Source: Thermofilum pendens Hrk 5 (GTDB lineage Archaea > Thermoproteota > Thermoprotei > Thermofilales > Thermofilaceae). Taken from it: a DNA stretch of 32,000 nucleotides. The translations under genes were made by a program, and so were the position numbers. Positions 1 through 32,000 of the stretch are shown piece by piece (position 1 is the stretch's first letter; every line of letters starts with the position of its first letter). The notes below the pieces were generated by a model. The model saw only the letters and a list, made by a program, of their open reading frames with translations. It was not told the DNA's origin and did not search any database. Location: assembly GCF_000015225.1 (NCBI RefSeq), contig NC_008698.1, positions 1,530,001 to 1,562,000 of the forward strand, in the 5' to 3' direction.

Positions 1-546
1 GACGTGCCCGAGGTAGAGTTGCTGGGCCTCAGGCTACAGCAATCCTTCGTAGCCGGAGGGCTCGCCGCGCTAGTGCTCGTAGCCTCGCTGTACCTTTTCC
101 TCGAAAAGACCACCCTAGGAAAGGCGATGCGCGCCGTCGCCGACAACCCCGTGCTCGCCGAGATATCCGGGATCCCGAGGAACACTATAGTCAACCTAAC
201 CTGGCTTATCGCGGGGGGCGCCGCGGCCGTGGGGGGCGCCATATGGACGAGCTTCTCGGGGACCGTGACGCCGACATCCGCCGACGCCATGATCCTACAG
301 GTATTCACTGTGTCGTTCATAGGGGGGCTCGTCTCGTTGCTCAGGACTGGACTCGGCGCCGTGGCTATAGCTTTCATCGAGAACGTCGGGATAGCGGCGC
401 TAAACACTTACTTCGGCGTGCCTATAAGCTTCAGACCATTCCTGACATTCGTGACCCTGCTCACGATCCTCATAGCCTTCCCGCCTTTAGGCGCCGCGGG
501 CGGGCTACCGTTCAGGTTTAGGTCTAGAAAGGTGAGGGCGGAATGA
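1..546 (+). CDS. livH: Branched-chain amino acid ABC transporter permease, LivH-type (5' end outside window)
   Basis: The frame is open to the window edge. The product is a hydrophobic polytopic C-terminal half. Its stop overlaps the next permease start as ATGA (543-546). livM, livG and livF follow. Confidence 0.8.
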   Translation, partial: DVPEVELLGLRLQQSFVAGGLAALVLVASLYLFLEKTTLGKAMRAVADNPVLAEISGIPRNTIVNLTWLIAGGAAAVGGAIWTSFSGTVTPTSADAMILQVFTVSFIGGLVSLLRTGLGAVAIAFIENVGIAALNTYFGVPISFRPFLTFVTLLTILIAFPPLGAAGGLPFRFRSRKVRAE

Positions 547-1577
547 TAGACGTGGTGGGGTTCCTAATTAGCTGGCTGACCCTGCTCGGGATCTACGCTA
601 TACTCGCGTTAACGCTGAACTTCGAGTCGGGTACGAGCGGGGTGACGAACTTCGGGAAGGTCTTCTTCTACGGGCTCGGCGCGTACGTAGGGGCAACGCT
701 CACCGTTTACCTCTTCCTACTGCTGAACGGGGTCGATGTGTCGAAGACCCCGCCCTACGACGTCAGCGGCATAGTGTTGCTCGGGGAGCTCGCAGGGAAG
801 AACCCAGCCCTGAACCTGGGGCTCCTAGCACTCTCGCTCGCCACAGCCTTCCTAGTTGCAGGCGTGATCGGCTACCTGCTGAGCTACCCGATCATCAGGG
901 TCGGCCCGGCATTCGTGGGCTTCACGCTTCTAAGCACGGGCGAGCTTTTCCGCATATTCCTCCAGCACTATGAGCCCGTCGGGGGTAGCAGGGGGCTCAT
1001 GTCCATACCCGGGCCGTTCTCCTGGGTGCCCCAGCCGAGGCTCAGGGAGGTGCTCTTCCTAGCACTCGTGCTCGCAGTACTCGCGGCTACGTACCTCGTG
1101 ATGGACAGGTTGACGAACTCGCCCCTCGGCAGGACTCTGAGGGCAGTCAGGGACGACGAAGTAGCGGCGCTCTGCATGGGTAAGCACGTGCCGAAGCTTA
1201 AGGCGACGGTCCTCTTCATAGGCTCCGGTTTCAGCGGGGTTGCCGGCGTGCTCCTCGCCTACTACCTAACCTCCGTGAACCCAGACATGTTCGTCCCCGC
1301 AGTTACGTTCAACGTCTGGGCGATGATAATCCTGGGCGGTATGGGCAACCTCAGGGGGGCGCTACTCGGCGCGTCCATATTCACGTTCATCGATAGGGCT
1401 CTCTCCTTCGTAACACCGCAGCTAGGCGTCACGGTGATATCTCCCGACTACGTGAGGGGGTTCGCGGTGGGGCTCGTGATGGTCCTCGTACTGCTCTACA
1501 GGCCGCAGGGGCTACTACCCGAGGGGAGGGTCGAAACTGTGGCTTGGGAGGAGCTCGGGGGTGGTGCTAGTGGCTAA
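543..1577 (+). CDS. livM: Branched-chain amino acid ABC transporter permease, LivM-type
   Basis: 344-aa polytopic membrane protein with LivM-like layout. ATGA overlap with the upstream permease. Its 3' end overlaps the livG start. Confidence 0.85.
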   Translation: MIDVVGFLISWLTLLGIYAILALTLNFESGTSGVTNFGKVFFYGLGAYVGATLTVYLFLLLNGVDVSKTPPYDVSGIVLLGELAGKNPALNLGLLALSLATAFLVAGVIGYLLSYPIIRVGPAFVGFTLLSTGELFRIFLQHYEPVGGSRGLMSIPGPFSWVPQPRLREVLFLALVLAVLAATYLVMDRLTNSPLGRTLRAVRDDEVAALCMGKHVPKLKATVLFIGSGFSGVAGVLLAYYLTSVNPDMFVPAVTFNVWAMIILGGMGNLRGALLGASIFTFIDRALSFVTPQLGVTVISPDYVRGFAVGLVMVLVLLYRPQGLLPEGRVETVAWEELGGGASG

Positions 1578-2346
1578 CATACTGGAGGTTAAAGGTGTCT
1601 CGAAGAGGTTCGGGGGCGTGGTTGCGTTGCAGGATGTCAGCCTCTCCGTGCCGAGCCAGGGCATCGTGGGGCTCATAGGGCCGAACGGTAGCGGGAAGAC
1701 CACGCTCTTCAACGTGGTAACGGGGTTCTACGTGCCGGACAAGGGGGAGGTCTGGTTCAACGACGGGAACCGGAGCGAGAGGATAGACGGCCTCAACCCC
1801 AACGAGGTCTTCGCCAAGGGTATAGTCAGGACGTTCCAGATACCGAGGCTCTTCAAGTCCCTAACTGTGCTCGAAAACCTGCTCGTAACACCCTTCGCCC
1901 AGAAAGGAGAAAACCCCCTCAAAGCGCTGAAGCCGTCGTCGTGGATCGAGGAGGAGAGAGCTCTCGCGAGGAAGGCAGTATCGCTGCTCAGGAGGTTCGG
2001 GCTCCTGGAGTACGCCAACGTGAGGGTGTCGGAGCTCAGCGGGGCCCACATAAAGCTACTCGAGACTATCAGGGGGCTAATGACGCCGGCGAAGCTGTTC
2101 CTGCTCGACGAGCCCGCGGCTGGCGTGGAGGCGGGGGCGGCGCACGAGCTCTTCAGGCTCGTACGGGAGCTGAGGTCGGAGGGCTACACGTTCCTCATAG
2201 TCGAGCACAGGATCGAGATACTCATGCAGTACGTGGACTACGTCTACGTGCTCCACAACGGGCAGCTACTAGCGGAGGGTAAACCGGAGGAGGTTACCTC
2301 GAACCCCAAGGTGGTGGAGGCGTACATAGGTGGTGGGAGTGCTTAG
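1561..2346 (+). CDS. livG: Branched-chain amino acid ABC transporter ATP-binding protein LivG
   Basis: Walker A GPNGSGKTT, Walker B FLLDEPAAG, H-loop region IVEHR. It has the LivG-typical internal insertion and a C-terminal VVEAYIG tail. GTG start (1561, 1564 or 1570 all possible). Confidence 0.9.
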   Translation: MVLVANILEVKGVSKRFGGVVALQDVSLSVPSQGIVGLIGPNGSGKTTLFNVVTGFYVPDKGEVWFNDGNRSERIDGLNPNEVFAKGIVRTFQIPRLFKSLTVLENLLVTPFAQKGENPLKALKPSSWIEEERALARKAVSLLRRFGLLEYANVRVSELSGAHIKLLETIRGLMTPAKLFLLDEPAAGVEAGAAHELFRLVRELRSEGYTFLIVEHRIEILMQYVDYVYVLHNGQLLAEGKPEEVTSNPKVVEAYIGGGSA

Positions 2347-3043
2347 GCTAGTGGACGTCTACTCGGGCTACGGGAAGATGGAGGTGTTGCACGGCGTTAG
2401 CTTCGAGCTCGGGAAGGGCGAGATAGCGGCGGTGCTGGGTCCCAACGGGGCCGGCAAGACGACAATGCTCAACACTATCTTCGGGCTAGCTACGCTCCAC
2501 AGAGGGGAGGTTAGCTTCAACGGCGTCAAGCTGAATGGCAGGAAGCCCTCGGAGATCGTTAAGCTCGGGGTGAGCTACGCCCCACAGCTGGACAACGTGT
2601 TCCCGAACCTGACAGTGGAGGAAAACCTCGTGGTGGGAGCCTTCATTCGGGGCAAGGACCCCGGGATACGCTCCGACATAGAGGATATCCTTGACCTCTT
2701 CCCCGAGATCAAGAGGAGGAGGAACCAGAAGGCGAAGACGCTCAGCGGCGGCGAGAGGCAGATGCTCGCTGTTGCGAGAGCATTGATGACGAGGCCGTCC
2801 GTGCTACTGCTCGACGAGCCCACGTCTGGCCTCTCCCCGAAGGCGGGCGCCACCCTTATGAATAAAATAAAGGAAATACAGCAGACGAGGGGGGTCGCGA
2901 TACTCCTAGTCGAGCAGAACGTTGCCAGGGCGCTCGAAATCGCTGACAGAGCCGCGGTGCTAGTCGGCGGGAAGATAGTCAGGGAAGGCTCGGCGGACGA
3001 GTTCAAGTCCATACCCATCGAGAGACTGTTCTTCGGAAAGTAG
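2330..3043 (+). CDS. livF: Branched-chain amino acid ABC transporter ATP-binding protein LivF
   Basis: Walker A GPNGAGKTT, signature LSGGERQML, Walker B LLLDEPTSGL, LVEQN. Overlaps the livG 3' end. Confidence 0.9.
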   Translation: MVGVLRLVDVYSGYGKMEVLHGVSFELGKGEIAAVLGPNGAGKTTMLNTIFGLATLHRGEVSFNGVKLNGRKPSEIVKLGVSYAPQLDNVFPNLTVEENLVVGAFIRGKDPGIRSDIEDILDLFPEIKRRRNQKAKTLSGGERQMLAVARALMTRPSVLLLDEPTSGLSPKAGATLMNKIKEIQQTRGVAILLVEQNVARALEIADRAAVLVGGKIVREGSADEFKSIPIERLFFGK

Positions 3044-3063
3044 CCTCTTTCTGGGTTCGCGCG

Positions 3064-3774
3064 CTAGCCCCTCAGAGGGAGGATTCTGTCCGGGAAGTTT
3101 GACGCCACCCCGTCTACGCCTCTCTTCTTCAGCTCCGCCGCTGTCGCCGGGTCGTCCACCGTCCAGGCTACCACCCGTAGCTTCAGCCTGTGCGCGAACG
3201 AGACAGCCTTCTCCGTGGCTAGCCTGTAGTGCGGGAGGACGAAGCTACAGCCGAGCCTCTTCGCCTCCAGGATCCACTCGCCGGGCTTGAAGTAGATGAG
3301 CCCTAGGTACGCCCGGGGAGACATCCTGCGGACCTCGGCGAGCGCCTCGGGCTGGAGCGATATGAAGAGGACGTCGCCCAGCATCCCCTTTTCTTCGACG
3401 AGCGAAAGGGATGGGGCCGCCGCCTCGACCTCCTTCAGCTCCAGGAAGAGGGCGGCCTTTCCCTTCACCTCGTCCAGCACCTCGGCGAGCAGGGGTATTC
3501 TCTCGCCGCTACCGGCGTCCAGCATTCGGAGCTCGTCTACCGGGTAGTCCCTGACCCTCCCCCTGCCGCTCGTAGTCCTCTCGAGGGTCTCGTCGTGTAT
3601 GACTACGGGAACACCGTCGGCGCTAAGCCTCACGTCAACCTCGACGGCGTCCACGCCCATCTCCAGGGCTCTGCGCACAGCCCTCAGCGTGTTCTCCGGT
3701 TCGTAGCCGCTCGCCCCCCTGTGGGCCACGACGAAGAAGCCTTCGAAGAGCCTCCCAATGCTCACAGTATCCAT
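3064..3774 (-). CDS. Glycerophosphodiester phosphodiesterase (GDPD family)
   Basis: N-terminal HRGASGYEPENT plus VEVDVRLSADGVPVVIHDETLERTT match the GDPD catalytic His/Glu/Asp motifs. CATAAATAC (minus strand) lies about 20-25 nt upstream of the ATG, which suggests its own promoter. Confidence 0.85.
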   Translation of the reverse strand: MDTVSIGRLFEGFFVVAHRGASGYEPENTLRAVRRALEMGVDAVEVDVRLSADGVPVVIHDETLERTTSGRGRVRDYPVDELRMLDAGSGERIPLLAEVLDEVKGKAALFLELKEVEAAAPSLSLVEEKGMLGDVLFISLQPEALAEVRRMSPRAYLGLIYFKPGEWILEAKRLGCSFVLPHYRLATEKAVSFAHRLKLRVVAWTVDDPATAAELKKRGVDGVASNFPDRILPLRG

Positions 3775-3797
3775 GCGCTAGGCCCCGGTATTTATGC

Positions 3798-4568
3798 CTA
3801 TACGAGCTCCTCCGGTATGTTGTCCGGCTCGAAGGCTACCCTCGGCTGGAGCCCCGCCCTCCTCAGTTGCTCCACGACGTGGGGGTATAGGAAGACGTAC
3901 TCCTCCTCGAACTCCTCGACGAGCGATCTGTCTATCTCGGCAAGCCTGGCTTTGAGCTCGTCGACCGCTCGGGGCTCGGAGAACGACAGCATAACCGCGG
4001 GGTGCGCGGGGACTCCTTCGTCCAGCAGGTTCCTGAGGGCTTCCAGCTGGAGCCTGTAGAACTCCCTCCTCGCCCCCGTCAACAAGTGGAACTCCTCCTC
4101 GCTCGCCCCCTTAAGCGACACCCTTACGTGCACGGAGGAGAACTTCGAGAGGTCCCTCGCCTTCGACTTATCCGCGCCTATCAGTATTCCGTTGGTCTCG
4201 AGCACGAATCGGAATCGCCCGTCCGCCTCCAACAGCTCTATGACTCTCAGCAAGTGATCCCACGCTATCGTGGGCTCGTTCCCGGAGATCCTGACGAGCC
4301 TGTACCCCCTCCTACCGGCTATGGAGGCTAGCCGCTCGTAGACCTCCTCGGGAGAGTAGAAACGCCCGGCACCGCTCGGCCTATCCCTGACCCTCCACCC
4401 CCAGCAGAAGACGCAACGCAGGTTGCAACCCACGCAGTCCGCCGTGGCTATGCCACCGTACCACCTCCCGCCCCTGAACCTGTAGTACCTCCTCTCGGAG
4501 CCCCGCGCAACCATCCTCCGCACGGCCTCCGCGAGGAGGATGGGGTCGTAGCCGCGCTCACCGCTCAA
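3798..4568 (-). CDS. Radical SAM enzyme, unknown substrate
   Basis: CVGCNLRCVFCW is the CxxxCxxC radical SAM cluster motif. ISGNEPT is the GGE-like SAM-binding motif. The start is either TTG 4568 (11-nt overlap with the upstream stop) or ATG 4514. Confidence 0.8.
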   Translation of the reverse strand: MSGERGYDPILLAEAVRRMVARGSERRYYRFRGGRWYGGIATADCVGCNLRCVFCWGWRVRDRPSGAGRFYSPEEVYERLASIAGRRGYRLVRISGNEPTIAWDHLLRVIELLEADGRFRFVLETNGILIGADKSKARDLSKFSSVHVRVSLKGASEEEFHLLTGARREFYRLQLEALRNLLDEGVPAHPAVMLSFSEPRAVDELKARLAEIDRSLVEEFEEEYVFLYPHVVEQLRRAGLQPRVAFEPDNIPEELV

Positions 4569-5487
4569 CTCCGCCCACCCCGCGGCACTCGCGCCTCAAG
4601 GGGCACTCGCCGCAACCACCCCTAGAGCAGTACTTCCTGTCGTGCACGTAGAGCGCTGTCTGCACCCAGCCCGCCAGCCTCCCGAAGCACTCGGCGGCTA
4701 GCCACCTCAAGCAATCTCCGCGCGCCGGGCAGTCCCCGCACCTGTACCTCCTGCACAGCCTCGCCTCCGGCAGACGCACCCCCTCGAAGAGACCAAGCCT
4801 CCGGTTCATGGCGGCAAAGTGCCTGTCGACCGGCGCCGAGGCGGTGTCCGCCCTCGCGAACAGCAAGGTCGCGTCAGCGGTCTTCGGACCCACGAAGCGG
4901 CACCTGAGCAGGAAGAGCCTCAGCTCCGCGCTGTCGCGTGGCCAGCCCCCTGCTACGCACCTGACGGCTTGGGGGAGCCTCCTGAGCTGGTAGCTCCCCC
5001 CGATCCCCGGCGCGAGCTCGGCCGCTTCGAGGGGGTCTCCGCTCATCCTCCAGAGGCGCCTAGCCCAGGAAAGCACGTTTACGTGGTAGCTCGTGGACTG
5101 CGAGAGGAAGACTGCGGTGAAGATGTGTAGAGGGTCGTAGGTATCGACCGAGAGGCCGAGGCCCGGGTACGCCTCCTCGAGCGCTTCCAGCAACCAGTAG
5201 AGCCTATCGCACACTCTGCAAGACTCCTTGACTTCGAGGAACCAGAGGCCAGAGTACTCCTCAACTTCCCCCCTGGGACAAGTTGAAACCACCGTGTCGC
5301 CCCTCTGCGCTATCCAGCACCCAGCCGAGCGTCCTGCCAGCTTGACGTACCGGCCGTCTACCTCCTCGAACAGCGAGAGAGTGAATGAGGGGTAGGGGGT
5401 TAAACCTAGGTCGAGCCCTCTCGCAGGAATTTTCAACGCTGACATCCACCATGATACGCACGTAGCAACTCTAAAACGCTTCCTCAC
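4558..5487 (-). CDS. HhH-GPD superfamily DNA glycosylase-like protein with duplicated C-terminal Cys motif
   Basis: Helix-hairpin-helix FVGPKTADATLLF is followed by PVDRH at the catalytic Asp position. The N-terminal region is AlkA/Ogg-like. The C-terminus carries CX4CX2CX5C twice. Start is GTG 5487, with ATG 5445 as the alternative. Confidence 0.7.
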   Translation of the reverse strand: MRKRFRVATCVSWWMSALKIPARGLDLGLTPYPSFTLSLFEEVDGRYVKLAGRSAGCWIAQRGDTVVSTCPRGEVEEYSGLWFLEVKESCRVCDRLYWLLEALEEAYPGLGLSVDTYDPLHIFTAVFLSQSTSYHVNVLSWARRLWRMSGDPLEAAELAPGIGGSYQLRRLPQAVRCVAGGWPRDSAELRLFLLRCRFVGPKTADATLLFARADTASAPVDRHFAAMNRRLGLFEGVRLPEARLCRRYRCGDCPARGDCLRWLAAECFGRLAGWVQTALYVHDRKYCSRGGCGECPLRRECRGVGGVER

Positions 5488-5504
5488 AGCAAGCGTAGAC
5501 CAAG

Positions 5505-6575
5505 CTATAGCTCCAGCGCGGCTCGCCTGTTCACCGGGTCCGTATACTCGTTGTTCTCGTCTATCAAGGAGTGCTTCTTCAGGTGCTGGAGAACCTCGTA
5601 TAGCGCCCTGTCGCTGACCTCTCTACCCTCGGCCCTCTCCAGCTCTCTCTTCAGCTCGCTCCATTCCTTCACGCCTCTCGCGAGCAACCTCATCACCAGC
5701 CTGTACCTCCTGCTCATACGCGTGGAGAGGAATTCTTCGAGCTCCCTCCTAGCGAGGGCTGTGGCCTCGCTAACTATCTCCTCGAGGGAGCCTTTCCCGC
5801 GTAGCCTCAGGTAGCCGTAGTACGTAAGCCACCCTATTATGCCGTCCAGCTCGTTCACAGCTCTCTCCAGCTCCCTCCCCTCAACCTCGAGGCCTGCCTC
5901 CTCGAAGCCCCTCCTGAGAAAGTCCAGCGACTCCTCCGCCGAGAGCTTCCTCGTCCTAACCTCCACGTAAGCCCTCCCGTAGAGAGGCCCCTCGGGGTTG
6001 CCGAGAACCCCGTAGAGCACGCCCATCTCAGAGCCTGACAGCACGAAGGAAACATTCCTGTTGAAGTCGTAGGAGTGGGCCACAGCGTTTTGCAACGCGA
6101 GCCCGAAGCCCGTCCTAGCCCTCTGAAACTCGTCTAGCACGACCACGACCTTCCTCCCGAGCCTCTCCCCGAGCTCGTCCAGCGCGTCGAAGAGCTCGCT
6201 CAGCAAGGGCCTCCCCCTTGGAGACCAGTCCAGGGAGACCTCGAGCCCCATGAAGCTTACACCCCTAACTCTCGACAAAACCCTTCGGAAAAGCTCCCCT
6301 ACCCCTCCCCCCAGCCTCCGGTAGGTCTCGCCGAAGCTCCTCGACAAAAGTTTGTAGATCCCGGCGGCGGACGAAGCCCCCTCCCTCAGGTCGACGTACA
6401 CGTACACCTCTCCCAGCTCGTTGAGAGCCGTTAGGATGAGCGAGGTCTTCCCAGTCCTCCTCAGCCCCGAAACCACGACCAGAGGCTCCCCGACGAACTT
6501 CTCAAGTTCTCCCAGCTCCCTTTCAAAGTCGTAAAGATCCTCCTTCCTCTCTTTCGGCCTAGGGTCGAATAGCAT
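5505..6575 (-). CDS. Archaeal AAA+ ATPase (PF01637/COG1672-like) with C-terminal winged-helix-like tail
   Basis: Walker A GLRRTGKTSL and Walker B VVVLDEFQ. The N-terminus MLFDPR...FERELGEL is typical of the family. I place the start at ATG 6575. The ORF track extends to GTG 6644, but that extension is encoded by the tandem palindromic repeat. Confidence 0.75.
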   Translation of the reverse strand: MLFDPRPKERKEDLYDFERELGELEKFVGEPLVVVSGLRRTGKTSLILTALNELGEVYVYVDLREGASSAAGIYKLLSRSFGETYRRLGGGVGELFRRVLSRVRGVSFMGLEVSLDWSPRGRPLLSELFDALDELGERLGRKVVVVLDEFQRARTGFGLALQNAVAHSYDFNRNVSFVLSGSEMGVLYGVLGNPEGPLYGRAYVEVRTRKLSAEESLDFLRRGFEEAGLEVEGRELERAVNELDGIIGWLTYYGYLRLRGKGSLEEIVSEATALARRELEEFLSTRMSRRYRLVMRLLARGVKEWSELKRELERAEGREVSDRALYEVLQHLKKHSLIDENNEYTDPVNRRAALEL

Positions 6576-6577
6576 GG

Positions 6578-6613
6578 CTTCCGCACCGGAAGTAACTTCC
6601 GCACCGGAAGTAA
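6578..6613 (-). promoter_or_regulatory. Perfect 18-bp tandem duplication; each unit contains the 15-bp palindrome CTTCCGGTGCGGAAG (candidate operator)
   Basis: The minus strand reads GGCTTATTA-CTTCCGGTGCGGAAG-TTA-CTTCCGGTGCGGAAG-CC-ATG. The repeats end 2 nt before ATG 6575. A TTATTA TATA-like element abuts the first unit. Confidence 0.55.
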
Positions 6614-6682
6614 TAAGCCTGTCGTTCACATGACAGTTTTGCACGACTACGCTTTAGAGGCAGAGCGTACTTCTCCGGAGGA

Positions 6683-7168
6683 CTACACGGAGAGTTTTTT
6701 GAGCATAACCACGTCGTCCCTGTAGGCGTAGAGAGGTCCCTCCAGGTCCTCGAAGACCCTGCTACCCCTCTCGTAGAGCTCGTAGCCTAGCTTCCGGAAG
6801 AGGGCCTGGGAGGCTTTGTTCGACTTCCTGGTGCTCGCCGCCACGTAGGCGCAACCCCTCTCCCTGAAGATCTTCTCTGCCGCCTCGACGAGGCTTCTCC
6901 CAACCCCCATCCGCCTGAACTCCCTCTTCACCGCTAGGTAGGACACGACGCCCAGCCTGCCGTAGCCTCTAGCCTCGGTTTCGTATATCTCCGCGACTCC
7001 CACCACCCTCCCGTCTATCTCGGCGACGAGCGTCTCGAGGTACCCTAGGAGCCTCGTGCTCCAGTACCTCTCGGCCCCCTCGAACGCCTCTTCTAGCACC
7101 TCCATGGCGGCGGGGAGGTCTCCCGCAGTCAGCCACCTGATCAGGGGCTTCGCGGAGCGCGACGCCAC
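6683..7168 (-). CDS. GNAT family N-acetyltransferase (RimI/Ard1-like)
   Basis: 161 aa. The acetyl-CoA binding motif A is present in VKREFRRMGVGRSLVEAAEK (R-x-x-G-x-G). Confidence 0.75.
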   Translation of the reverse strand: MASRSAKPLIRWLTAGDLPAAMEVLEEAFEGAERYWSTRLLGYLETLVAEIDGRVVGVAEIYETEARGYGRLGVVSYLAVKREFRRMGVGRSLVEAAEKIFRERGCAYVAASTRKSNKASQALFRKLGYELYERGSRVFEDLEGPLYAYRDDVVMLKKLSV

Positions 7169-7192
7169 ACGCTTGTAGAGAAGACCGGGGTT

Positions 7193-7819
7193 TTAGTGTT
7201 TTCCCGCATTCTTGAGAGACTCTTCGACCGCGATTAGCACGGCCTTTACCTGTAGCTCGAGCGGGAGGCTGGGTGGGAGGCCCTTCTTCCTCGACGCCAG
7301 CTCCGGCGTGTACGGCAGGTGTATGAAGCCCGCGCGAACCGGCGCCCCCCTCACGTCGGACAGTCTCAGCAACTTGTACATCACGTAGTTGCAGAGGTAC
7401 GTGCCAGCCGAGTACGAGAGGGCCGCGGGGATCCCCTCGGCGCGTAGCCGCTCGACTACACGCCTCGTCGGTATACTGGAGAAGTAGGCCGGCGGCCCCT
7501 CGGGGTCTACGGGCTCGTCTACCGGCTGGGCGCCGTCGACGTCGCTAGTAGAGAAGTCCATGATGTTCAGCGCGACTCTCTCGACTCTCACGTGCGTAAC
7601 GCCGCCGTAGAGCCCCAGCGCTATAGCCAGCCACGGCTTATACTCGGCTACCGCGTTCTCGATCATCTGCCCCGCCCTCCTGTAGGATACCGGTAGCTCG
7701 AGCGCCTTAGCCTCGTACCCCGCCTCCCGCAACCTCCTGGAGGCTTCGATAGCCACAGTCGACGATGGGTTGACGTCCTCCTCTCCGAACGGCCCGAAGC
7801 CCGTTAAGAGGATCCTCAT
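7193..7819 (-). CDS. pcp: Pyrrolidone-carboxylate (pyroglutamyl) peptidase I
   Basis: MRILLTGFGPFG...NPS N-terminus, catalytic Cys context AGTYLCNYVMY, and GFIHLPY. Length of 208 aa fits Pcp. Confidence 0.9.
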   Translation of the reverse strand: MRILLTGFGPFGEEDVNPSSTVAIEASRRLREAGYEAKALELPVSYRRAGQMIENAVAEYKPWLAIALGLYGGVTHVRVERVALNIMDFSTSDVDGAQPVDEPVDPEGPPAYFSSIPTRRVVERLRAEGIPAALSYSAGTYLCNYVMYKLLRLSDVRGAPVRAGFIHLPYTPELASRKKGLPPSLPLELQVKAVLIAVEESLKNAGKH

Positions 7820-7861
7820 ACAGGTACTCCCCGCCGCCAGCCCCTACTAATGCGTATCGCG

Positions 7862-8755
7862 CTACTCGAGGGGCCTCAGGGACCTTTCGAGCACGCCGGC
7901 CTCGAGGAGAGCGTCGAGAACGACGTCCGGGATGTAGAGCTTCCCCTTCTTCCCCACGCCGATCATTTCCACTAGCTCCTCGTCGAGGAAGTCGCGTAGA
8001 TCTTCGAGGCTTACCCGCCGGGCGACGCCGACCTCCCTGTACTCGCCGACCACGTATATGTCTACAGGCGCGGTTTTGTGCCCGAGCCTTAGCTTCGCTG
8101 TCTCCACGTGCTTGATCCCGAGGTGCTCCAGGAATACGGGCTCGAGGTTCTCCCAGTCCGTGGCCATCCCGGACAGTATGTAGCTGGCTATCCTCCCCTC
8201 CGGAACCTCTATGTAGTCGCCCTCGACCCTTATCGCGAACTCCTTGTACAGCCTGAGCATAAGCCTGCGGGCCACCCGGACCCTCCTCCTACCTGGCTCC
8301 AGCGTCTTCCTGGCTAGGGCGAGAACCTCCTTCTCGACGCCCCTCCTCACGAAGCGGTAGTTCAGGGTGACTTCGAGCATCCACTCCAGCGCCTCCCCGC
8401 CGCCGTACACTCTGCGGCCCCTCCGCGTAACCTTCGCGCCGGTAGCGCTCTTCAGGAGTGACGCCACCTTCTCCGCCTCCTCCTCGCTCCTCATGACGGC
8501 GTAGAACACCTTCCCGTACTTAGCGATGGCGCTCCCAGCGCCTATCCTCATTATGCGTAGCAGATCCCCGCCTATCTCCAGCGAGGTCTTATCGGCGATC
8601 TTGTACGCCAGGGTCTCGACGTTCTCGCCCGCCAGGTAGAACGTCACGTAGTCGCCTTCTTCGGCGAGCGTGTATTTAACCCCTAAGGCCTCGAAGAGAG
8701 CCTCTAGGAGTATCGACTCGTCCTTCGGCGAAGTGATAACCAGTAGCGGCTCCAC
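7862..8755 (-). CDS. Hypothetical protein (no motif recognised)
   Basis: 297-codon ORF whose composition and codon bias resemble its neighbours. No overlapping competitor of similar quality. I recognised no domain. Confidence 0.6.
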   Translation of the reverse strand: MEPLLVITSPKDESILLEALFEALGVKYTLAEEGDYVTFYLAGENVETLAYKIADKTSLEIGGDLLRIMRIGAGSAIAKYGKVFYAVMRSEEEAEKVASLLKSATGAKVTRRGRRVYGGGEALEWMLEVTLNYRFVRRGVEKEVLALARKTLEPGRRRVRVARRLMLRLYKEFAIRVEGDYIEVPEGRIASYILSGMATDWENLEPVFLEHLGIKHVETAKLRLGHKTAPVDIYVVGEYREVGVARRVSLEDLRDFLDEELVEMIGVGKKGKLYIPDVVLDALLEAGVLERSLRPLE

Positions 8756-8898
8756 GATTCACAAGCCGGTAAGGCTGGTTTAAAGGTTAACTCTTACCCC
8801 GCGACGGTTTTGCGGCGGTTGCCGAGGGAAAGATCAACTACCACCTTTAAGTAGTAGCGACGAAAAACTTAAATCTTTGCATCTTGGCTTATTTAGCG

Positions 8899-10257
8899 AT
8901 GAGCCAGCAACAAAACAGGTTGGTTTTAGCCTCTATCGCCGTAGGGATAATAGCTCTCCTAGTGAGCCTCTACGCCGTTGTAACCGTTCAGTCGCTGGCA
9001 TCCGCGATTAGCGATCTCAAAGCCTCGATAAGCAACCTCCAGGGCACGGTTTCGAGCCTCCAGCAACAAGTCGGGAAGATATCCCAGCAACCCGCGCCCA
9101 CTACACCCCCCGTACAGAAAGTAAAGCTGGTGGTGATCGGCCCGTGGGCGGGTGACGAGGCGAAGTACTTCCAGGCCGTGATCGACGCCTACGTAAAGAC
9201 GCACCCCAACGTCGAGATTGAGTACAGGACTATGCGCGCCGAGGACGTAGCGGCGACAATGCCCATACAGTTCGCCGCCGGCGTAGCTCCTGGAGACGTA
9301 ATCTTCGGGTGGGCGTGGTTCATCGCCAAGATGGGCAAGGAGGGGCATCTAGTAGACCTCACAGGCATAATCAAGGAAAACGAGTACGTACCGGGAATCG
9401 TCGACGCCGTGAAAGCCGACGGCAAGATCTGGGGTGCACCGTTCACGATGTGGCTAAAGCCTGGCTTCTGGTACAGGAAGTCCTTCTTCCAGAAGTACGG
9501 GCTAACAGAGCCGAAGTCCTACGCCGAGTTCGTGCAACTACTGGAGAAGATCAAGGGGATACCCGGCGTGAAGAACCCCATAGCCACGGGAGACGGGGTC
9601 GGGTGGCCGATAAGCGACATTGTCGAACACTTCATAATCGCGTACGGCGGTCCACAGATGCAACTAAACCTCATATCCGGGAAGACTAGGTTCACGGATC
9701 CCAGCGTGAGGAAGGTGTTCTCCGACTACCTCATACCGCTACTCCAGAAAGGCTACTTCAGCGAGCCGATAGAGTGGACCACTGTCATACCCAAGTGGTG
9801 GGCAGGCGAGTACGGGCTCTACTTCATGGGGACCTGGATCACGGGGATGGTCGAAGACCCGAACGACCTAGACTTCTTCCCCTTACCCGAGAGTAAGGGC
9901 GTCGTTGGAGGCGCGGACTACGCCTTCGTGCCGAAGTACTCGAGGAACGTTGACGCCGCGCTCGACTTCATCAAGTACCTCGCCACGGAGGGGCAGGTCG
10001 TACACGCGAGCGTACCTTCCGGTAAGATCCCGACGTGGACGAAGGCACCCGTCGAGAAGCTATGGAAGCCCATGCAGAGTGTATACACCAAGATCACCGG
10101 CAAGGGGCTAGCCATACTGCCTGACCTCGACGACTCTATCGGGGGAGACTGGCAGAAGCTCTTCTGGGATCAGCTGAAGCTGTTGTGGGTCAACCCAGGA
10201 GCCCTAGACTCCGTCCTGAAGACGCTGGAGAGCAGTCAGCCGAAGCCGTCGGGTTAA
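8899..10257 (+). CDS. ABC transporter extracellular solute-binding protein (family 1, sugar type; trehalose/maltose-like by context)
   Basis: N-terminal TM anchor, an S/Q-rich segment and a PAPTTPP linker precede an SBP_bac_1-like domain. Two sugar permeases follow. The CTTAAATC TATA-like box at 8868-8875 lies 28 nt upstream of ATG 8899. The ORF track start TTG 8884 is too close to that box. Confidence 0.8.
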   Translation: MSQQQNRLVLASIAVGIIALLVSLYAVVTVQSLASAISDLKASISNLQGTVSSLQQQVGKISQQPAPTTPPVQKVKLVVIGPWAGDEAKYFQAVIDAYVKTHPNVEIEYRTMRAEDVAATMPIQFAAGVAPGDVIFGWAWFIAKMGKEGHLVDLTGIIKENEYVPGIVDAVKADGKIWGAPFTMWLKPGFWYRKSFFQKYGLTEPKSYAEFVQLLEKIKGIPGVKNPIATGDGVGWPISDIVEHFIIAYGGPQMQLNLISGKTRFTDPSVRKVFSDYLIPLLQKGYFSEPIEWTTVIPKWWAGEYGLYFMGTWITGMVEDPNDLDFFPLPESKGVVGGADYAFVPKYSRNVDAALDFIKYLATEGQVVHASVPSGKIPTWTKAPVEKLWKPMQSVYTKITGKGLAILPDLDDSIGGDWQKLFWDQLKLLWVNPGALDSVLKTLESSQPKPSG

Positions 10258-10271
10258 GCTAAAAAGGTCCA

Positions 10272-10285
10272 TTTTCTTTTTCTTT
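10272..10285 (+). terminator. Oligo-T tract after the binding-protein gene (possible attenuating archaeal terminator)
   Basis: TTTTCTTTTTCTTT lies 15 nt after the stop codon. Archaeal termination commonly uses T-runs. Confidence 0.35.
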
Positions 10286-10300
10286 CGTGGGGAGACCTGC

Positions 10301-11194
10301 ATGAAGAATGCTTCTACGAAAGACCTCTTGGTCTTCCTGGGGATTCCCCTCTCGGTAATCCTGGTGTTCGTGGTGTACCCGATAGTGGCGACCGTTGTTC
10401 TCAGCTTCACCGCTGACGGCGCGCTTTCCGCAAAGAACTACGTCGAAGTACTGACCGAGAGCATCCCGCTAAAAGCGCTACTCGTAGCTAACCCGGGGCC
10501 GTACCCGCCTTGGGGCGCCCTTGTGCACAACGCTCTCTGGATCGTGATAGCGGTTCCTGCGGTTGTATTCCTAGGGATGCTCCTCGCCTACACCCTCAGG
10601 GGTGTCCCGGGCTCCAGCTTTATCGCCGGCGCGATCTTCCTGGGGATGGTTCTACCGGGCGTTGTGAGCGGGCTGATAATCAGGTTTATGTTCGACGATA
10701 GCCTGGGGATTTTCCCCAGGATTTTCGGCGCGCTAGGCGTACCGCTACTCTCAAAGACGTGGACCATATACCCCCAGACGGCTCTGCTGGCGCTTATACT
10801 CGGCTCGGTGTGGCTATGGCTGGGCTTCAGCGTTACGCTTTACCTGGCAGGCCTCGACTCAATACCCTCGAGCATGGTCGAGGCAGCGCTCGTCGACGGG
10901 GCGTCCCAGTGGGAGATATTCACGAGAATAATCGTACCGCAACTAAAGCCGATAACCGTGGTGGTAACGCTGATGACCGTGATGTGGATCCTCAAGATAT
11001 TCGACATAGTGTACGTGGTCACCGGCGGGGGGCCCGGAGGCTCCTCCACAGTGTTAGCCCTGATAATGTACACGTACTTCGCGAGCTCCCTCGAGTACGG
11101 CAAGGCCGCCGCTGTTGCCGTGATCCTGGCGCTCCTCACGCTGGTGCCCGCGTACTGGTACATAAGGATGATTCTAAGCGGTGAGAAGAGATGA
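10301..11194 (+). CDS. Sugar ABC transporter permease (MalF/UgpA-like)
   Basis: 297-aa polytopic protein. EAA-loop region MVEAALVDGASQWEIFTRIIVPQLKP. Confidence 0.85.
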   Translation: MKNASTKDLLVFLGIPLSVILVFVVYPIVATVVLSFTADGALSAKNYVEVLTESIPLKALLVANPGPYPPWGALVHNALWIVIAVPAVVFLGMLLAYTLRGVPGSSFIAGAIFLGMVLPGVVSGLIIRFMFDDSLGIFPRIFGALGVPLLSKTWTIYPQTALLALILGSVWLWLGFSVTLYLAGLDSIPSSMVEAALVDGASQWEIFTRIIVPQLKPITVVVTLMTVMWILKIFDIVYVVTGGGPGGSSTVLALIMYTYFASSLEYGKAAAVAVILALLTLVPAYWYIRMILSGEKR

Positions 11195-12030
11195 GGCGCA
11201 GGCTTGCACCCTCAAGGGTAGCCGTAGCGGCGGCCCTCTGGGTCTTCACCGCGCTATGGCTCCTGCCCTTCGTAGCCCTAGTGGTTATGTCCGTGAAGCC
11301 GTACAAGGAGGTCGTCCTCAACGGCTGGTGGACGCTACAGGGAAACTACTCCCTCGAAAACTACGTCGAGGTACTCCTTAACCCATCCTTCAACTTCGTC
11401 AAGGGCCTTGAGAACTCGTTCGTAGTGGCCTCTCTGAGCACAGTGATACCCGTGGTCTTCGCGGCGATGATGGCATACTCCCTCACGTACCTCTCGTTTA
11501 GGTACAGAACTCTGCTCTTCGTCTCGATACTGGTCTTCATGTCCGTGCCCCAGCAAATGGTGGTCATACCGCTGTTCTCGCTCTACGTGAAGACAGGGCT
11601 ACACGACAAGCTTGCAGGCATAATACTCCTCCACAGCGCGTGGGGAACTCCGTGGATAGCGTTCTTCATGAGGAATTACTTCAGAATGCTACCGCAAAGC
11701 TTCGTCGAGGCAGCCAGGATAGACGGGGCATCGGAGTTCACGATCTTCTGGAAAATCCTCCTGCCGCTAAGCCTGCCCGCAGTCGTCGCGGCCTCCGCGA
11801 TACAGTTCACGTGGGTCTGGGGAGACTTCTTCTACGCGATGGTGTTCCTCCCGTCGCCATCAAACTACGTTGTCACACAACGCCTAGCGTTGCTAAAAGG
11901 CGAGTTCCACATAGACTGGGGCTTGCTGAGTGCCGGCGCTATACTGGCGATGCTACCCCCTCTACTGGTCTACGTCGCGTTCAAGAAGTACTACGTGAGG
12001 GGCTTCGCCGGGTGGGGCGTTAAAGGCTAG
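11191..12030 (+). CDS. Sugar ABC transporter permease (MalG/UgpE-like)
   Basis: 279 aa. EAA loop FVEAARIDGASEFTIFWKILLPLSLP. 4-nt ATGA overlap with the upstream permease. Confidence 0.85.
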   Translation: MRRRLAPSRVAVAAALWVFTALWLLPFVALVVMSVKPYKEVVLNGWWTLQGNYSLENYVEVLLNPSFNFVKGLENSFVVASLSTVIPVVFAAMMAYSLTYLSFRYRTLLFVSILVFMSVPQQMVVIPLFSLYVKTGLHDKLAGIILLHSAWGTPWIAFFMRNYFRMLPQSFVEAARIDGASEFTIFWKILLPLSLPAVVAASAIQFTWVWGDFFYAMVFLPSPSNYVVTQRLALLKGEFHIDWGLLSAGAILAMLPPLLVYVAFKKYYVRGFAGWGVKG

Positions 12031-12039
12031 CATTACGGC

Positions 12040-13080
12040 CTAAGGAGCCCGGGGCAGTACCTTCAGCCTGAAAACCCTGCCCTCGACGTCCTCCAGCCTA
12101 GCCCCCAGCCCGCCGACGGTGATTTTTCTCTGGCCCACCTCGAGCACGAGGGAGACGCGTACCCCCTGACCGTTCTCGGATATCTCCGCGGGTCTACCGG
12201 TAAGCGTCACGCTTCTCCCCGTCCTCCTCTCCACGCCCGCGACTGTAACCTCCGCGCCTAGCCCCCTGCCGAGGCACTCCTTTAAAACCTCGTTAAGCAA
12301 CCAGATAGACGTAGCCGTGTACTCGAAGCCCTCCACGGGCTCGAAGGGTTTCACCACGCTACTCACCCTCCACAGCGCGTGGTAGTAGAAGTCCAGGAAG
12401 GTCCTGATGAGATCCTCCTCCGCGATTTCAAGCGCGTAGGACTCCCTGAGGATCACCGCCCTGGCGGAGTCGGCTATGACGAGAGGGATTACACCCACGC
12501 TCCTCAACCTCAGGCCGAGCCACGGCTCCGCGGGGAGAGGCTCCTCCACGCCCTCGTAGTAGACAACCGCTACGAGCCTTCTAGCCGCGCCGCCCCCAAC
12601 ACTGTGCGGAAGGATCTCTCCCACCAGGCGCGGGGGGCCTGCTACCAGGGCATCGTAGGAAGCGTTTTCCAGCATCTTCCTCGCCCTGAGAATCGCCTCG
12701 GACTTGTTCTTAATGACCCTCACCCTGGGCGCCTGCACGTCCTCCGCCTGCAGGTAGACGCGGCTAAGCGCCTTCAAAGCTCTCTCCTTGTTGCTCTCGA
12801 TCCTCCGGCTCGCTAGTCCCGCCAAGATCTCTATGGCTCGGGAAGGCTCTATGGCTCTATACCGCTTCGGCTTCGAAAGGGCGACTTCCACGAGCCCCTT
12901 GCTCGCCAGCGATTCGAGAGTCTCGTAGACCCTGGGCTGGGGGACGCCGGTTAACGCTACGATCTCGTTCGCAGTCCTCTCCCTCCCGTCGGCGATGGCG
13001 AGGTATACCCTCGCCTCGTACGGCTTTAGCCCCAGCTCGACTAGGGCATTGTAGGCGTCCTCGAACTCCGGCTCCATCAC
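12040..13080 (-). CDS. trmB: TrmB family sugar-responsive transcriptional regulator
   Basis: N-terminal wHTH LKPYEARVYLAIADGRERTANEIVALTGVPQPRVYETLESLASKGLVEV is typical of TrmB. The 346-aa length fits the presence of a C-terminal sugar-binding domain. It lies between the sugar ABC genes and treT. Confidence 0.85.
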   Translation of the reverse strand: MMEPEFEDAYNALVELGLKPYEARVYLAIADGRERTANEIVALTGVPQPRVYETLESLASKGLVEVALSKPKRYRAIEPSRAIEILAGLASRRIESNKERALKALSRVYLQAEDVQAPRVRVIKNKSEAILRARKMLENASYDALVAGPPRLVGEILPHSVGGGAARRLVAVVYYEGVEEPLPAEPWLGLRLRSVGVIPLVIADSARAVILRESYALEIAEEDLIRTFLDFYYHALWRVSSVVKPFEPVEGFEYTATSIWLLNEVLKECLGRGLGAEVTVAGVERRTGRSVTLTGRPAEISENGQGVRVSLVLEVGQRKITVGGLGARLEDVEGRVFRLKVLPRAP

Positions 13081-13098
13081 GACGCTAATAACCGGATA

Positions 13099-13112
13099 GA
13101 AAAAAATATTTC
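13099..13112. promoter_or_regulatory. Shared AT-rich near-palindromic TATA-like element in the 54-bp trmB/treT divergent intergenic region
   Basis: GAAAAAAATATTTC is centred about 25 nt from the trmB start (13080) and about 30 nt from the treT GTG (13135). Confidence 0.45.
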
Positions 13113-13134
13113 TGAACGCAACTACTACTTTTCG

Positions 13135-14379
13135 GTGGTAACTATCAAAGCCACCCCGAGGTACTCCAGGAGAATCGAGGACTACGTGCCCGCCGTGGGT
13201 AGGGAGGATATCGAGGAGCTCGTAAGGGTCGCCAAGAGGTTAAAGGGGGTAAGCGTAGTACACGTGAACTCGACGGCTTACGGCGGAGGAGTCGCCGAGA
13301 TTCTTCACAGCATGGTCCCGGTGATGAGTTCTCTCGGGATCGACGCCAGGTGGGAGGTTCTGGAAGCCGAGGACGAGTTCTTCCAGGTCACGAAGAAGAT
13401 TCACAACGGGCTTCAGGGTAACCCTTCGCTCGTACTCACGGACGAGGACTGGAGAACCTACCTGAAGTGGAACCAGTATAACGCGGAGATCCTCGACCTC
13501 GACGCTGACGTGGTACTCGTGCACGACCCCCAGCCCATGGCGCTACCTATGTTCAAGCGCGGTGCCAGGGGTGTCTGGGTCTGGAGGTGCCACATAGACA
13601 TCTCTTCCCCGAATGCATCCTTCTGGGAAAAGCTCTCCCCCTTCCTCGGGTACTACAGGGGGGTGATAGTACACAGCGAGGAGTACGTTAAAAAGGAGTT
13701 CGAGGACAGAGTCCTGGTATCCCCGCCTAGCATAGATCCTCTCAGCGACAAGAACAGGGAGCTCGGCGAAAAAGAGGTGGAGAGCGTGTTTAAACGCTTC
13801 GGAGTAGACCCCGAAAGACCCGTTATCACCAAGGTTGCCCGCTTCGACCCTTGGAAGGACGTCTTCAGCGCGGTCGACGTCTTTAGAGAAGTGAAGAAGG
13901 AGGTCCCCGGCGCCCAGCTACTCCTCGTGTCCTCCATGGCGAGGGACGACCCAGAGGGCGCGGTTTTCTACGAGAAGGTACTCGGCTACGTTAAGGGCGA
14001 AGAGGGTGTACACATACTGACAGACGCTATCGGTGTCAGGGACTTGGAGGTGAACGCCTTCCAGAGGGGAACCACCGTGGGACTTCACACCGCTATCCGC
14101 GAGGGCTTCGGTCTTGCGGTCACCGAGATGCTATGGAAAAAAGTACCCGTGGTGGCGAGGCCTGTTGGAGGCGTCAAGAAACAAGTGGTAGACGGGGTGA
14201 CGGGATTCACGGCTTGGAGCGTCCAGGAGCTGGCAGAGAGAGTTAAGGCCTTGCTGGCGGACAACCAGCTTAGAGGGAGGTTGGGCGAGGCGGGGCGCGA
14301 GCACGTGAGGAGGAACTTCGTCATTACGCAACACGTGAAGAGGTATCTATCCTTCTTCGGCGAGCTACTGGGAAAATAG
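13135..14379 (+). CDS. treT: Trehalose glycosyltransferring synthase TreT (GT4)
   Basis: Matches Pyrococcus/Thermococcus TreT, as I remember those sequences, over nearly the full length. Examples: VHVNSTAYGGGVAEILHS, LVHDPQP, WRCHIDISSPN, PPSIDPLSDKN, ARFDPWKD, REGFGLAVTE, RNFVITQHVKRYL. Confidence 0.9.
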   Translation: MVTIKATPRYSRRIEDYVPAVGREDIEELVRVAKRLKGVSVVHVNSTAYGGGVAEILHSMVPVMSSLGIDARWEVLEAEDEFFQVTKKIHNGLQGNPSLVLTDEDWRTYLKWNQYNAEILDLDADVVLVHDPQPMALPMFKRGARGVWVWRCHIDISSPNASFWEKLSPFLGYYRGVIVHSEEYVKKEFEDRVLVSPPSIDPLSDKNRELGEKEVESVFKRFGVDPERPVITKVARFDPWKDVFSAVDVFREVKKEVPGAQLLLVSSMARDDPEGAVFYEKVLGYVKGEEGVHILTDAIGVRDLEVNAFQRGTTVGLHTAIREGFGLAVTEMLWKKVPVVARPVGGVKKQVVDGVTGFTAWSVQELAERVKALLADNQLRGRLGEAGREHVRRNFVITQHVKRYLSFFGELLGK

Positions 14380-14403
14380 CGGCGAATAGTTGCTTCACGC
14401 CTA

Positions 14404-14419
14404 CAAAAAACCTTTTTCC
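14404..14419. terminator. Bidirectional A6/T5 tract between convergent treT and the ABC-2 permease
   Basis: CAAAAAACCTTTTTCC gives a T-run on each strand downstream of each convergent gene. Confidence 0.35.
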
Positions 14420-14443
14420 TCGCGCGCGGCGCCGCAGGGCACC

Positions 14444-15211
14444 TCAGTCCTCGATGGTCGTTTTTTCGAAGGATTTCGCGGCGACTACGAGGAACACCGA
14501 GGTGAGCGCTACGAGTAGCCCTACGTCGACCCGGGGGTCGATGCTCGAGACGCCGGTCAGGCAGTACCTCATGCCGTCCACCGCGTACGTAGCCGGGTCG
14601 AGGTATGCTAGTACCTTCATCCAGTCCGGCATCGTGTTTATGGGGTAAAAGATGCCGCTGAGGAAGAGGAGGGGCATCGTTACCAGGTTGACTATCATCT
14701 GGAAGCCCTCCATGCTCGTAATCTTCGTGGATAAAGCTATCCCTATAGATGCGAACCCCAGCGACAAGAGAAGCCCGTAGCCCACCGCCGGCAGAACCCC
14801 GTATGGGTTAAGCCCGGGCGCCACCAGGAACATTAGCGCCATGATTATCAGGCTTTGGAACACTACGACCAAGGAGTCCCCGAGGGCTCTGCCTATTATG
14901 ATCTCAGCCCTCGAAGCCGGCGCCACCAAGGTCTCCTTCAGGAAGCCGAACTGCTTGTCCCATATAACGGAGATCCCGCTCATAAACGACCCCATGATTA
15001 TAGTCATCGCGACCATGCCCGAAGCCAGGTAGGACAAGTAGTCCAGGCCGCCGAACATCGCCCTCGCCCCCGGGAAGCTGAAAGCCCTGCTCCAGCCCAT
15101 CCCGAAGAAGACGAGCCAGGTAACCGGCTGGACTACGGACATGACGAGCCTCGAACGCGCGTTTACGAAGCGCTTTACCTGCCTATACACCATCGTCGCT
15201 AGACCCCTCAT
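14444..15211 (-). CDS. ABC-2 type exporter permease
   Basis: 255-aa protein with six predicted TM segments and ABC-2 architecture. It lies 3 nt downstream of the DrrA-like ATPase gene. Confidence 0.8.
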   Translation of the reverse strand: MRGLATMVYRQVKRFVNARSRLVMSVVQPVTWLVFFGMGWSRAFSFPGARAMFGGLDYLSYLASGMVAMTIIMGSFMSGISVIWDKQFGFLKETLVAPASRAEIIIGRALGDSLVVVFQSLIIMALMFLVAPGLNPYGVLPAVGYGLLLSLGFASIGIALSTKITSMEGFQMIVNLVTMPLLFLSGIFYPINTMPDWMKVLAYLDPATYAVDGMRYCLTGVSSIDPRVDVGLLVALTSVFLVVAAKSFEKTTIED

Positions 15212-15214
15212 AGC

Positions 15215-16186
15215 CTACCACCTCCTATGCGGCGGTCTAGGGGACTCCTCCAAGGAGTCTCTAAGCTCGCGCCCAGTCAAGTGTATGAACACTTCGTTCA
15301 GCGTGGGCCGCCTGTAAGTCACCTCGACTATCTTCAGCCCCTTCTCTTCCGCGAGCTCGAAGACCCTGGGCATCGCTTGAGAAGCGTTCTTCACGGAGAG
15401 CTCGACCAAGCCGCCCGAGACAATCCTGCAACTGCTTATGAAGTCCGCCTCCAGGCACGCCGGCGCCGAGCCGTCGAGCTTCAAGTAGATAACCTCGTTG
15501 CCCACGAGGGCTTTCAGCTCATCCGACGTCCCCTCGGCTATTATCTTCCCCCTATCCATTATCGCTATCCTGTCGCAGAGCTGCTCCGCCTCGTCCATGT
15601 AGTGGGTCGTTAGAACAATAGTCATGCCTTTCTCCTTCTTTATCGCCATTATGTAGTCCCATATCTTAACCCTCGTCTGGGGATCCAAGCCTATGGTTGG
15701 CTCATCCAGGAACAGTATCTCCGGCTCGTGGAGCAGGGCCCTAGCTATCTCCAGCCTCCTCCTCATGCCCCCCGAGAAGTACTTCACCTGCTTGTTCGCG
15801 AAATTCTTCAGCTCTACGAAGTCGAGGAGCTCATTTATCTTCCTTTTAAGCTCCTGCCCGCCCAGCCCGTAGAGCATGCCGTGGATGTACATGTTGTCCC
15901 AGGCCGTGAGCTGGTTGTCGAGGCTCGGATCCTGGAACACTATGCCTATACGCTTCCTGACCTCTGAAGGTTGCTTCACGACGTCGTACCCGGCTACCAG
16001 GGCCCTCCCGGACGTAGGCCTGAGAAGAGTGGTCAGAATGTGGATCGTAGTAGTCTTCCCGGCGCCGTTCGGTCCGAGCAACCCGTAGATCTCGCCCTCC
16101 CTGACGGTGAAGCTCACACCGTCGACCGCGGTGACATCCTTGAACCTCTTAACGAGGTTCTCGACTCTAATCGCCTCACTCACCAC
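15215..16186 (-). CDS. ABC exporter ATP-binding protein (DrrA/CcmA-like)
   Basis: Walker A GPNGAGKTT, signature FSGGMRRRLEIA, Walker B LFLDEPTIGLD, H-loop TTHYMDEAE. The C-terminal extension is typical of ABC-2 partner ATPases. Confidence 0.9.
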   Translation of the reverse strand: MVSEAIRVENLVKRFKDVTAVDGVSFTVREGEIYGLLGPNGAGKTTTIHILTTLLRPTSGRALVAGYDVVKQPSEVRKRIGIVFQDPSLDNQLTAWDNMYIHGMLYGLGGQELKRKINELLDFVELKNFANKQVKYFSGGMRRRLEIARALLHEPEILFLDEPTIGLDPQTRVKIWDYIMAIKKEKGMTIVLTTHYMDEAEQLCDRIAIMDRGKIIAEGTSDELKALVGNEVIYLKLDGSAPACLEADFISSCRIVSGGLVELSVKNASQAMPRVFELAEEKGLKIVEVTYRRPTLNEVFIHLTGRELRDSLEESPRPPHRRW

Positions 16187-16649
16187 TCTTCACACCCTCT
16201 AAAACCCTGATAACGTTCAGCTCGAACTCCGCGATAAGTCTCCTCAGCTCCGCGAGCCTCTGGTCGTCCAGCGAGTTAATAGAGTCCAGGATCTCGTCTA
16301 TAGCGTGGAAAAGTCTGTAACCCTTCACCTCCTCGAACCTCTTCCACGCCCTCGCCAGGCTCAAAGCCTCTTCGAGCTCGCCCCTGTGGTGCTCCAGGAA
16401 GCTCCTACCTTTCTCCGTGATGTTGTAGACCCGGGTCTTCACGTCCCCCGAGCCCCTCAGCTCCGCTACGACGAGGTCTTCGCGTATAAGCTTCCTGAGT
16501 ATCGGGTACAAAGCTCCCGGGCTAGGCCTAAAGCCCAGGCTCTTCTCGAGCTCCTTCATCAACCCGTAGGCGTGAAGCGGACCCTTCTCCAGCGCGGCAA
16601 GCACCAAGAGCTTGAGGTAACCTTTAAGCTTCAACTTCTTATGCAGCAT
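16176..16649 (-). CDS. padR: PadR family transcriptional regulator
   Basis: LKLLVLAALEKGPLHAYGLMKEL...PGALYPILRKLIREDLV matches the PadR wHTH. Its 3' end overlaps the ABC ATPase start by 11 nt. Confidence 0.85.
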   Translation of the reverse strand: MLHKKLKLKGYLKLLVLAALEKGPLHAYGLMKELEKSLGFRPSPGALYPILRKLIREDLVVAELRGSGDVKTRVYNITEKGRSFLEHHRGELEEALSLARAWKRFEEVKGYRLFHAIDEILDSINSLDDQRLAELRRLIAEFELNVIRVLEGVKSGE

Positions 16650-16658
16650 AGTCTCTCC

Positions 16659-16670
16659 GCTCTATAGAGC
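16659..16670. promoter_or_regulatory. Perfect 12-bp palindrome GCTCTATAGAGC between a TATA-like box and the padR start (candidate autoregulatory operator)
   Basis: The minus strand reads CTTATATAC-AAGATA-GCTCTATAGAGC-GGAGAGACT-ATG. The palindrome ends 9 nt before the start codon, in the expected TSS region. Confidence 0.45.
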
Positions 16671-16855
16671 TATCTTGTATATAAGTTTTCTGCAGAATAG
16701 ACACCGGGGTCCGTGCTCAGCCCACTCTTCACGCCTCAGTGCTCCAAACCTCTCCTCATCCCCCACGTAAAAGAGCCGAGCCCAAGTAGAAAAGCTCTAC
16801 TCTACCACGCGGAGATATTGCAGGAGAATAGCCTCGAGAAGCGTTCAACGCGTGA

Positions 16856-17207
16856 CTAGAGTTGTCTGCTAGCAGGGCTAGAGCGACCGTAGGCTCTTTT
16901 TAGCTCTTCGATCACCGAGGGATTACCGGCTAGTAGCCTACCGTAGCTGAGGATTTCACAAACGAGCCTACTCCCAGCCGAGGCCATCCTCTTCAACTCA
17001 TCTATTGTGTAGACTGGGCTCTAAATCTGTGGACAGCGTCGGGTCGAGAAAGTCTAAAGCCCTATCCATGGGCCTCCTACAATCTCTCTCAACCACGACG
17101 ACTACATCAGCGTCAGAGAACGCCGTGTAGTCGCTCCTAGCCAGCGAGCCGATTAGGATAACGGCCAAGGCGCCGCGCTCGACGGCGCGCTTAGCGTACT
17201 CACTCAA
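16856..17207 (-). pseudogene. Minimal nucleotidyltransferase (MNT, antitoxin-type) disrupted by one frameshift
   Basis: Frame 1 gives ...ILIGSLARSDYTAFSDADVVVVV...TDLEP then stops at 16998. The frame offset by one nucleotide continues as VYTIDELKRMASAGSRLVCEILSYGRLLAG... down to the stop at 16856-16858. The frame change maps to about 17015-17018. Confidence 0.7.
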
Positions 17208-17619
17208 CTCCTTCGCGACTCTCTCCGCATCCAGCTTGAAGAATCTTACCTCTGACGTACTCGATCACCCTACTCGCGTTATCAACAGCCCTCTCCGCGT
17301 CACCCCCTCGTGTAGTAATCCATCGGTGCACCCTCGACGTGCGCATTCGGATACCTAGTGGGTATGTAGTGCCTGTCAAGCTCCTTAGACGCATCGATAA
17401 TCTCCTGGCTAGGCTTAAGCTCGCTCGGCAAGTGCTCGAGCATCTTAGAGACCGAGTAGCCCCAAATCTCGATGCCGAGGCACTGGTAGAGCGCTTTGAC
17501 AACCTTCTCAGCACCGCGAAACACGCCCACTCGTAGCACCCGGAATCCATGGACCTCCTAGCCAGCTTGAGGTCGTGAGCCGCCTGACGGAGCCAGTCGC
17601 ATACCCTAGACACTATCAA
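17200..17619 (-). pseudogene. HEPN domain protein (toxin-type) disrupted by two frameshifts
   Basis: N-terminus WLRQAAHDLKLARRSMDSGCYEWACF is in frame A. The core ...GAEKVVKALYQ...ELDRHYIPTRYPN...DYYTRG is in frame B (17300-17539). The C-terminus GDAERAVDNASRVIEYVRGKIL is back in frame A. Shift points are about 17510-17520 and the C5 run at 17303-17307. Confidence 0.75.
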
Positions 17620-17661
17620 TGACTAGTGTTCGGCTTAAGAGCTAAGCGTTGACGGGAAAAC

Positions 17662-18249
17662 CTACTCTGGGCAACGCTCCCGGTTTGCCTGCGCCTCTCT
17701 TCTCAGGGTTCTCGCTACCTCCTCCACGACCTTGTAGTGAAAGTCTTCTTGAGATGCTATGCTCCTCATAAGTAACGATGCTAGACCCTTGCACTCCTCA
17801 GCTATGAGCACTGAGTACAGCTTGCTGTAGATCTCCTCCCCCGCCACCTTCTCCACGGAGTTGAACCTTTCCAGTAGCGACGCGACCTCCTCGAGAGAGA
17901 CTTCCACCCCGGATGAAAGCCTCTCAGCTACCTGGAGCATTTCCTCTACCATCCTGAAGCCTTCCTCTCCAAAGAAGCGCCTGCAATCTTCCGCGCCCGC
18001 GGGCTTCCCGAAGAAAGCTACGATAATCTCGTAGTGGTTTTTGCTTTCTAAGCCCACAACCTCGAGGGCTTTAGACAACCTGGGGTCCTTCACCTTCCGC
18101 GCTAACGCTGTGTAGAACTTGCAAGCGGCTTCTTCGAGGATGGCCAAGCATTCGGGCTTGAACCCTTCGATCACGGTTAATTCAACGATAGCCCATCTTA
18201 TATAGTATTTTGCGAAAAGCTTAAATAACCCAAAGAGAGGTATCAGCAC
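17662..18249 (-). CDS. Ferritin-like/rubrerythrin-fold four-helix-bundle protein (tentative); true start probably GTG 18174
   Basis: Two-fold helical pattern: EEAACKFYTALA ... LESKNHYE and GEEIYSKLY ... SQEDFHYK, the latter with ExxH. The first 25 codons of the ORF are encoded by promoter-like AT-rich DNA. That DNA includes CTATATAAG (minus strand, 18197-18205), 27 nt upstream of in-frame GTG 18174. Confidence 0.4.
   Translation of the reverse strand: MLIPLFGLFKLFAKYYIRWAIVELTVIEGFKPECLAILEEAACKFYTALARKVKDPRLSKALEVVGLESKNHYEIIVAFFGKPAGAEDCRRFFGEEGFRMVEEMLQVAERLSSGVEVSLEEVASLLERFNSVEKVAGEEIYSKLYSVLIAEECKGLASLLMRSIASQEDFHYKVVEEVARTLRREAQANRERCPE
18197..18227. promoter_or_regulatory. Back-to-back divergent TATA-like boxes
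   Basis: CTATATAAG on the minus strand would serve the ferritin-like gene. CTTAAATAA on the plus strand (18219-18227) would serve the transporter gene. The transporter ATG 18268 is preceded by GAGGTG at 18255-18260. Confidence 0.4.
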
Positions 18250-18267
18250 CCAAAGAGGTGCCCCTGA

Positions 18268-19533
18268 ATGGAGAGGTTCAGCTACGGGAAGATATTCCTC
18301 CTGGGGTTCGGGTTCTTCGGGATAAGCATCCTGTGGTCTATCTACAACTCCTACGTCCCGATATTCCTGAAAGAGTTCGGGCTCGCATCGTGGCTCGTAG
18401 GGTTCATAATGACTATCGACAACATATTCGCGGTCGTGCTTCTCCCCTACATAGGCGTGCTGAGCGACGTAACTAGGACGAGGATAGGCAGAAGGAAGCC
18501 CTACATAATCCTCGGGGCCCCTCCAGCCGCGCTGACATTCGCGCTGATACCGCTACTCAGAGGAGACTTCTACGCGATGCTAGCCGTTATAGTCGTGATG
18601 AACTTTTCGATGGCGTTGTTCAGGTCGCCTGTAATAGCGTTCATGCCCGACATAACCCCCTCGGAGAAGAGAAGCCAGGCGAACGGCATAATAAACTTCA
18701 TGGGCGGCGTTGGATCCCTCCTAGCGTTCTTCGTGGGCGCAAAGCTCTACGAAATGAACCCCTCCTACCCCTTCGTAGCCGCGGCAGTCACGATGCTCCT
18801 GGCATCGCTACTCGTTGTCCTACTCGTAGACGAGCCCGAGGAGTTCAAGGCGAGGGGAGGGTCCGTCAGGCTGGGCGAGCTCCTGCGGGAGTCGTTTAGG
18901 AAGAGCTTCTCAGAGCTCTCGGCGAACCTCAGGGAGGCGTTCCTGGGCGAGGATAAAAGCCTCCTCTTCATGCTAGCCTCGATCTTCCTGTGGTTCATAG
19001 GCTACAACGCGATAGAGACTTTCTTCACCAGCTACGCGAAGTGGTACCTGGGGATCGGGGAGGCGGCGGGCTCCCTGATCCTGGGCTTCGTGGCGCTCGG
19101 GTTCCTCGTGTTCTCCCTACCCGCGGGCTTTATCGGGGCGAGGCTCGGCAGGAGGAAGACCATGACGCTCGGGCTCGCCCTGCTGGTAGTCCTGCTCGGC
19201 TTAGCGTTCTACGCCTCGACAGCCGTGAAGACAGGGGCGGTGATCTACGTTCTAGGCGCCATATTCTTCTTCGGAGGATTCGCTTGGGCCCTCGTCAACG
19301 TCAACTCCCTTCCAACCGTGGTGGACATGACCAGTAGGGAGAGGCTCGGAGCATACACGGGGCTCTACTACTTCGCGTCCCAGAGCGCCGCTATAACCGC
19401 CCCGCCGCTGGCAGGCCTCTTCATAGACGTGCTCGGCTACCAGGCGCTATTCCCCTACTCGATAGTCTTCCTCCTAGCGTCCGCGGTAACACTACAGTTC
19501 GTTAAGCGCGGGGAAGCCAGGAAAGGGTTCTAA
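18268..19533 (+). CDS. MFS/GPH-family glycoside-type transporter
   Basis: 421 aa with about 12 TM segments. The loop motif DVTRTRIGRRKPYI resembles the D-x-x-x-R-x-G-R-R-(K/R)-P signature of GPH/SLC45-like sugar transporters. Confidence 0.75.
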   Translation: MERFSYGKIFLLGFGFFGISILWSIYNSYVPIFLKEFGLASWLVGFIMTIDNIFAVVLLPYIGVLSDVTRTRIGRRKPYIILGAPPAALTFALIPLLRGDFYAMLAVIVVMNFSMALFRSPVIAFMPDITPSEKRSQANGIINFMGGVGSLLAFFVGAKLYEMNPSYPFVAAAVTMLLASLLVVLLVDEPEEFKARGGSVRLGELLRESFRKSFSELSANLREAFLGEDKSLLFMLASIFLWFIGYNAIETFFTSYAKWYLGIGEAAGSLILGFVALGFLVFSLPAGFIGARLGRRKTMTLGLALLVVLLGLAFYASTAVKTGAVIYVLGAIFFFGGFAWALVNVNSLPTVVDMTSRERLGAYTGLYYFASQSAAITAPPLAGLFIDVLGYQALFPYSIVFLLASAVTLQFVKRGEARKGF

Positions 19534-19537
19534 ACAT

Positions 19538-19550
19538 CTTTTATTCTCTC
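19538..19550 (+). terminator. T-rich tract after the transporter gene
   Basis: CTTTTATTCTCTC begins 5 nt after the stop codon. Confidence 0.25.
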
Positions 19551-19572
19551 CCGGTCGCTCAAGCGCGGCGCG

Positions 19573-20472
19573 CTAAGCTAGGTCTATTATGTCCTTCACC
19601 AGGACTAAGGCGAACGCCAGCTTTTCGACTACGGCCCTAGGCCATACACCCTCCCTCGACTTCAGGTACTCCTCCAGCCTTCGGTAGTCGAGCAACAGCT
19701 CGTCCCTACTCTCGCTACCCTCCAGGAAAAGCTTCACAGACCTCCTCTGGAGGTCGGCCAGCGCCCGGGAAGCTTCCGCCAAGCCTTCCTCCGGTAGCCG
19801 CGCGTCGAGCCTGGCTAGGCTCTCGTAGGAGTCGCCCAGGTTCTCCAGGTTCTTCGCCGTAAGCCTCATGTCGAGGAGCCTCAGCCTCTCGTCGGGGGAC
19901 AGCGTCGGGTCCCTAATCCTTCTACGCATTATCCTCACGGCTAGAAAGTAGAGCCTGTCAACCCTGTCGTCAAGGGCGGATACCGCGGAGGCGTCGCCTC
20001 CTCCTAGAAGCAGGTCGGTAGCCTTTAGGAGCATTTCCCGTGTCGTAGAATCCATCCTGTAGATTATCGAGTCAAGGTTGTAGTCAGGCTTTATGAAGCA
20101 CTGCAGGACAAGCCTCTCCGAGCCCTCCTCGACGAGCTCCAACCCTGGAAGCAACCTCTGGGCGCTCTCAACGCCTGCACGCGCCTTGTCGAGACACCCC
20201 GGGGAAAGCTCTACCTCTATGACCTCGTAGCCCTTCAGGTACGCCGAGAGTATACGCCTAAACACGTGCTCGTCGCAGAGAACCTTTACGCTTAGCTGCT
20301 CCTCCCGCCCCCTCTCCGCCGGGCGTACCAGCAGGGACCCGTCCGGCAAGTACTCTATCTTCACGTAGGACCCCGCGAGCCCCAGCTGCTCCACCCAGCC
20401 CTTGGGTAACGCGACGTAGTAGCCCCCGCTAATCCTTATTACGCGCTTAAACGTCACAACTAAGTTTAACAA
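19573..20472 (-). CDS. AbrB/SpoVT-domain plus PhoU-like domain regulator (archaeal PhoU homolog)
   Basis: The N-terminus VIRISGGYYVALPKGWVEQLGL matches the swapped-hairpin AbrB motif. The C-terminal helical repeats (RMDSTTREMLLKATDLL..., DDRVDRLYFLAVRIM) are PhoU-like. The start may be GTG 20457, given TTTTAAGG/TTTAAGG boxes directly upstream. Confidence 0.7.
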   Translation of the reverse strand: MLNLVVTFKRVIRISGGYYVALPKGWVEQLGLAGSYVKIEYLPDGSLLVRPAERGREEQLSVKVLCDEHVFRRILSAYLKGYEVIEVELSPGCLDKARAGVESAQRLLPGLELVEEGSERLVLQCFIKPDYNLDSIIYRMDSTTREMLLKATDLLLGGGDASAVSALDDRVDRLYFLAVRIMRRRIRDPTLSPDERLRLLDMRLTAKNLENLGDSYESLARLDARLPEEGLAEASRALADLQRRSVKLFLEGSESRDELLLDYRRLEEYLKSREGVWPRAVVEKLAFALVLVKDIIDLA

Positions 20473-20539
20473 CCTTAAACCTTAAAACCTTCGTTGATGC
20501 GCGCGAGCTTTTTATACTGCGCCTGCGAAGAATATCTGC

Positions 20540-21049
20540 GTGGGTAGAGCGTTTGAGCTCAGCTATGGCTCCCTCTTCCTGCTACTAGCTCTGATATACT
20601 TTCTCCACCAAGCGGTCGGCGAGCTCAAGGAAGCCTTCCTGCACGGCGCGCATCCGAGCCACGTCCTGCGCCTAGCCGTCTCCGAGGAGGGAGGCAGGGT
20701 CGTGCTCCTACTCTTCCCGCCCCCTGTCGCCGGGCTTCGATCAGAGCTCGCCGAGTGGGCAAGGCTGGCGGGGTTCAGCTTGGCGCTCGACGGGACCTTT
20801 AAAAGGGTACTCGGAGGAATACACGCCGACGTAAGCGTAGAGCCTCTCGCCTACTCCCTCTCCCGCTTCCTGGAAGCCCGAGGATACGCCGTCAAGGCGT
20901 TTACGAGGCGCATCCTGGGAACCACCCCCCTCGTAGAGCTGAGAGTAGAGGAAAAGCTTTCCAGGAGAATCGGCAACGCCTTGAGGAAGCTCCTACGGGC
21001 GTGCAAGTGCGCGAGTCCTAGCTTTCTGAACTCCCGCGCACCGAACTAA
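20540..21049 (+). CDS. Hypothetical protein with one N-terminal TM segment
   Basis: 169-codon ORF with a GTG start 27 nt downstream of CTTTTTATAC (20508-20517). It lies 19 nt upstream of the Cas4-like gene. No domain recognised. Confidence 0.5.
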   Translation: MGRAFELSYGSLFLLLALIYFLHQAVGELKEAFLHGAHPSHVLRLAVSEEGGRVVLLLFPPPVAGLRSELAEWARLAGFSLALDGTFKRVLGGIHADVSVEPLAYSLSRFLEARGYAVKAFTRRILGTTPLVELRVEEKLSRRIGNALRKLLRACKCASPSFLNSRAPN

Positions 21050-21068
21050 GGCACGGCAAAATGGAGAG

Positions 21069-21749
21069 ATGGGTCGCAGTCCGCCAGGTATAATAGCTTC
21101 CTCCCCGCGATTCTACAGCGTGTCTGGCCTCGACATAGTTAAGGAGCTTTACGGGCTGTTCAGGGAGGAGAGAGCGAGGCACCAGAGGGAGAGAGGCGTT
21201 GTGTGGGTTACAGACCTCGTATCGTGTAGCCTGAAGCCTGTGTTCTCGCTGGAATACGAGGAGCTCGCCCTCTCGGAGTTCTTCAGCCCACCCCTCGTCC
21301 TCGGAACGCTCGTGCACCGAGGGCTCGAAGCCCTCCTATCCCAGGTTCTCGCCGCAAAGCAGTACAGAGTAGAGGTGGAGCCCGAGAGAAGCCTCGAGGT
21401 CAGCGTTGACGACGCCAAGTACACCCTGAAGGGTAGGGCCGACCTCGTCGTCACGACGCCCGAGGGGGCTAGGATCGGCGTCGAGATCAAGACGTTGAGG
21501 GGCGACGCCGCACTGCCGCTAGAGCACCACGTGGACCAGGCGAGGATCTACAACCTTCTCTTCGACCTCGAGAAGAGCTACCTGGTGTACATCTCCCCCG
21601 AGAGGCTGGCTCAGTACGAGGTGGGGGACAGGATGGGGCTCGACGAGGTAGCCTCCAGGATACGCGAGCCCAGGGCGCCGCGCTACACCTGGGAGTGCAG
21701 GTACTGCCCCTTCAGCGTCATATGCCCTTCGAAGGTTGCGAAGGCTTGA
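21069..21749 (+). CDS. Cas4-like PD-(D/E)xK nuclease with four-Cys cluster (stand-alone)
   Basis: N-terminal Cys in TDLVSCSLKP. Nuclease motifs GRADLVV ... VEIKT ... QARIY. C-terminal CRYCPFSVIC is the CX2CX5C motif. This is the Cas4/DUF83 pattern. Confidence 0.75.
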   Translation: MGRSPPGIIASSPRFYSVSGLDIVKELYGLFREERARHQRERGVVWVTDLVSCSLKPVFSLEYEELALSEFFSPPLVLGTLVHRGLEALLSQVLAAKQYRVEVEPERSLEVSVDDAKYTLKGRADLVVTTPEGARIGVEIKTLRGDAALPLEHHVDQARIYNLLFDLEKSYLVYISPERLAQYEVGDRMGLDEVASRIREPRAPRYTWECRYCPFSVICPSKVAKA

Positions 21750-21751
21750 CC

Positions 21752-22255
21752 CTACCTGAGGTTCTTGTAGAGAGCTACGACCGCCAGGAGGGCTGAGAGG
21801 GCCAATGAGACGTATAGGGGTAGGCCTACCCCCCGGAGCCCGAGGAATACCATGGAGGAGCCTGCCAGCGCGAATGCAAGCACTAGTAGCTTGTCGATAA
21901 CGGCGTAGATCAGGAGGGCGAATACGAGGGCTAACACTAGGAGGGGGCCTTCCCCGGGCACCACGTACCCGTGCGATTCCAGCGCGTAGGCTATGGCGAA
22001 GCCGGCGATAAGCGAGACTGCGAGCTTGAAGACGGCGAAGCCTATGAGCGCGCCCACAAAGAAGCCTATGAGGAAAAGTACTAGGGGCGTTAGCGCCGAC
22101 TTGAGAGCCGGCGTAGAGAAAGCGTAGAAAGCGTAGCCCACGGCGATGGCAGAGATGAAGGACACCCAGAGCCTCGCAATCCTATAGCCCCAGACAGCCG
22201 TCACGAAGCCCAAGACTATCATCAACACGTAGTCCGCGAAGCCCAGCACGAGCAT
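21752..22255 (-). CDS. Integral membrane protein, unknown function
   Basis: 167 aa, almost entirely hydrophobic with about 5 TM segments. A TATA-like ATAAAGTATTTAAG (minus strand) lies about 25-30 nt upstream. Confidence 0.65.
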   Translation of the reverse strand: MLVLGFADYVLMIVLGFVTAVWGYRIARLWVSFISAIAVGYAFYAFSTPALKSALTPLVLFLIGFFVGALIGFAVFKLAVSLIAGFAIAYALESHGYVVPGEGPLLVLALVFALLIYAVIDKLLVLAFALAGSSMVFLGLRGVGLPLYVSLALSALLAVVALYKNLR

Positions 22256-22470
22256 TCATTGCACCGGTCTCTTAAATACTTTATACATACAGTACTAAAC
22301 GCCTCGATAACAGCGAGAGACCAGGCGAGAAAAACTGTGATAACAGACTTTCAGCATGGTGGCAGGAGGAGACTCGTGTACGTATTGGTGAAGCTCTGCT
22401 GGAGAGAGCTGTTGATTAGGGAAGATATGACAGCAGGATATATATAGGAGTTTGTATAGCAAGTCTTTCG

Positions 22471-22977
22471 ATGACAGTGGGATTTCGCGGGGAGACGGTG
22501 TTCCCCGAGTGTTGCAGGCACCTGTTTAGAAGCCCCGAGCTATCAGGCGTCATCAACTTGGAGAGAGACTTCCTCTGCTGCGCCGAGGACTACCCAGTCG
22601 CGCTGGTGCCCATCGGGCTACTTAGGCCTCACGAAGAGGTAGACCCGTCGAGGCTGAGGTCGCTCGAGGAGGAGATCCTCGGCGCCGGATACCTTGAGAG
22701 ACCTGTACTCGTGGAGTGCGAGACGCTGATAATTCTCGACGGGCACCACAGGGTCGCCGTTCTCAGGAAGCTGGGGAAGACTGTGGTTCCAGCGTTGCTG
22801 GTTAGCTACGAGGATCCGTGCGTGAGCGTGGACAGCTGGAGGAGCGACTGGGTTGTAACCAAGGACCTCGTTATTAGAGCCGGGTTTACCGGGAAGCTAC
22901 TCCCCCACAAGACTAGCAGGCACCGCCTGTGCTTCGAGGTACCGGAGGTGAGGTACCCTCTGTCCATGCTGAGGTGA
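22471..22977 (+). CDS. ParB/sulfiredoxin-fold protein, candidate ADP-dependent L-serine kinase (SerK-like)
   Basis: LRPHEEVDPSRL...ILDGHHRVAVLRKLG matches the ParB-like DGHHR core. Its stop overlaps the start of the O-phosphoserine sulfhydrylase gene. The ATATATATAGG box lies about 25-30 nt upstream. Confidence 0.55.
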   Translation: MTVGFRGETVFPECCRHLFRSPELSGVINLERDFLCCAEDYPVALVPIGLLRPHEEVDPSRLRSLEEEILGAGYLERPVLVECETLIILDGHHRVAVLRKLGKTVVPALLVSYEDPCVSVDSWRSDWVVTKDLVIRAGFTGKLLPHKTSRHRLCFEVPEVRYPLSMLR

Positions 22978-24131
22978 CCCCCGTGGACGCGCGTTTCCGC
23001 GGAGACGAGCACTTGAGGAGAGTGCTCGAAGTAGCTTCGAGGATTCTTAGGGAGGGCCGCGTTAAGTGCTTGTCCGGGAGGCCCGAGGACGCCCTAGTGG
23101 AGGAGGCCCTCGCTATGCTCGGGTGCAGGGTTCCGCGGTGCGGAGAGGCGCCCGCGGAGTGTAGCCTGGAGGAGCTCGGCTTCTACGAAGACGTGTCGCC
23201 GTCCACCCTTAGGGTTTTCAACAGCACCGAGGAGCTCCTCTACAAGAACTGGCCCACGCCCCTCGTGAGGCTCAACTCTCTGGGCGACGGGAAGGTGCGC
23301 GCCTGGGCTAAGCTCGAGTTCTTCAACCCGTTCAGCATGAGCGTTAAGGACAGGATTGGCTGGTACATGGTGAAGAAGCTCCTCGAAAAGCATCCCGGCG
23401 CGAGCCTCGCGCTCTACGAGGCGACGAGCACGAACACGGGGATGGCGCTCGCTGCGATGGGCGCAATTAAAGGGTTCAGGGTGAAGCTCTTCCTCCCGGA
23501 GACTATCCAAAAGGCTTCCGACACTCTGCTGTCAGTCATGGGGGCAGAAGTGCGCAGAGTGCCGAAAAGCCTCACAGTCGAGTTTATAGACGACGTGGAG
23601 CACCTAGCGAAAGAGGAGGGCGGGGTACACCTAAACCAGTTCGAAAACGACGCGAACTTCGGGGTACACCTGAGGTACACGGCCAAGGAGCTAGACCTCC
23701 AGGTTAGAAGCGCAAAGCTAAATCTGCGCGGCATCGTAGGGGGGCTGGGGACCTCCGGGCACCTCTCAGCGCTCTCGCTGTACTTTAAGAGCAGGTACAG
23801 CGACGTGAAGATATACGGCGTTCAACCCGCCCCCGGCACCGTGATCCCCGGGATCAGGAGGGTGGAGACGGGTATGAAGTGGGTTCACTACGTATCCGTG
23901 GACAAGGTGGTCGACGTAACCCCGGAGGAGGCGGTCGCCCACGCCGTGAAGGTGGCGAGGAGGGAGGGGATACTGGTGGGGCTCAGTAGCGGAGCGGTAA
24001 CGGCGGCGTTCGAGGCTCTCTACAGCGGCGGCGAGCTACCCGAGGGCGACTACGTACTCGTATACCCCGACCACGGCTTCAAGTACGTAGAGCAGTTCTC
24101 CAAGTACCTTCCAATAATCCACCAGCGCTGA
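22974..24131 (+). CDS. cysO: O-phosphoserine sulfhydrylase / cysteine synthase, Aeropyrum type with N-terminal extension
   Basis: PLP lysine context NPFSMSVKDR. Further matches: NQFENDANF, GGLGTSGHLSA, IPGIRRVETGM, and an N-terminal extra domain (REGRVKCLSG) as in A. pernix OPSS. I chose the GTG 22974 start, which gives a GTGA overlap. ORF track 22929 is also possible. Confidence 0.85.
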   Translation: MTPVDARFRGDEHLRRVLEVASRILREGRVKCLSGRPEDALVEEALAMLGCRVPRCGEAPAECSLEELGFYEDVSPSTLRVFNSTEELLYKNWPTPLVRLNSLGDGKVRAWAKLEFFNPFSMSVKDRIGWYMVKKLLEKHPGASLALYEATSTNTGMALAAMGAIKGFRVKLFLPETIQKASDTLLSVMGAEVRRVPKSLTVEFIDDVEHLAKEEGGVHLNQFENDANFGVHLRYTAKELDLQVRSAKLNLRGIVGGLGTSGHLSALSLYFKSRYSDVKIYGVQPAPGTVIPGIRRVETGMKWVHYVSVDKVVDVTPEEAVAHAVKVARREGILVGLSSGAVTAAFEALYSGGELPEGDYVLVYPDHGFKYVEQFSKYLPIIHQR

Positions 24132-24211
24132 GGCAACTTTGCAAACCTCATTCGTCGGCAAAAGCGTCTCGGCAGTAAACCGTATTAACCCTCGCCGGAT
24201 GATAGTATTCG

Positions 24212-24769
24212 ATGAAGCTCCACGAAATAACAAGAGACTTGCTTCTAAGCGCCTTCGGCGGAGAGTCAATGGCGCACATGAGGTACCTGGTGTTCGCCGA
24301 GATAGCCGATAGAGAAGGTTTCCCAAACGTCGCTAGACTCTTCAGAGCAATAGCCTACGCCGAGTTCGTGCACGCGAAAAACCACTACGGGAACCTCGGC
24401 GACTACAAGGAGGCTTTCCCCGTGTACGCCGGCACCCCAGCGGGGCCTGGAACTACCTCCAAGAACCTCGAACTAGCCATAATGGGCGAGGAATACGAGG
24501 TTAACGAGATGTACCCAGCCTACATCGAGGTCGCCAGGTTCCAGGGCGAGAAGGGGGCCGAGAGGAGCTTCCGCTGGGCCCTCGAAGCGGAGAAGATCCA
24601 CGCGAAGCTATACAGGGAGGCTAAAGCCAGCGTAGACCAAGGAAAGGACTGGCCGATAGACGGGAAAGTCTGGGTATGCCCCGTATGCGGGCACACGTAC
24701 GTTGGACCAGAGCCGCCCGAGAAGTGCCCGATCTGCGGAGCCCCGAGAGAGAAATACCAGGGGTTCTGA
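24212..24769 (+). CDS. rbr: Rubrerythrin
   Basis: Diiron four-helix bundle motifs (GESMAHMRY, AEFVHAKNH, EEYEVNEMY, EAEKIHAKLY) plus a C-terminal rubredoxin-like CPVCG...CPICG. Confidence 0.9.
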   Translation: MKLHEITRDLLLSAFGGESMAHMRYLVFAEIADREGFPNVARLFRAIAYAEFVHAKNHYGNLGDYKEAFPVYAGTPAGPGTTSKNLELAIMGEEYEVNEMYPAYIEVARFQGEKGAERSFRWALEAEKIHAKLYREAKASVDQGKDWPIDGKVWVCPVCGHTYVGPEPPEKCPICGAPREKYQGF

Positions 24770-24781
24770 GGAGAAAATAAC

Positions 24782-24790
24782 TTCCTTTTT
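24782..24790 (+). terminator. T5 tract after rubrerythrin
   Basis: TTCCTTTTT lies 13 nt after the stop codon. Confidence 0.3.
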
Positions 24791-24843
24791 CCCCTCTGGG
24801 CGGGCTCGAAAGATTTTAGAACCTTTAGCGTTGTTTGACGCCT

Positions 24844-25134
24844 ATGCCTTTAAAGAAAGCCACACTCAAGGTCTCCGGGATAGGGTGCGGTAGCTGCGTG
24901 GCTCCAAGCAAGGCACACCTGCTCCGAGTACCCGGCGTAGTAGCCGTATACGTGTTCGGCTCGCGCGTAGAGGTCGTATACGACGAGGAGAGAACGAGCC
25001 TAGACGAAGTACTGAAGTCTAGCGGGGTTAACGAGTACTACTTCGTACAGGTACTCTCCGTAGAGAGCGTAGACGACTCGCTGGGAGCCTCGGGGAGGAG
25101 CGAGAAGACCGAGACCCTCCGCCTAAACCTGTAG
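24844..25134 (+). CDS. Heavy-metal-associated (HMA) domain metallochaperone-like protein
   Basis: ATLKVSGIGCGSCV matches the GMxCxxC metal-binding motif within a ferredoxin-like HMA layout. ATG 24844 is preferred over TTG 24835. Confidence 0.7.
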   Translation: MPLKKATLKVSGIGCGSCVAPSKAHLLRVPGVVAVYVFGSRVEVVYDEERTSLDEVLKSSGVNEYYFVQVLSVESVDDSLGASGRSEKTETLRLNL

Positions 25135-25219
25135 CACGCGAAGATCTGGGCGAGCACCCCACTACGCTTCGCGAAGACTTCTAACCGCCTCCACCACTTT
25201 GAACTCGCGCGCTACCGCT

Positions 25220-25435
25220 TTAGCCCCTTCGAAAGCCACTCCGGTGCGCGTGCATCCTCGTCGACTGGCATGGCTTTATGTCCAGCACAGGGGTACCGTC
25301 GAAGAGGTCTAGCCCCTCCACGCAGAGAAGCCTACCCTCACGCTTCACAAGCCTCACCACGCTAAGCGCTACGGGACTCCTGAAGCACGAATACCTGCAC
25401 GCTAAGACTCTTTCCTCGAAACCTTTTGCTTGCAT
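25220..25435 (-). pseudogene. 3' remnant of a TsaA/TrmO (YaeB)-family gene
   Basis: The 71 codons match only the family's C-terminal segment (FRSP..LSVVRLVKREGRLLCVEGLDLFDGTPVLDIKP). The N-terminal two-thirds is absent and the RPNPIG segment is deleted. The remnant starts 27 nt after the vapC stop. Confidence 0.6.
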
Positions 25436-25462
25436 GAATTAATTCCGCAGTAGGCGAACGAC

Positions 25463-25858
25463 TCAGCCCAGCGGTATTCTCCGCAAGCCTGGCACCCTAT
25501 CGAAAGCCCTGTCATCCGAGACAATAACGCCGTCTACGGCTAGCGCCGAGGCTGCTATCATGCTGTCGAAATAGCTCAGCCCGTACTTTTCCTCCAACTC
25601 TGCCTGCCTAACAAACAACTCCGTGCCAATCGTAGAAACCTCTCTAACCCTGTAGCTTTTGAAAACGTGTTTCAAGGCATTCATCGCAGCGGCTATCTCG
25701 CCGGGCTTCCTGCCTCTTGCCCGCAACACGACCTGGAATTCTAGCAGAGCGGTATCGGGGACCTTCAACCCCTTCATAGACAGCAACCTTAAAGCCCTCC
25801 CATGTCTCGGGTCGCCGGGGCTCAAAGCGAAAAGAAACTCCGTATCAACGACAGGCAT
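25463..25858 (-). CDS. vapC: PIN-domain toxin VapC
   Basis: 131 aa. Acidic residues sit at the PIN positions (VVDTEF..., YFDSMIAASA, IVSDDRAFD). Overlaps the upstream antitoxin gene by 14 nt. Confidence 0.85.
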   Translation of the reverse strand: MPVVDTEFLFALSPGDPRHGRALRLLSMKGLKVPDTALLEFQVVLRARGRKPGEIAAAMNALKHVFKSYRVREVSTIGTELFVRQAELEEKYGLSYFDSMIAASALAVDGVIVSDDRAFDRVPGLRRIPLG

Positions 25859-26084
25859 TCCTCAACCACTCTTCCGCCTTTCTTTCGTCCCTCTCTTCCC
25901 TGTAAGGTTCCCCGATAACCTCTGCGAGAACTTTGAACGGATTGAAATCTTTACGCTCAAGGACTATCCTACCCCCCTCCACCCTAACCTCCAGTAGATC
26001 CCCCTCTTTTAGGCCGACCTTCTCCCTCACGCTCTTTGGGATAACCACTGTGAACCTCTTCCCAACTCTAACAGATTCCGACAT
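25845..26084 (-). CDS. vapB: AbrB/SpoVT-type antitoxin VapB
   Basis: 79 aa. RFTVVIPKSVREKVGLKEGDLLEVRVEGGRIVLE is the SpoVT/AbrB swapped-hairpin motif. Confidence 0.85.
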   Translation of the reverse strand: MSESVRVGKRFTVVIPKSVREKVGLKEGDLLEVRVEGGRIVLERKDFNPFKVLAEVIGEPYREERDERKAEEWLRNACR

Positions 26085-26114
26085 GCAATCCTCTCTGATT
26101 ATTCCACAGTACAG

Positions 26115-26124
26115 CTATATAAGG
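26115..26124 (-). promoter_or_regulatory. TATA-like box for vapBC
   Basis: CCTTATATAG on the minus strand is centred about 36 nt upstream of the vapB ATG (26084). Confidence 0.45.
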
Positions 26125-26222
26125 ATTCTGAAAACCCCGCATCAGATGATCCCAGCCCCCTAAACCTGGGCACGCGAAGACCGAGGGGTGAGTGCACTCA
26201 TCCAAGTTATGTGCTTCGCGCG

Positions 26223-27989
26223 CTAAGCGCTGTGAGACTCCTGGGGCACGGTTACTTGGGCGGGTTCGAGTATCGGGCCGAGCTTCTCCCTGACAGCCTT
26301 CCTGACGGCCTCGGGGTCCGCGGAGCCCTCCACCGATACAACGGGGACTTCGAACTTGAGGGGGTCTGGCCTCGCGTAGACCCTGACCCCTCTCACCCCG
26401 GGGACCCCCGCGACCACCCTTTCTATAGCGCCGGGGCTCACCCTGTACCCGCTGACCTTCATCACGCCGTCCCTCCTGCCGAGCACCTCGATGTAGCCGT
26501 CAACCGAGTAGCGGGCGGCGTCGCCCGTGTCGTAGAAACCTTCCCGCCACTTCTCCCAGAAGTCGCCCGGCGCCTCCACGGGGATGGCGGGCCAAGGCTT
26601 CCTGACCACGAGCCTCCCGTCCTCCAGGACCTCGACGTGGAAGCCTGGCATCGGCGGGCCGCAGGTACCGGGGACTATGTGGGTAAACGTGTAGCTCGGG
26701 AGGTTGCCGACGAGGAACGTCCCCACCTCGCTCTGTATGTAGAGGTCCAGCACGGGTATAGCTCCCGAGAGCTCCGAGGGGACGGAGTCCACGAGGGGCC
26801 TCTTGAGGGTTCCCAGCACGCTGTAAGCCCAGCCCCACGTCTCGGCGTCGAGGGGCTCCGCCGTTACCAGCACTGCCTTCAGGGAGTCGTAGTCGTGGCT
26901 CCGGAAAAGCTCCGCCGGTTGCCTCGACATGAGCCTGAGGGCACCCGAGGTCGTCAGGAGCAGCGTGACACCGTAGCTCTCGACGATGCTTATCCACCTG
27001 TCCCAGCCCCTCCAGTCCGGCGCGCCGTCGTAGAGAACGACAGTGGAGCCCGTCATCAGGGGGCCGAAGACGAGGTAGGAGACACCGGTTATCCAGCCCG
27101 GCCAGACTGTGTTGAAGAGAGTCTCGCGGGGCTTGAGGCCTATCCACCTAGACGTCGCGTAGACCTGTACGAGGAAGCCCGCAGCCGGGTAGGACAGCGG
27201 CTTGAAGTCGTCCCTGTAGGCCGAGTGGAGGCCGAAGAGGGGCTCCGAGGAGCCGAGGACGGCGCTACCGCTGTAGGCGCCCGAGGAGAGAGCTTCATCG
27301 AGCGTGTAGACGCCGGGCGCCGCCGGGACCTTCCTTCCCAGCCTCTCCGAGACGAGCAGGACGGGCTTAGCCCCCGATTCCTCGACCGCCCTGAGCACGC
27401 TTCCAAGCGTGTCCACCTCCCTCCCCCTGCGGGTGTAGCCGTCCACAGTGAATACAACCCTGGAGCCCCTCCTCGCTATGCGCTTCGCCAGCTCGTAGTA
27501 GCCGAAGCCCGTGAAGACGGGCTCGAAGGGGGCGCCCACCCTCATCGCCGCCAGCATGAATGCCAGCGACTCGGGGTTCGGCGGCGAGTAGACAGTGACC
27601 CAGTCCCCCCTCCCCACCCCGACGCTTTCGAGCCAGCCGGCTATCCTCCCCGCCAGCGCGTCGAGCCCCTCGTACGTCAGAACCTCGGCGTCCCCGCTCT
27701 CCGACTCGTAGAGGACGGCGACCTTCCTCCAGACAGGGGTGCCCCTGTGCCTCGAGACAACGTTCTCGTAGGGGCTCAGCTCGCCGCCCGCGAACCACCT
27801 AACCCTGGGAGCCTCGCCCTCCACGACCCTCTCCCAGGGCTTCCTCCACAGCAACAGGCGCGCGTAGGAGGACCAGAATCCGTAGACGTCCTCCACGCTC
27901 TCCCGATACACCCTCCTGTACTCCGCGAGCGTCATCACCTTGAACCTAGCCGACGGCGGTACAACCCTCCTAGCCTGCTCCGGCACCAC
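26223..27989 (-). CDS. Acetyl-CoA synthetase-like (ANL superfamily) protein with degenerate adenylation motifs
   Basis: Collinear with Acs along its length: WF.GG.L, VY.P..PE...AMLA..R.GA, GWITG.SY...GPL..G.T, YDTGD, GRRDG..KVSGYR. The P-loop LYTSGSTGKPKG is replaced by LHSAYRDDFKPLS. The protein ends before the PKTRSGK lysine motif. GTG start preceded by GGAGGC. Confidence 0.8.
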   Translation of the reverse strand: MVPEQARRVVPPSARFKVMTLAEYRRVYRESVEDVYGFWSSYARLLLWRKPWERVVEGEAPRVRWFAGGELSPYENVVSRHRGTPVWRKVAVLYESESGDAEVLTYEGLDALAGRIAGWLESVGVGRGDWVTVYSPPNPESLAFMLAAMRVGAPFEPVFTGFGYYELAKRIARRGSRVVFTVDGYTRRGREVDTLGSVLRAVEESGAKPVLLVSERLGRKVPAAPGVYTLDEALSSGAYSGSAVLGSSEPLFGLHSAYRDDFKPLSYPAAGFLVQVYATSRWIGLKPRETLFNTVWPGWITGVSYLVFGPLMTGSTVVLYDGAPDWRGWDRWISIVESYGVTLLLTTSGALRLMSRQPAELFRSHDYDSLKAVLVTAEPLDAETWGWAYSVLGTLKRPLVDSVPSELSGAIPVLDLYIQSEVGTFLVGNLPSYTFTHIVPGTCGPPMPGFHVEVLEDGRLVVRKPWPAIPVEAPGDFWEKWREGFYDTGDAARYSVDGYIEVLGRRDGVMKVSGYRVSPGAIERVVAGVPGVRGVRVYARPDPLKFEVPVVSVEGSADPEAVRKAVREKLGPILEPAQVTVPQESHSA

Positions 27990-27995
27990 GCCTCC

Positions 27996-28541
27996 TCACC
28001 TCCTCCCCGGTACGACTACCTGCGTGTAAACGAGTGAGAGGTCGCGGAACCTGTACAGCCACCTCTCGGGCCCCGCCCTCAGGGGGACCGCTACCCTAGG
28101 CCTCACCGTCCTCACGACCTCGGATGCCTCCTCGGGCGTCATGGCCCCCTCGCCGAGGGGTAGGAGGGCGACGTCGATATCCTCGCCCCTGAGGCCTACT
28201 ATCTCCTCGACTAGCCCCGTCGGGCCGGCATAGTAGACCTTGACCCCGCCTAGGTAGAACACGTAGCCGACGCCTCCCCCTTGCTCCGCGCGCCTGTAGC
28301 CGCTGACGACCCTAACCCTGAAGCCCTCCAGCTCCAGGGCGTCTCCAGGCTTCACGACGCGTCCCCCGCAGGGGGAGTAGAAATCGCCGCCGATGCCTTG
28401 TGGCTCGTAGCCGCAGCGGGTGTAGAAGAGGTACGCGTAGCCTCCGCCCGCGTTGACGCCTATGGATTTCCCGCCGAAGAGTATCCCGACGGAGACCCCC
28501 TCCCCAAGTAGCAGCGTTACCTCGCCGAGCTTAAGCCTCAT
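27996..28541 (-). CDS. Metallo-beta-lactamase-fold-like protein lacking all metal ligands (tentative fold call)
   Basis: The C-terminal half resembles COG2220-type MBL proteins (VGYVFYLGGVKVYYAGPTG...DIDVALLPLGEGAMTPEEASEVVRTVRPRVAVPL). There is no HxHxDH motif and the 181-aa sequence contains no histidine. ATG preceded by GGTG. Confidence 0.4.
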   Translation of the reverse strand: MRLKLGEVTLLLGEGVSVGILFGGKSIGVNAGGGYAYLFYTRCGYEPQGIGGDFYSPCGGRVVKPGDALELEGFRVRVVSGYRRAEQGGGVGYVFYLGGVKVYYAGPTGLVEEIVGLRGEDIDVALLPLGEGAMTPEEASEVVRTVRPRVAVPLRAGPERWLYRFRDLSLVYTQVVVPGRR

Positions 28542-28550
28542 AGCTACACC

Positions 28551-29612
28551 TCAGCATATCCTGGGGACAATGACCCCTCTAGGTGGCTCGATAATCCTGT
28601 GCCCGCCGACCCCCGTCTCGGAGACGACAAAGCCCCTGTACTTGGGGTTCTCGCGGAACTCCCCGATAACCCTCGCGTTCGGGAAACCCCTCCCCCTGAG
28701 CTCGGAGACTACTTCCTCGGCTACCTCGGGGGAGACCGAGAGGACCGCTGCGCCTTCGCTCGCGAGGTAGAGGGGGTCTACGCCGAGCATCTCCGCGAAC
28801 CTCCTGACGGCGTCCCGCACCGGCACCTCCTCCTCCCTGATGACAGCCAGGAGCCCGCCGCTCCTAGCCCACTCGTTCAGAACACCCGCGAGCCCCCCGC
28901 GGGTCGGGTCCCTCGCCGCGTGGATGTACCCGGCGAACTTCTCGAAGACAGGTAGTAGCGGCGTCAGGGGCTTCGAGTCGCTCTTCAGAGAACCGCTCGC
29001 TATCTCCTCGACGTCCCCCATCCCCATCTGGAGCATCAGGATGACCGCGCCGTGGTCCCCGACGTAGTCCGTGACGACTATCTTGTCGCCGCCCCTCGGC
29101 TTGTCGACTATGGGGCTACGCGCAACCCCCAGCCCCACCGTGGTCACAGTTATCCTGTCGAGCTGGCCCTTCGGCATGACCTTGAAGTCCCCGCCTATCA
29201 GCGGCACACCTTCCTTTTCGAGCGCCTCGAGCATAGAGTTGACGATGGCCTCCAGGTCGCCCATCGGGAAGCCCTCCTCGACCACTATAGTGTCGAGCAT
29301 GGCGACAGGCCTCCCGCCCATCATCACGACGTCGTTTATCGATCCGTGAACCGCGAGGCTACCTATGTTCCCGCCCGGGAAGAACGGAGGGTTCACGGTG
29401 TAAGAGTCCGCCGTGACGACGAGGAAGCCCCCGCCGGGCAGGGGTATGAGCGCGCCGTCGTCCGGGAAATCTATCCCGACGCCCCCCTCCACCCTCTTGA
29501 GGTGCTCCTTCACCCTCCTGAAGAAGAGCTCCTCGAGGAGCCTGAGGGTCTCCACGCCCCCCTGGCCGTCCGCTAGCTCTACGACCCCCTTGCCACCCGG
29601 GATACGCCTCAC
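28551..29612 (-). CDS. hypE: [NiFe]-hydrogenase maturation protein HypE
   Basis: PurM-like fold motifs. The C-terminus VIVPRIC ends in the conserved PR(I/V)C cysteine that is carbamoylated and cyanated. GTGA overlap with the hypC stop. Confidence 0.9.
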   Translation of the reverse strand: MRRIPGGKGVVELADGQGGVETLRLLEELFFRRVKEHLKRVEGGVGIDFPDDGALIPLPGGGFLVVTADSYTVNPPFFPGGNIGSLAVHGSINDVVMMGGRPVAMLDTIVVEEGFPMGDLEAIVNSMLEALEKEGVPLIGGDFKVMPKGQLDRITVTTVGLGVARSPIVDKPRGGDKIVVTDYVGDHGAVILMLQMGMGDVEEIASGSLKSDSKPLTPLLPVFEKFAGYIHAARDPTRGGLAGVLNEWARSGGLLAVIREEEVPVRDAVRRFAEMLGVDPLYLASEGAAVLSVSPEVAEEVVSELRGRGFPNARVIGEFRENPKYRGFVVSETGVGGHRIIEPPRGVIVPRIC

Positions 29613-29908
29613 CCCTCCCGCTTCAGCTTCTCCGCGAGCGCCAGCACGTTCTCCCTGAGCGCGGTCAGCGCGTCCTCGGCCTCGCCCGCCTCCTGGAGTA
29701 TCCCCCTGAGGAACTCTATCTCCTCCCTGAGCCCCTCGGGCGAGATCTTGGAGATAATGACGCCCGCGTGGACAACCACGATGTCCCCCCTGGAGACCCT
29801 GTCCCCGGCTATGCCGACGAAGACCTCCCTGACAACCCCGTCCCCGTAGTCCACCCTAGCAGTGGAGCCCGAAACCTCCAGCACGACGGCCGGAGTCCCC
29901 CAGCACAC
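29609..29908 (-). CDS. hypC: [NiFe]-hydrogenase maturation chaperone HypC
   Basis: The N-terminal MC(W)G..A.V motif carries the essential Cys2. Small OB-fold-sized protein (99 aa) with VVVHAGVIIS. Confidence 0.85.
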   Translation of the reverse strand: MCWGTPAVVLEVSGSTARVDYGDGVVREVFVGIAGDRVSRGDIVVVHAGVIISKISPEGLREEIEFLRGILQEAGEAEDALTALRENVLALAEKLKREG

Positions 29909-29974
29909 CGCGTACCACCACTAAAGCTAGGCGCGCGCCGCTTAAAAACCGTGCTTGTAGTATTTTTACATACG

Positions 29975-31210
29975 CTATCCCAGCCCGGCTTCCAGCGCTA
30001 GGTCTCGAGCTATCTGGTCCGCCAGCCCTCCCCCTCCGAACCTAGCCCAGACGGCGCACGTCCCCTCGAGGGAAACCATGCAGGGCCCGTACGGCTTCTC
30101 GGGGGTACACTTCTTCATGAACATGGGGCAGTCCGTGGGCTTAGCCTTCCCGAGCGTCACCTCGGCGCACCTACAGCCGGGAGGAGTGTCCTTCCGCCAC
30201 TTCTCGGGCGTCAGCTCCTCGATCCCGAAGTGCCTCAAGGCGTCCAGGCGCCCGTACTTCTCCCTGAGCCTAAGCCCGCTGAGCGGCAGGAACCCTATCC
30301 CCCTCCACGCGTCGTCCACAGCTTCAAACGCCTCGTGTATAGCCGCCTGCGCCTCCAGGTCCCCCTCCCACGTCACCGCCCGCGTATACTCCACTTTGAC
30401 CCCGTACTCCCCCCTCGCCAGTTGCCGCATGATCTCCGCGATACCCATGAGCACGTCTATAGGCTCGAACCCCGACACGACCACGGGCACCTGGAACTGC
30501 TCCGCGACGGGCTCCCACGCCTTCGCCCCGGTAACCGTCGACACGTGGCCCGGCGCTATCACCCCCATGACAGGCGGCTCCGTGGGCTTGTCGCGCAGGA
30601 TGTCCAAGGAGTAGAACATGGCTGGAGGCGTGAGCTTAACGAGGCTCATGAGCTTGAGGTTCTCCGGGAGGCTCCCCGAGACGACCGCGCGGGCGTAGCC
30701 GGGGGCAACGGTCTCGAAGCCTATACCGAGAAAGACCGACTCGCCCCCATGCCTAGAGGCGTCCCTCACGGCGTCCACTAAGCTCACCACGAGCCTCACC
30801 CTACCCCCCGCCGCCCTAGCCTCCTCGAGGGACGAGACGCCGTCCACGGGGTTCACCGCGCGGAGCTTGAAGGTATCCCCGTACGTGTAAACGGTCACCC
30901 CGCTCAGGGAGAGCTCTATAGCCCTCTCGATGTACCAGGAAGGAGTGACGCAGACAGGGCACCCGGGCCCAGCCACCAGCTCGACCCCCTCCGGCATGAG
31001 GCTCCTAAGCCCGAAGTGCACGATAGTCCACTCGTGAGTCCCGCAGAAGTCCATGATCTTGATCCTGTAGTCCCGCCCCTCCCTAGCCCTTATCTCCTCG
31101 AACTTCCTGGCAATATACCCCCTAAGCGCCCCGGCAAGCCTAGCGTTAGACCTGAAAGCCTTCTCCAAGTAGCCAAGCTTCTCCAGAAAAGCGAGCCCCT
31201 GACCCTCCAT
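29975..31210 (-). CDS. hypD: [NiFe]-hydrogenase maturation protein HypD
   Basis: IMDFCGTHEW, GPGCPVCVTP, GFETVAP, APGHVSTVTG and the C-terminal Cys cluster CPMFMKKC...C...C match HypD motifs. Confidence 0.9.
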   Translation of the reverse strand: MEGQGLAFLEKLGYLEKAFRSNARLAGALRGYIARKFEEIRAREGRDYRIKIMDFCGTHEWTIVHFGLRSLMPEGVELVAGPGCPVCVTPSWYIERAIELSLSGVTVYTYGDTFKLRAVNPVDGVSSLEEARAAGGRVRLVVSLVDAVRDASRHGGESVFLGIGFETVAPGYARAVVSGSLPENLKLMSLVKLTPPAMFYSLDILRDKPTEPPVMGVIAPGHVSTVTGAKAWEPVAEQFQVPVVVSGFEPIDVLMGIAEIMRQLARGEYGVKVEYTRAVTWEGDLEAQAAIHEAFEAVDDAWRGIGFLPLSGLRLREKYGRLDALRHFGIEELTPEKWRKDTPPGCRCAEVTLGKAKPTDCPMFMKKCTPEKPYGPCMVSLEGTCAVWARFGGGGLADQIARDLALEAGLG

Positions 31211-31294
31211 ATGTTGGAAAACCCGATTCTGATAGTTAAATCCTTAACCTAATGTGAAAGTCGAAAAAGTAGCGCTACGAGGCAAGTTGCTAGT

Positions 31295-32000
31295 TCAGAA
31301 AAAATCTTTAAGTAGGCTTTTTCTAAACTCGTGGAATTCTCTACTATACTCCTTCAATGCTTGATAAAACTTAAAGTATAAGTAAAAGTATTTCGAATAA
31401 AATTCGACATTTTGTGCAAGGGGTTCGGCACCACCATCTAAAATTTCATCTTTCAATGCTAATGCTTCTCTGTATCCGATTCTGTTCTGAGCCAAAGAGT
31501 AGTGAATCCATCCTCCCACTAGTGTAGGCTCTACGTGCTCCCTTACCACATAGAGAGGCATTCCGAACACGTCAGAGAATATTTGCCTCCAAGTACCTAT
31601 CCGTAGTCCTCCCCCTCCCCCATGAGTAAGGAGAGGGTTAAGTCCGTGTTCTTTCAAGGCTTCTAGAATCATTTTCAGCGTGAAAGCAACTCCTTCCATT
31701 ATTGCCCTAAGCATATCGTTACGCGTTGTAGATAGAGATGCGCCGTAAAATGCACCCCTGAAGTATGGGTCTCGTATCGGGAATCTTTCTCCAGTTAAGT
31801 AAGGTAAAAATACTAGGCCATTAGCTCCGGGCGGCGAGAGCCTAGTCTCTATGTCTAGCAAAGTGAACCTATCAATGTTTGCAGTCTCGGATACAATCTC
31901 CTCTGCAGTAGCAAAGTTTCTTAGAAACCACTCCACGGCTACCCCCGCGTTGTTCACGGCCCCGCCTACTATCCACCGTGAATTACCGGCATAGTACGAG
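31295..32000 (-). CDS. FGGY-family carbohydrate kinase, C-terminal domain (5' end outside window)
   Basis: FLPYLTGERFPIRDPYFRGAFYGASLSTTRNDMLRAIMEGVAF and HGGGGGLR...WRQIFSDVFGMPL match the FGGY_C domain. The frame stays open to position 32000 (…GGAVNNAGVAVEWF). Confidence 0.8.
   Translation of the reverse strand, partial: SYYAGNSRWIVGGAVNNAGVAVEWFLRNFATAEEIVSETANIDRFTLLDIETRLSPPGANGLVFLPYLTGERFPIRDPYFRGAFYGASLSTTRNDMLRAIMEGVAFTLKMILEALKEHGLNPLLTHGGGGGLRIGTWRQIFSDVFGMPLYVVREHVEPTLVGGWIHYSLAQNRIGYREALALKDEILDGGAEPLAQNVEFYSKYFYLYFKFYQALKEYSREFHEFRKSLLKDFF

Follow-up and report, generated by a model that had tools for sequence, protein, structure and literature searches.

A glycosylase with an OGG1-like predicted fold and a radical SAM enzyme, encoded by adjacent genes in heat-loving archaea, may form a DNA-lesion-processing module

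In Thermofilum pendens Hrk 5, the gene for a DNA glycosylase with an OGG1-like predicted fold overlaps the gene for a small radical SAM enzyme. The two genes are neighbors in many heat-loving archaea, where all four possible orientations occur, suggesting a DNA-lesion pathway that has not yet been described. We propose, with moderate confidence, that they constitute a two-gene DNA-lesion-processing module of (hyper)thermophilic archaea, and that the ATPase gene preceding them is a separate unit. The original prediction, made from the window (the whole 32,000-nucleotide stretch analyzed, contig NC_008698.1, positions 1,530,001 to 1,562,000), had placed all three genes in one lesion-processing or base-modification module. 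That reading holds up for the glycosylase and the radical SAM enzyme and fails for the ATPase; a DNA-lesion or base-chemistry role is the best reading of the pair because its synteny is conserved and because the radical SAM enzyme fits no known activase or tRNA-modification enzyme.

The three predicted minus-strand genes are all present, in open reading frames at 5505..6644 (ATPase), 4558..5487 (glycosylase) and 3798..4568 (radical SAM enzyme). Their family assignments were upheld, by Pfam for the PF01637 ATPase and the PF04055 radical SAM enzyme, and by fold and profile alignment for the OGG1-like HhH-GPD glycosylase. The spacing had to be revised. A 17-nt gap between ATPase and glycosylase requires the latter to start at GTG 5487; ATG 5445 is favored by homolog N-termini and by a 295-aa database form (P0121), giving a 295-aa gene product (4558..5445) and, as read from the letters, an intergenic spacer of 59 nt (5446..5504). 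The predicted 11-nt overlap of the glycosylase gene with the radical SAM gene (256 aa from TTG 4568) is supported, residues 6-20 of the radical SAM N-terminus being kept in homologs. Near-gapless packing, on the other hand, does not distinguish this set, as gaps of 23-107 nt occur throughout the minus-strand run from 8755 to 3064. The 59-nt spacer contains a TATA-like TTTTAGA at 5470-5476, centered approximately 28 nt upstream of ATG 5445. Judged from sequence, this spacer is probably the promoter of a separate glycosylase–radical SAM unit, its transcript is probably leaderless or nearly so, and the two overlapping genes are probably co-transcribed from it in the window.

A Pfam scan of the glycosylase returned no family at E <= 0.01, PF00730 included. 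The next-best sequence relatives beyond its own family are canonical EndoIII proteins (E 1e-6 to 1e-4), and these distant relatives are the only ones among its matches to carry PF00730. Its TIGR00588 score was 21.9 bits vs a cut-off of 397.85, over the C-terminal 100 residues only. In a Foldseek search with the AF2 model (pLDDT 95.1), the top 50 PDB matches were all OGG1 chains (TM 0.6-0.7, ~310 aligned columns), and the predicted fold matches OGG1 over its full length, with three domains including the N-terminal beta domain. AGOG (PF09171) was considered as an identity and rejected, given the lack of a Pfam match and the uniformly OGG1 character of those 50 fold matches.

The catalytic residues are those of a DNA glycosylase/lyase. 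The window protein contains an HhH-GPD motif (FVGPKTADATLLF...APVDRH) that matches those of OGG1 and EndoIII in profile alignment. Across the family, G186 and D207 of this motif vary little or not at all, and K188, D207 and four cysteines are invariant among 65 diverse members. By profile alignment, K188 falls on the lysine of OGG1 GVGTKVAD, so that K188/D207 correspond to OGG1 K249/D268, His209 corresponds to H270, and the pocket helix GWVQTxxY corresponds to OGG1 GWAQAVLF (Q315, F319); Q262 is invariant and Y266 near-invariant in the family. The protein thus shares its predicted three-domain fold, catalytic Lys/Asp, His and pocket helix with the human, mouse and Clostridium acetobutylicum OGG1 structures, but identity to these is just 14-18%, the position of OGG1 C253 is occupied by Ala, and an invariant four-cysteine motif that OGG1 lacks is present. 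This motif, C231-x4-C236-x2-C239-x5-C245, lies in the C-terminal part and aligns to the EndoIII 4Fe-4S motif, marking a presumed [4Fe-4S] site. It differs from EndoIII/Nth in its C-x4-C-x2-C-x5-C spacing and does not match PF10576, and the overall fold and N-terminal domain are OGG1-like rather than Nth-like. Between the first two cysteines the window protein has 4 residues, where Thermogladius-type members have 6 (C-x6-C-x2-C-x5-C). Many members carry a second Cys4 motif, which in the window protein is a CX4CX2CX5C at the C-terminus; it is missing from Thermoproteus-type glycosylases, which are nevertheless paired with the radical SAM gene. Modeled fold and conserved residues place the protein in the OGG1 branch of HhH-GPD enzymes, as a predicted bifunctional-type glycosylase/AP lyase that appears to have acquired an EndoIII-like four-cysteine site, predicted to hold a [4Fe-4S] cluster. 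Since the Gln and the aromatic residue of the pocket are retained, we suggest that it flips out a guanine-derived lesion, the probable target of the pair.

Unlike OGG1, this glycosylase has a radical SAM gene as its genomic partner. In agreement with the linkage that had been proposed, the two genes are adjacent in 55 of 95 glycosylase loci, in four arrangements and amid unrelated flanks: glycosylase then radical SAM in 19, radical SAM then glycosylase in 17, convergent in 16 and divergent in 3. Fifteen of the 95 loci were too short to judge; the 80 evaluable ones comprise the 55 adjacent pairs, 4 with the radical SAM gene 0.5-1.2 kb away and 21 without it. One extra Nezhaarchaeota locus also has the genes side by side. 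Pairs were seen in Thermofilum, Korarchaeia, Thermogladius/Desulfurococcales, Thermoproteus-type and Nezhaarchaeota contigs, and adjacent genes often overlap. At the loci most closely related to the window (L094-L097), the radical SAM gene is inverted yet still abuts the glycosylase gene. Where the genes are convergent (16 loci) or divergent (3 loci), the linkage is one of adjacency only, because co-transcription is impossible.

When glycosylases were clustered at 70% identity, the radical SAM gene neighbored 31 of 49 clusters, the next families 8 and 7; it is the sole consistently recurring neighbor. Divergence in one protein tracks divergence in the other (r = 0.73). In a glycosylase subclade lacking the radical SAM gene, a KaiC/RadA-type ATPase fills the same convergent slot. 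The flanks of 65 loci were heterogeneous and of housekeeping character, with 111 genes falling into 89 Pfam families, none seen more than 4 times. At some loci, translation-related genes lie nearby, namely aminoacyl-tRNA synthetases (TyrRS/TrpRS, class II) and tRNase Z. Loci collected from the radical SAM side mostly lack the glycosylase, which adjoins 3 of ~17 orthologs; in Desulfurococcus mucosus none lies within 6 kb of the radical SAM gene, and Infirmifilum lucidum has both genes, apart. Our literature searches returned no description of this pairing.

The radical SAM enzyme matches PF04055 at 85.7 bits vs a cut-off of 29.5. Its CxxxCxxC motif (C48-x3-C52-x2-C55) is invariant, and the protein has one cluster and no auxiliary-cluster domain. 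In an NCBIfam scan, none of the 25 families listed of 33 matched reached its cut-off: MoaA scored best (46.8 vs 325), NrdG2 gave 30.2 vs 131, QueE 24.2 vs 206, PFLA 20.4 vs 232 and the viperin model NF038283 17.9 vs 180. Subfamily models therefore assign it to no known activase or tRNA-modification enzyme, an outcome that the original prediction needed in order to stand. The AF2 model (pLDDT 93.3) has the pyruvate formate-lyase activating enzyme (PFL-AE) as its best full-length structural match (TM 0.64-0.66 at 245 aa). The fold carries no clue to the substrate, as PFL-AE, SkfB, SuiB, LipA, QueE and MoaA score alike.

Homologs 60-79% identical to the radical SAM enzyme occur in Thermofilaceae, Desulfurococcus, Korarchaeia, Nezhaarchaeota and Methanomethylicota. 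Because it is far more conserved than its glycosylase partner, its primary substrate may have nothing to do with the glycosylase. One explanation built on this is that the radical SAM enzyme is a housekeeping enzyme acting mainly on a non-DNA substrate, in RNA modification or a cofactor step, with the glycosylase a lineage-restricted add-on that might act as a partner for nucleic-acid binding or rid DNA of a base product that is related or arises off target. We consider this unlikely. It would account for the high identity across phyla, often without a glycosylase, for the synthetase and tRNase Z genes near several loci, and for the weak scores against the nucleotide-acting MoaA, QueE and viperin. 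However, the flanks are heterogeneous, and the glycosylase retains the full DNA-glycosylase/lyase catalytic set. No tRNA-modification gene, ArcS/TGT or other, adjoins either gene in the ~115 glycosylase- or radical SAM-bearing loci examined; RaSEA, the radical SAM partner of ArcS, is described as mainly euryarchaeal (PMC11298593). Moreover, two bacterial contexts of the radical SAM gene belong to DNA repair: in a Zixibacteria MAG (L013), one ortholog shares an overlap with a TIGR03916-like 'DNA modification/repair radical SAM' gene, and in an Acidobacteriota MAG another is found downstream of uvrA-polX.

It is also conceivable, and in our judgment quite improbable, that the radical SAM enzyme activates or matures the glycosylase, equipping it with a radical, with some post-translational modification or with cluster-related chemistry. 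The structural match to PFL-AE, the cysteine-rich glycosylase with its one or two CX4CX2CX5C motifs, and the tight adjacency of the often overlapping genes are all consistent with such a role. Yet the activase models score well under cut-off (PFLA and NrdG2, above), the radical SAM gene is widespread without a nearby glycosylase, and Thermoproteus-type partners remain paired despite missing the second Cys motif. In addition, the 'AGWVQ' of the glycosylase belongs to the OGG1 pocket helix rather than to a glycyl-radical loop.

The ATPase matches PF01637 (ATPase_2; 54.6 bits vs 33.2), with a C-terminal MCM_C-like winged helix and the Walker motifs GLRRTGKTS and VVVLDEF. It aligns end to end with 2FNA from Sulfolobus (E 1e-60) and 2QEN from Pyrococcus (E 1e-41), PF01637 structural-genomics entries without an assigned function that share its Walker-type ATPase and winged helix. 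Homologs and 2FNA align from the Met at ATG 6575, which we take as the start rather than GTG 6644 (gene 5505..6575, 356 aa). A perfect direct repeat of two 18-nt copies, CTTCCGCACCGGAAGTAA, occupies 6578-6613, and a 6-3-6 palindrome lies within each copy; read on the minus strand, the unit is TTACTTCCGGTGCGGAAG, twice, holding CTTCCG-GTG-CGGAAG. The palindrome is found nowhere else in the window (chance expectation, 0.25 matches). With the start at ATG 6575, the repeat sits in the ATPase promoter, as a presumed operator: it stops 2 nt short of the start codon and lies between that codon and a TATA-like CTTATTA (6611-6617). This layout also precedes 5 of 5 ATPase homologs examined, where the palindromes themselves differ in sequence, and from this combination we suggest that the ATPase is probably autoregulated through the two tandem palindromes. 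Literature searches found no description of this paired-palindrome arrangement. The tandem repeat that had been predicted to precede the set is thus real, but it is a feature of the ATPase family rather than an operator for all three genes.

That the ATPase senses for or regulates the pair, with the operator governing an ATPase–glycosylase–radical SAM operon, is very improbable. The three genes are co-directional and no obvious T-run terminator follows the ATPase. In tblastn over the glycosylase- or radical SAM-bearing loci, 5 ATPase homologs were found and none elsewhere. Outside the window they lie at three loci only: a 43%-identical homolog directly upstream of the glycosylase (L108), a 35%-identical one downstream of it (L112) and two upstream of the radical SAM gene (L006). 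Against an operon, the ATPase is missing from all the other loci examined, ATPase_2 is a flanking gene in just 2 of 65 non-redundant loci, the palindromes follow the ATPase subfamily wherever it is located, and the 59-nt spacer has its own TATA-like box. Beside the pair in two other loci only (L108 and L112) and with an operator-bearing promoter of its own, the ATPase drops out of the proposed module.

The suggestion of an anti-virus module, in which the glycosylase would attack modified viral DNA and the radical SAM enzyme would make or remove a base modification or nucleotide analogue, is scarcely credible. Glycosylases can act in defence, as a preprint indicates (bioRxiv 10.1101/2025.10.29.685425), the radical SAM enzyme weakly matches prokaryotic viperin models (PADLOC pVip, 19.8 bits, besides NF038283), and a distant bacterial ortholog lies in a region of mobile or defence-like character, which encodes an M78 peptidase and DUF763 and has close by an ORF whose sequence we read as that of a reverse transcriptase. 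However, PADLOC gave marginal matches only (pVip and PDC-S27, the latter at 24 bits) and none for the glycosylase, the window neighbors are transporters, GDPD, GNAT, pyroglutamyl peptidase and TrmB/TreT, the 65 loci have housekeeping flanks, both proteins diverge slowly and in a correlated manner unlike defence genes, and an IMG/VR search found no relatives of either family in viral contigs.

Conserved coupling of a radical SAM enzyme to a DNA glycosylase is also seen for the bacterial TIGR03916 radical SAM protein, linked by context association to DUF4130/TIGR03915 and a family-4 uracil-DNA glycosylase (PMC3765255). That enzyme has ~400 aa and a C-terminal HhH, whereas the window enzyme belongs to a different, single-domain family of 250 aa; TIGR03916 is absent among the 25 families listed of 33 that it matched. 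The glycosylase superfamilies also differ (UDG there, HhH-GPD here), and DUF4130, the third partner there, is missing from the archaeal pair. To our knowledge, the TIGR03916 coupling has no demonstrated function. The sole characterised radical SAM DNA-repair enzyme is spore photoproduct lyase, SplB (PMC8307549). It is a single-cluster enzyme that undoes a C-C-bonded lesion via hydrogen abstraction, and by analogy could serve as a mechanistic model for the window enzyme; the family scans detected no sequence relationship between the two, although NCBIfam possibly has no SPL model. SPL acts alone, without a glycosylase, and is mostly limited to spore-forming Firmicutes.

If the glycosylase and the radical SAM enzyme form a DNA-lesion-processing module, both would serve one pathway of (hyper)thermophilic archaea. 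As a small single-cluster protein, the radical SAM enzyme would be limited to 5'-deoxyadenosyl-radical (hydrogen-abstraction) chemistry and would reverse or pre-process a lesion beyond simple base excision; the glycosylase would remove the base and nick the DNA, feeding base-excision repair. Alternatively, the radical SAM enzyme might directly reverse the same lesion class that the glycosylase handles. A more specific version, unlikely as it stands, is that the radical SAM enzyme opens or reverses a C-C-bonded purine lesion, and that the Fe-S OGG1-like glycosylase recognises the lesion or its product and completes base-excision repair. Cleavage of the glycosidic bond alone does not release C-C-bonded purine lesions. 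Candidates would be 8,5'-cyclopurines and guanine(C8)-thymine(methyl) cross-links, which form preferentially without oxygen. If this specific version is correct, the pair would represent a second radical-SAM-dependent DNA repair pathway after spore photoproduct lyase, and would substitute for nucleotide excision repair in archaea without UvrABC.

Three ORFs were read from the sequence on the minus strand between positions 3798 and 6644. The ATPase ORF was assigned a start at ATG 6575 rather than at GTG 6644, since the Met encoded at ATG 6575 aligns with the N-terminus (MLFDxRPKE) of ATPase homologs from the PDB and from metagenomes. The glycosylase begins at ATG 5445, as judged from homolog N-termini and a 295-aa database form, and the gap between the ATPase stop and the glycosylase is therefore 59 nt and not the 17 nt initially claimed. 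A TATA-like TTTTAGA lies ~28 nt ahead of the glycosylase ATG, inside this spacer. The 11-nt overlap between the glycosylase (4558–5445) and the radical SAM gene (rSAM, 3798–4568) was upheld, since conservation of residues 6–20 supports an rSAM start at TTG 4568. Short gene spacing is the rule throughout the minus-strand run from 8755 to 3064 and is therefore, by itself, evidence of nothing. A 297-aa ORF (7862–8755, minus strand), with no Pfam or NCBIfam match, heads the same co-directional run. Scanned with Rfam models and for tRNAs, the window showed no RNA genes.

In context look-ups, the glycosylase was followed by rSAM in Thermofilum MAGs, a Korarchaeum MAG, the comparison loci L089 and L093, Thermogladius (including a complete chromosome) and a Desulfurococcales MAG. 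Thermoproteus-type contigs carried rSAM ahead of the glycosylase with a 4-nt overlap; one of these loci lies beside reverse gyrase and others lie beside ribosomal-protein genes. A metagenome scan with a glycosylase profile added 80 loci; 95 loci carried a glycosylase homolog. Adjacency of rSAM and the Cys-rich glycosylase elsewhere, on which the original prediction depended, was found in four arrangements: glycosylase then rSAM (19 of the 95 loci), rSAM then glycosylase (17/95), convergent, mostly with 4–9-nt overlaps (16/95), and divergent (3/95). In four further loci rSAM was 0.5–1.2 kb from the glycosylase, in 21 the flanks could be evaluated and rSAM was absent, and 15 were too short for adjacency to be judged. 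One additional divergent pair was seen in a Nezhaarchaeota MAG. In the window's nearest relatives (L094–L097, glycosylase 64–66% identical), rSAM is inverted and still abuts the glycosylase.

When neighbours were clustered, rSAM was the sole consistently recurring one, present with 31 of the 49 glycosylase clusters at 70% identity; next came a KaiC-type ATPase (8/49) and ABC ATPases (7/49). Across 65 non-redundant loci, the 111 genes directly flanking the locus matched 89 Pfam families, none of which occurred more than four times. Pairwise divergences of the glycosylase and rSAM were correlated (r = 0.73), rSAM being the slower-evolving partner. Since two single-copy genes would be adjacent by chance in ~0.1% of cases per locus, the linkage is real. 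The view seeded from rSAM is weaker, with an adjacent glycosylase in only 3 of ~17 rSAM orthologs. The frequency of adjacency on this side is poorly sampled, because hits to a generic GCNL[RK]CxFC pattern diluted the contig scan, which yielded ~17 true orthologs among the matches listed. No glycosylase was found within 6 kb of rSAM in Desulfurococcus mucosus, and in Infirmifilum lucidum both genes are present but apart. Literature searches for the glycosylase–rSAM pairing and for COG5014 returned no description of the archaeal pair.

The glycosylase had no match in Pfam and matched TIGR00588 (ogg) below threshold. An AF2 model built from 27 homologs (mean pLDDT 95) gave OGG1 chains, from human, mouse and Clostridium acetobutylicum, as all of its best 50 PDB matches, with TM 0.6–0.7 over ~310 aligned columns that include the N-terminal beta domain. 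The family profile aligned with human OGG1 via GVGTKVAD...PVDVH and GWAQAVLF, so that OGG1 K249, D268, H270, Q315 and F319 correspond to glycosylase K188, D207, H209, Q262 and Y266. Among 65 diverse members, K188, D207 and Q262 are invariant and H209 and Y266 nearly so; C231, C236, C239 and C245 are also invariant. In the profile, this four-Cys motif, which OGG1 lacks, aligns to the [4Fe-4S] motif of EndoIII, and many members, including that of the window, carry a second, C-terminal CX4CX2CX5C motif. In its predicted working the enzyme resembles OGG1, but it passes none of the curated sequence models for OGG1, HhH-GPD and AGOG. An identity as AGOG was rejected, since PF09171 was unmatched and the best fold matches were OGG1. 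As judged by profile and model comparison, the glycosylase is a new branch that joins the fold and pocket of OGG1 with a predicted iron–sulfur site of EndoIII type. An exhaustive HMM search placed at least 137 clusters (50% identity, E ≤ 1e-30) in this family, a size understated by word-index searches (29–35 clusters). Among members whose source records were consulted, most are unnamed or called 'hypothetical protein', and a few 'DNA lyase' or 'endonuclease III'.

Members of 532–568 aa with a C-terminal extension (P0305, P0307, P0311, P0312 and P0313) had been suspected of being glycosylase–rSAM fusions. This was not the case for P0305, the one with a Pfam match, whose extension matches the TFIIB cyclin repeat (PF00382, E 6e-12); P0311 had no Pfam match, and the others are alike by eye. 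Through such a TFB-like fusion, the glycosylase could be linked to promoter DNA or to the machinery of transcription.

The third ORF, rSAM, matches PF04055. Compared with subfamily HMMs, as the original prediction had proposed, it fell in no known class: no NCBIfam equivalog came near its cut-off, the best being MoaA at 46.8 versus 325 bits. MoaA, QueE, NrdG/PFL-AE, viperin and TIGR03916 were accordingly rejected, each being far under its cut-off or not among the matches listed. A PDB sequence search gave MoaA and NifB-type matches only (E ~0.005). rSAM carries a single CxxxCxxC cluster, lacks an auxiliary-cluster domain and, in its AF2 model (pLDDT 93), resembles many minimal radical SAM cores. 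RaSEA, a fellow small archaeal radical SAM enzyme, was weighed as a candidate identity; it is described as mainly euryarchaeal (PMC11298593), and rSAM has no ArcS context in the loci examined. Identity of rSAM is 60–79% across Thermofilaceae, Desulfurococcus, Korarchaeia, Nezhaarchaeota, Methanomethylicota and Culexarchaeia-type MAGs, and a few bacterial MAGs carry more distant orthologs. By these comparisons rSAM can be placed in its superfamily only, and it is unusually conserved.

Among the genomic contexts found once or a few times, a Zixibacteria MAG has an rSAM ortholog (54% identical) overlapping a TIGR03916-like gene for a 'putative DNA modification/repair radical SAM protein' (L013:2440–4324; 320 bits, just below cut-off), and in an Acidobacteriota MAG the ortholog lies downstream of uvrA and a PolX gene (L022:2433–7723). 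In a glycosylase subclade without rSAM, a KaiC/RadA-type ATPase (PF06745, E 2e-55 for L114) occupies the convergent slot that rSAM has elsewhere and overlaps the glycosylase by 8 nt (L113, L114, L117 and L131, ~4385–5190, minus strand). The neighbour at L092:4934–5653 is similar to this ATPase by eye and had no Pfam match. The Zixibacteria, Acidobacteriota and KaiC/RadA contexts, single or few cases each, all speak for DNA metabolism; several loci with aaRS or tRNase Z neighbours run counter to this. In a mobile-looking region of a Pseudomonadales MAG, the rSAM ortholog stands by a DUF763 gene and an M78 peptidase (L018:5089–7759). DUF763 was discarded as a hidden HhH-GPD homolog, with an hhalign probability <1% and just a short HhH-like stretch (GVGPRT) matching. 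In glycosylase-free rSAM loci, a metallo-beta-lactamase-fold gene abuts or overlaps rSAM (L014:5572–6468, L016:4889–5767 and L010:7723–8619); it is a PRK04286-type hypothetical in two Desulfurococcaceae MAGs and tRNase Z in another archaeal MAG.

Two alternatives concern rSAM itself. It may be a housekeeping enzyme with a non-DNA substrate, a less likely reading to which its high conservation and the aaRS and tRNase Z neighbours would point. Alternatively, rSAM and the glycosylase may stand in an activase-type relationship. PFL-activating enzyme is the best full-length fold match of rSAM (TM 0.64–0.66), followed by SkfB, SuiB, LipA, QueE and MoaA; its scores lie far below the cut-offs of the NrdG/PFL-AE sequence models.

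A third alternative adds the upstream ATPase (5505–6575, minus strand) to the pair, under a shared operator. The assignment of this protein as a PF01637-type ATPase with a winged-helix tail was confirmed, Pfam matching a Walker-type PF01637 (ATPase_2) domain and an MCM_C-like winged helix; 2FNA and 2QEN, structural-genomics proteins without known function, align with it end to end. The tandem palindromic element is also real: a perfect 2 × 18-nt direct repeat at 6578–6613, upstream of the ATPase Met, with CTTCCG-N3-CGGAAG in each unit, found nowhere else in the window (chance expectation 0.25 matches). All five ATPase homologs collected have two tandem palindrome copies with a period of 18–20 nt, which follow a T/A-rich TATA-like box and precede the start codon (window 6578–6617, L108:640–682, L112:4735–4787, L006:3290–3345 and L006:4365–4425). 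The palindrome sequence varies by gene (CTTCCG-gtg-CGGAAG, ACTAAC-ggggggA-GTTAGT, TTACA-gggg-TGTAA), TTCTG-ggg-CAGAA being common to two of the five. The element is a feature of the ATPase family, not the control element of a three-gene set, and is therefore uninformative on the glycosylase–rSAM pair. Homologs of the window ATPase occur in only three other collected loci, L108 and L112 (by the glycosylase) and L006 (by rSAM). We conclude that the ATPase is not part of the conserved pair. Autoregulation via each ATPase's own winged helix would yield a kept layout with gene-specific palindromes, which suggests paralog-specific, sequence-specific autoregulation in the family. Literature searches for PF01637 returned no description of this layout, and the paired palindromes would be a first functional handle on this large unassigned archaeal ATPase family.

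The proposed anti-virus role was rejected: a PADLOC scan gave nothing meaningful, the flanks of the 65 non-redundant loci lacked a defence signature, and neither family was found in IMG/VR. The surroundings in the window consist of Liv-type and sugar ABC transporters, GDPD, GNAT, pyroglutamyl peptidase, TrmB and TreT. At 8884–14379, genes for a sugar ABC transporter (solute-binding protein and two permeases) precede those for a TrmB regulator and a TreT trehalose synthase, an arrangement that resembles the Thermococcales trehalose/maltose cluster. Positions 31001–32000 have a G+C of 0.47, versus ~0.65 in the preceding kilobases, and overlap an ORF for an FGGY-type carbohydrate kinase in its C-terminal part (31295–31957, minus strand).

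The pair consists of a protein that has the catalytic residues of a glycosylase/lyase within an OGG1 pocket as well as a Cys4 site, and a single-cluster radical SAM protein, encoded by genes whose adjacency is conserved. We infer that both act on the same class of DNA lesion, probably guanine-derived because the Gln and aromatic pocket pair is retained. In such a pathway, rSAM would use hydrogen-abstraction chemistry to reverse the lesion directly or to pre-process it, as in spore photoproduct lyase, and the glycosylase would excise the base and nick the strand. Speculatively, the lesion could be one of the C–C-bonded purine lesions that anoxia favours; cyclopurines and G–T cross-links are examples, and cutting the glycosidic bond alone does not remove either of these. 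The nearest system-level analogue is the widespread bacterial TIGR03916–DUF4130–UDG association, for whose function we know of no demonstration and whose radical SAM and glycosylase families differ from those of the archaeal pair. This link was reported as a genomic context association (PMC3765255), and spore photoproduct lyase is the only characterised radical SAM DNA-repair enzyme (PMC8307549). Radical SAM–glycosylase coupling and HhH-GPD glycosylases are, as kinds, already known, and there is a modest chance that the archaeal pair represents new repair chemistry. The archaeal pair adds a second genomic coupling between a radical SAM enzyme and a predicted base-excision glycosylase, one that is independent of the first and tightly conserved. 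It offers a two-protein target for biochemistry and, occurring in hyperthermophilic archaeal lineages, may bear on how bulky or cross-linked DNA damage is handled there.

Follow-up and report, generated by a model that had tools for sequence, protein, structure and literature searches.

An MBL-fold protein and an acetyl-CoA-synthetase-like protein as a probable accessory part of [NiFe]-hydrogenase assembly in Thermoproteota

Why does a hyp operon of the archaeon Thermofilum pendens continue, beyond its hydrogenase maturation genes, into a gene for an MBL-fold protein and another resembling acetyl-CoA synthetase (ACS)? We addressed this question in a window of 32,000 nucleotides from T. pendens Hrk 5 (NC_008698.1, positions 1,530,001 to 1,562,000), within which the features of interest are numbered from its first letter (Table 1). 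We read the stretch as the distal part of a hypD-hypC-hypE operon carrying these two further genes, here called MBLL and ACSL. The gene order and junctions given in the preliminary description match the ORF table and the sequence to the base: hypC and hypE share 4 nt (GTGA), 9 nt (GGTGTAGCT) lie between hypE and MBLL, and 6 nt (GGAGGC) lie between MBLL and ACSL, with a full Shine-Dalgarno (SD)-like element, GGAGGTGA, straddling the MBLL stop codon. Given this spacing and these SD-like elements, co-transcription and translational coupling of the unit are plausible. At its upstream end a gap of 84 nt precedes hypD, with a TATA-like TTTAACTA roughly 30 nt upstream of the ATG; downstream it is bounded by a gap of 138 nt, where a TATA-like TTATATA precedes a vapB/vapC pair. 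The earlier suggestion that hypC-hypE-MBLL-ACSL may be a unit apart from hypD is without comparative support, hypD being contiguous with hypC in most other genomes.

Table 1. Features of the T. pendens hyp unit (positions within the window)
Feature	Positions	Strand	Evidence	Remark
hypD	29975-31210	minus	Pfam HypD 1.5e-121; TIGR00075 338 bits vs cutoff 193	[4Fe-4S] scaffold protein, first gene of unit
hypD-hypC spacer, 66 nt	29909-29974	minus	sequence read: AAAAATAC, T5 run/TTTTTAAG, GGTGG SD-like element	
hypC	29609-29908	minus	Pfam HupF_HypC 1.9e-17; N-terminal Met-Cys (MC...)	Fe-binding chaperone
hypE	28551-29612	minus	TIGR02124 325 bits vs cutoff 252; AIRS + AIRS_C; C-terminal PRIC	ATP-dependent carbamoyl dehydratase
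MBLL	27996-28541	minus	Lactamase_B_3 4.4e-11, above gathering score	MBL-fold protein, 181 aa, hyp-linked subfamily
Former HxHxxH metal motif in MBLL	28401-28430	minus	subfamily alignment, motif counts	T. pendens LFYTRCGYEP; relatives LYTHxHPRHxP
MBLL C-terminal signature RFRDLSLVYTQVVV	28011-28052	minus	family consensus KFRDxAQPYTQVV	
ACSL	26223-27989	minus	Pfam ACAS_N + AMP-binding + AMP-binding_C	588 aa, non-canonical ANL superfamily member
Replacement of A3 P-loop in ACSL: LFGLHSAYRDDFKPLSY	27189-27239	minus	family PLFGLHSGYxDDFKPITH vs LYTSGSTGKPKGVxH	
Retained A7 (YDTGD) + A8/hinge (GRRDGVMKVSGYRV) in ACSL	26439-26534	minus	family conservation	
Truncated ACSL C-terminus GPILEPAQVTVPQESHSA	26226-26279	minus	A10 PKTRSGK region absent in T. 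pendens	

Linkage of the pair to hyp was examined from both sides. Starting from ACSL, we found MBLL directly adjoining it inside a hyp cluster in 15 of 17 informative orthologue loci, the named taxa with this configuration being Desulfurococcaceae, Acidilobaceae, a Sulfolobales MAG, Infirmifilum, a Pyrobaculum MAG and a Methanomethylicia MAG. In the reverse direction, the C-terminal signature pattern of MBLL alone retrieved 32 metagenome loci, and wherever a flank is available each of these has ACSL, hyp genes or hydrogenase genes. Clustering of MBLL at below 80% identity across all loci gave 28 lineages, every one of them hyp-linked and 26 with ACSL adjacent; in lineages L035 and L036 ACSL is absent from the surrounding 1.4-1.7 kb. 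ACSL stands alone in Thermoproteus tenax, and in Pyrobaculum neutrophilum some 7 kb separate it from hypF-hypC-hypD and there is no MBLL. This neighbourhood check on orthologues had been set beforehand, and non-linkage to hyp is clearly not what was found; the linkage thus supports the proposal that the MBL-like and ACS-like genes belong functionally with hyp. A search of the literature for an association of the pair with hyp operons returned no published description, in line with the earlier view of the pair as a candidate for an undescribed system.

The linkage persists through at least five gene orders around the pair. Besides hypD-C-E-MBLL-ACSL, these include hypF-hypE-MBLL facing a convergent ACSL that is followed by hypA-hypB, nikR-hypA-hypB-ACSL-hypE-MBLL (L045, L050 and L053), and hypF-MBLL-ACSL-hypD-hypC at locus L015, where hypF is directly upstream of the pair with overlapping reading frames; locus L044 has two MBLL copies. 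In almost every arrangement MBLL is immediately 3' of hypE, even with ACSL elsewhere or absent (L026, L028, L035, L036, L045, L050, L053), and at L030, L050 and L053 the module adjoins nikR-hypA-hypB. Group-1-like and group-3-like hydrogenases occur beside the pair, one type of neighbour being a 492-aa HoxH-type large subunit with FlpD and another a 638-aa large subunit with NiFe_hyd_SSU_C. A genuine ACS is also present about 1 kb from hypC at L015. That enzyme, together with the ACSLs outside hyp operons in T. tenax and P. neutrophilum, could be taken to mean that the pair are chance neighbours of hyp, namely a standard acyl-CoA synthetase and an intermediary-metabolism hydrolase. We regard this as highly improbable and close to refuted, given the linkage in both directions across these gene orders and several Thermoproteota orders, and given that ACSL falls below the ACS equivalog thresholds and is without the adenylation motifs.

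Within the ANL superfamily ACSL is closest to AMP-forming acetyl-CoA synthetase, with which it shares the two-domain fold and the ACAS_N N-terminal extension, but the NCBIfam acetate-CoA ligase models score it at 327 and 321 bits where the cutoffs are 657 and 725, less than half of the equivalog cutoff, and its context is hyp rather than acetate metabolism. We recovered 79 orthologues, and every one with a named source is from Thermoproteota. Across the family 146 columns reach a conservation of 90% or more, 107 of them common to real ACS and 39 family-specific; as judged from these sequences, purifying selection acts on ACSL, which is not decaying. At the A3 P-loop T. pendens has HSAYRDDFKP where TSGSTGKPKG is expected, and the replacement motif (FGLHSGYxDDFKPITH), which is acidic and aromatic in character, is conserved family-wide. 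The A10 lysine, K609, is not conserved across the family. In contrast, ACSL retains the A5 (QSE), A7 (TGD) and A8/hinge motifs of ACS: all of 76 family members have the equivalents of D500, R515 and D517 and 75 have that of G524, while the arginines R191, R526 and R584 are found in 75, 76 and 74 members, respectively. In ACS these arginines serve the CoA phosphates and the locking of the thioester-forming conformation, and W414 determines acyl specificity (PMC10455477). The latter position is Ile in 73 of the 76 members, and the pocket changes as a whole comprise V310I, V386T, G387A and W414I. The AF2 model of ACSL (pLDDT 94.6) superimposes on ACS structures with TM 0.88-0.91, best on CoA-bound ones, as against TM 0.77 for 7kno_B and 5u29_B, which are taken to be in the other domain arrangement; the modelled conformation is a weak hint, being biased by PDB content. 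The label "motif-degenerate" given to this gene at first holds in so far as A3 is altered and the T. pendens protein ends before A10, but the conserved replacement motif and the extent of column conservation show that ACSL is a specialised protein and not a degenerate one. Since every AMP-ribose residue, the hinge and the three arginines that contact CoA and the adenylate phosphate in the thioester-forming state are kept while the P-loop and A10 are replaced, ACSL probably binds an adenylate and CoA but would be unable to adenylate with ATP.

MBLL shares its fold and Pfam family with the UPF0173 / Lactamase_B_3 hydrolases: its AF2 model (pLDDT 77) matches TM1162, 3KL7 and Igni18 in Foldseek at probability 1.0, and the C-terminal half, including the GDT and PEEA region, aligns well with them. 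The subfamily is, however, about 20-40 aa shorter, has HxHxRH in place of HxHxDH and two extra conserved cysteines, and ends in a unique KFRDxAQPYTQVV, whose Y172 and Q174 never vary and whose T173 is nearly invariant. Nearly all members have HxHxxH, HxGD and PxH motifs besides the two cysteines, and this modified His-rich site is probably catalytic or metal-binding in most lineages. The T. pendens MBLL, with 0 His in 181 aa and both family cysteines missing, is the sole copy of this kind among about 50 examined by motif counts. Its initial characterization as histidine-free is literally correct for this copy but does not extend to the family. With all putative ligands gone it is not a metalloenzyme, at least in T. 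pendens, and so its only possible role would be that of a structural partner, unless it is on its way out.

The His/Cys site of most members might indicate that MBLL is a metal chaperone or store giving Ni or Fe to the Hyp machinery, with ACSL as an accessory; TM1162, its closest solved relative, was crystallised with nickel, and the loci with nikR-hypA-hypB would fit such a role. We consider this improbable, given that the commonest position of MBLL is after hypE, in the Fe-ligand branch, rather than after hypA/hypB, that the gene persists after loss of the ligands in T. pendens and in a few other lineages, and that it leaves no role for a CoA/adenylate-binding protein. A further alternative is that the module works in relatives while in T. 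pendens MBLL, and perhaps the short-tailed ACSL, are non-functional relics. Extensive gene loss is a known feature of T. pendens, its MBLL is somewhat faster-evolving in addition to lacking the ligands (about 41% identity to relatives as against about 47% among them), and the tail of its ACSL is among the shortest C-termini of the family. Nevertheless, both ORFs are intact and tightly coupled with SD-like elements, the invariant PEEA and YTQ signatures of MBLL are present and the MBL fold is still predicted, ACSL has essentially all family-conserved residues without accelerated evolution, and short ACSL tails also occur beside intact MBLL (L002, L003, L038 and L041). Decay in T. pendens is accordingly also a poor prospect in our estimation.

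That MBLL and ACSL participate in maturation appears quite likely. [quoted passage not shown] ACSL is an ACS paralogue in which the ATP/pyrophosphate machinery (P-loop and A10 lysine) has been replaced and the acetate pocket remodelled. Its ligands are probably either an adenylate together with CoA or else an acyl-CoA. We suggest tentatively that it performs the thioester half-reaction or its reversal only; ATP-driven activation of acetate is probably beyond it. Together with its partner MBLL it would make, hold or process a small acyl (C1-type) thioester or adenylate, which would feed the Fe(CN)2CO-building branch of HypC/D/E/F. The CO ligand would be the most plausible product of such a step, but a role of the pair in CO supply is itself doubtful. 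The predicted effect of W414I is a larger acyl pocket, not a smaller one, against the naive expectation for formate or another C1 substrate. According to a 2025 review, where the CO comes from under anaerobic conditions is "the most pressing" question still open; the review considers formyl-CoA as a possible precursor of unknown source, and notes that E. coli matures [NiFe]-hydrogenase anaerobically with six Hyp proteins alone.

Among known systems, HypX is likewise an extra, lineage-restricted gene of hyp clusters and acts via a CoA thioester, just as ACSL brings a complete CoA-binding site into such clusters; it is the aerobic CO-ligand synthase, in which formyl-CoA is decarbonylated to CO (2025 review). 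There is no homology between the two, HypX being a fusion of a formyltransferase and an enoyl-CoA-hydratase-like domain and the pair combining an ANL fold with an MBL fold. Moreover, HypX belongs to aerobes and uses N10-formyl-THF, whereas the organisms with the pair are mostly anaerobic hyperthermophiles, and CO formation by the pair is a proposal.

A known source of an acyl-adenylate in the pathway is HypF, which forms such an intermediate and transfers one carbon unit onto a thiol. Like ACSL it is hyp-encoded and handles an acyl-adenylate (a prediction in the case of ACSL), but its fold is unrelated, with acylphosphatase, Zn finger, YrdC and Kae1-like domains, while ACSL is without adenylate-making motifs. 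The pair could, then, assist HypF/HypE in the cyanide branch, with ACSL for instance binding the HypF-made carbamoyl-adenylate or shielding thermolabile carbamoyl intermediates, and MBLL docking on HypE. Such a role would be consistent with the near-constant position of MBLL after hypE irrespective of ACSL, the overlap of the pair with hypF at L015, the retention in ACSL of adenylate-binding but not adenylate-forming residues, and the fact that the organisms involved are all (hyper)thermophiles. It nonetheless seems unlikely to us: HypE and HypF look canonical, with the PRIC terminus present and a full HypF domain set in relatives; the invariant CoA-binding arginines of ACSL have no evident role in carbamoyl transfer to HypE; and the hyperthermophilic Thermococcus matures [NiFe]-hydrogenase with Hyp proteins alone and is not known to need such a helper.

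As regards the accessory module that we favour, given that for E. coli, and for Thermococcus too, the six Hyp proteins suffice, whatever the pair does would be lineage-specific or auxiliary. MBLL and ACSL, whose genes occur within hyp clusters in many hot-spring archaea, probably form an accessory component, not described before, of the machinery that assembles [NiFe]-hydrogenase.

Five consecutive minus-strand ORFs within 26223-31210 were recognized from the ORF table together with Pfam and NCBIfam scans, namely hypD, hypC, hypE and, 3' of hypE, two genes for an MBL-fold protein (hereinafter MBLL) and an acetyl-CoA-synthetase-like protein (hereinafter ACSL). The last four are tightly packed: hypC and hypE overlap by GTGA, MBLL is preceded by the 9-nt spacer GGTGTAGCT and ACSL by the 6-nt spacer GGAGGC, and the MBLL stop codon lies within a full GGAGGTGA element. 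This gene set and its junctions are exactly those of the preliminary description, which had read hypC, hypE, a histidine-free MBL-like gene and a motif-degenerate ACS-like gene as a single tight unit. The 66-nt hypD-hypC spacer holds AAAAATAC and TTTTTAAG, and a TATA-like box lies in the 84-nt gap upstream of hypD. On the 3' side of ACSL a gap of 138 nt with TTATATA is followed by an unrelated vapB/vapC pair; a PIN/RHH pair also comes just after the hyp module in L050, a locus from a relative. Elsewhere within the window we found no hypA, hypB, hypF or hydrogenase subunit genes, and the window contains no tRNAs and no Rfam matches at the gathering threshold. A 608-aa plus-strand ORF antisense to ACSL (26211-28037), with much Arg, Pro and Gly, was discarded; we read it as a shadow of the GC-rich coding strand and not as a gene. 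The FGGY-like ORF at the window edge may represent a fragment of a gene or inserted foreign DNA, and the sugar transporter cluster has the known trehalose/maltose-type arrangement. A 994-nt contig from an independent sequencing run (Logan contig SRR9438660_291, locus L051) is 100% identical to window positions 27693-28686 and runs from the 3' end of hypE through the complete MBLL gene into the 5' end of ACSL; should the run prove to be a transcriptome, the contig would show co-transcription across the hypE/MBLL and MBLL/ACSL junctions.

Coordinates of the features discussed, on the window or on the named locus of a relative (L-handles)
Feature	Sequence	Position	Strand	Remarks
hypD	window	29975-31210	minus	Pfam 1.5e-121
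hypC	window	29609-29908	minus	N-terminus MCWGTP
hypE	window	28551-29612	minus	TIGR02124 325 bits against a cutoff of 252; C-terminal PRIC
MBLL	window	27996-28541	minus	MBL-fold protein, 181 aa
ACSL	window	26223-27989	minus	588 aa; ACAS_N, AMP-binding and AMP-binding_C domains
vapB-like/PIN toxin-antitoxin pair	window	25463-26084	minus	MazE/AbrB-type antitoxin (79 aa) and PIN-domain protein (131 aa) directly downstream of ACSL; reading frames overlap; own TATA-like box
FGGY-like ORF	window	31295-31957	minus	220 aa; match to C-terminal half only of FGGY sugar kinases
Low-GC segment	window	31001-32000		GC down to 0.47 from ~0.6-0.66; contains the FGGY-like ORF
Sugar transporter cluster	window	8884-14379		TrmB-family regulator between sugar ABC transporter (binding protein and two permeases) and TreT-type trehalose synthase
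Rubrerythrin-family gene	window	17662-18249
Rubrerythrin-family gene	window	24212-24769		C-terminal rubredoxin-like domain
Small ORF	window	24835-25134		GxGCxSC motif; resembles heavy-metal-associated domain (by motif only)
MBLL paralogues	L044	2320-2835 and 8001-8498		one upstream of hypF, the other after hypE
NikR-type regulator	L030	8600-9016
NikR-type regulator	L050	5444-5836
NikR-type regulator	L053	6399-6797
Genuine ACS	L015	14461-16464		667 aa, full-length; all three Pfam domains

The ACSL family comprises 79 members at E < 1e-60, among which all those with a named source belong to Thermoproteota (Thermofilaceae, Desulfurococcaceae, Acidilobaceae, a Sulfolobales MAG, Thermoproteus, Pyrobaculum and one Methanomethylicia MAG). 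A contig scan with the single ACSL protein recovered 8 close loci, and the taxonomic breadth of the loci came from exact-sequence contig look-ups. At 15 of the 17 informative ACSL loci MBLL is the immediate neighbor of the gene and both lie inside a hyp cluster. The two exceptions are Thermoproteus tenax, where ACSL stands alone, and Pyrobaculum neutrophilum, where it lies ~7 kb from hypF-hypC-hypD without MBLL; the 159-aa ORF that follows the P. neutrophilum gene gave no tblastn match to MBLL. In the reverse test a pattern built only from the C-terminal signature of the MBLL subfamily retrieved 32 metagenome loci, all of which, wherever the contig reaches far enough, contain hyp genes, hydrogenase genes or ACSL. 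De-replication of the MBLL loci at 80% MBLL identity left 28 distinct lineages, every one of them hyp-linked and 26 with an adjacent ACSL; in L035 and L036 a hypE-MBLL arrangement has no ACSL within the following 1.4-1.7 kb. Thus, the linkage of MBLL and ACSL orthologues to hyp genes in other genomes, on which the preliminary description had made its proposal depend, is borne out from both sides; both families are kept in hyp clusters, with MBLL staying closest to hypE.

The module occurs in at least five gene orders: hypD-hypC-hypE-MBLL-ACSL; hypF-hypE-MBLL facing a convergent ACSL, then hypA-hypB; hypF-MBLL-ACSL-hypD-hypC in a Pyrobaculum MAG (L015); nikR-hypA-hypB-ACSL-hypE-MBLL; and an order with a second MBLL copy upstream of hypF (L044). 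The neighboring hydrogenases also differ in kind, one being a 492-aa HoxH-type large subunit with FlpD and another a 638-aa large subunit with a NiFe_hyd_SSU_C small subunit. Linkage that survives rearrangement and extends across several orders classically marks two genes as functionally associated; that it arose by chance or hitch-hiking is very unlikely, and chance by itself is essentially excluded. Several of these loci have further peculiarities. The hypE-adjacent MBLL copy of L044 has few histidines. In three closely related metagenome loci (L043, L046 and L047) the MBLL frame is split into two tblastn segments, which could reflect a frameshift, a pseudogene or an assembly error. The Pyrobaculum cluster of L015 contains, ~1 kb downstream of hypC, a genuine ACS in addition to ACSL, and this may bear on the origin of the ACSL paralogue.

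By profile and by structure ACSL has the two-domain ANL fold, a large N-domain followed by a small C-domain (Pfam AMP-binding 1e-34, AMP-binding_C 2.2e-07), with the AMP-forming acetyl-CoA synthetases as its nearest relatives. It scores below half of the cutoffs of the corresponding equivalog and subfamily models (TIGR02188 and NF001208; 321 bits against 725 and 327 bits against 657), and is not a member of the ACS equivalog. Its AF2 model (pLDDT 94.6) superimposes on ACS structures with TM 0.88-0.91, and agrees far better with CoA-bound ACS entries than with 7kno_B and 5u29_B (TM 0.77, rmsd ~9.5 Å), which we assume to represent the other domain arrangement; because PDB content biases the model, little weight can be put on this conformation. 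An alignment of 76 family members with E. coli Acs and the genuine Pyrobaculum ACS has 146 columns conserved at 90% or more, 107 of them common to the real ACS and 39 family-specific, a pattern indicative of strong constraint on ACSL. The A3 P-loop of ANL enzymes, (T/S)SG(T/S)TGxPKG, binds the beta and gamma phosphates of ATP. It is absent from the T. pendens protein, which has HSAYRDDFKP there instead; in every family member TSGSTGKPKG is swapped for PLFGLH(S/P)(G/A)Yx(D/E)(D/G)(F/Y)KP(I/V)TH, so that a basic glycine-rich loop has become an acidic, aromatic one. Nor is the A10 lysine (PKTxSGK; K609 in Acs numbering, used throughout) conserved among the 76 homologues, having been replaced by E in 19, a gap in 12 and A in 8, with K in 7. 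The A10 region is altogether absent in T. pendens, as the protein ends 12 residues after GPILEP. The A5 QSE, A7 TGD and A8/hinge GRRDGVMKVSGYR motifs are present in T. pendens, and across the family the equivalents of E417, D500, R515, the hinge D517 and R526 are invariant, with G524 kept in 75 of 76. ACSL therefore lacks two defining ANL motifs, A3 and A10, and keeps the fold and the remaining ones.

The CoA-binding arginines are similarly retained: R191 in 75/76, R526 in 76/76 and R584 in 74/76, of which R191 and R584 contact the CoA phosphates, and R526 contacts the adenylate phosphate and locks the thioester-forming conformation (PMC10455477). The acetate pocket V310/T311/V386/W414 reads I/T/T/I family-wide, with T311 unchanged, and the neighboring G387 is replaced by a conserved A; it is W414 that restricts Acs to acetate (PMC10455477). 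By these columns, ACSL has lost the ATP/pyrophosphate machinery and has kept the full set of residues predicted to bind an adenylate and CoA. Activation of a carboxylate with ATP is probably beyond the protein. A specialized 'half-enzyme', binding AMP or acyl-AMP together with CoA, or else an acyl-CoA, is a serious possibility that stops somewhat short of being probable. The C-terminal tails vary: many Desulfurococcaceae-type proteins carry a conserved cysteine motif (e.g. LEECS, LEKCSDE, PSCSKE, YCNPT; noted at L004, L007, L008, L022-L024, L029, L033, L037, L039 and L040), those of the Thermoproteales/Acidilobales type have a degenerate A10-like LPxxPK(R)xLRxxLK instead, and the T. pendens protein has neither. 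We rejected the idea that this tail works in the MBLL site, with joint loss of tail and metal ligands, as the ACSL proteins of L002, L003, L038 and L041 are short-tailed and accompanied by an intact MBLL.

MBLL belongs to the Lactamase_B_3/UPF0173 branch of the MBL superfamily (PF13483, 43.5 bits against a cutoff of 24), and its profile matches 3KL7 and TM1162 at 1e-33 to 1e-30. The AF2 model, of moderate confidence (pLDDT 77), has the alpha-beta/beta-alpha MBL fold and retrieves TM1162, 3KL7, a cAMP-binding MBL protein, TM0207 and Igni18 (Foldseek probability 1.0, TMq 0.6-0.74). A word-indexed homologue search with the T. pendens protein found only itself, and a profile query of the indexed database 9 proteins; the subfamily was recovered through an exhaustive representative search, which gave 588 relatives at E <= 0.001, and the metagenome scan used a narrower subfamily alignment. 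The top-scoring matches, which alone cover most of the query length, form a small distinct subfamily of ~170-206 aa, shorter than canonical members, and unified by invariant PEEA and YTQ elements and the C-terminal signature KFRDxAQPYTQVV. Most of its members have an altered metal site, YTHxHP(R/K/G)H followed by YHxGDT and PxH, in which the Asp of HxHxDH is replaced (HxHx(R/K/G/N)H), and two extra conserved cysteines (in CID and GC). Outside T. pendens MBLL is thus probably a metal-dependent enzyme or a metal-binding protein, and a role as a nickel or iron chaperone is a rival reading of low probability. The Ni-bound structure of TM1162 speaks for such a role, as does the nikR neighborhood of the module; NikR-type nickel-responsive regulator genes lie in or beside it in several lineages (table).

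The T. pendens protein departs from this picture, having no histidine and neither family cysteine, and lacking HxHxDH as well as the downstream His/Asp ligands. It is the only such case among ~50 copies; the database members P0087, P0089, P0101, P0102 and P0106 are partly degenerate. The earlier label of a histidine-free MBL-like protein is hence accurate for this copy but does not extend to the subfamily, most of which keeps the His and Cys motifs. The T. pendens MBLL is also somewhat more diverged, at ~41% identity to relatives against ~47% among the relatives, and HypE and ACSL of T. pendens are not accelerated. Its closest relative (43% identity), from the nikR-hypA-hypB-ACSL-hypE-MBLL cluster of L050, keeps all motifs; the histidine-free state is hence a recent, local loss. 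This leaves two options for MBLL in T. pendens, a structural partner or a gene on the wane; local decay there is a rival reading of low probability.

Taken together, the conserved linkage makes it likely that MBLL and ACSL are accessory factors of [NiFe]-hydrogenase maturation. As six Hyp proteins suffice in E. coli (2025 review of [NiFe]-hydrogenase maturation), the role of the pair must be lineage-specific. Against any such role stand the two Thermoproteaceae isolates in which ACSL is unlinked and has no neighboring MBLL, and the ligand-less state of MBLL in T. pendens itself. As to the step involved, help to the HypF/HypE cyanide branch is a rival of low probability, favored by the constant position of MBLL after hypE and by the hypF-MBLL-ACSL order in the Pyrobaculum MAG. 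The same review describes the anaerobic source of the CO ligand of the NiFe(CN)2CO cofactor as the most pressing question of the field, and names formyl-CoA, a CoA thioester whose source is not known, as an attractive candidate CO precursor. HypF/HypE are the enzymes of the cyanide branch and HypA/HypB those of nickel insertion, which leaves the CO source as the step to be assigned. The most economical hypothesis is therefore that the pair supplies the assembly of Fe(CN)2CO on HypCD through a small acyl thioester or adenylate, which it would make, hold or process. In the boldest version, ACSL, lacking ATP chemistry of its own, would form or hold on CoA a C1 acyl thioester or adenylate, and the pair would release CO to the iron on HypCD. 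Against a C1 role, the Trp414 to Ile change widens the ACSL pocket rather than narrowing it. We regard a role in the CO ligand as unlikely, and find slightly less probable again the boldest version, in which the two proteins are the dedicated anaerobic CO-ligand enzymes of one archaeal phylum, an oxygen-independent and non-homologous counterpart of HypX. HypX combines an N10-formyl-THF transferase domain with an enoyl-CoA hydratase-like decarbonylase domain, neither of which has a Pfam or NCBIfam match in ACSL or MBLL; any likeness would be one of chemistry (a CoA thioester) and not of ancestry.

A full-text literature search, whose incomplete coverage leaves a prior mention possible, found no ANL-type or MBL-type gene tied to hyp clusters, and the 2025 maturation review contains none; the pair is likewise missing from the published genome descriptions of T. 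tenax and Staphylothermus and from the Ignicoccus proteome study. We classify the system as the Hyp machinery extended by two phylum-restricted components, of which one is an unusual ANL derivative. Selection has kept two uncharacterized protein families inside hyp clusters through repeated rearrangement, and one of them, ACSL, has a complete predicted CoA- and adenylate-binding site without the ATP-activating machinery. Should the pair turn out to serve the cyanide branch or metal supply instead, it would still extend the canonical six-protein Hyp model for a whole phylum, and ACSL would also document the repurposing of an ANL enzyme to half of its reaction cycle.
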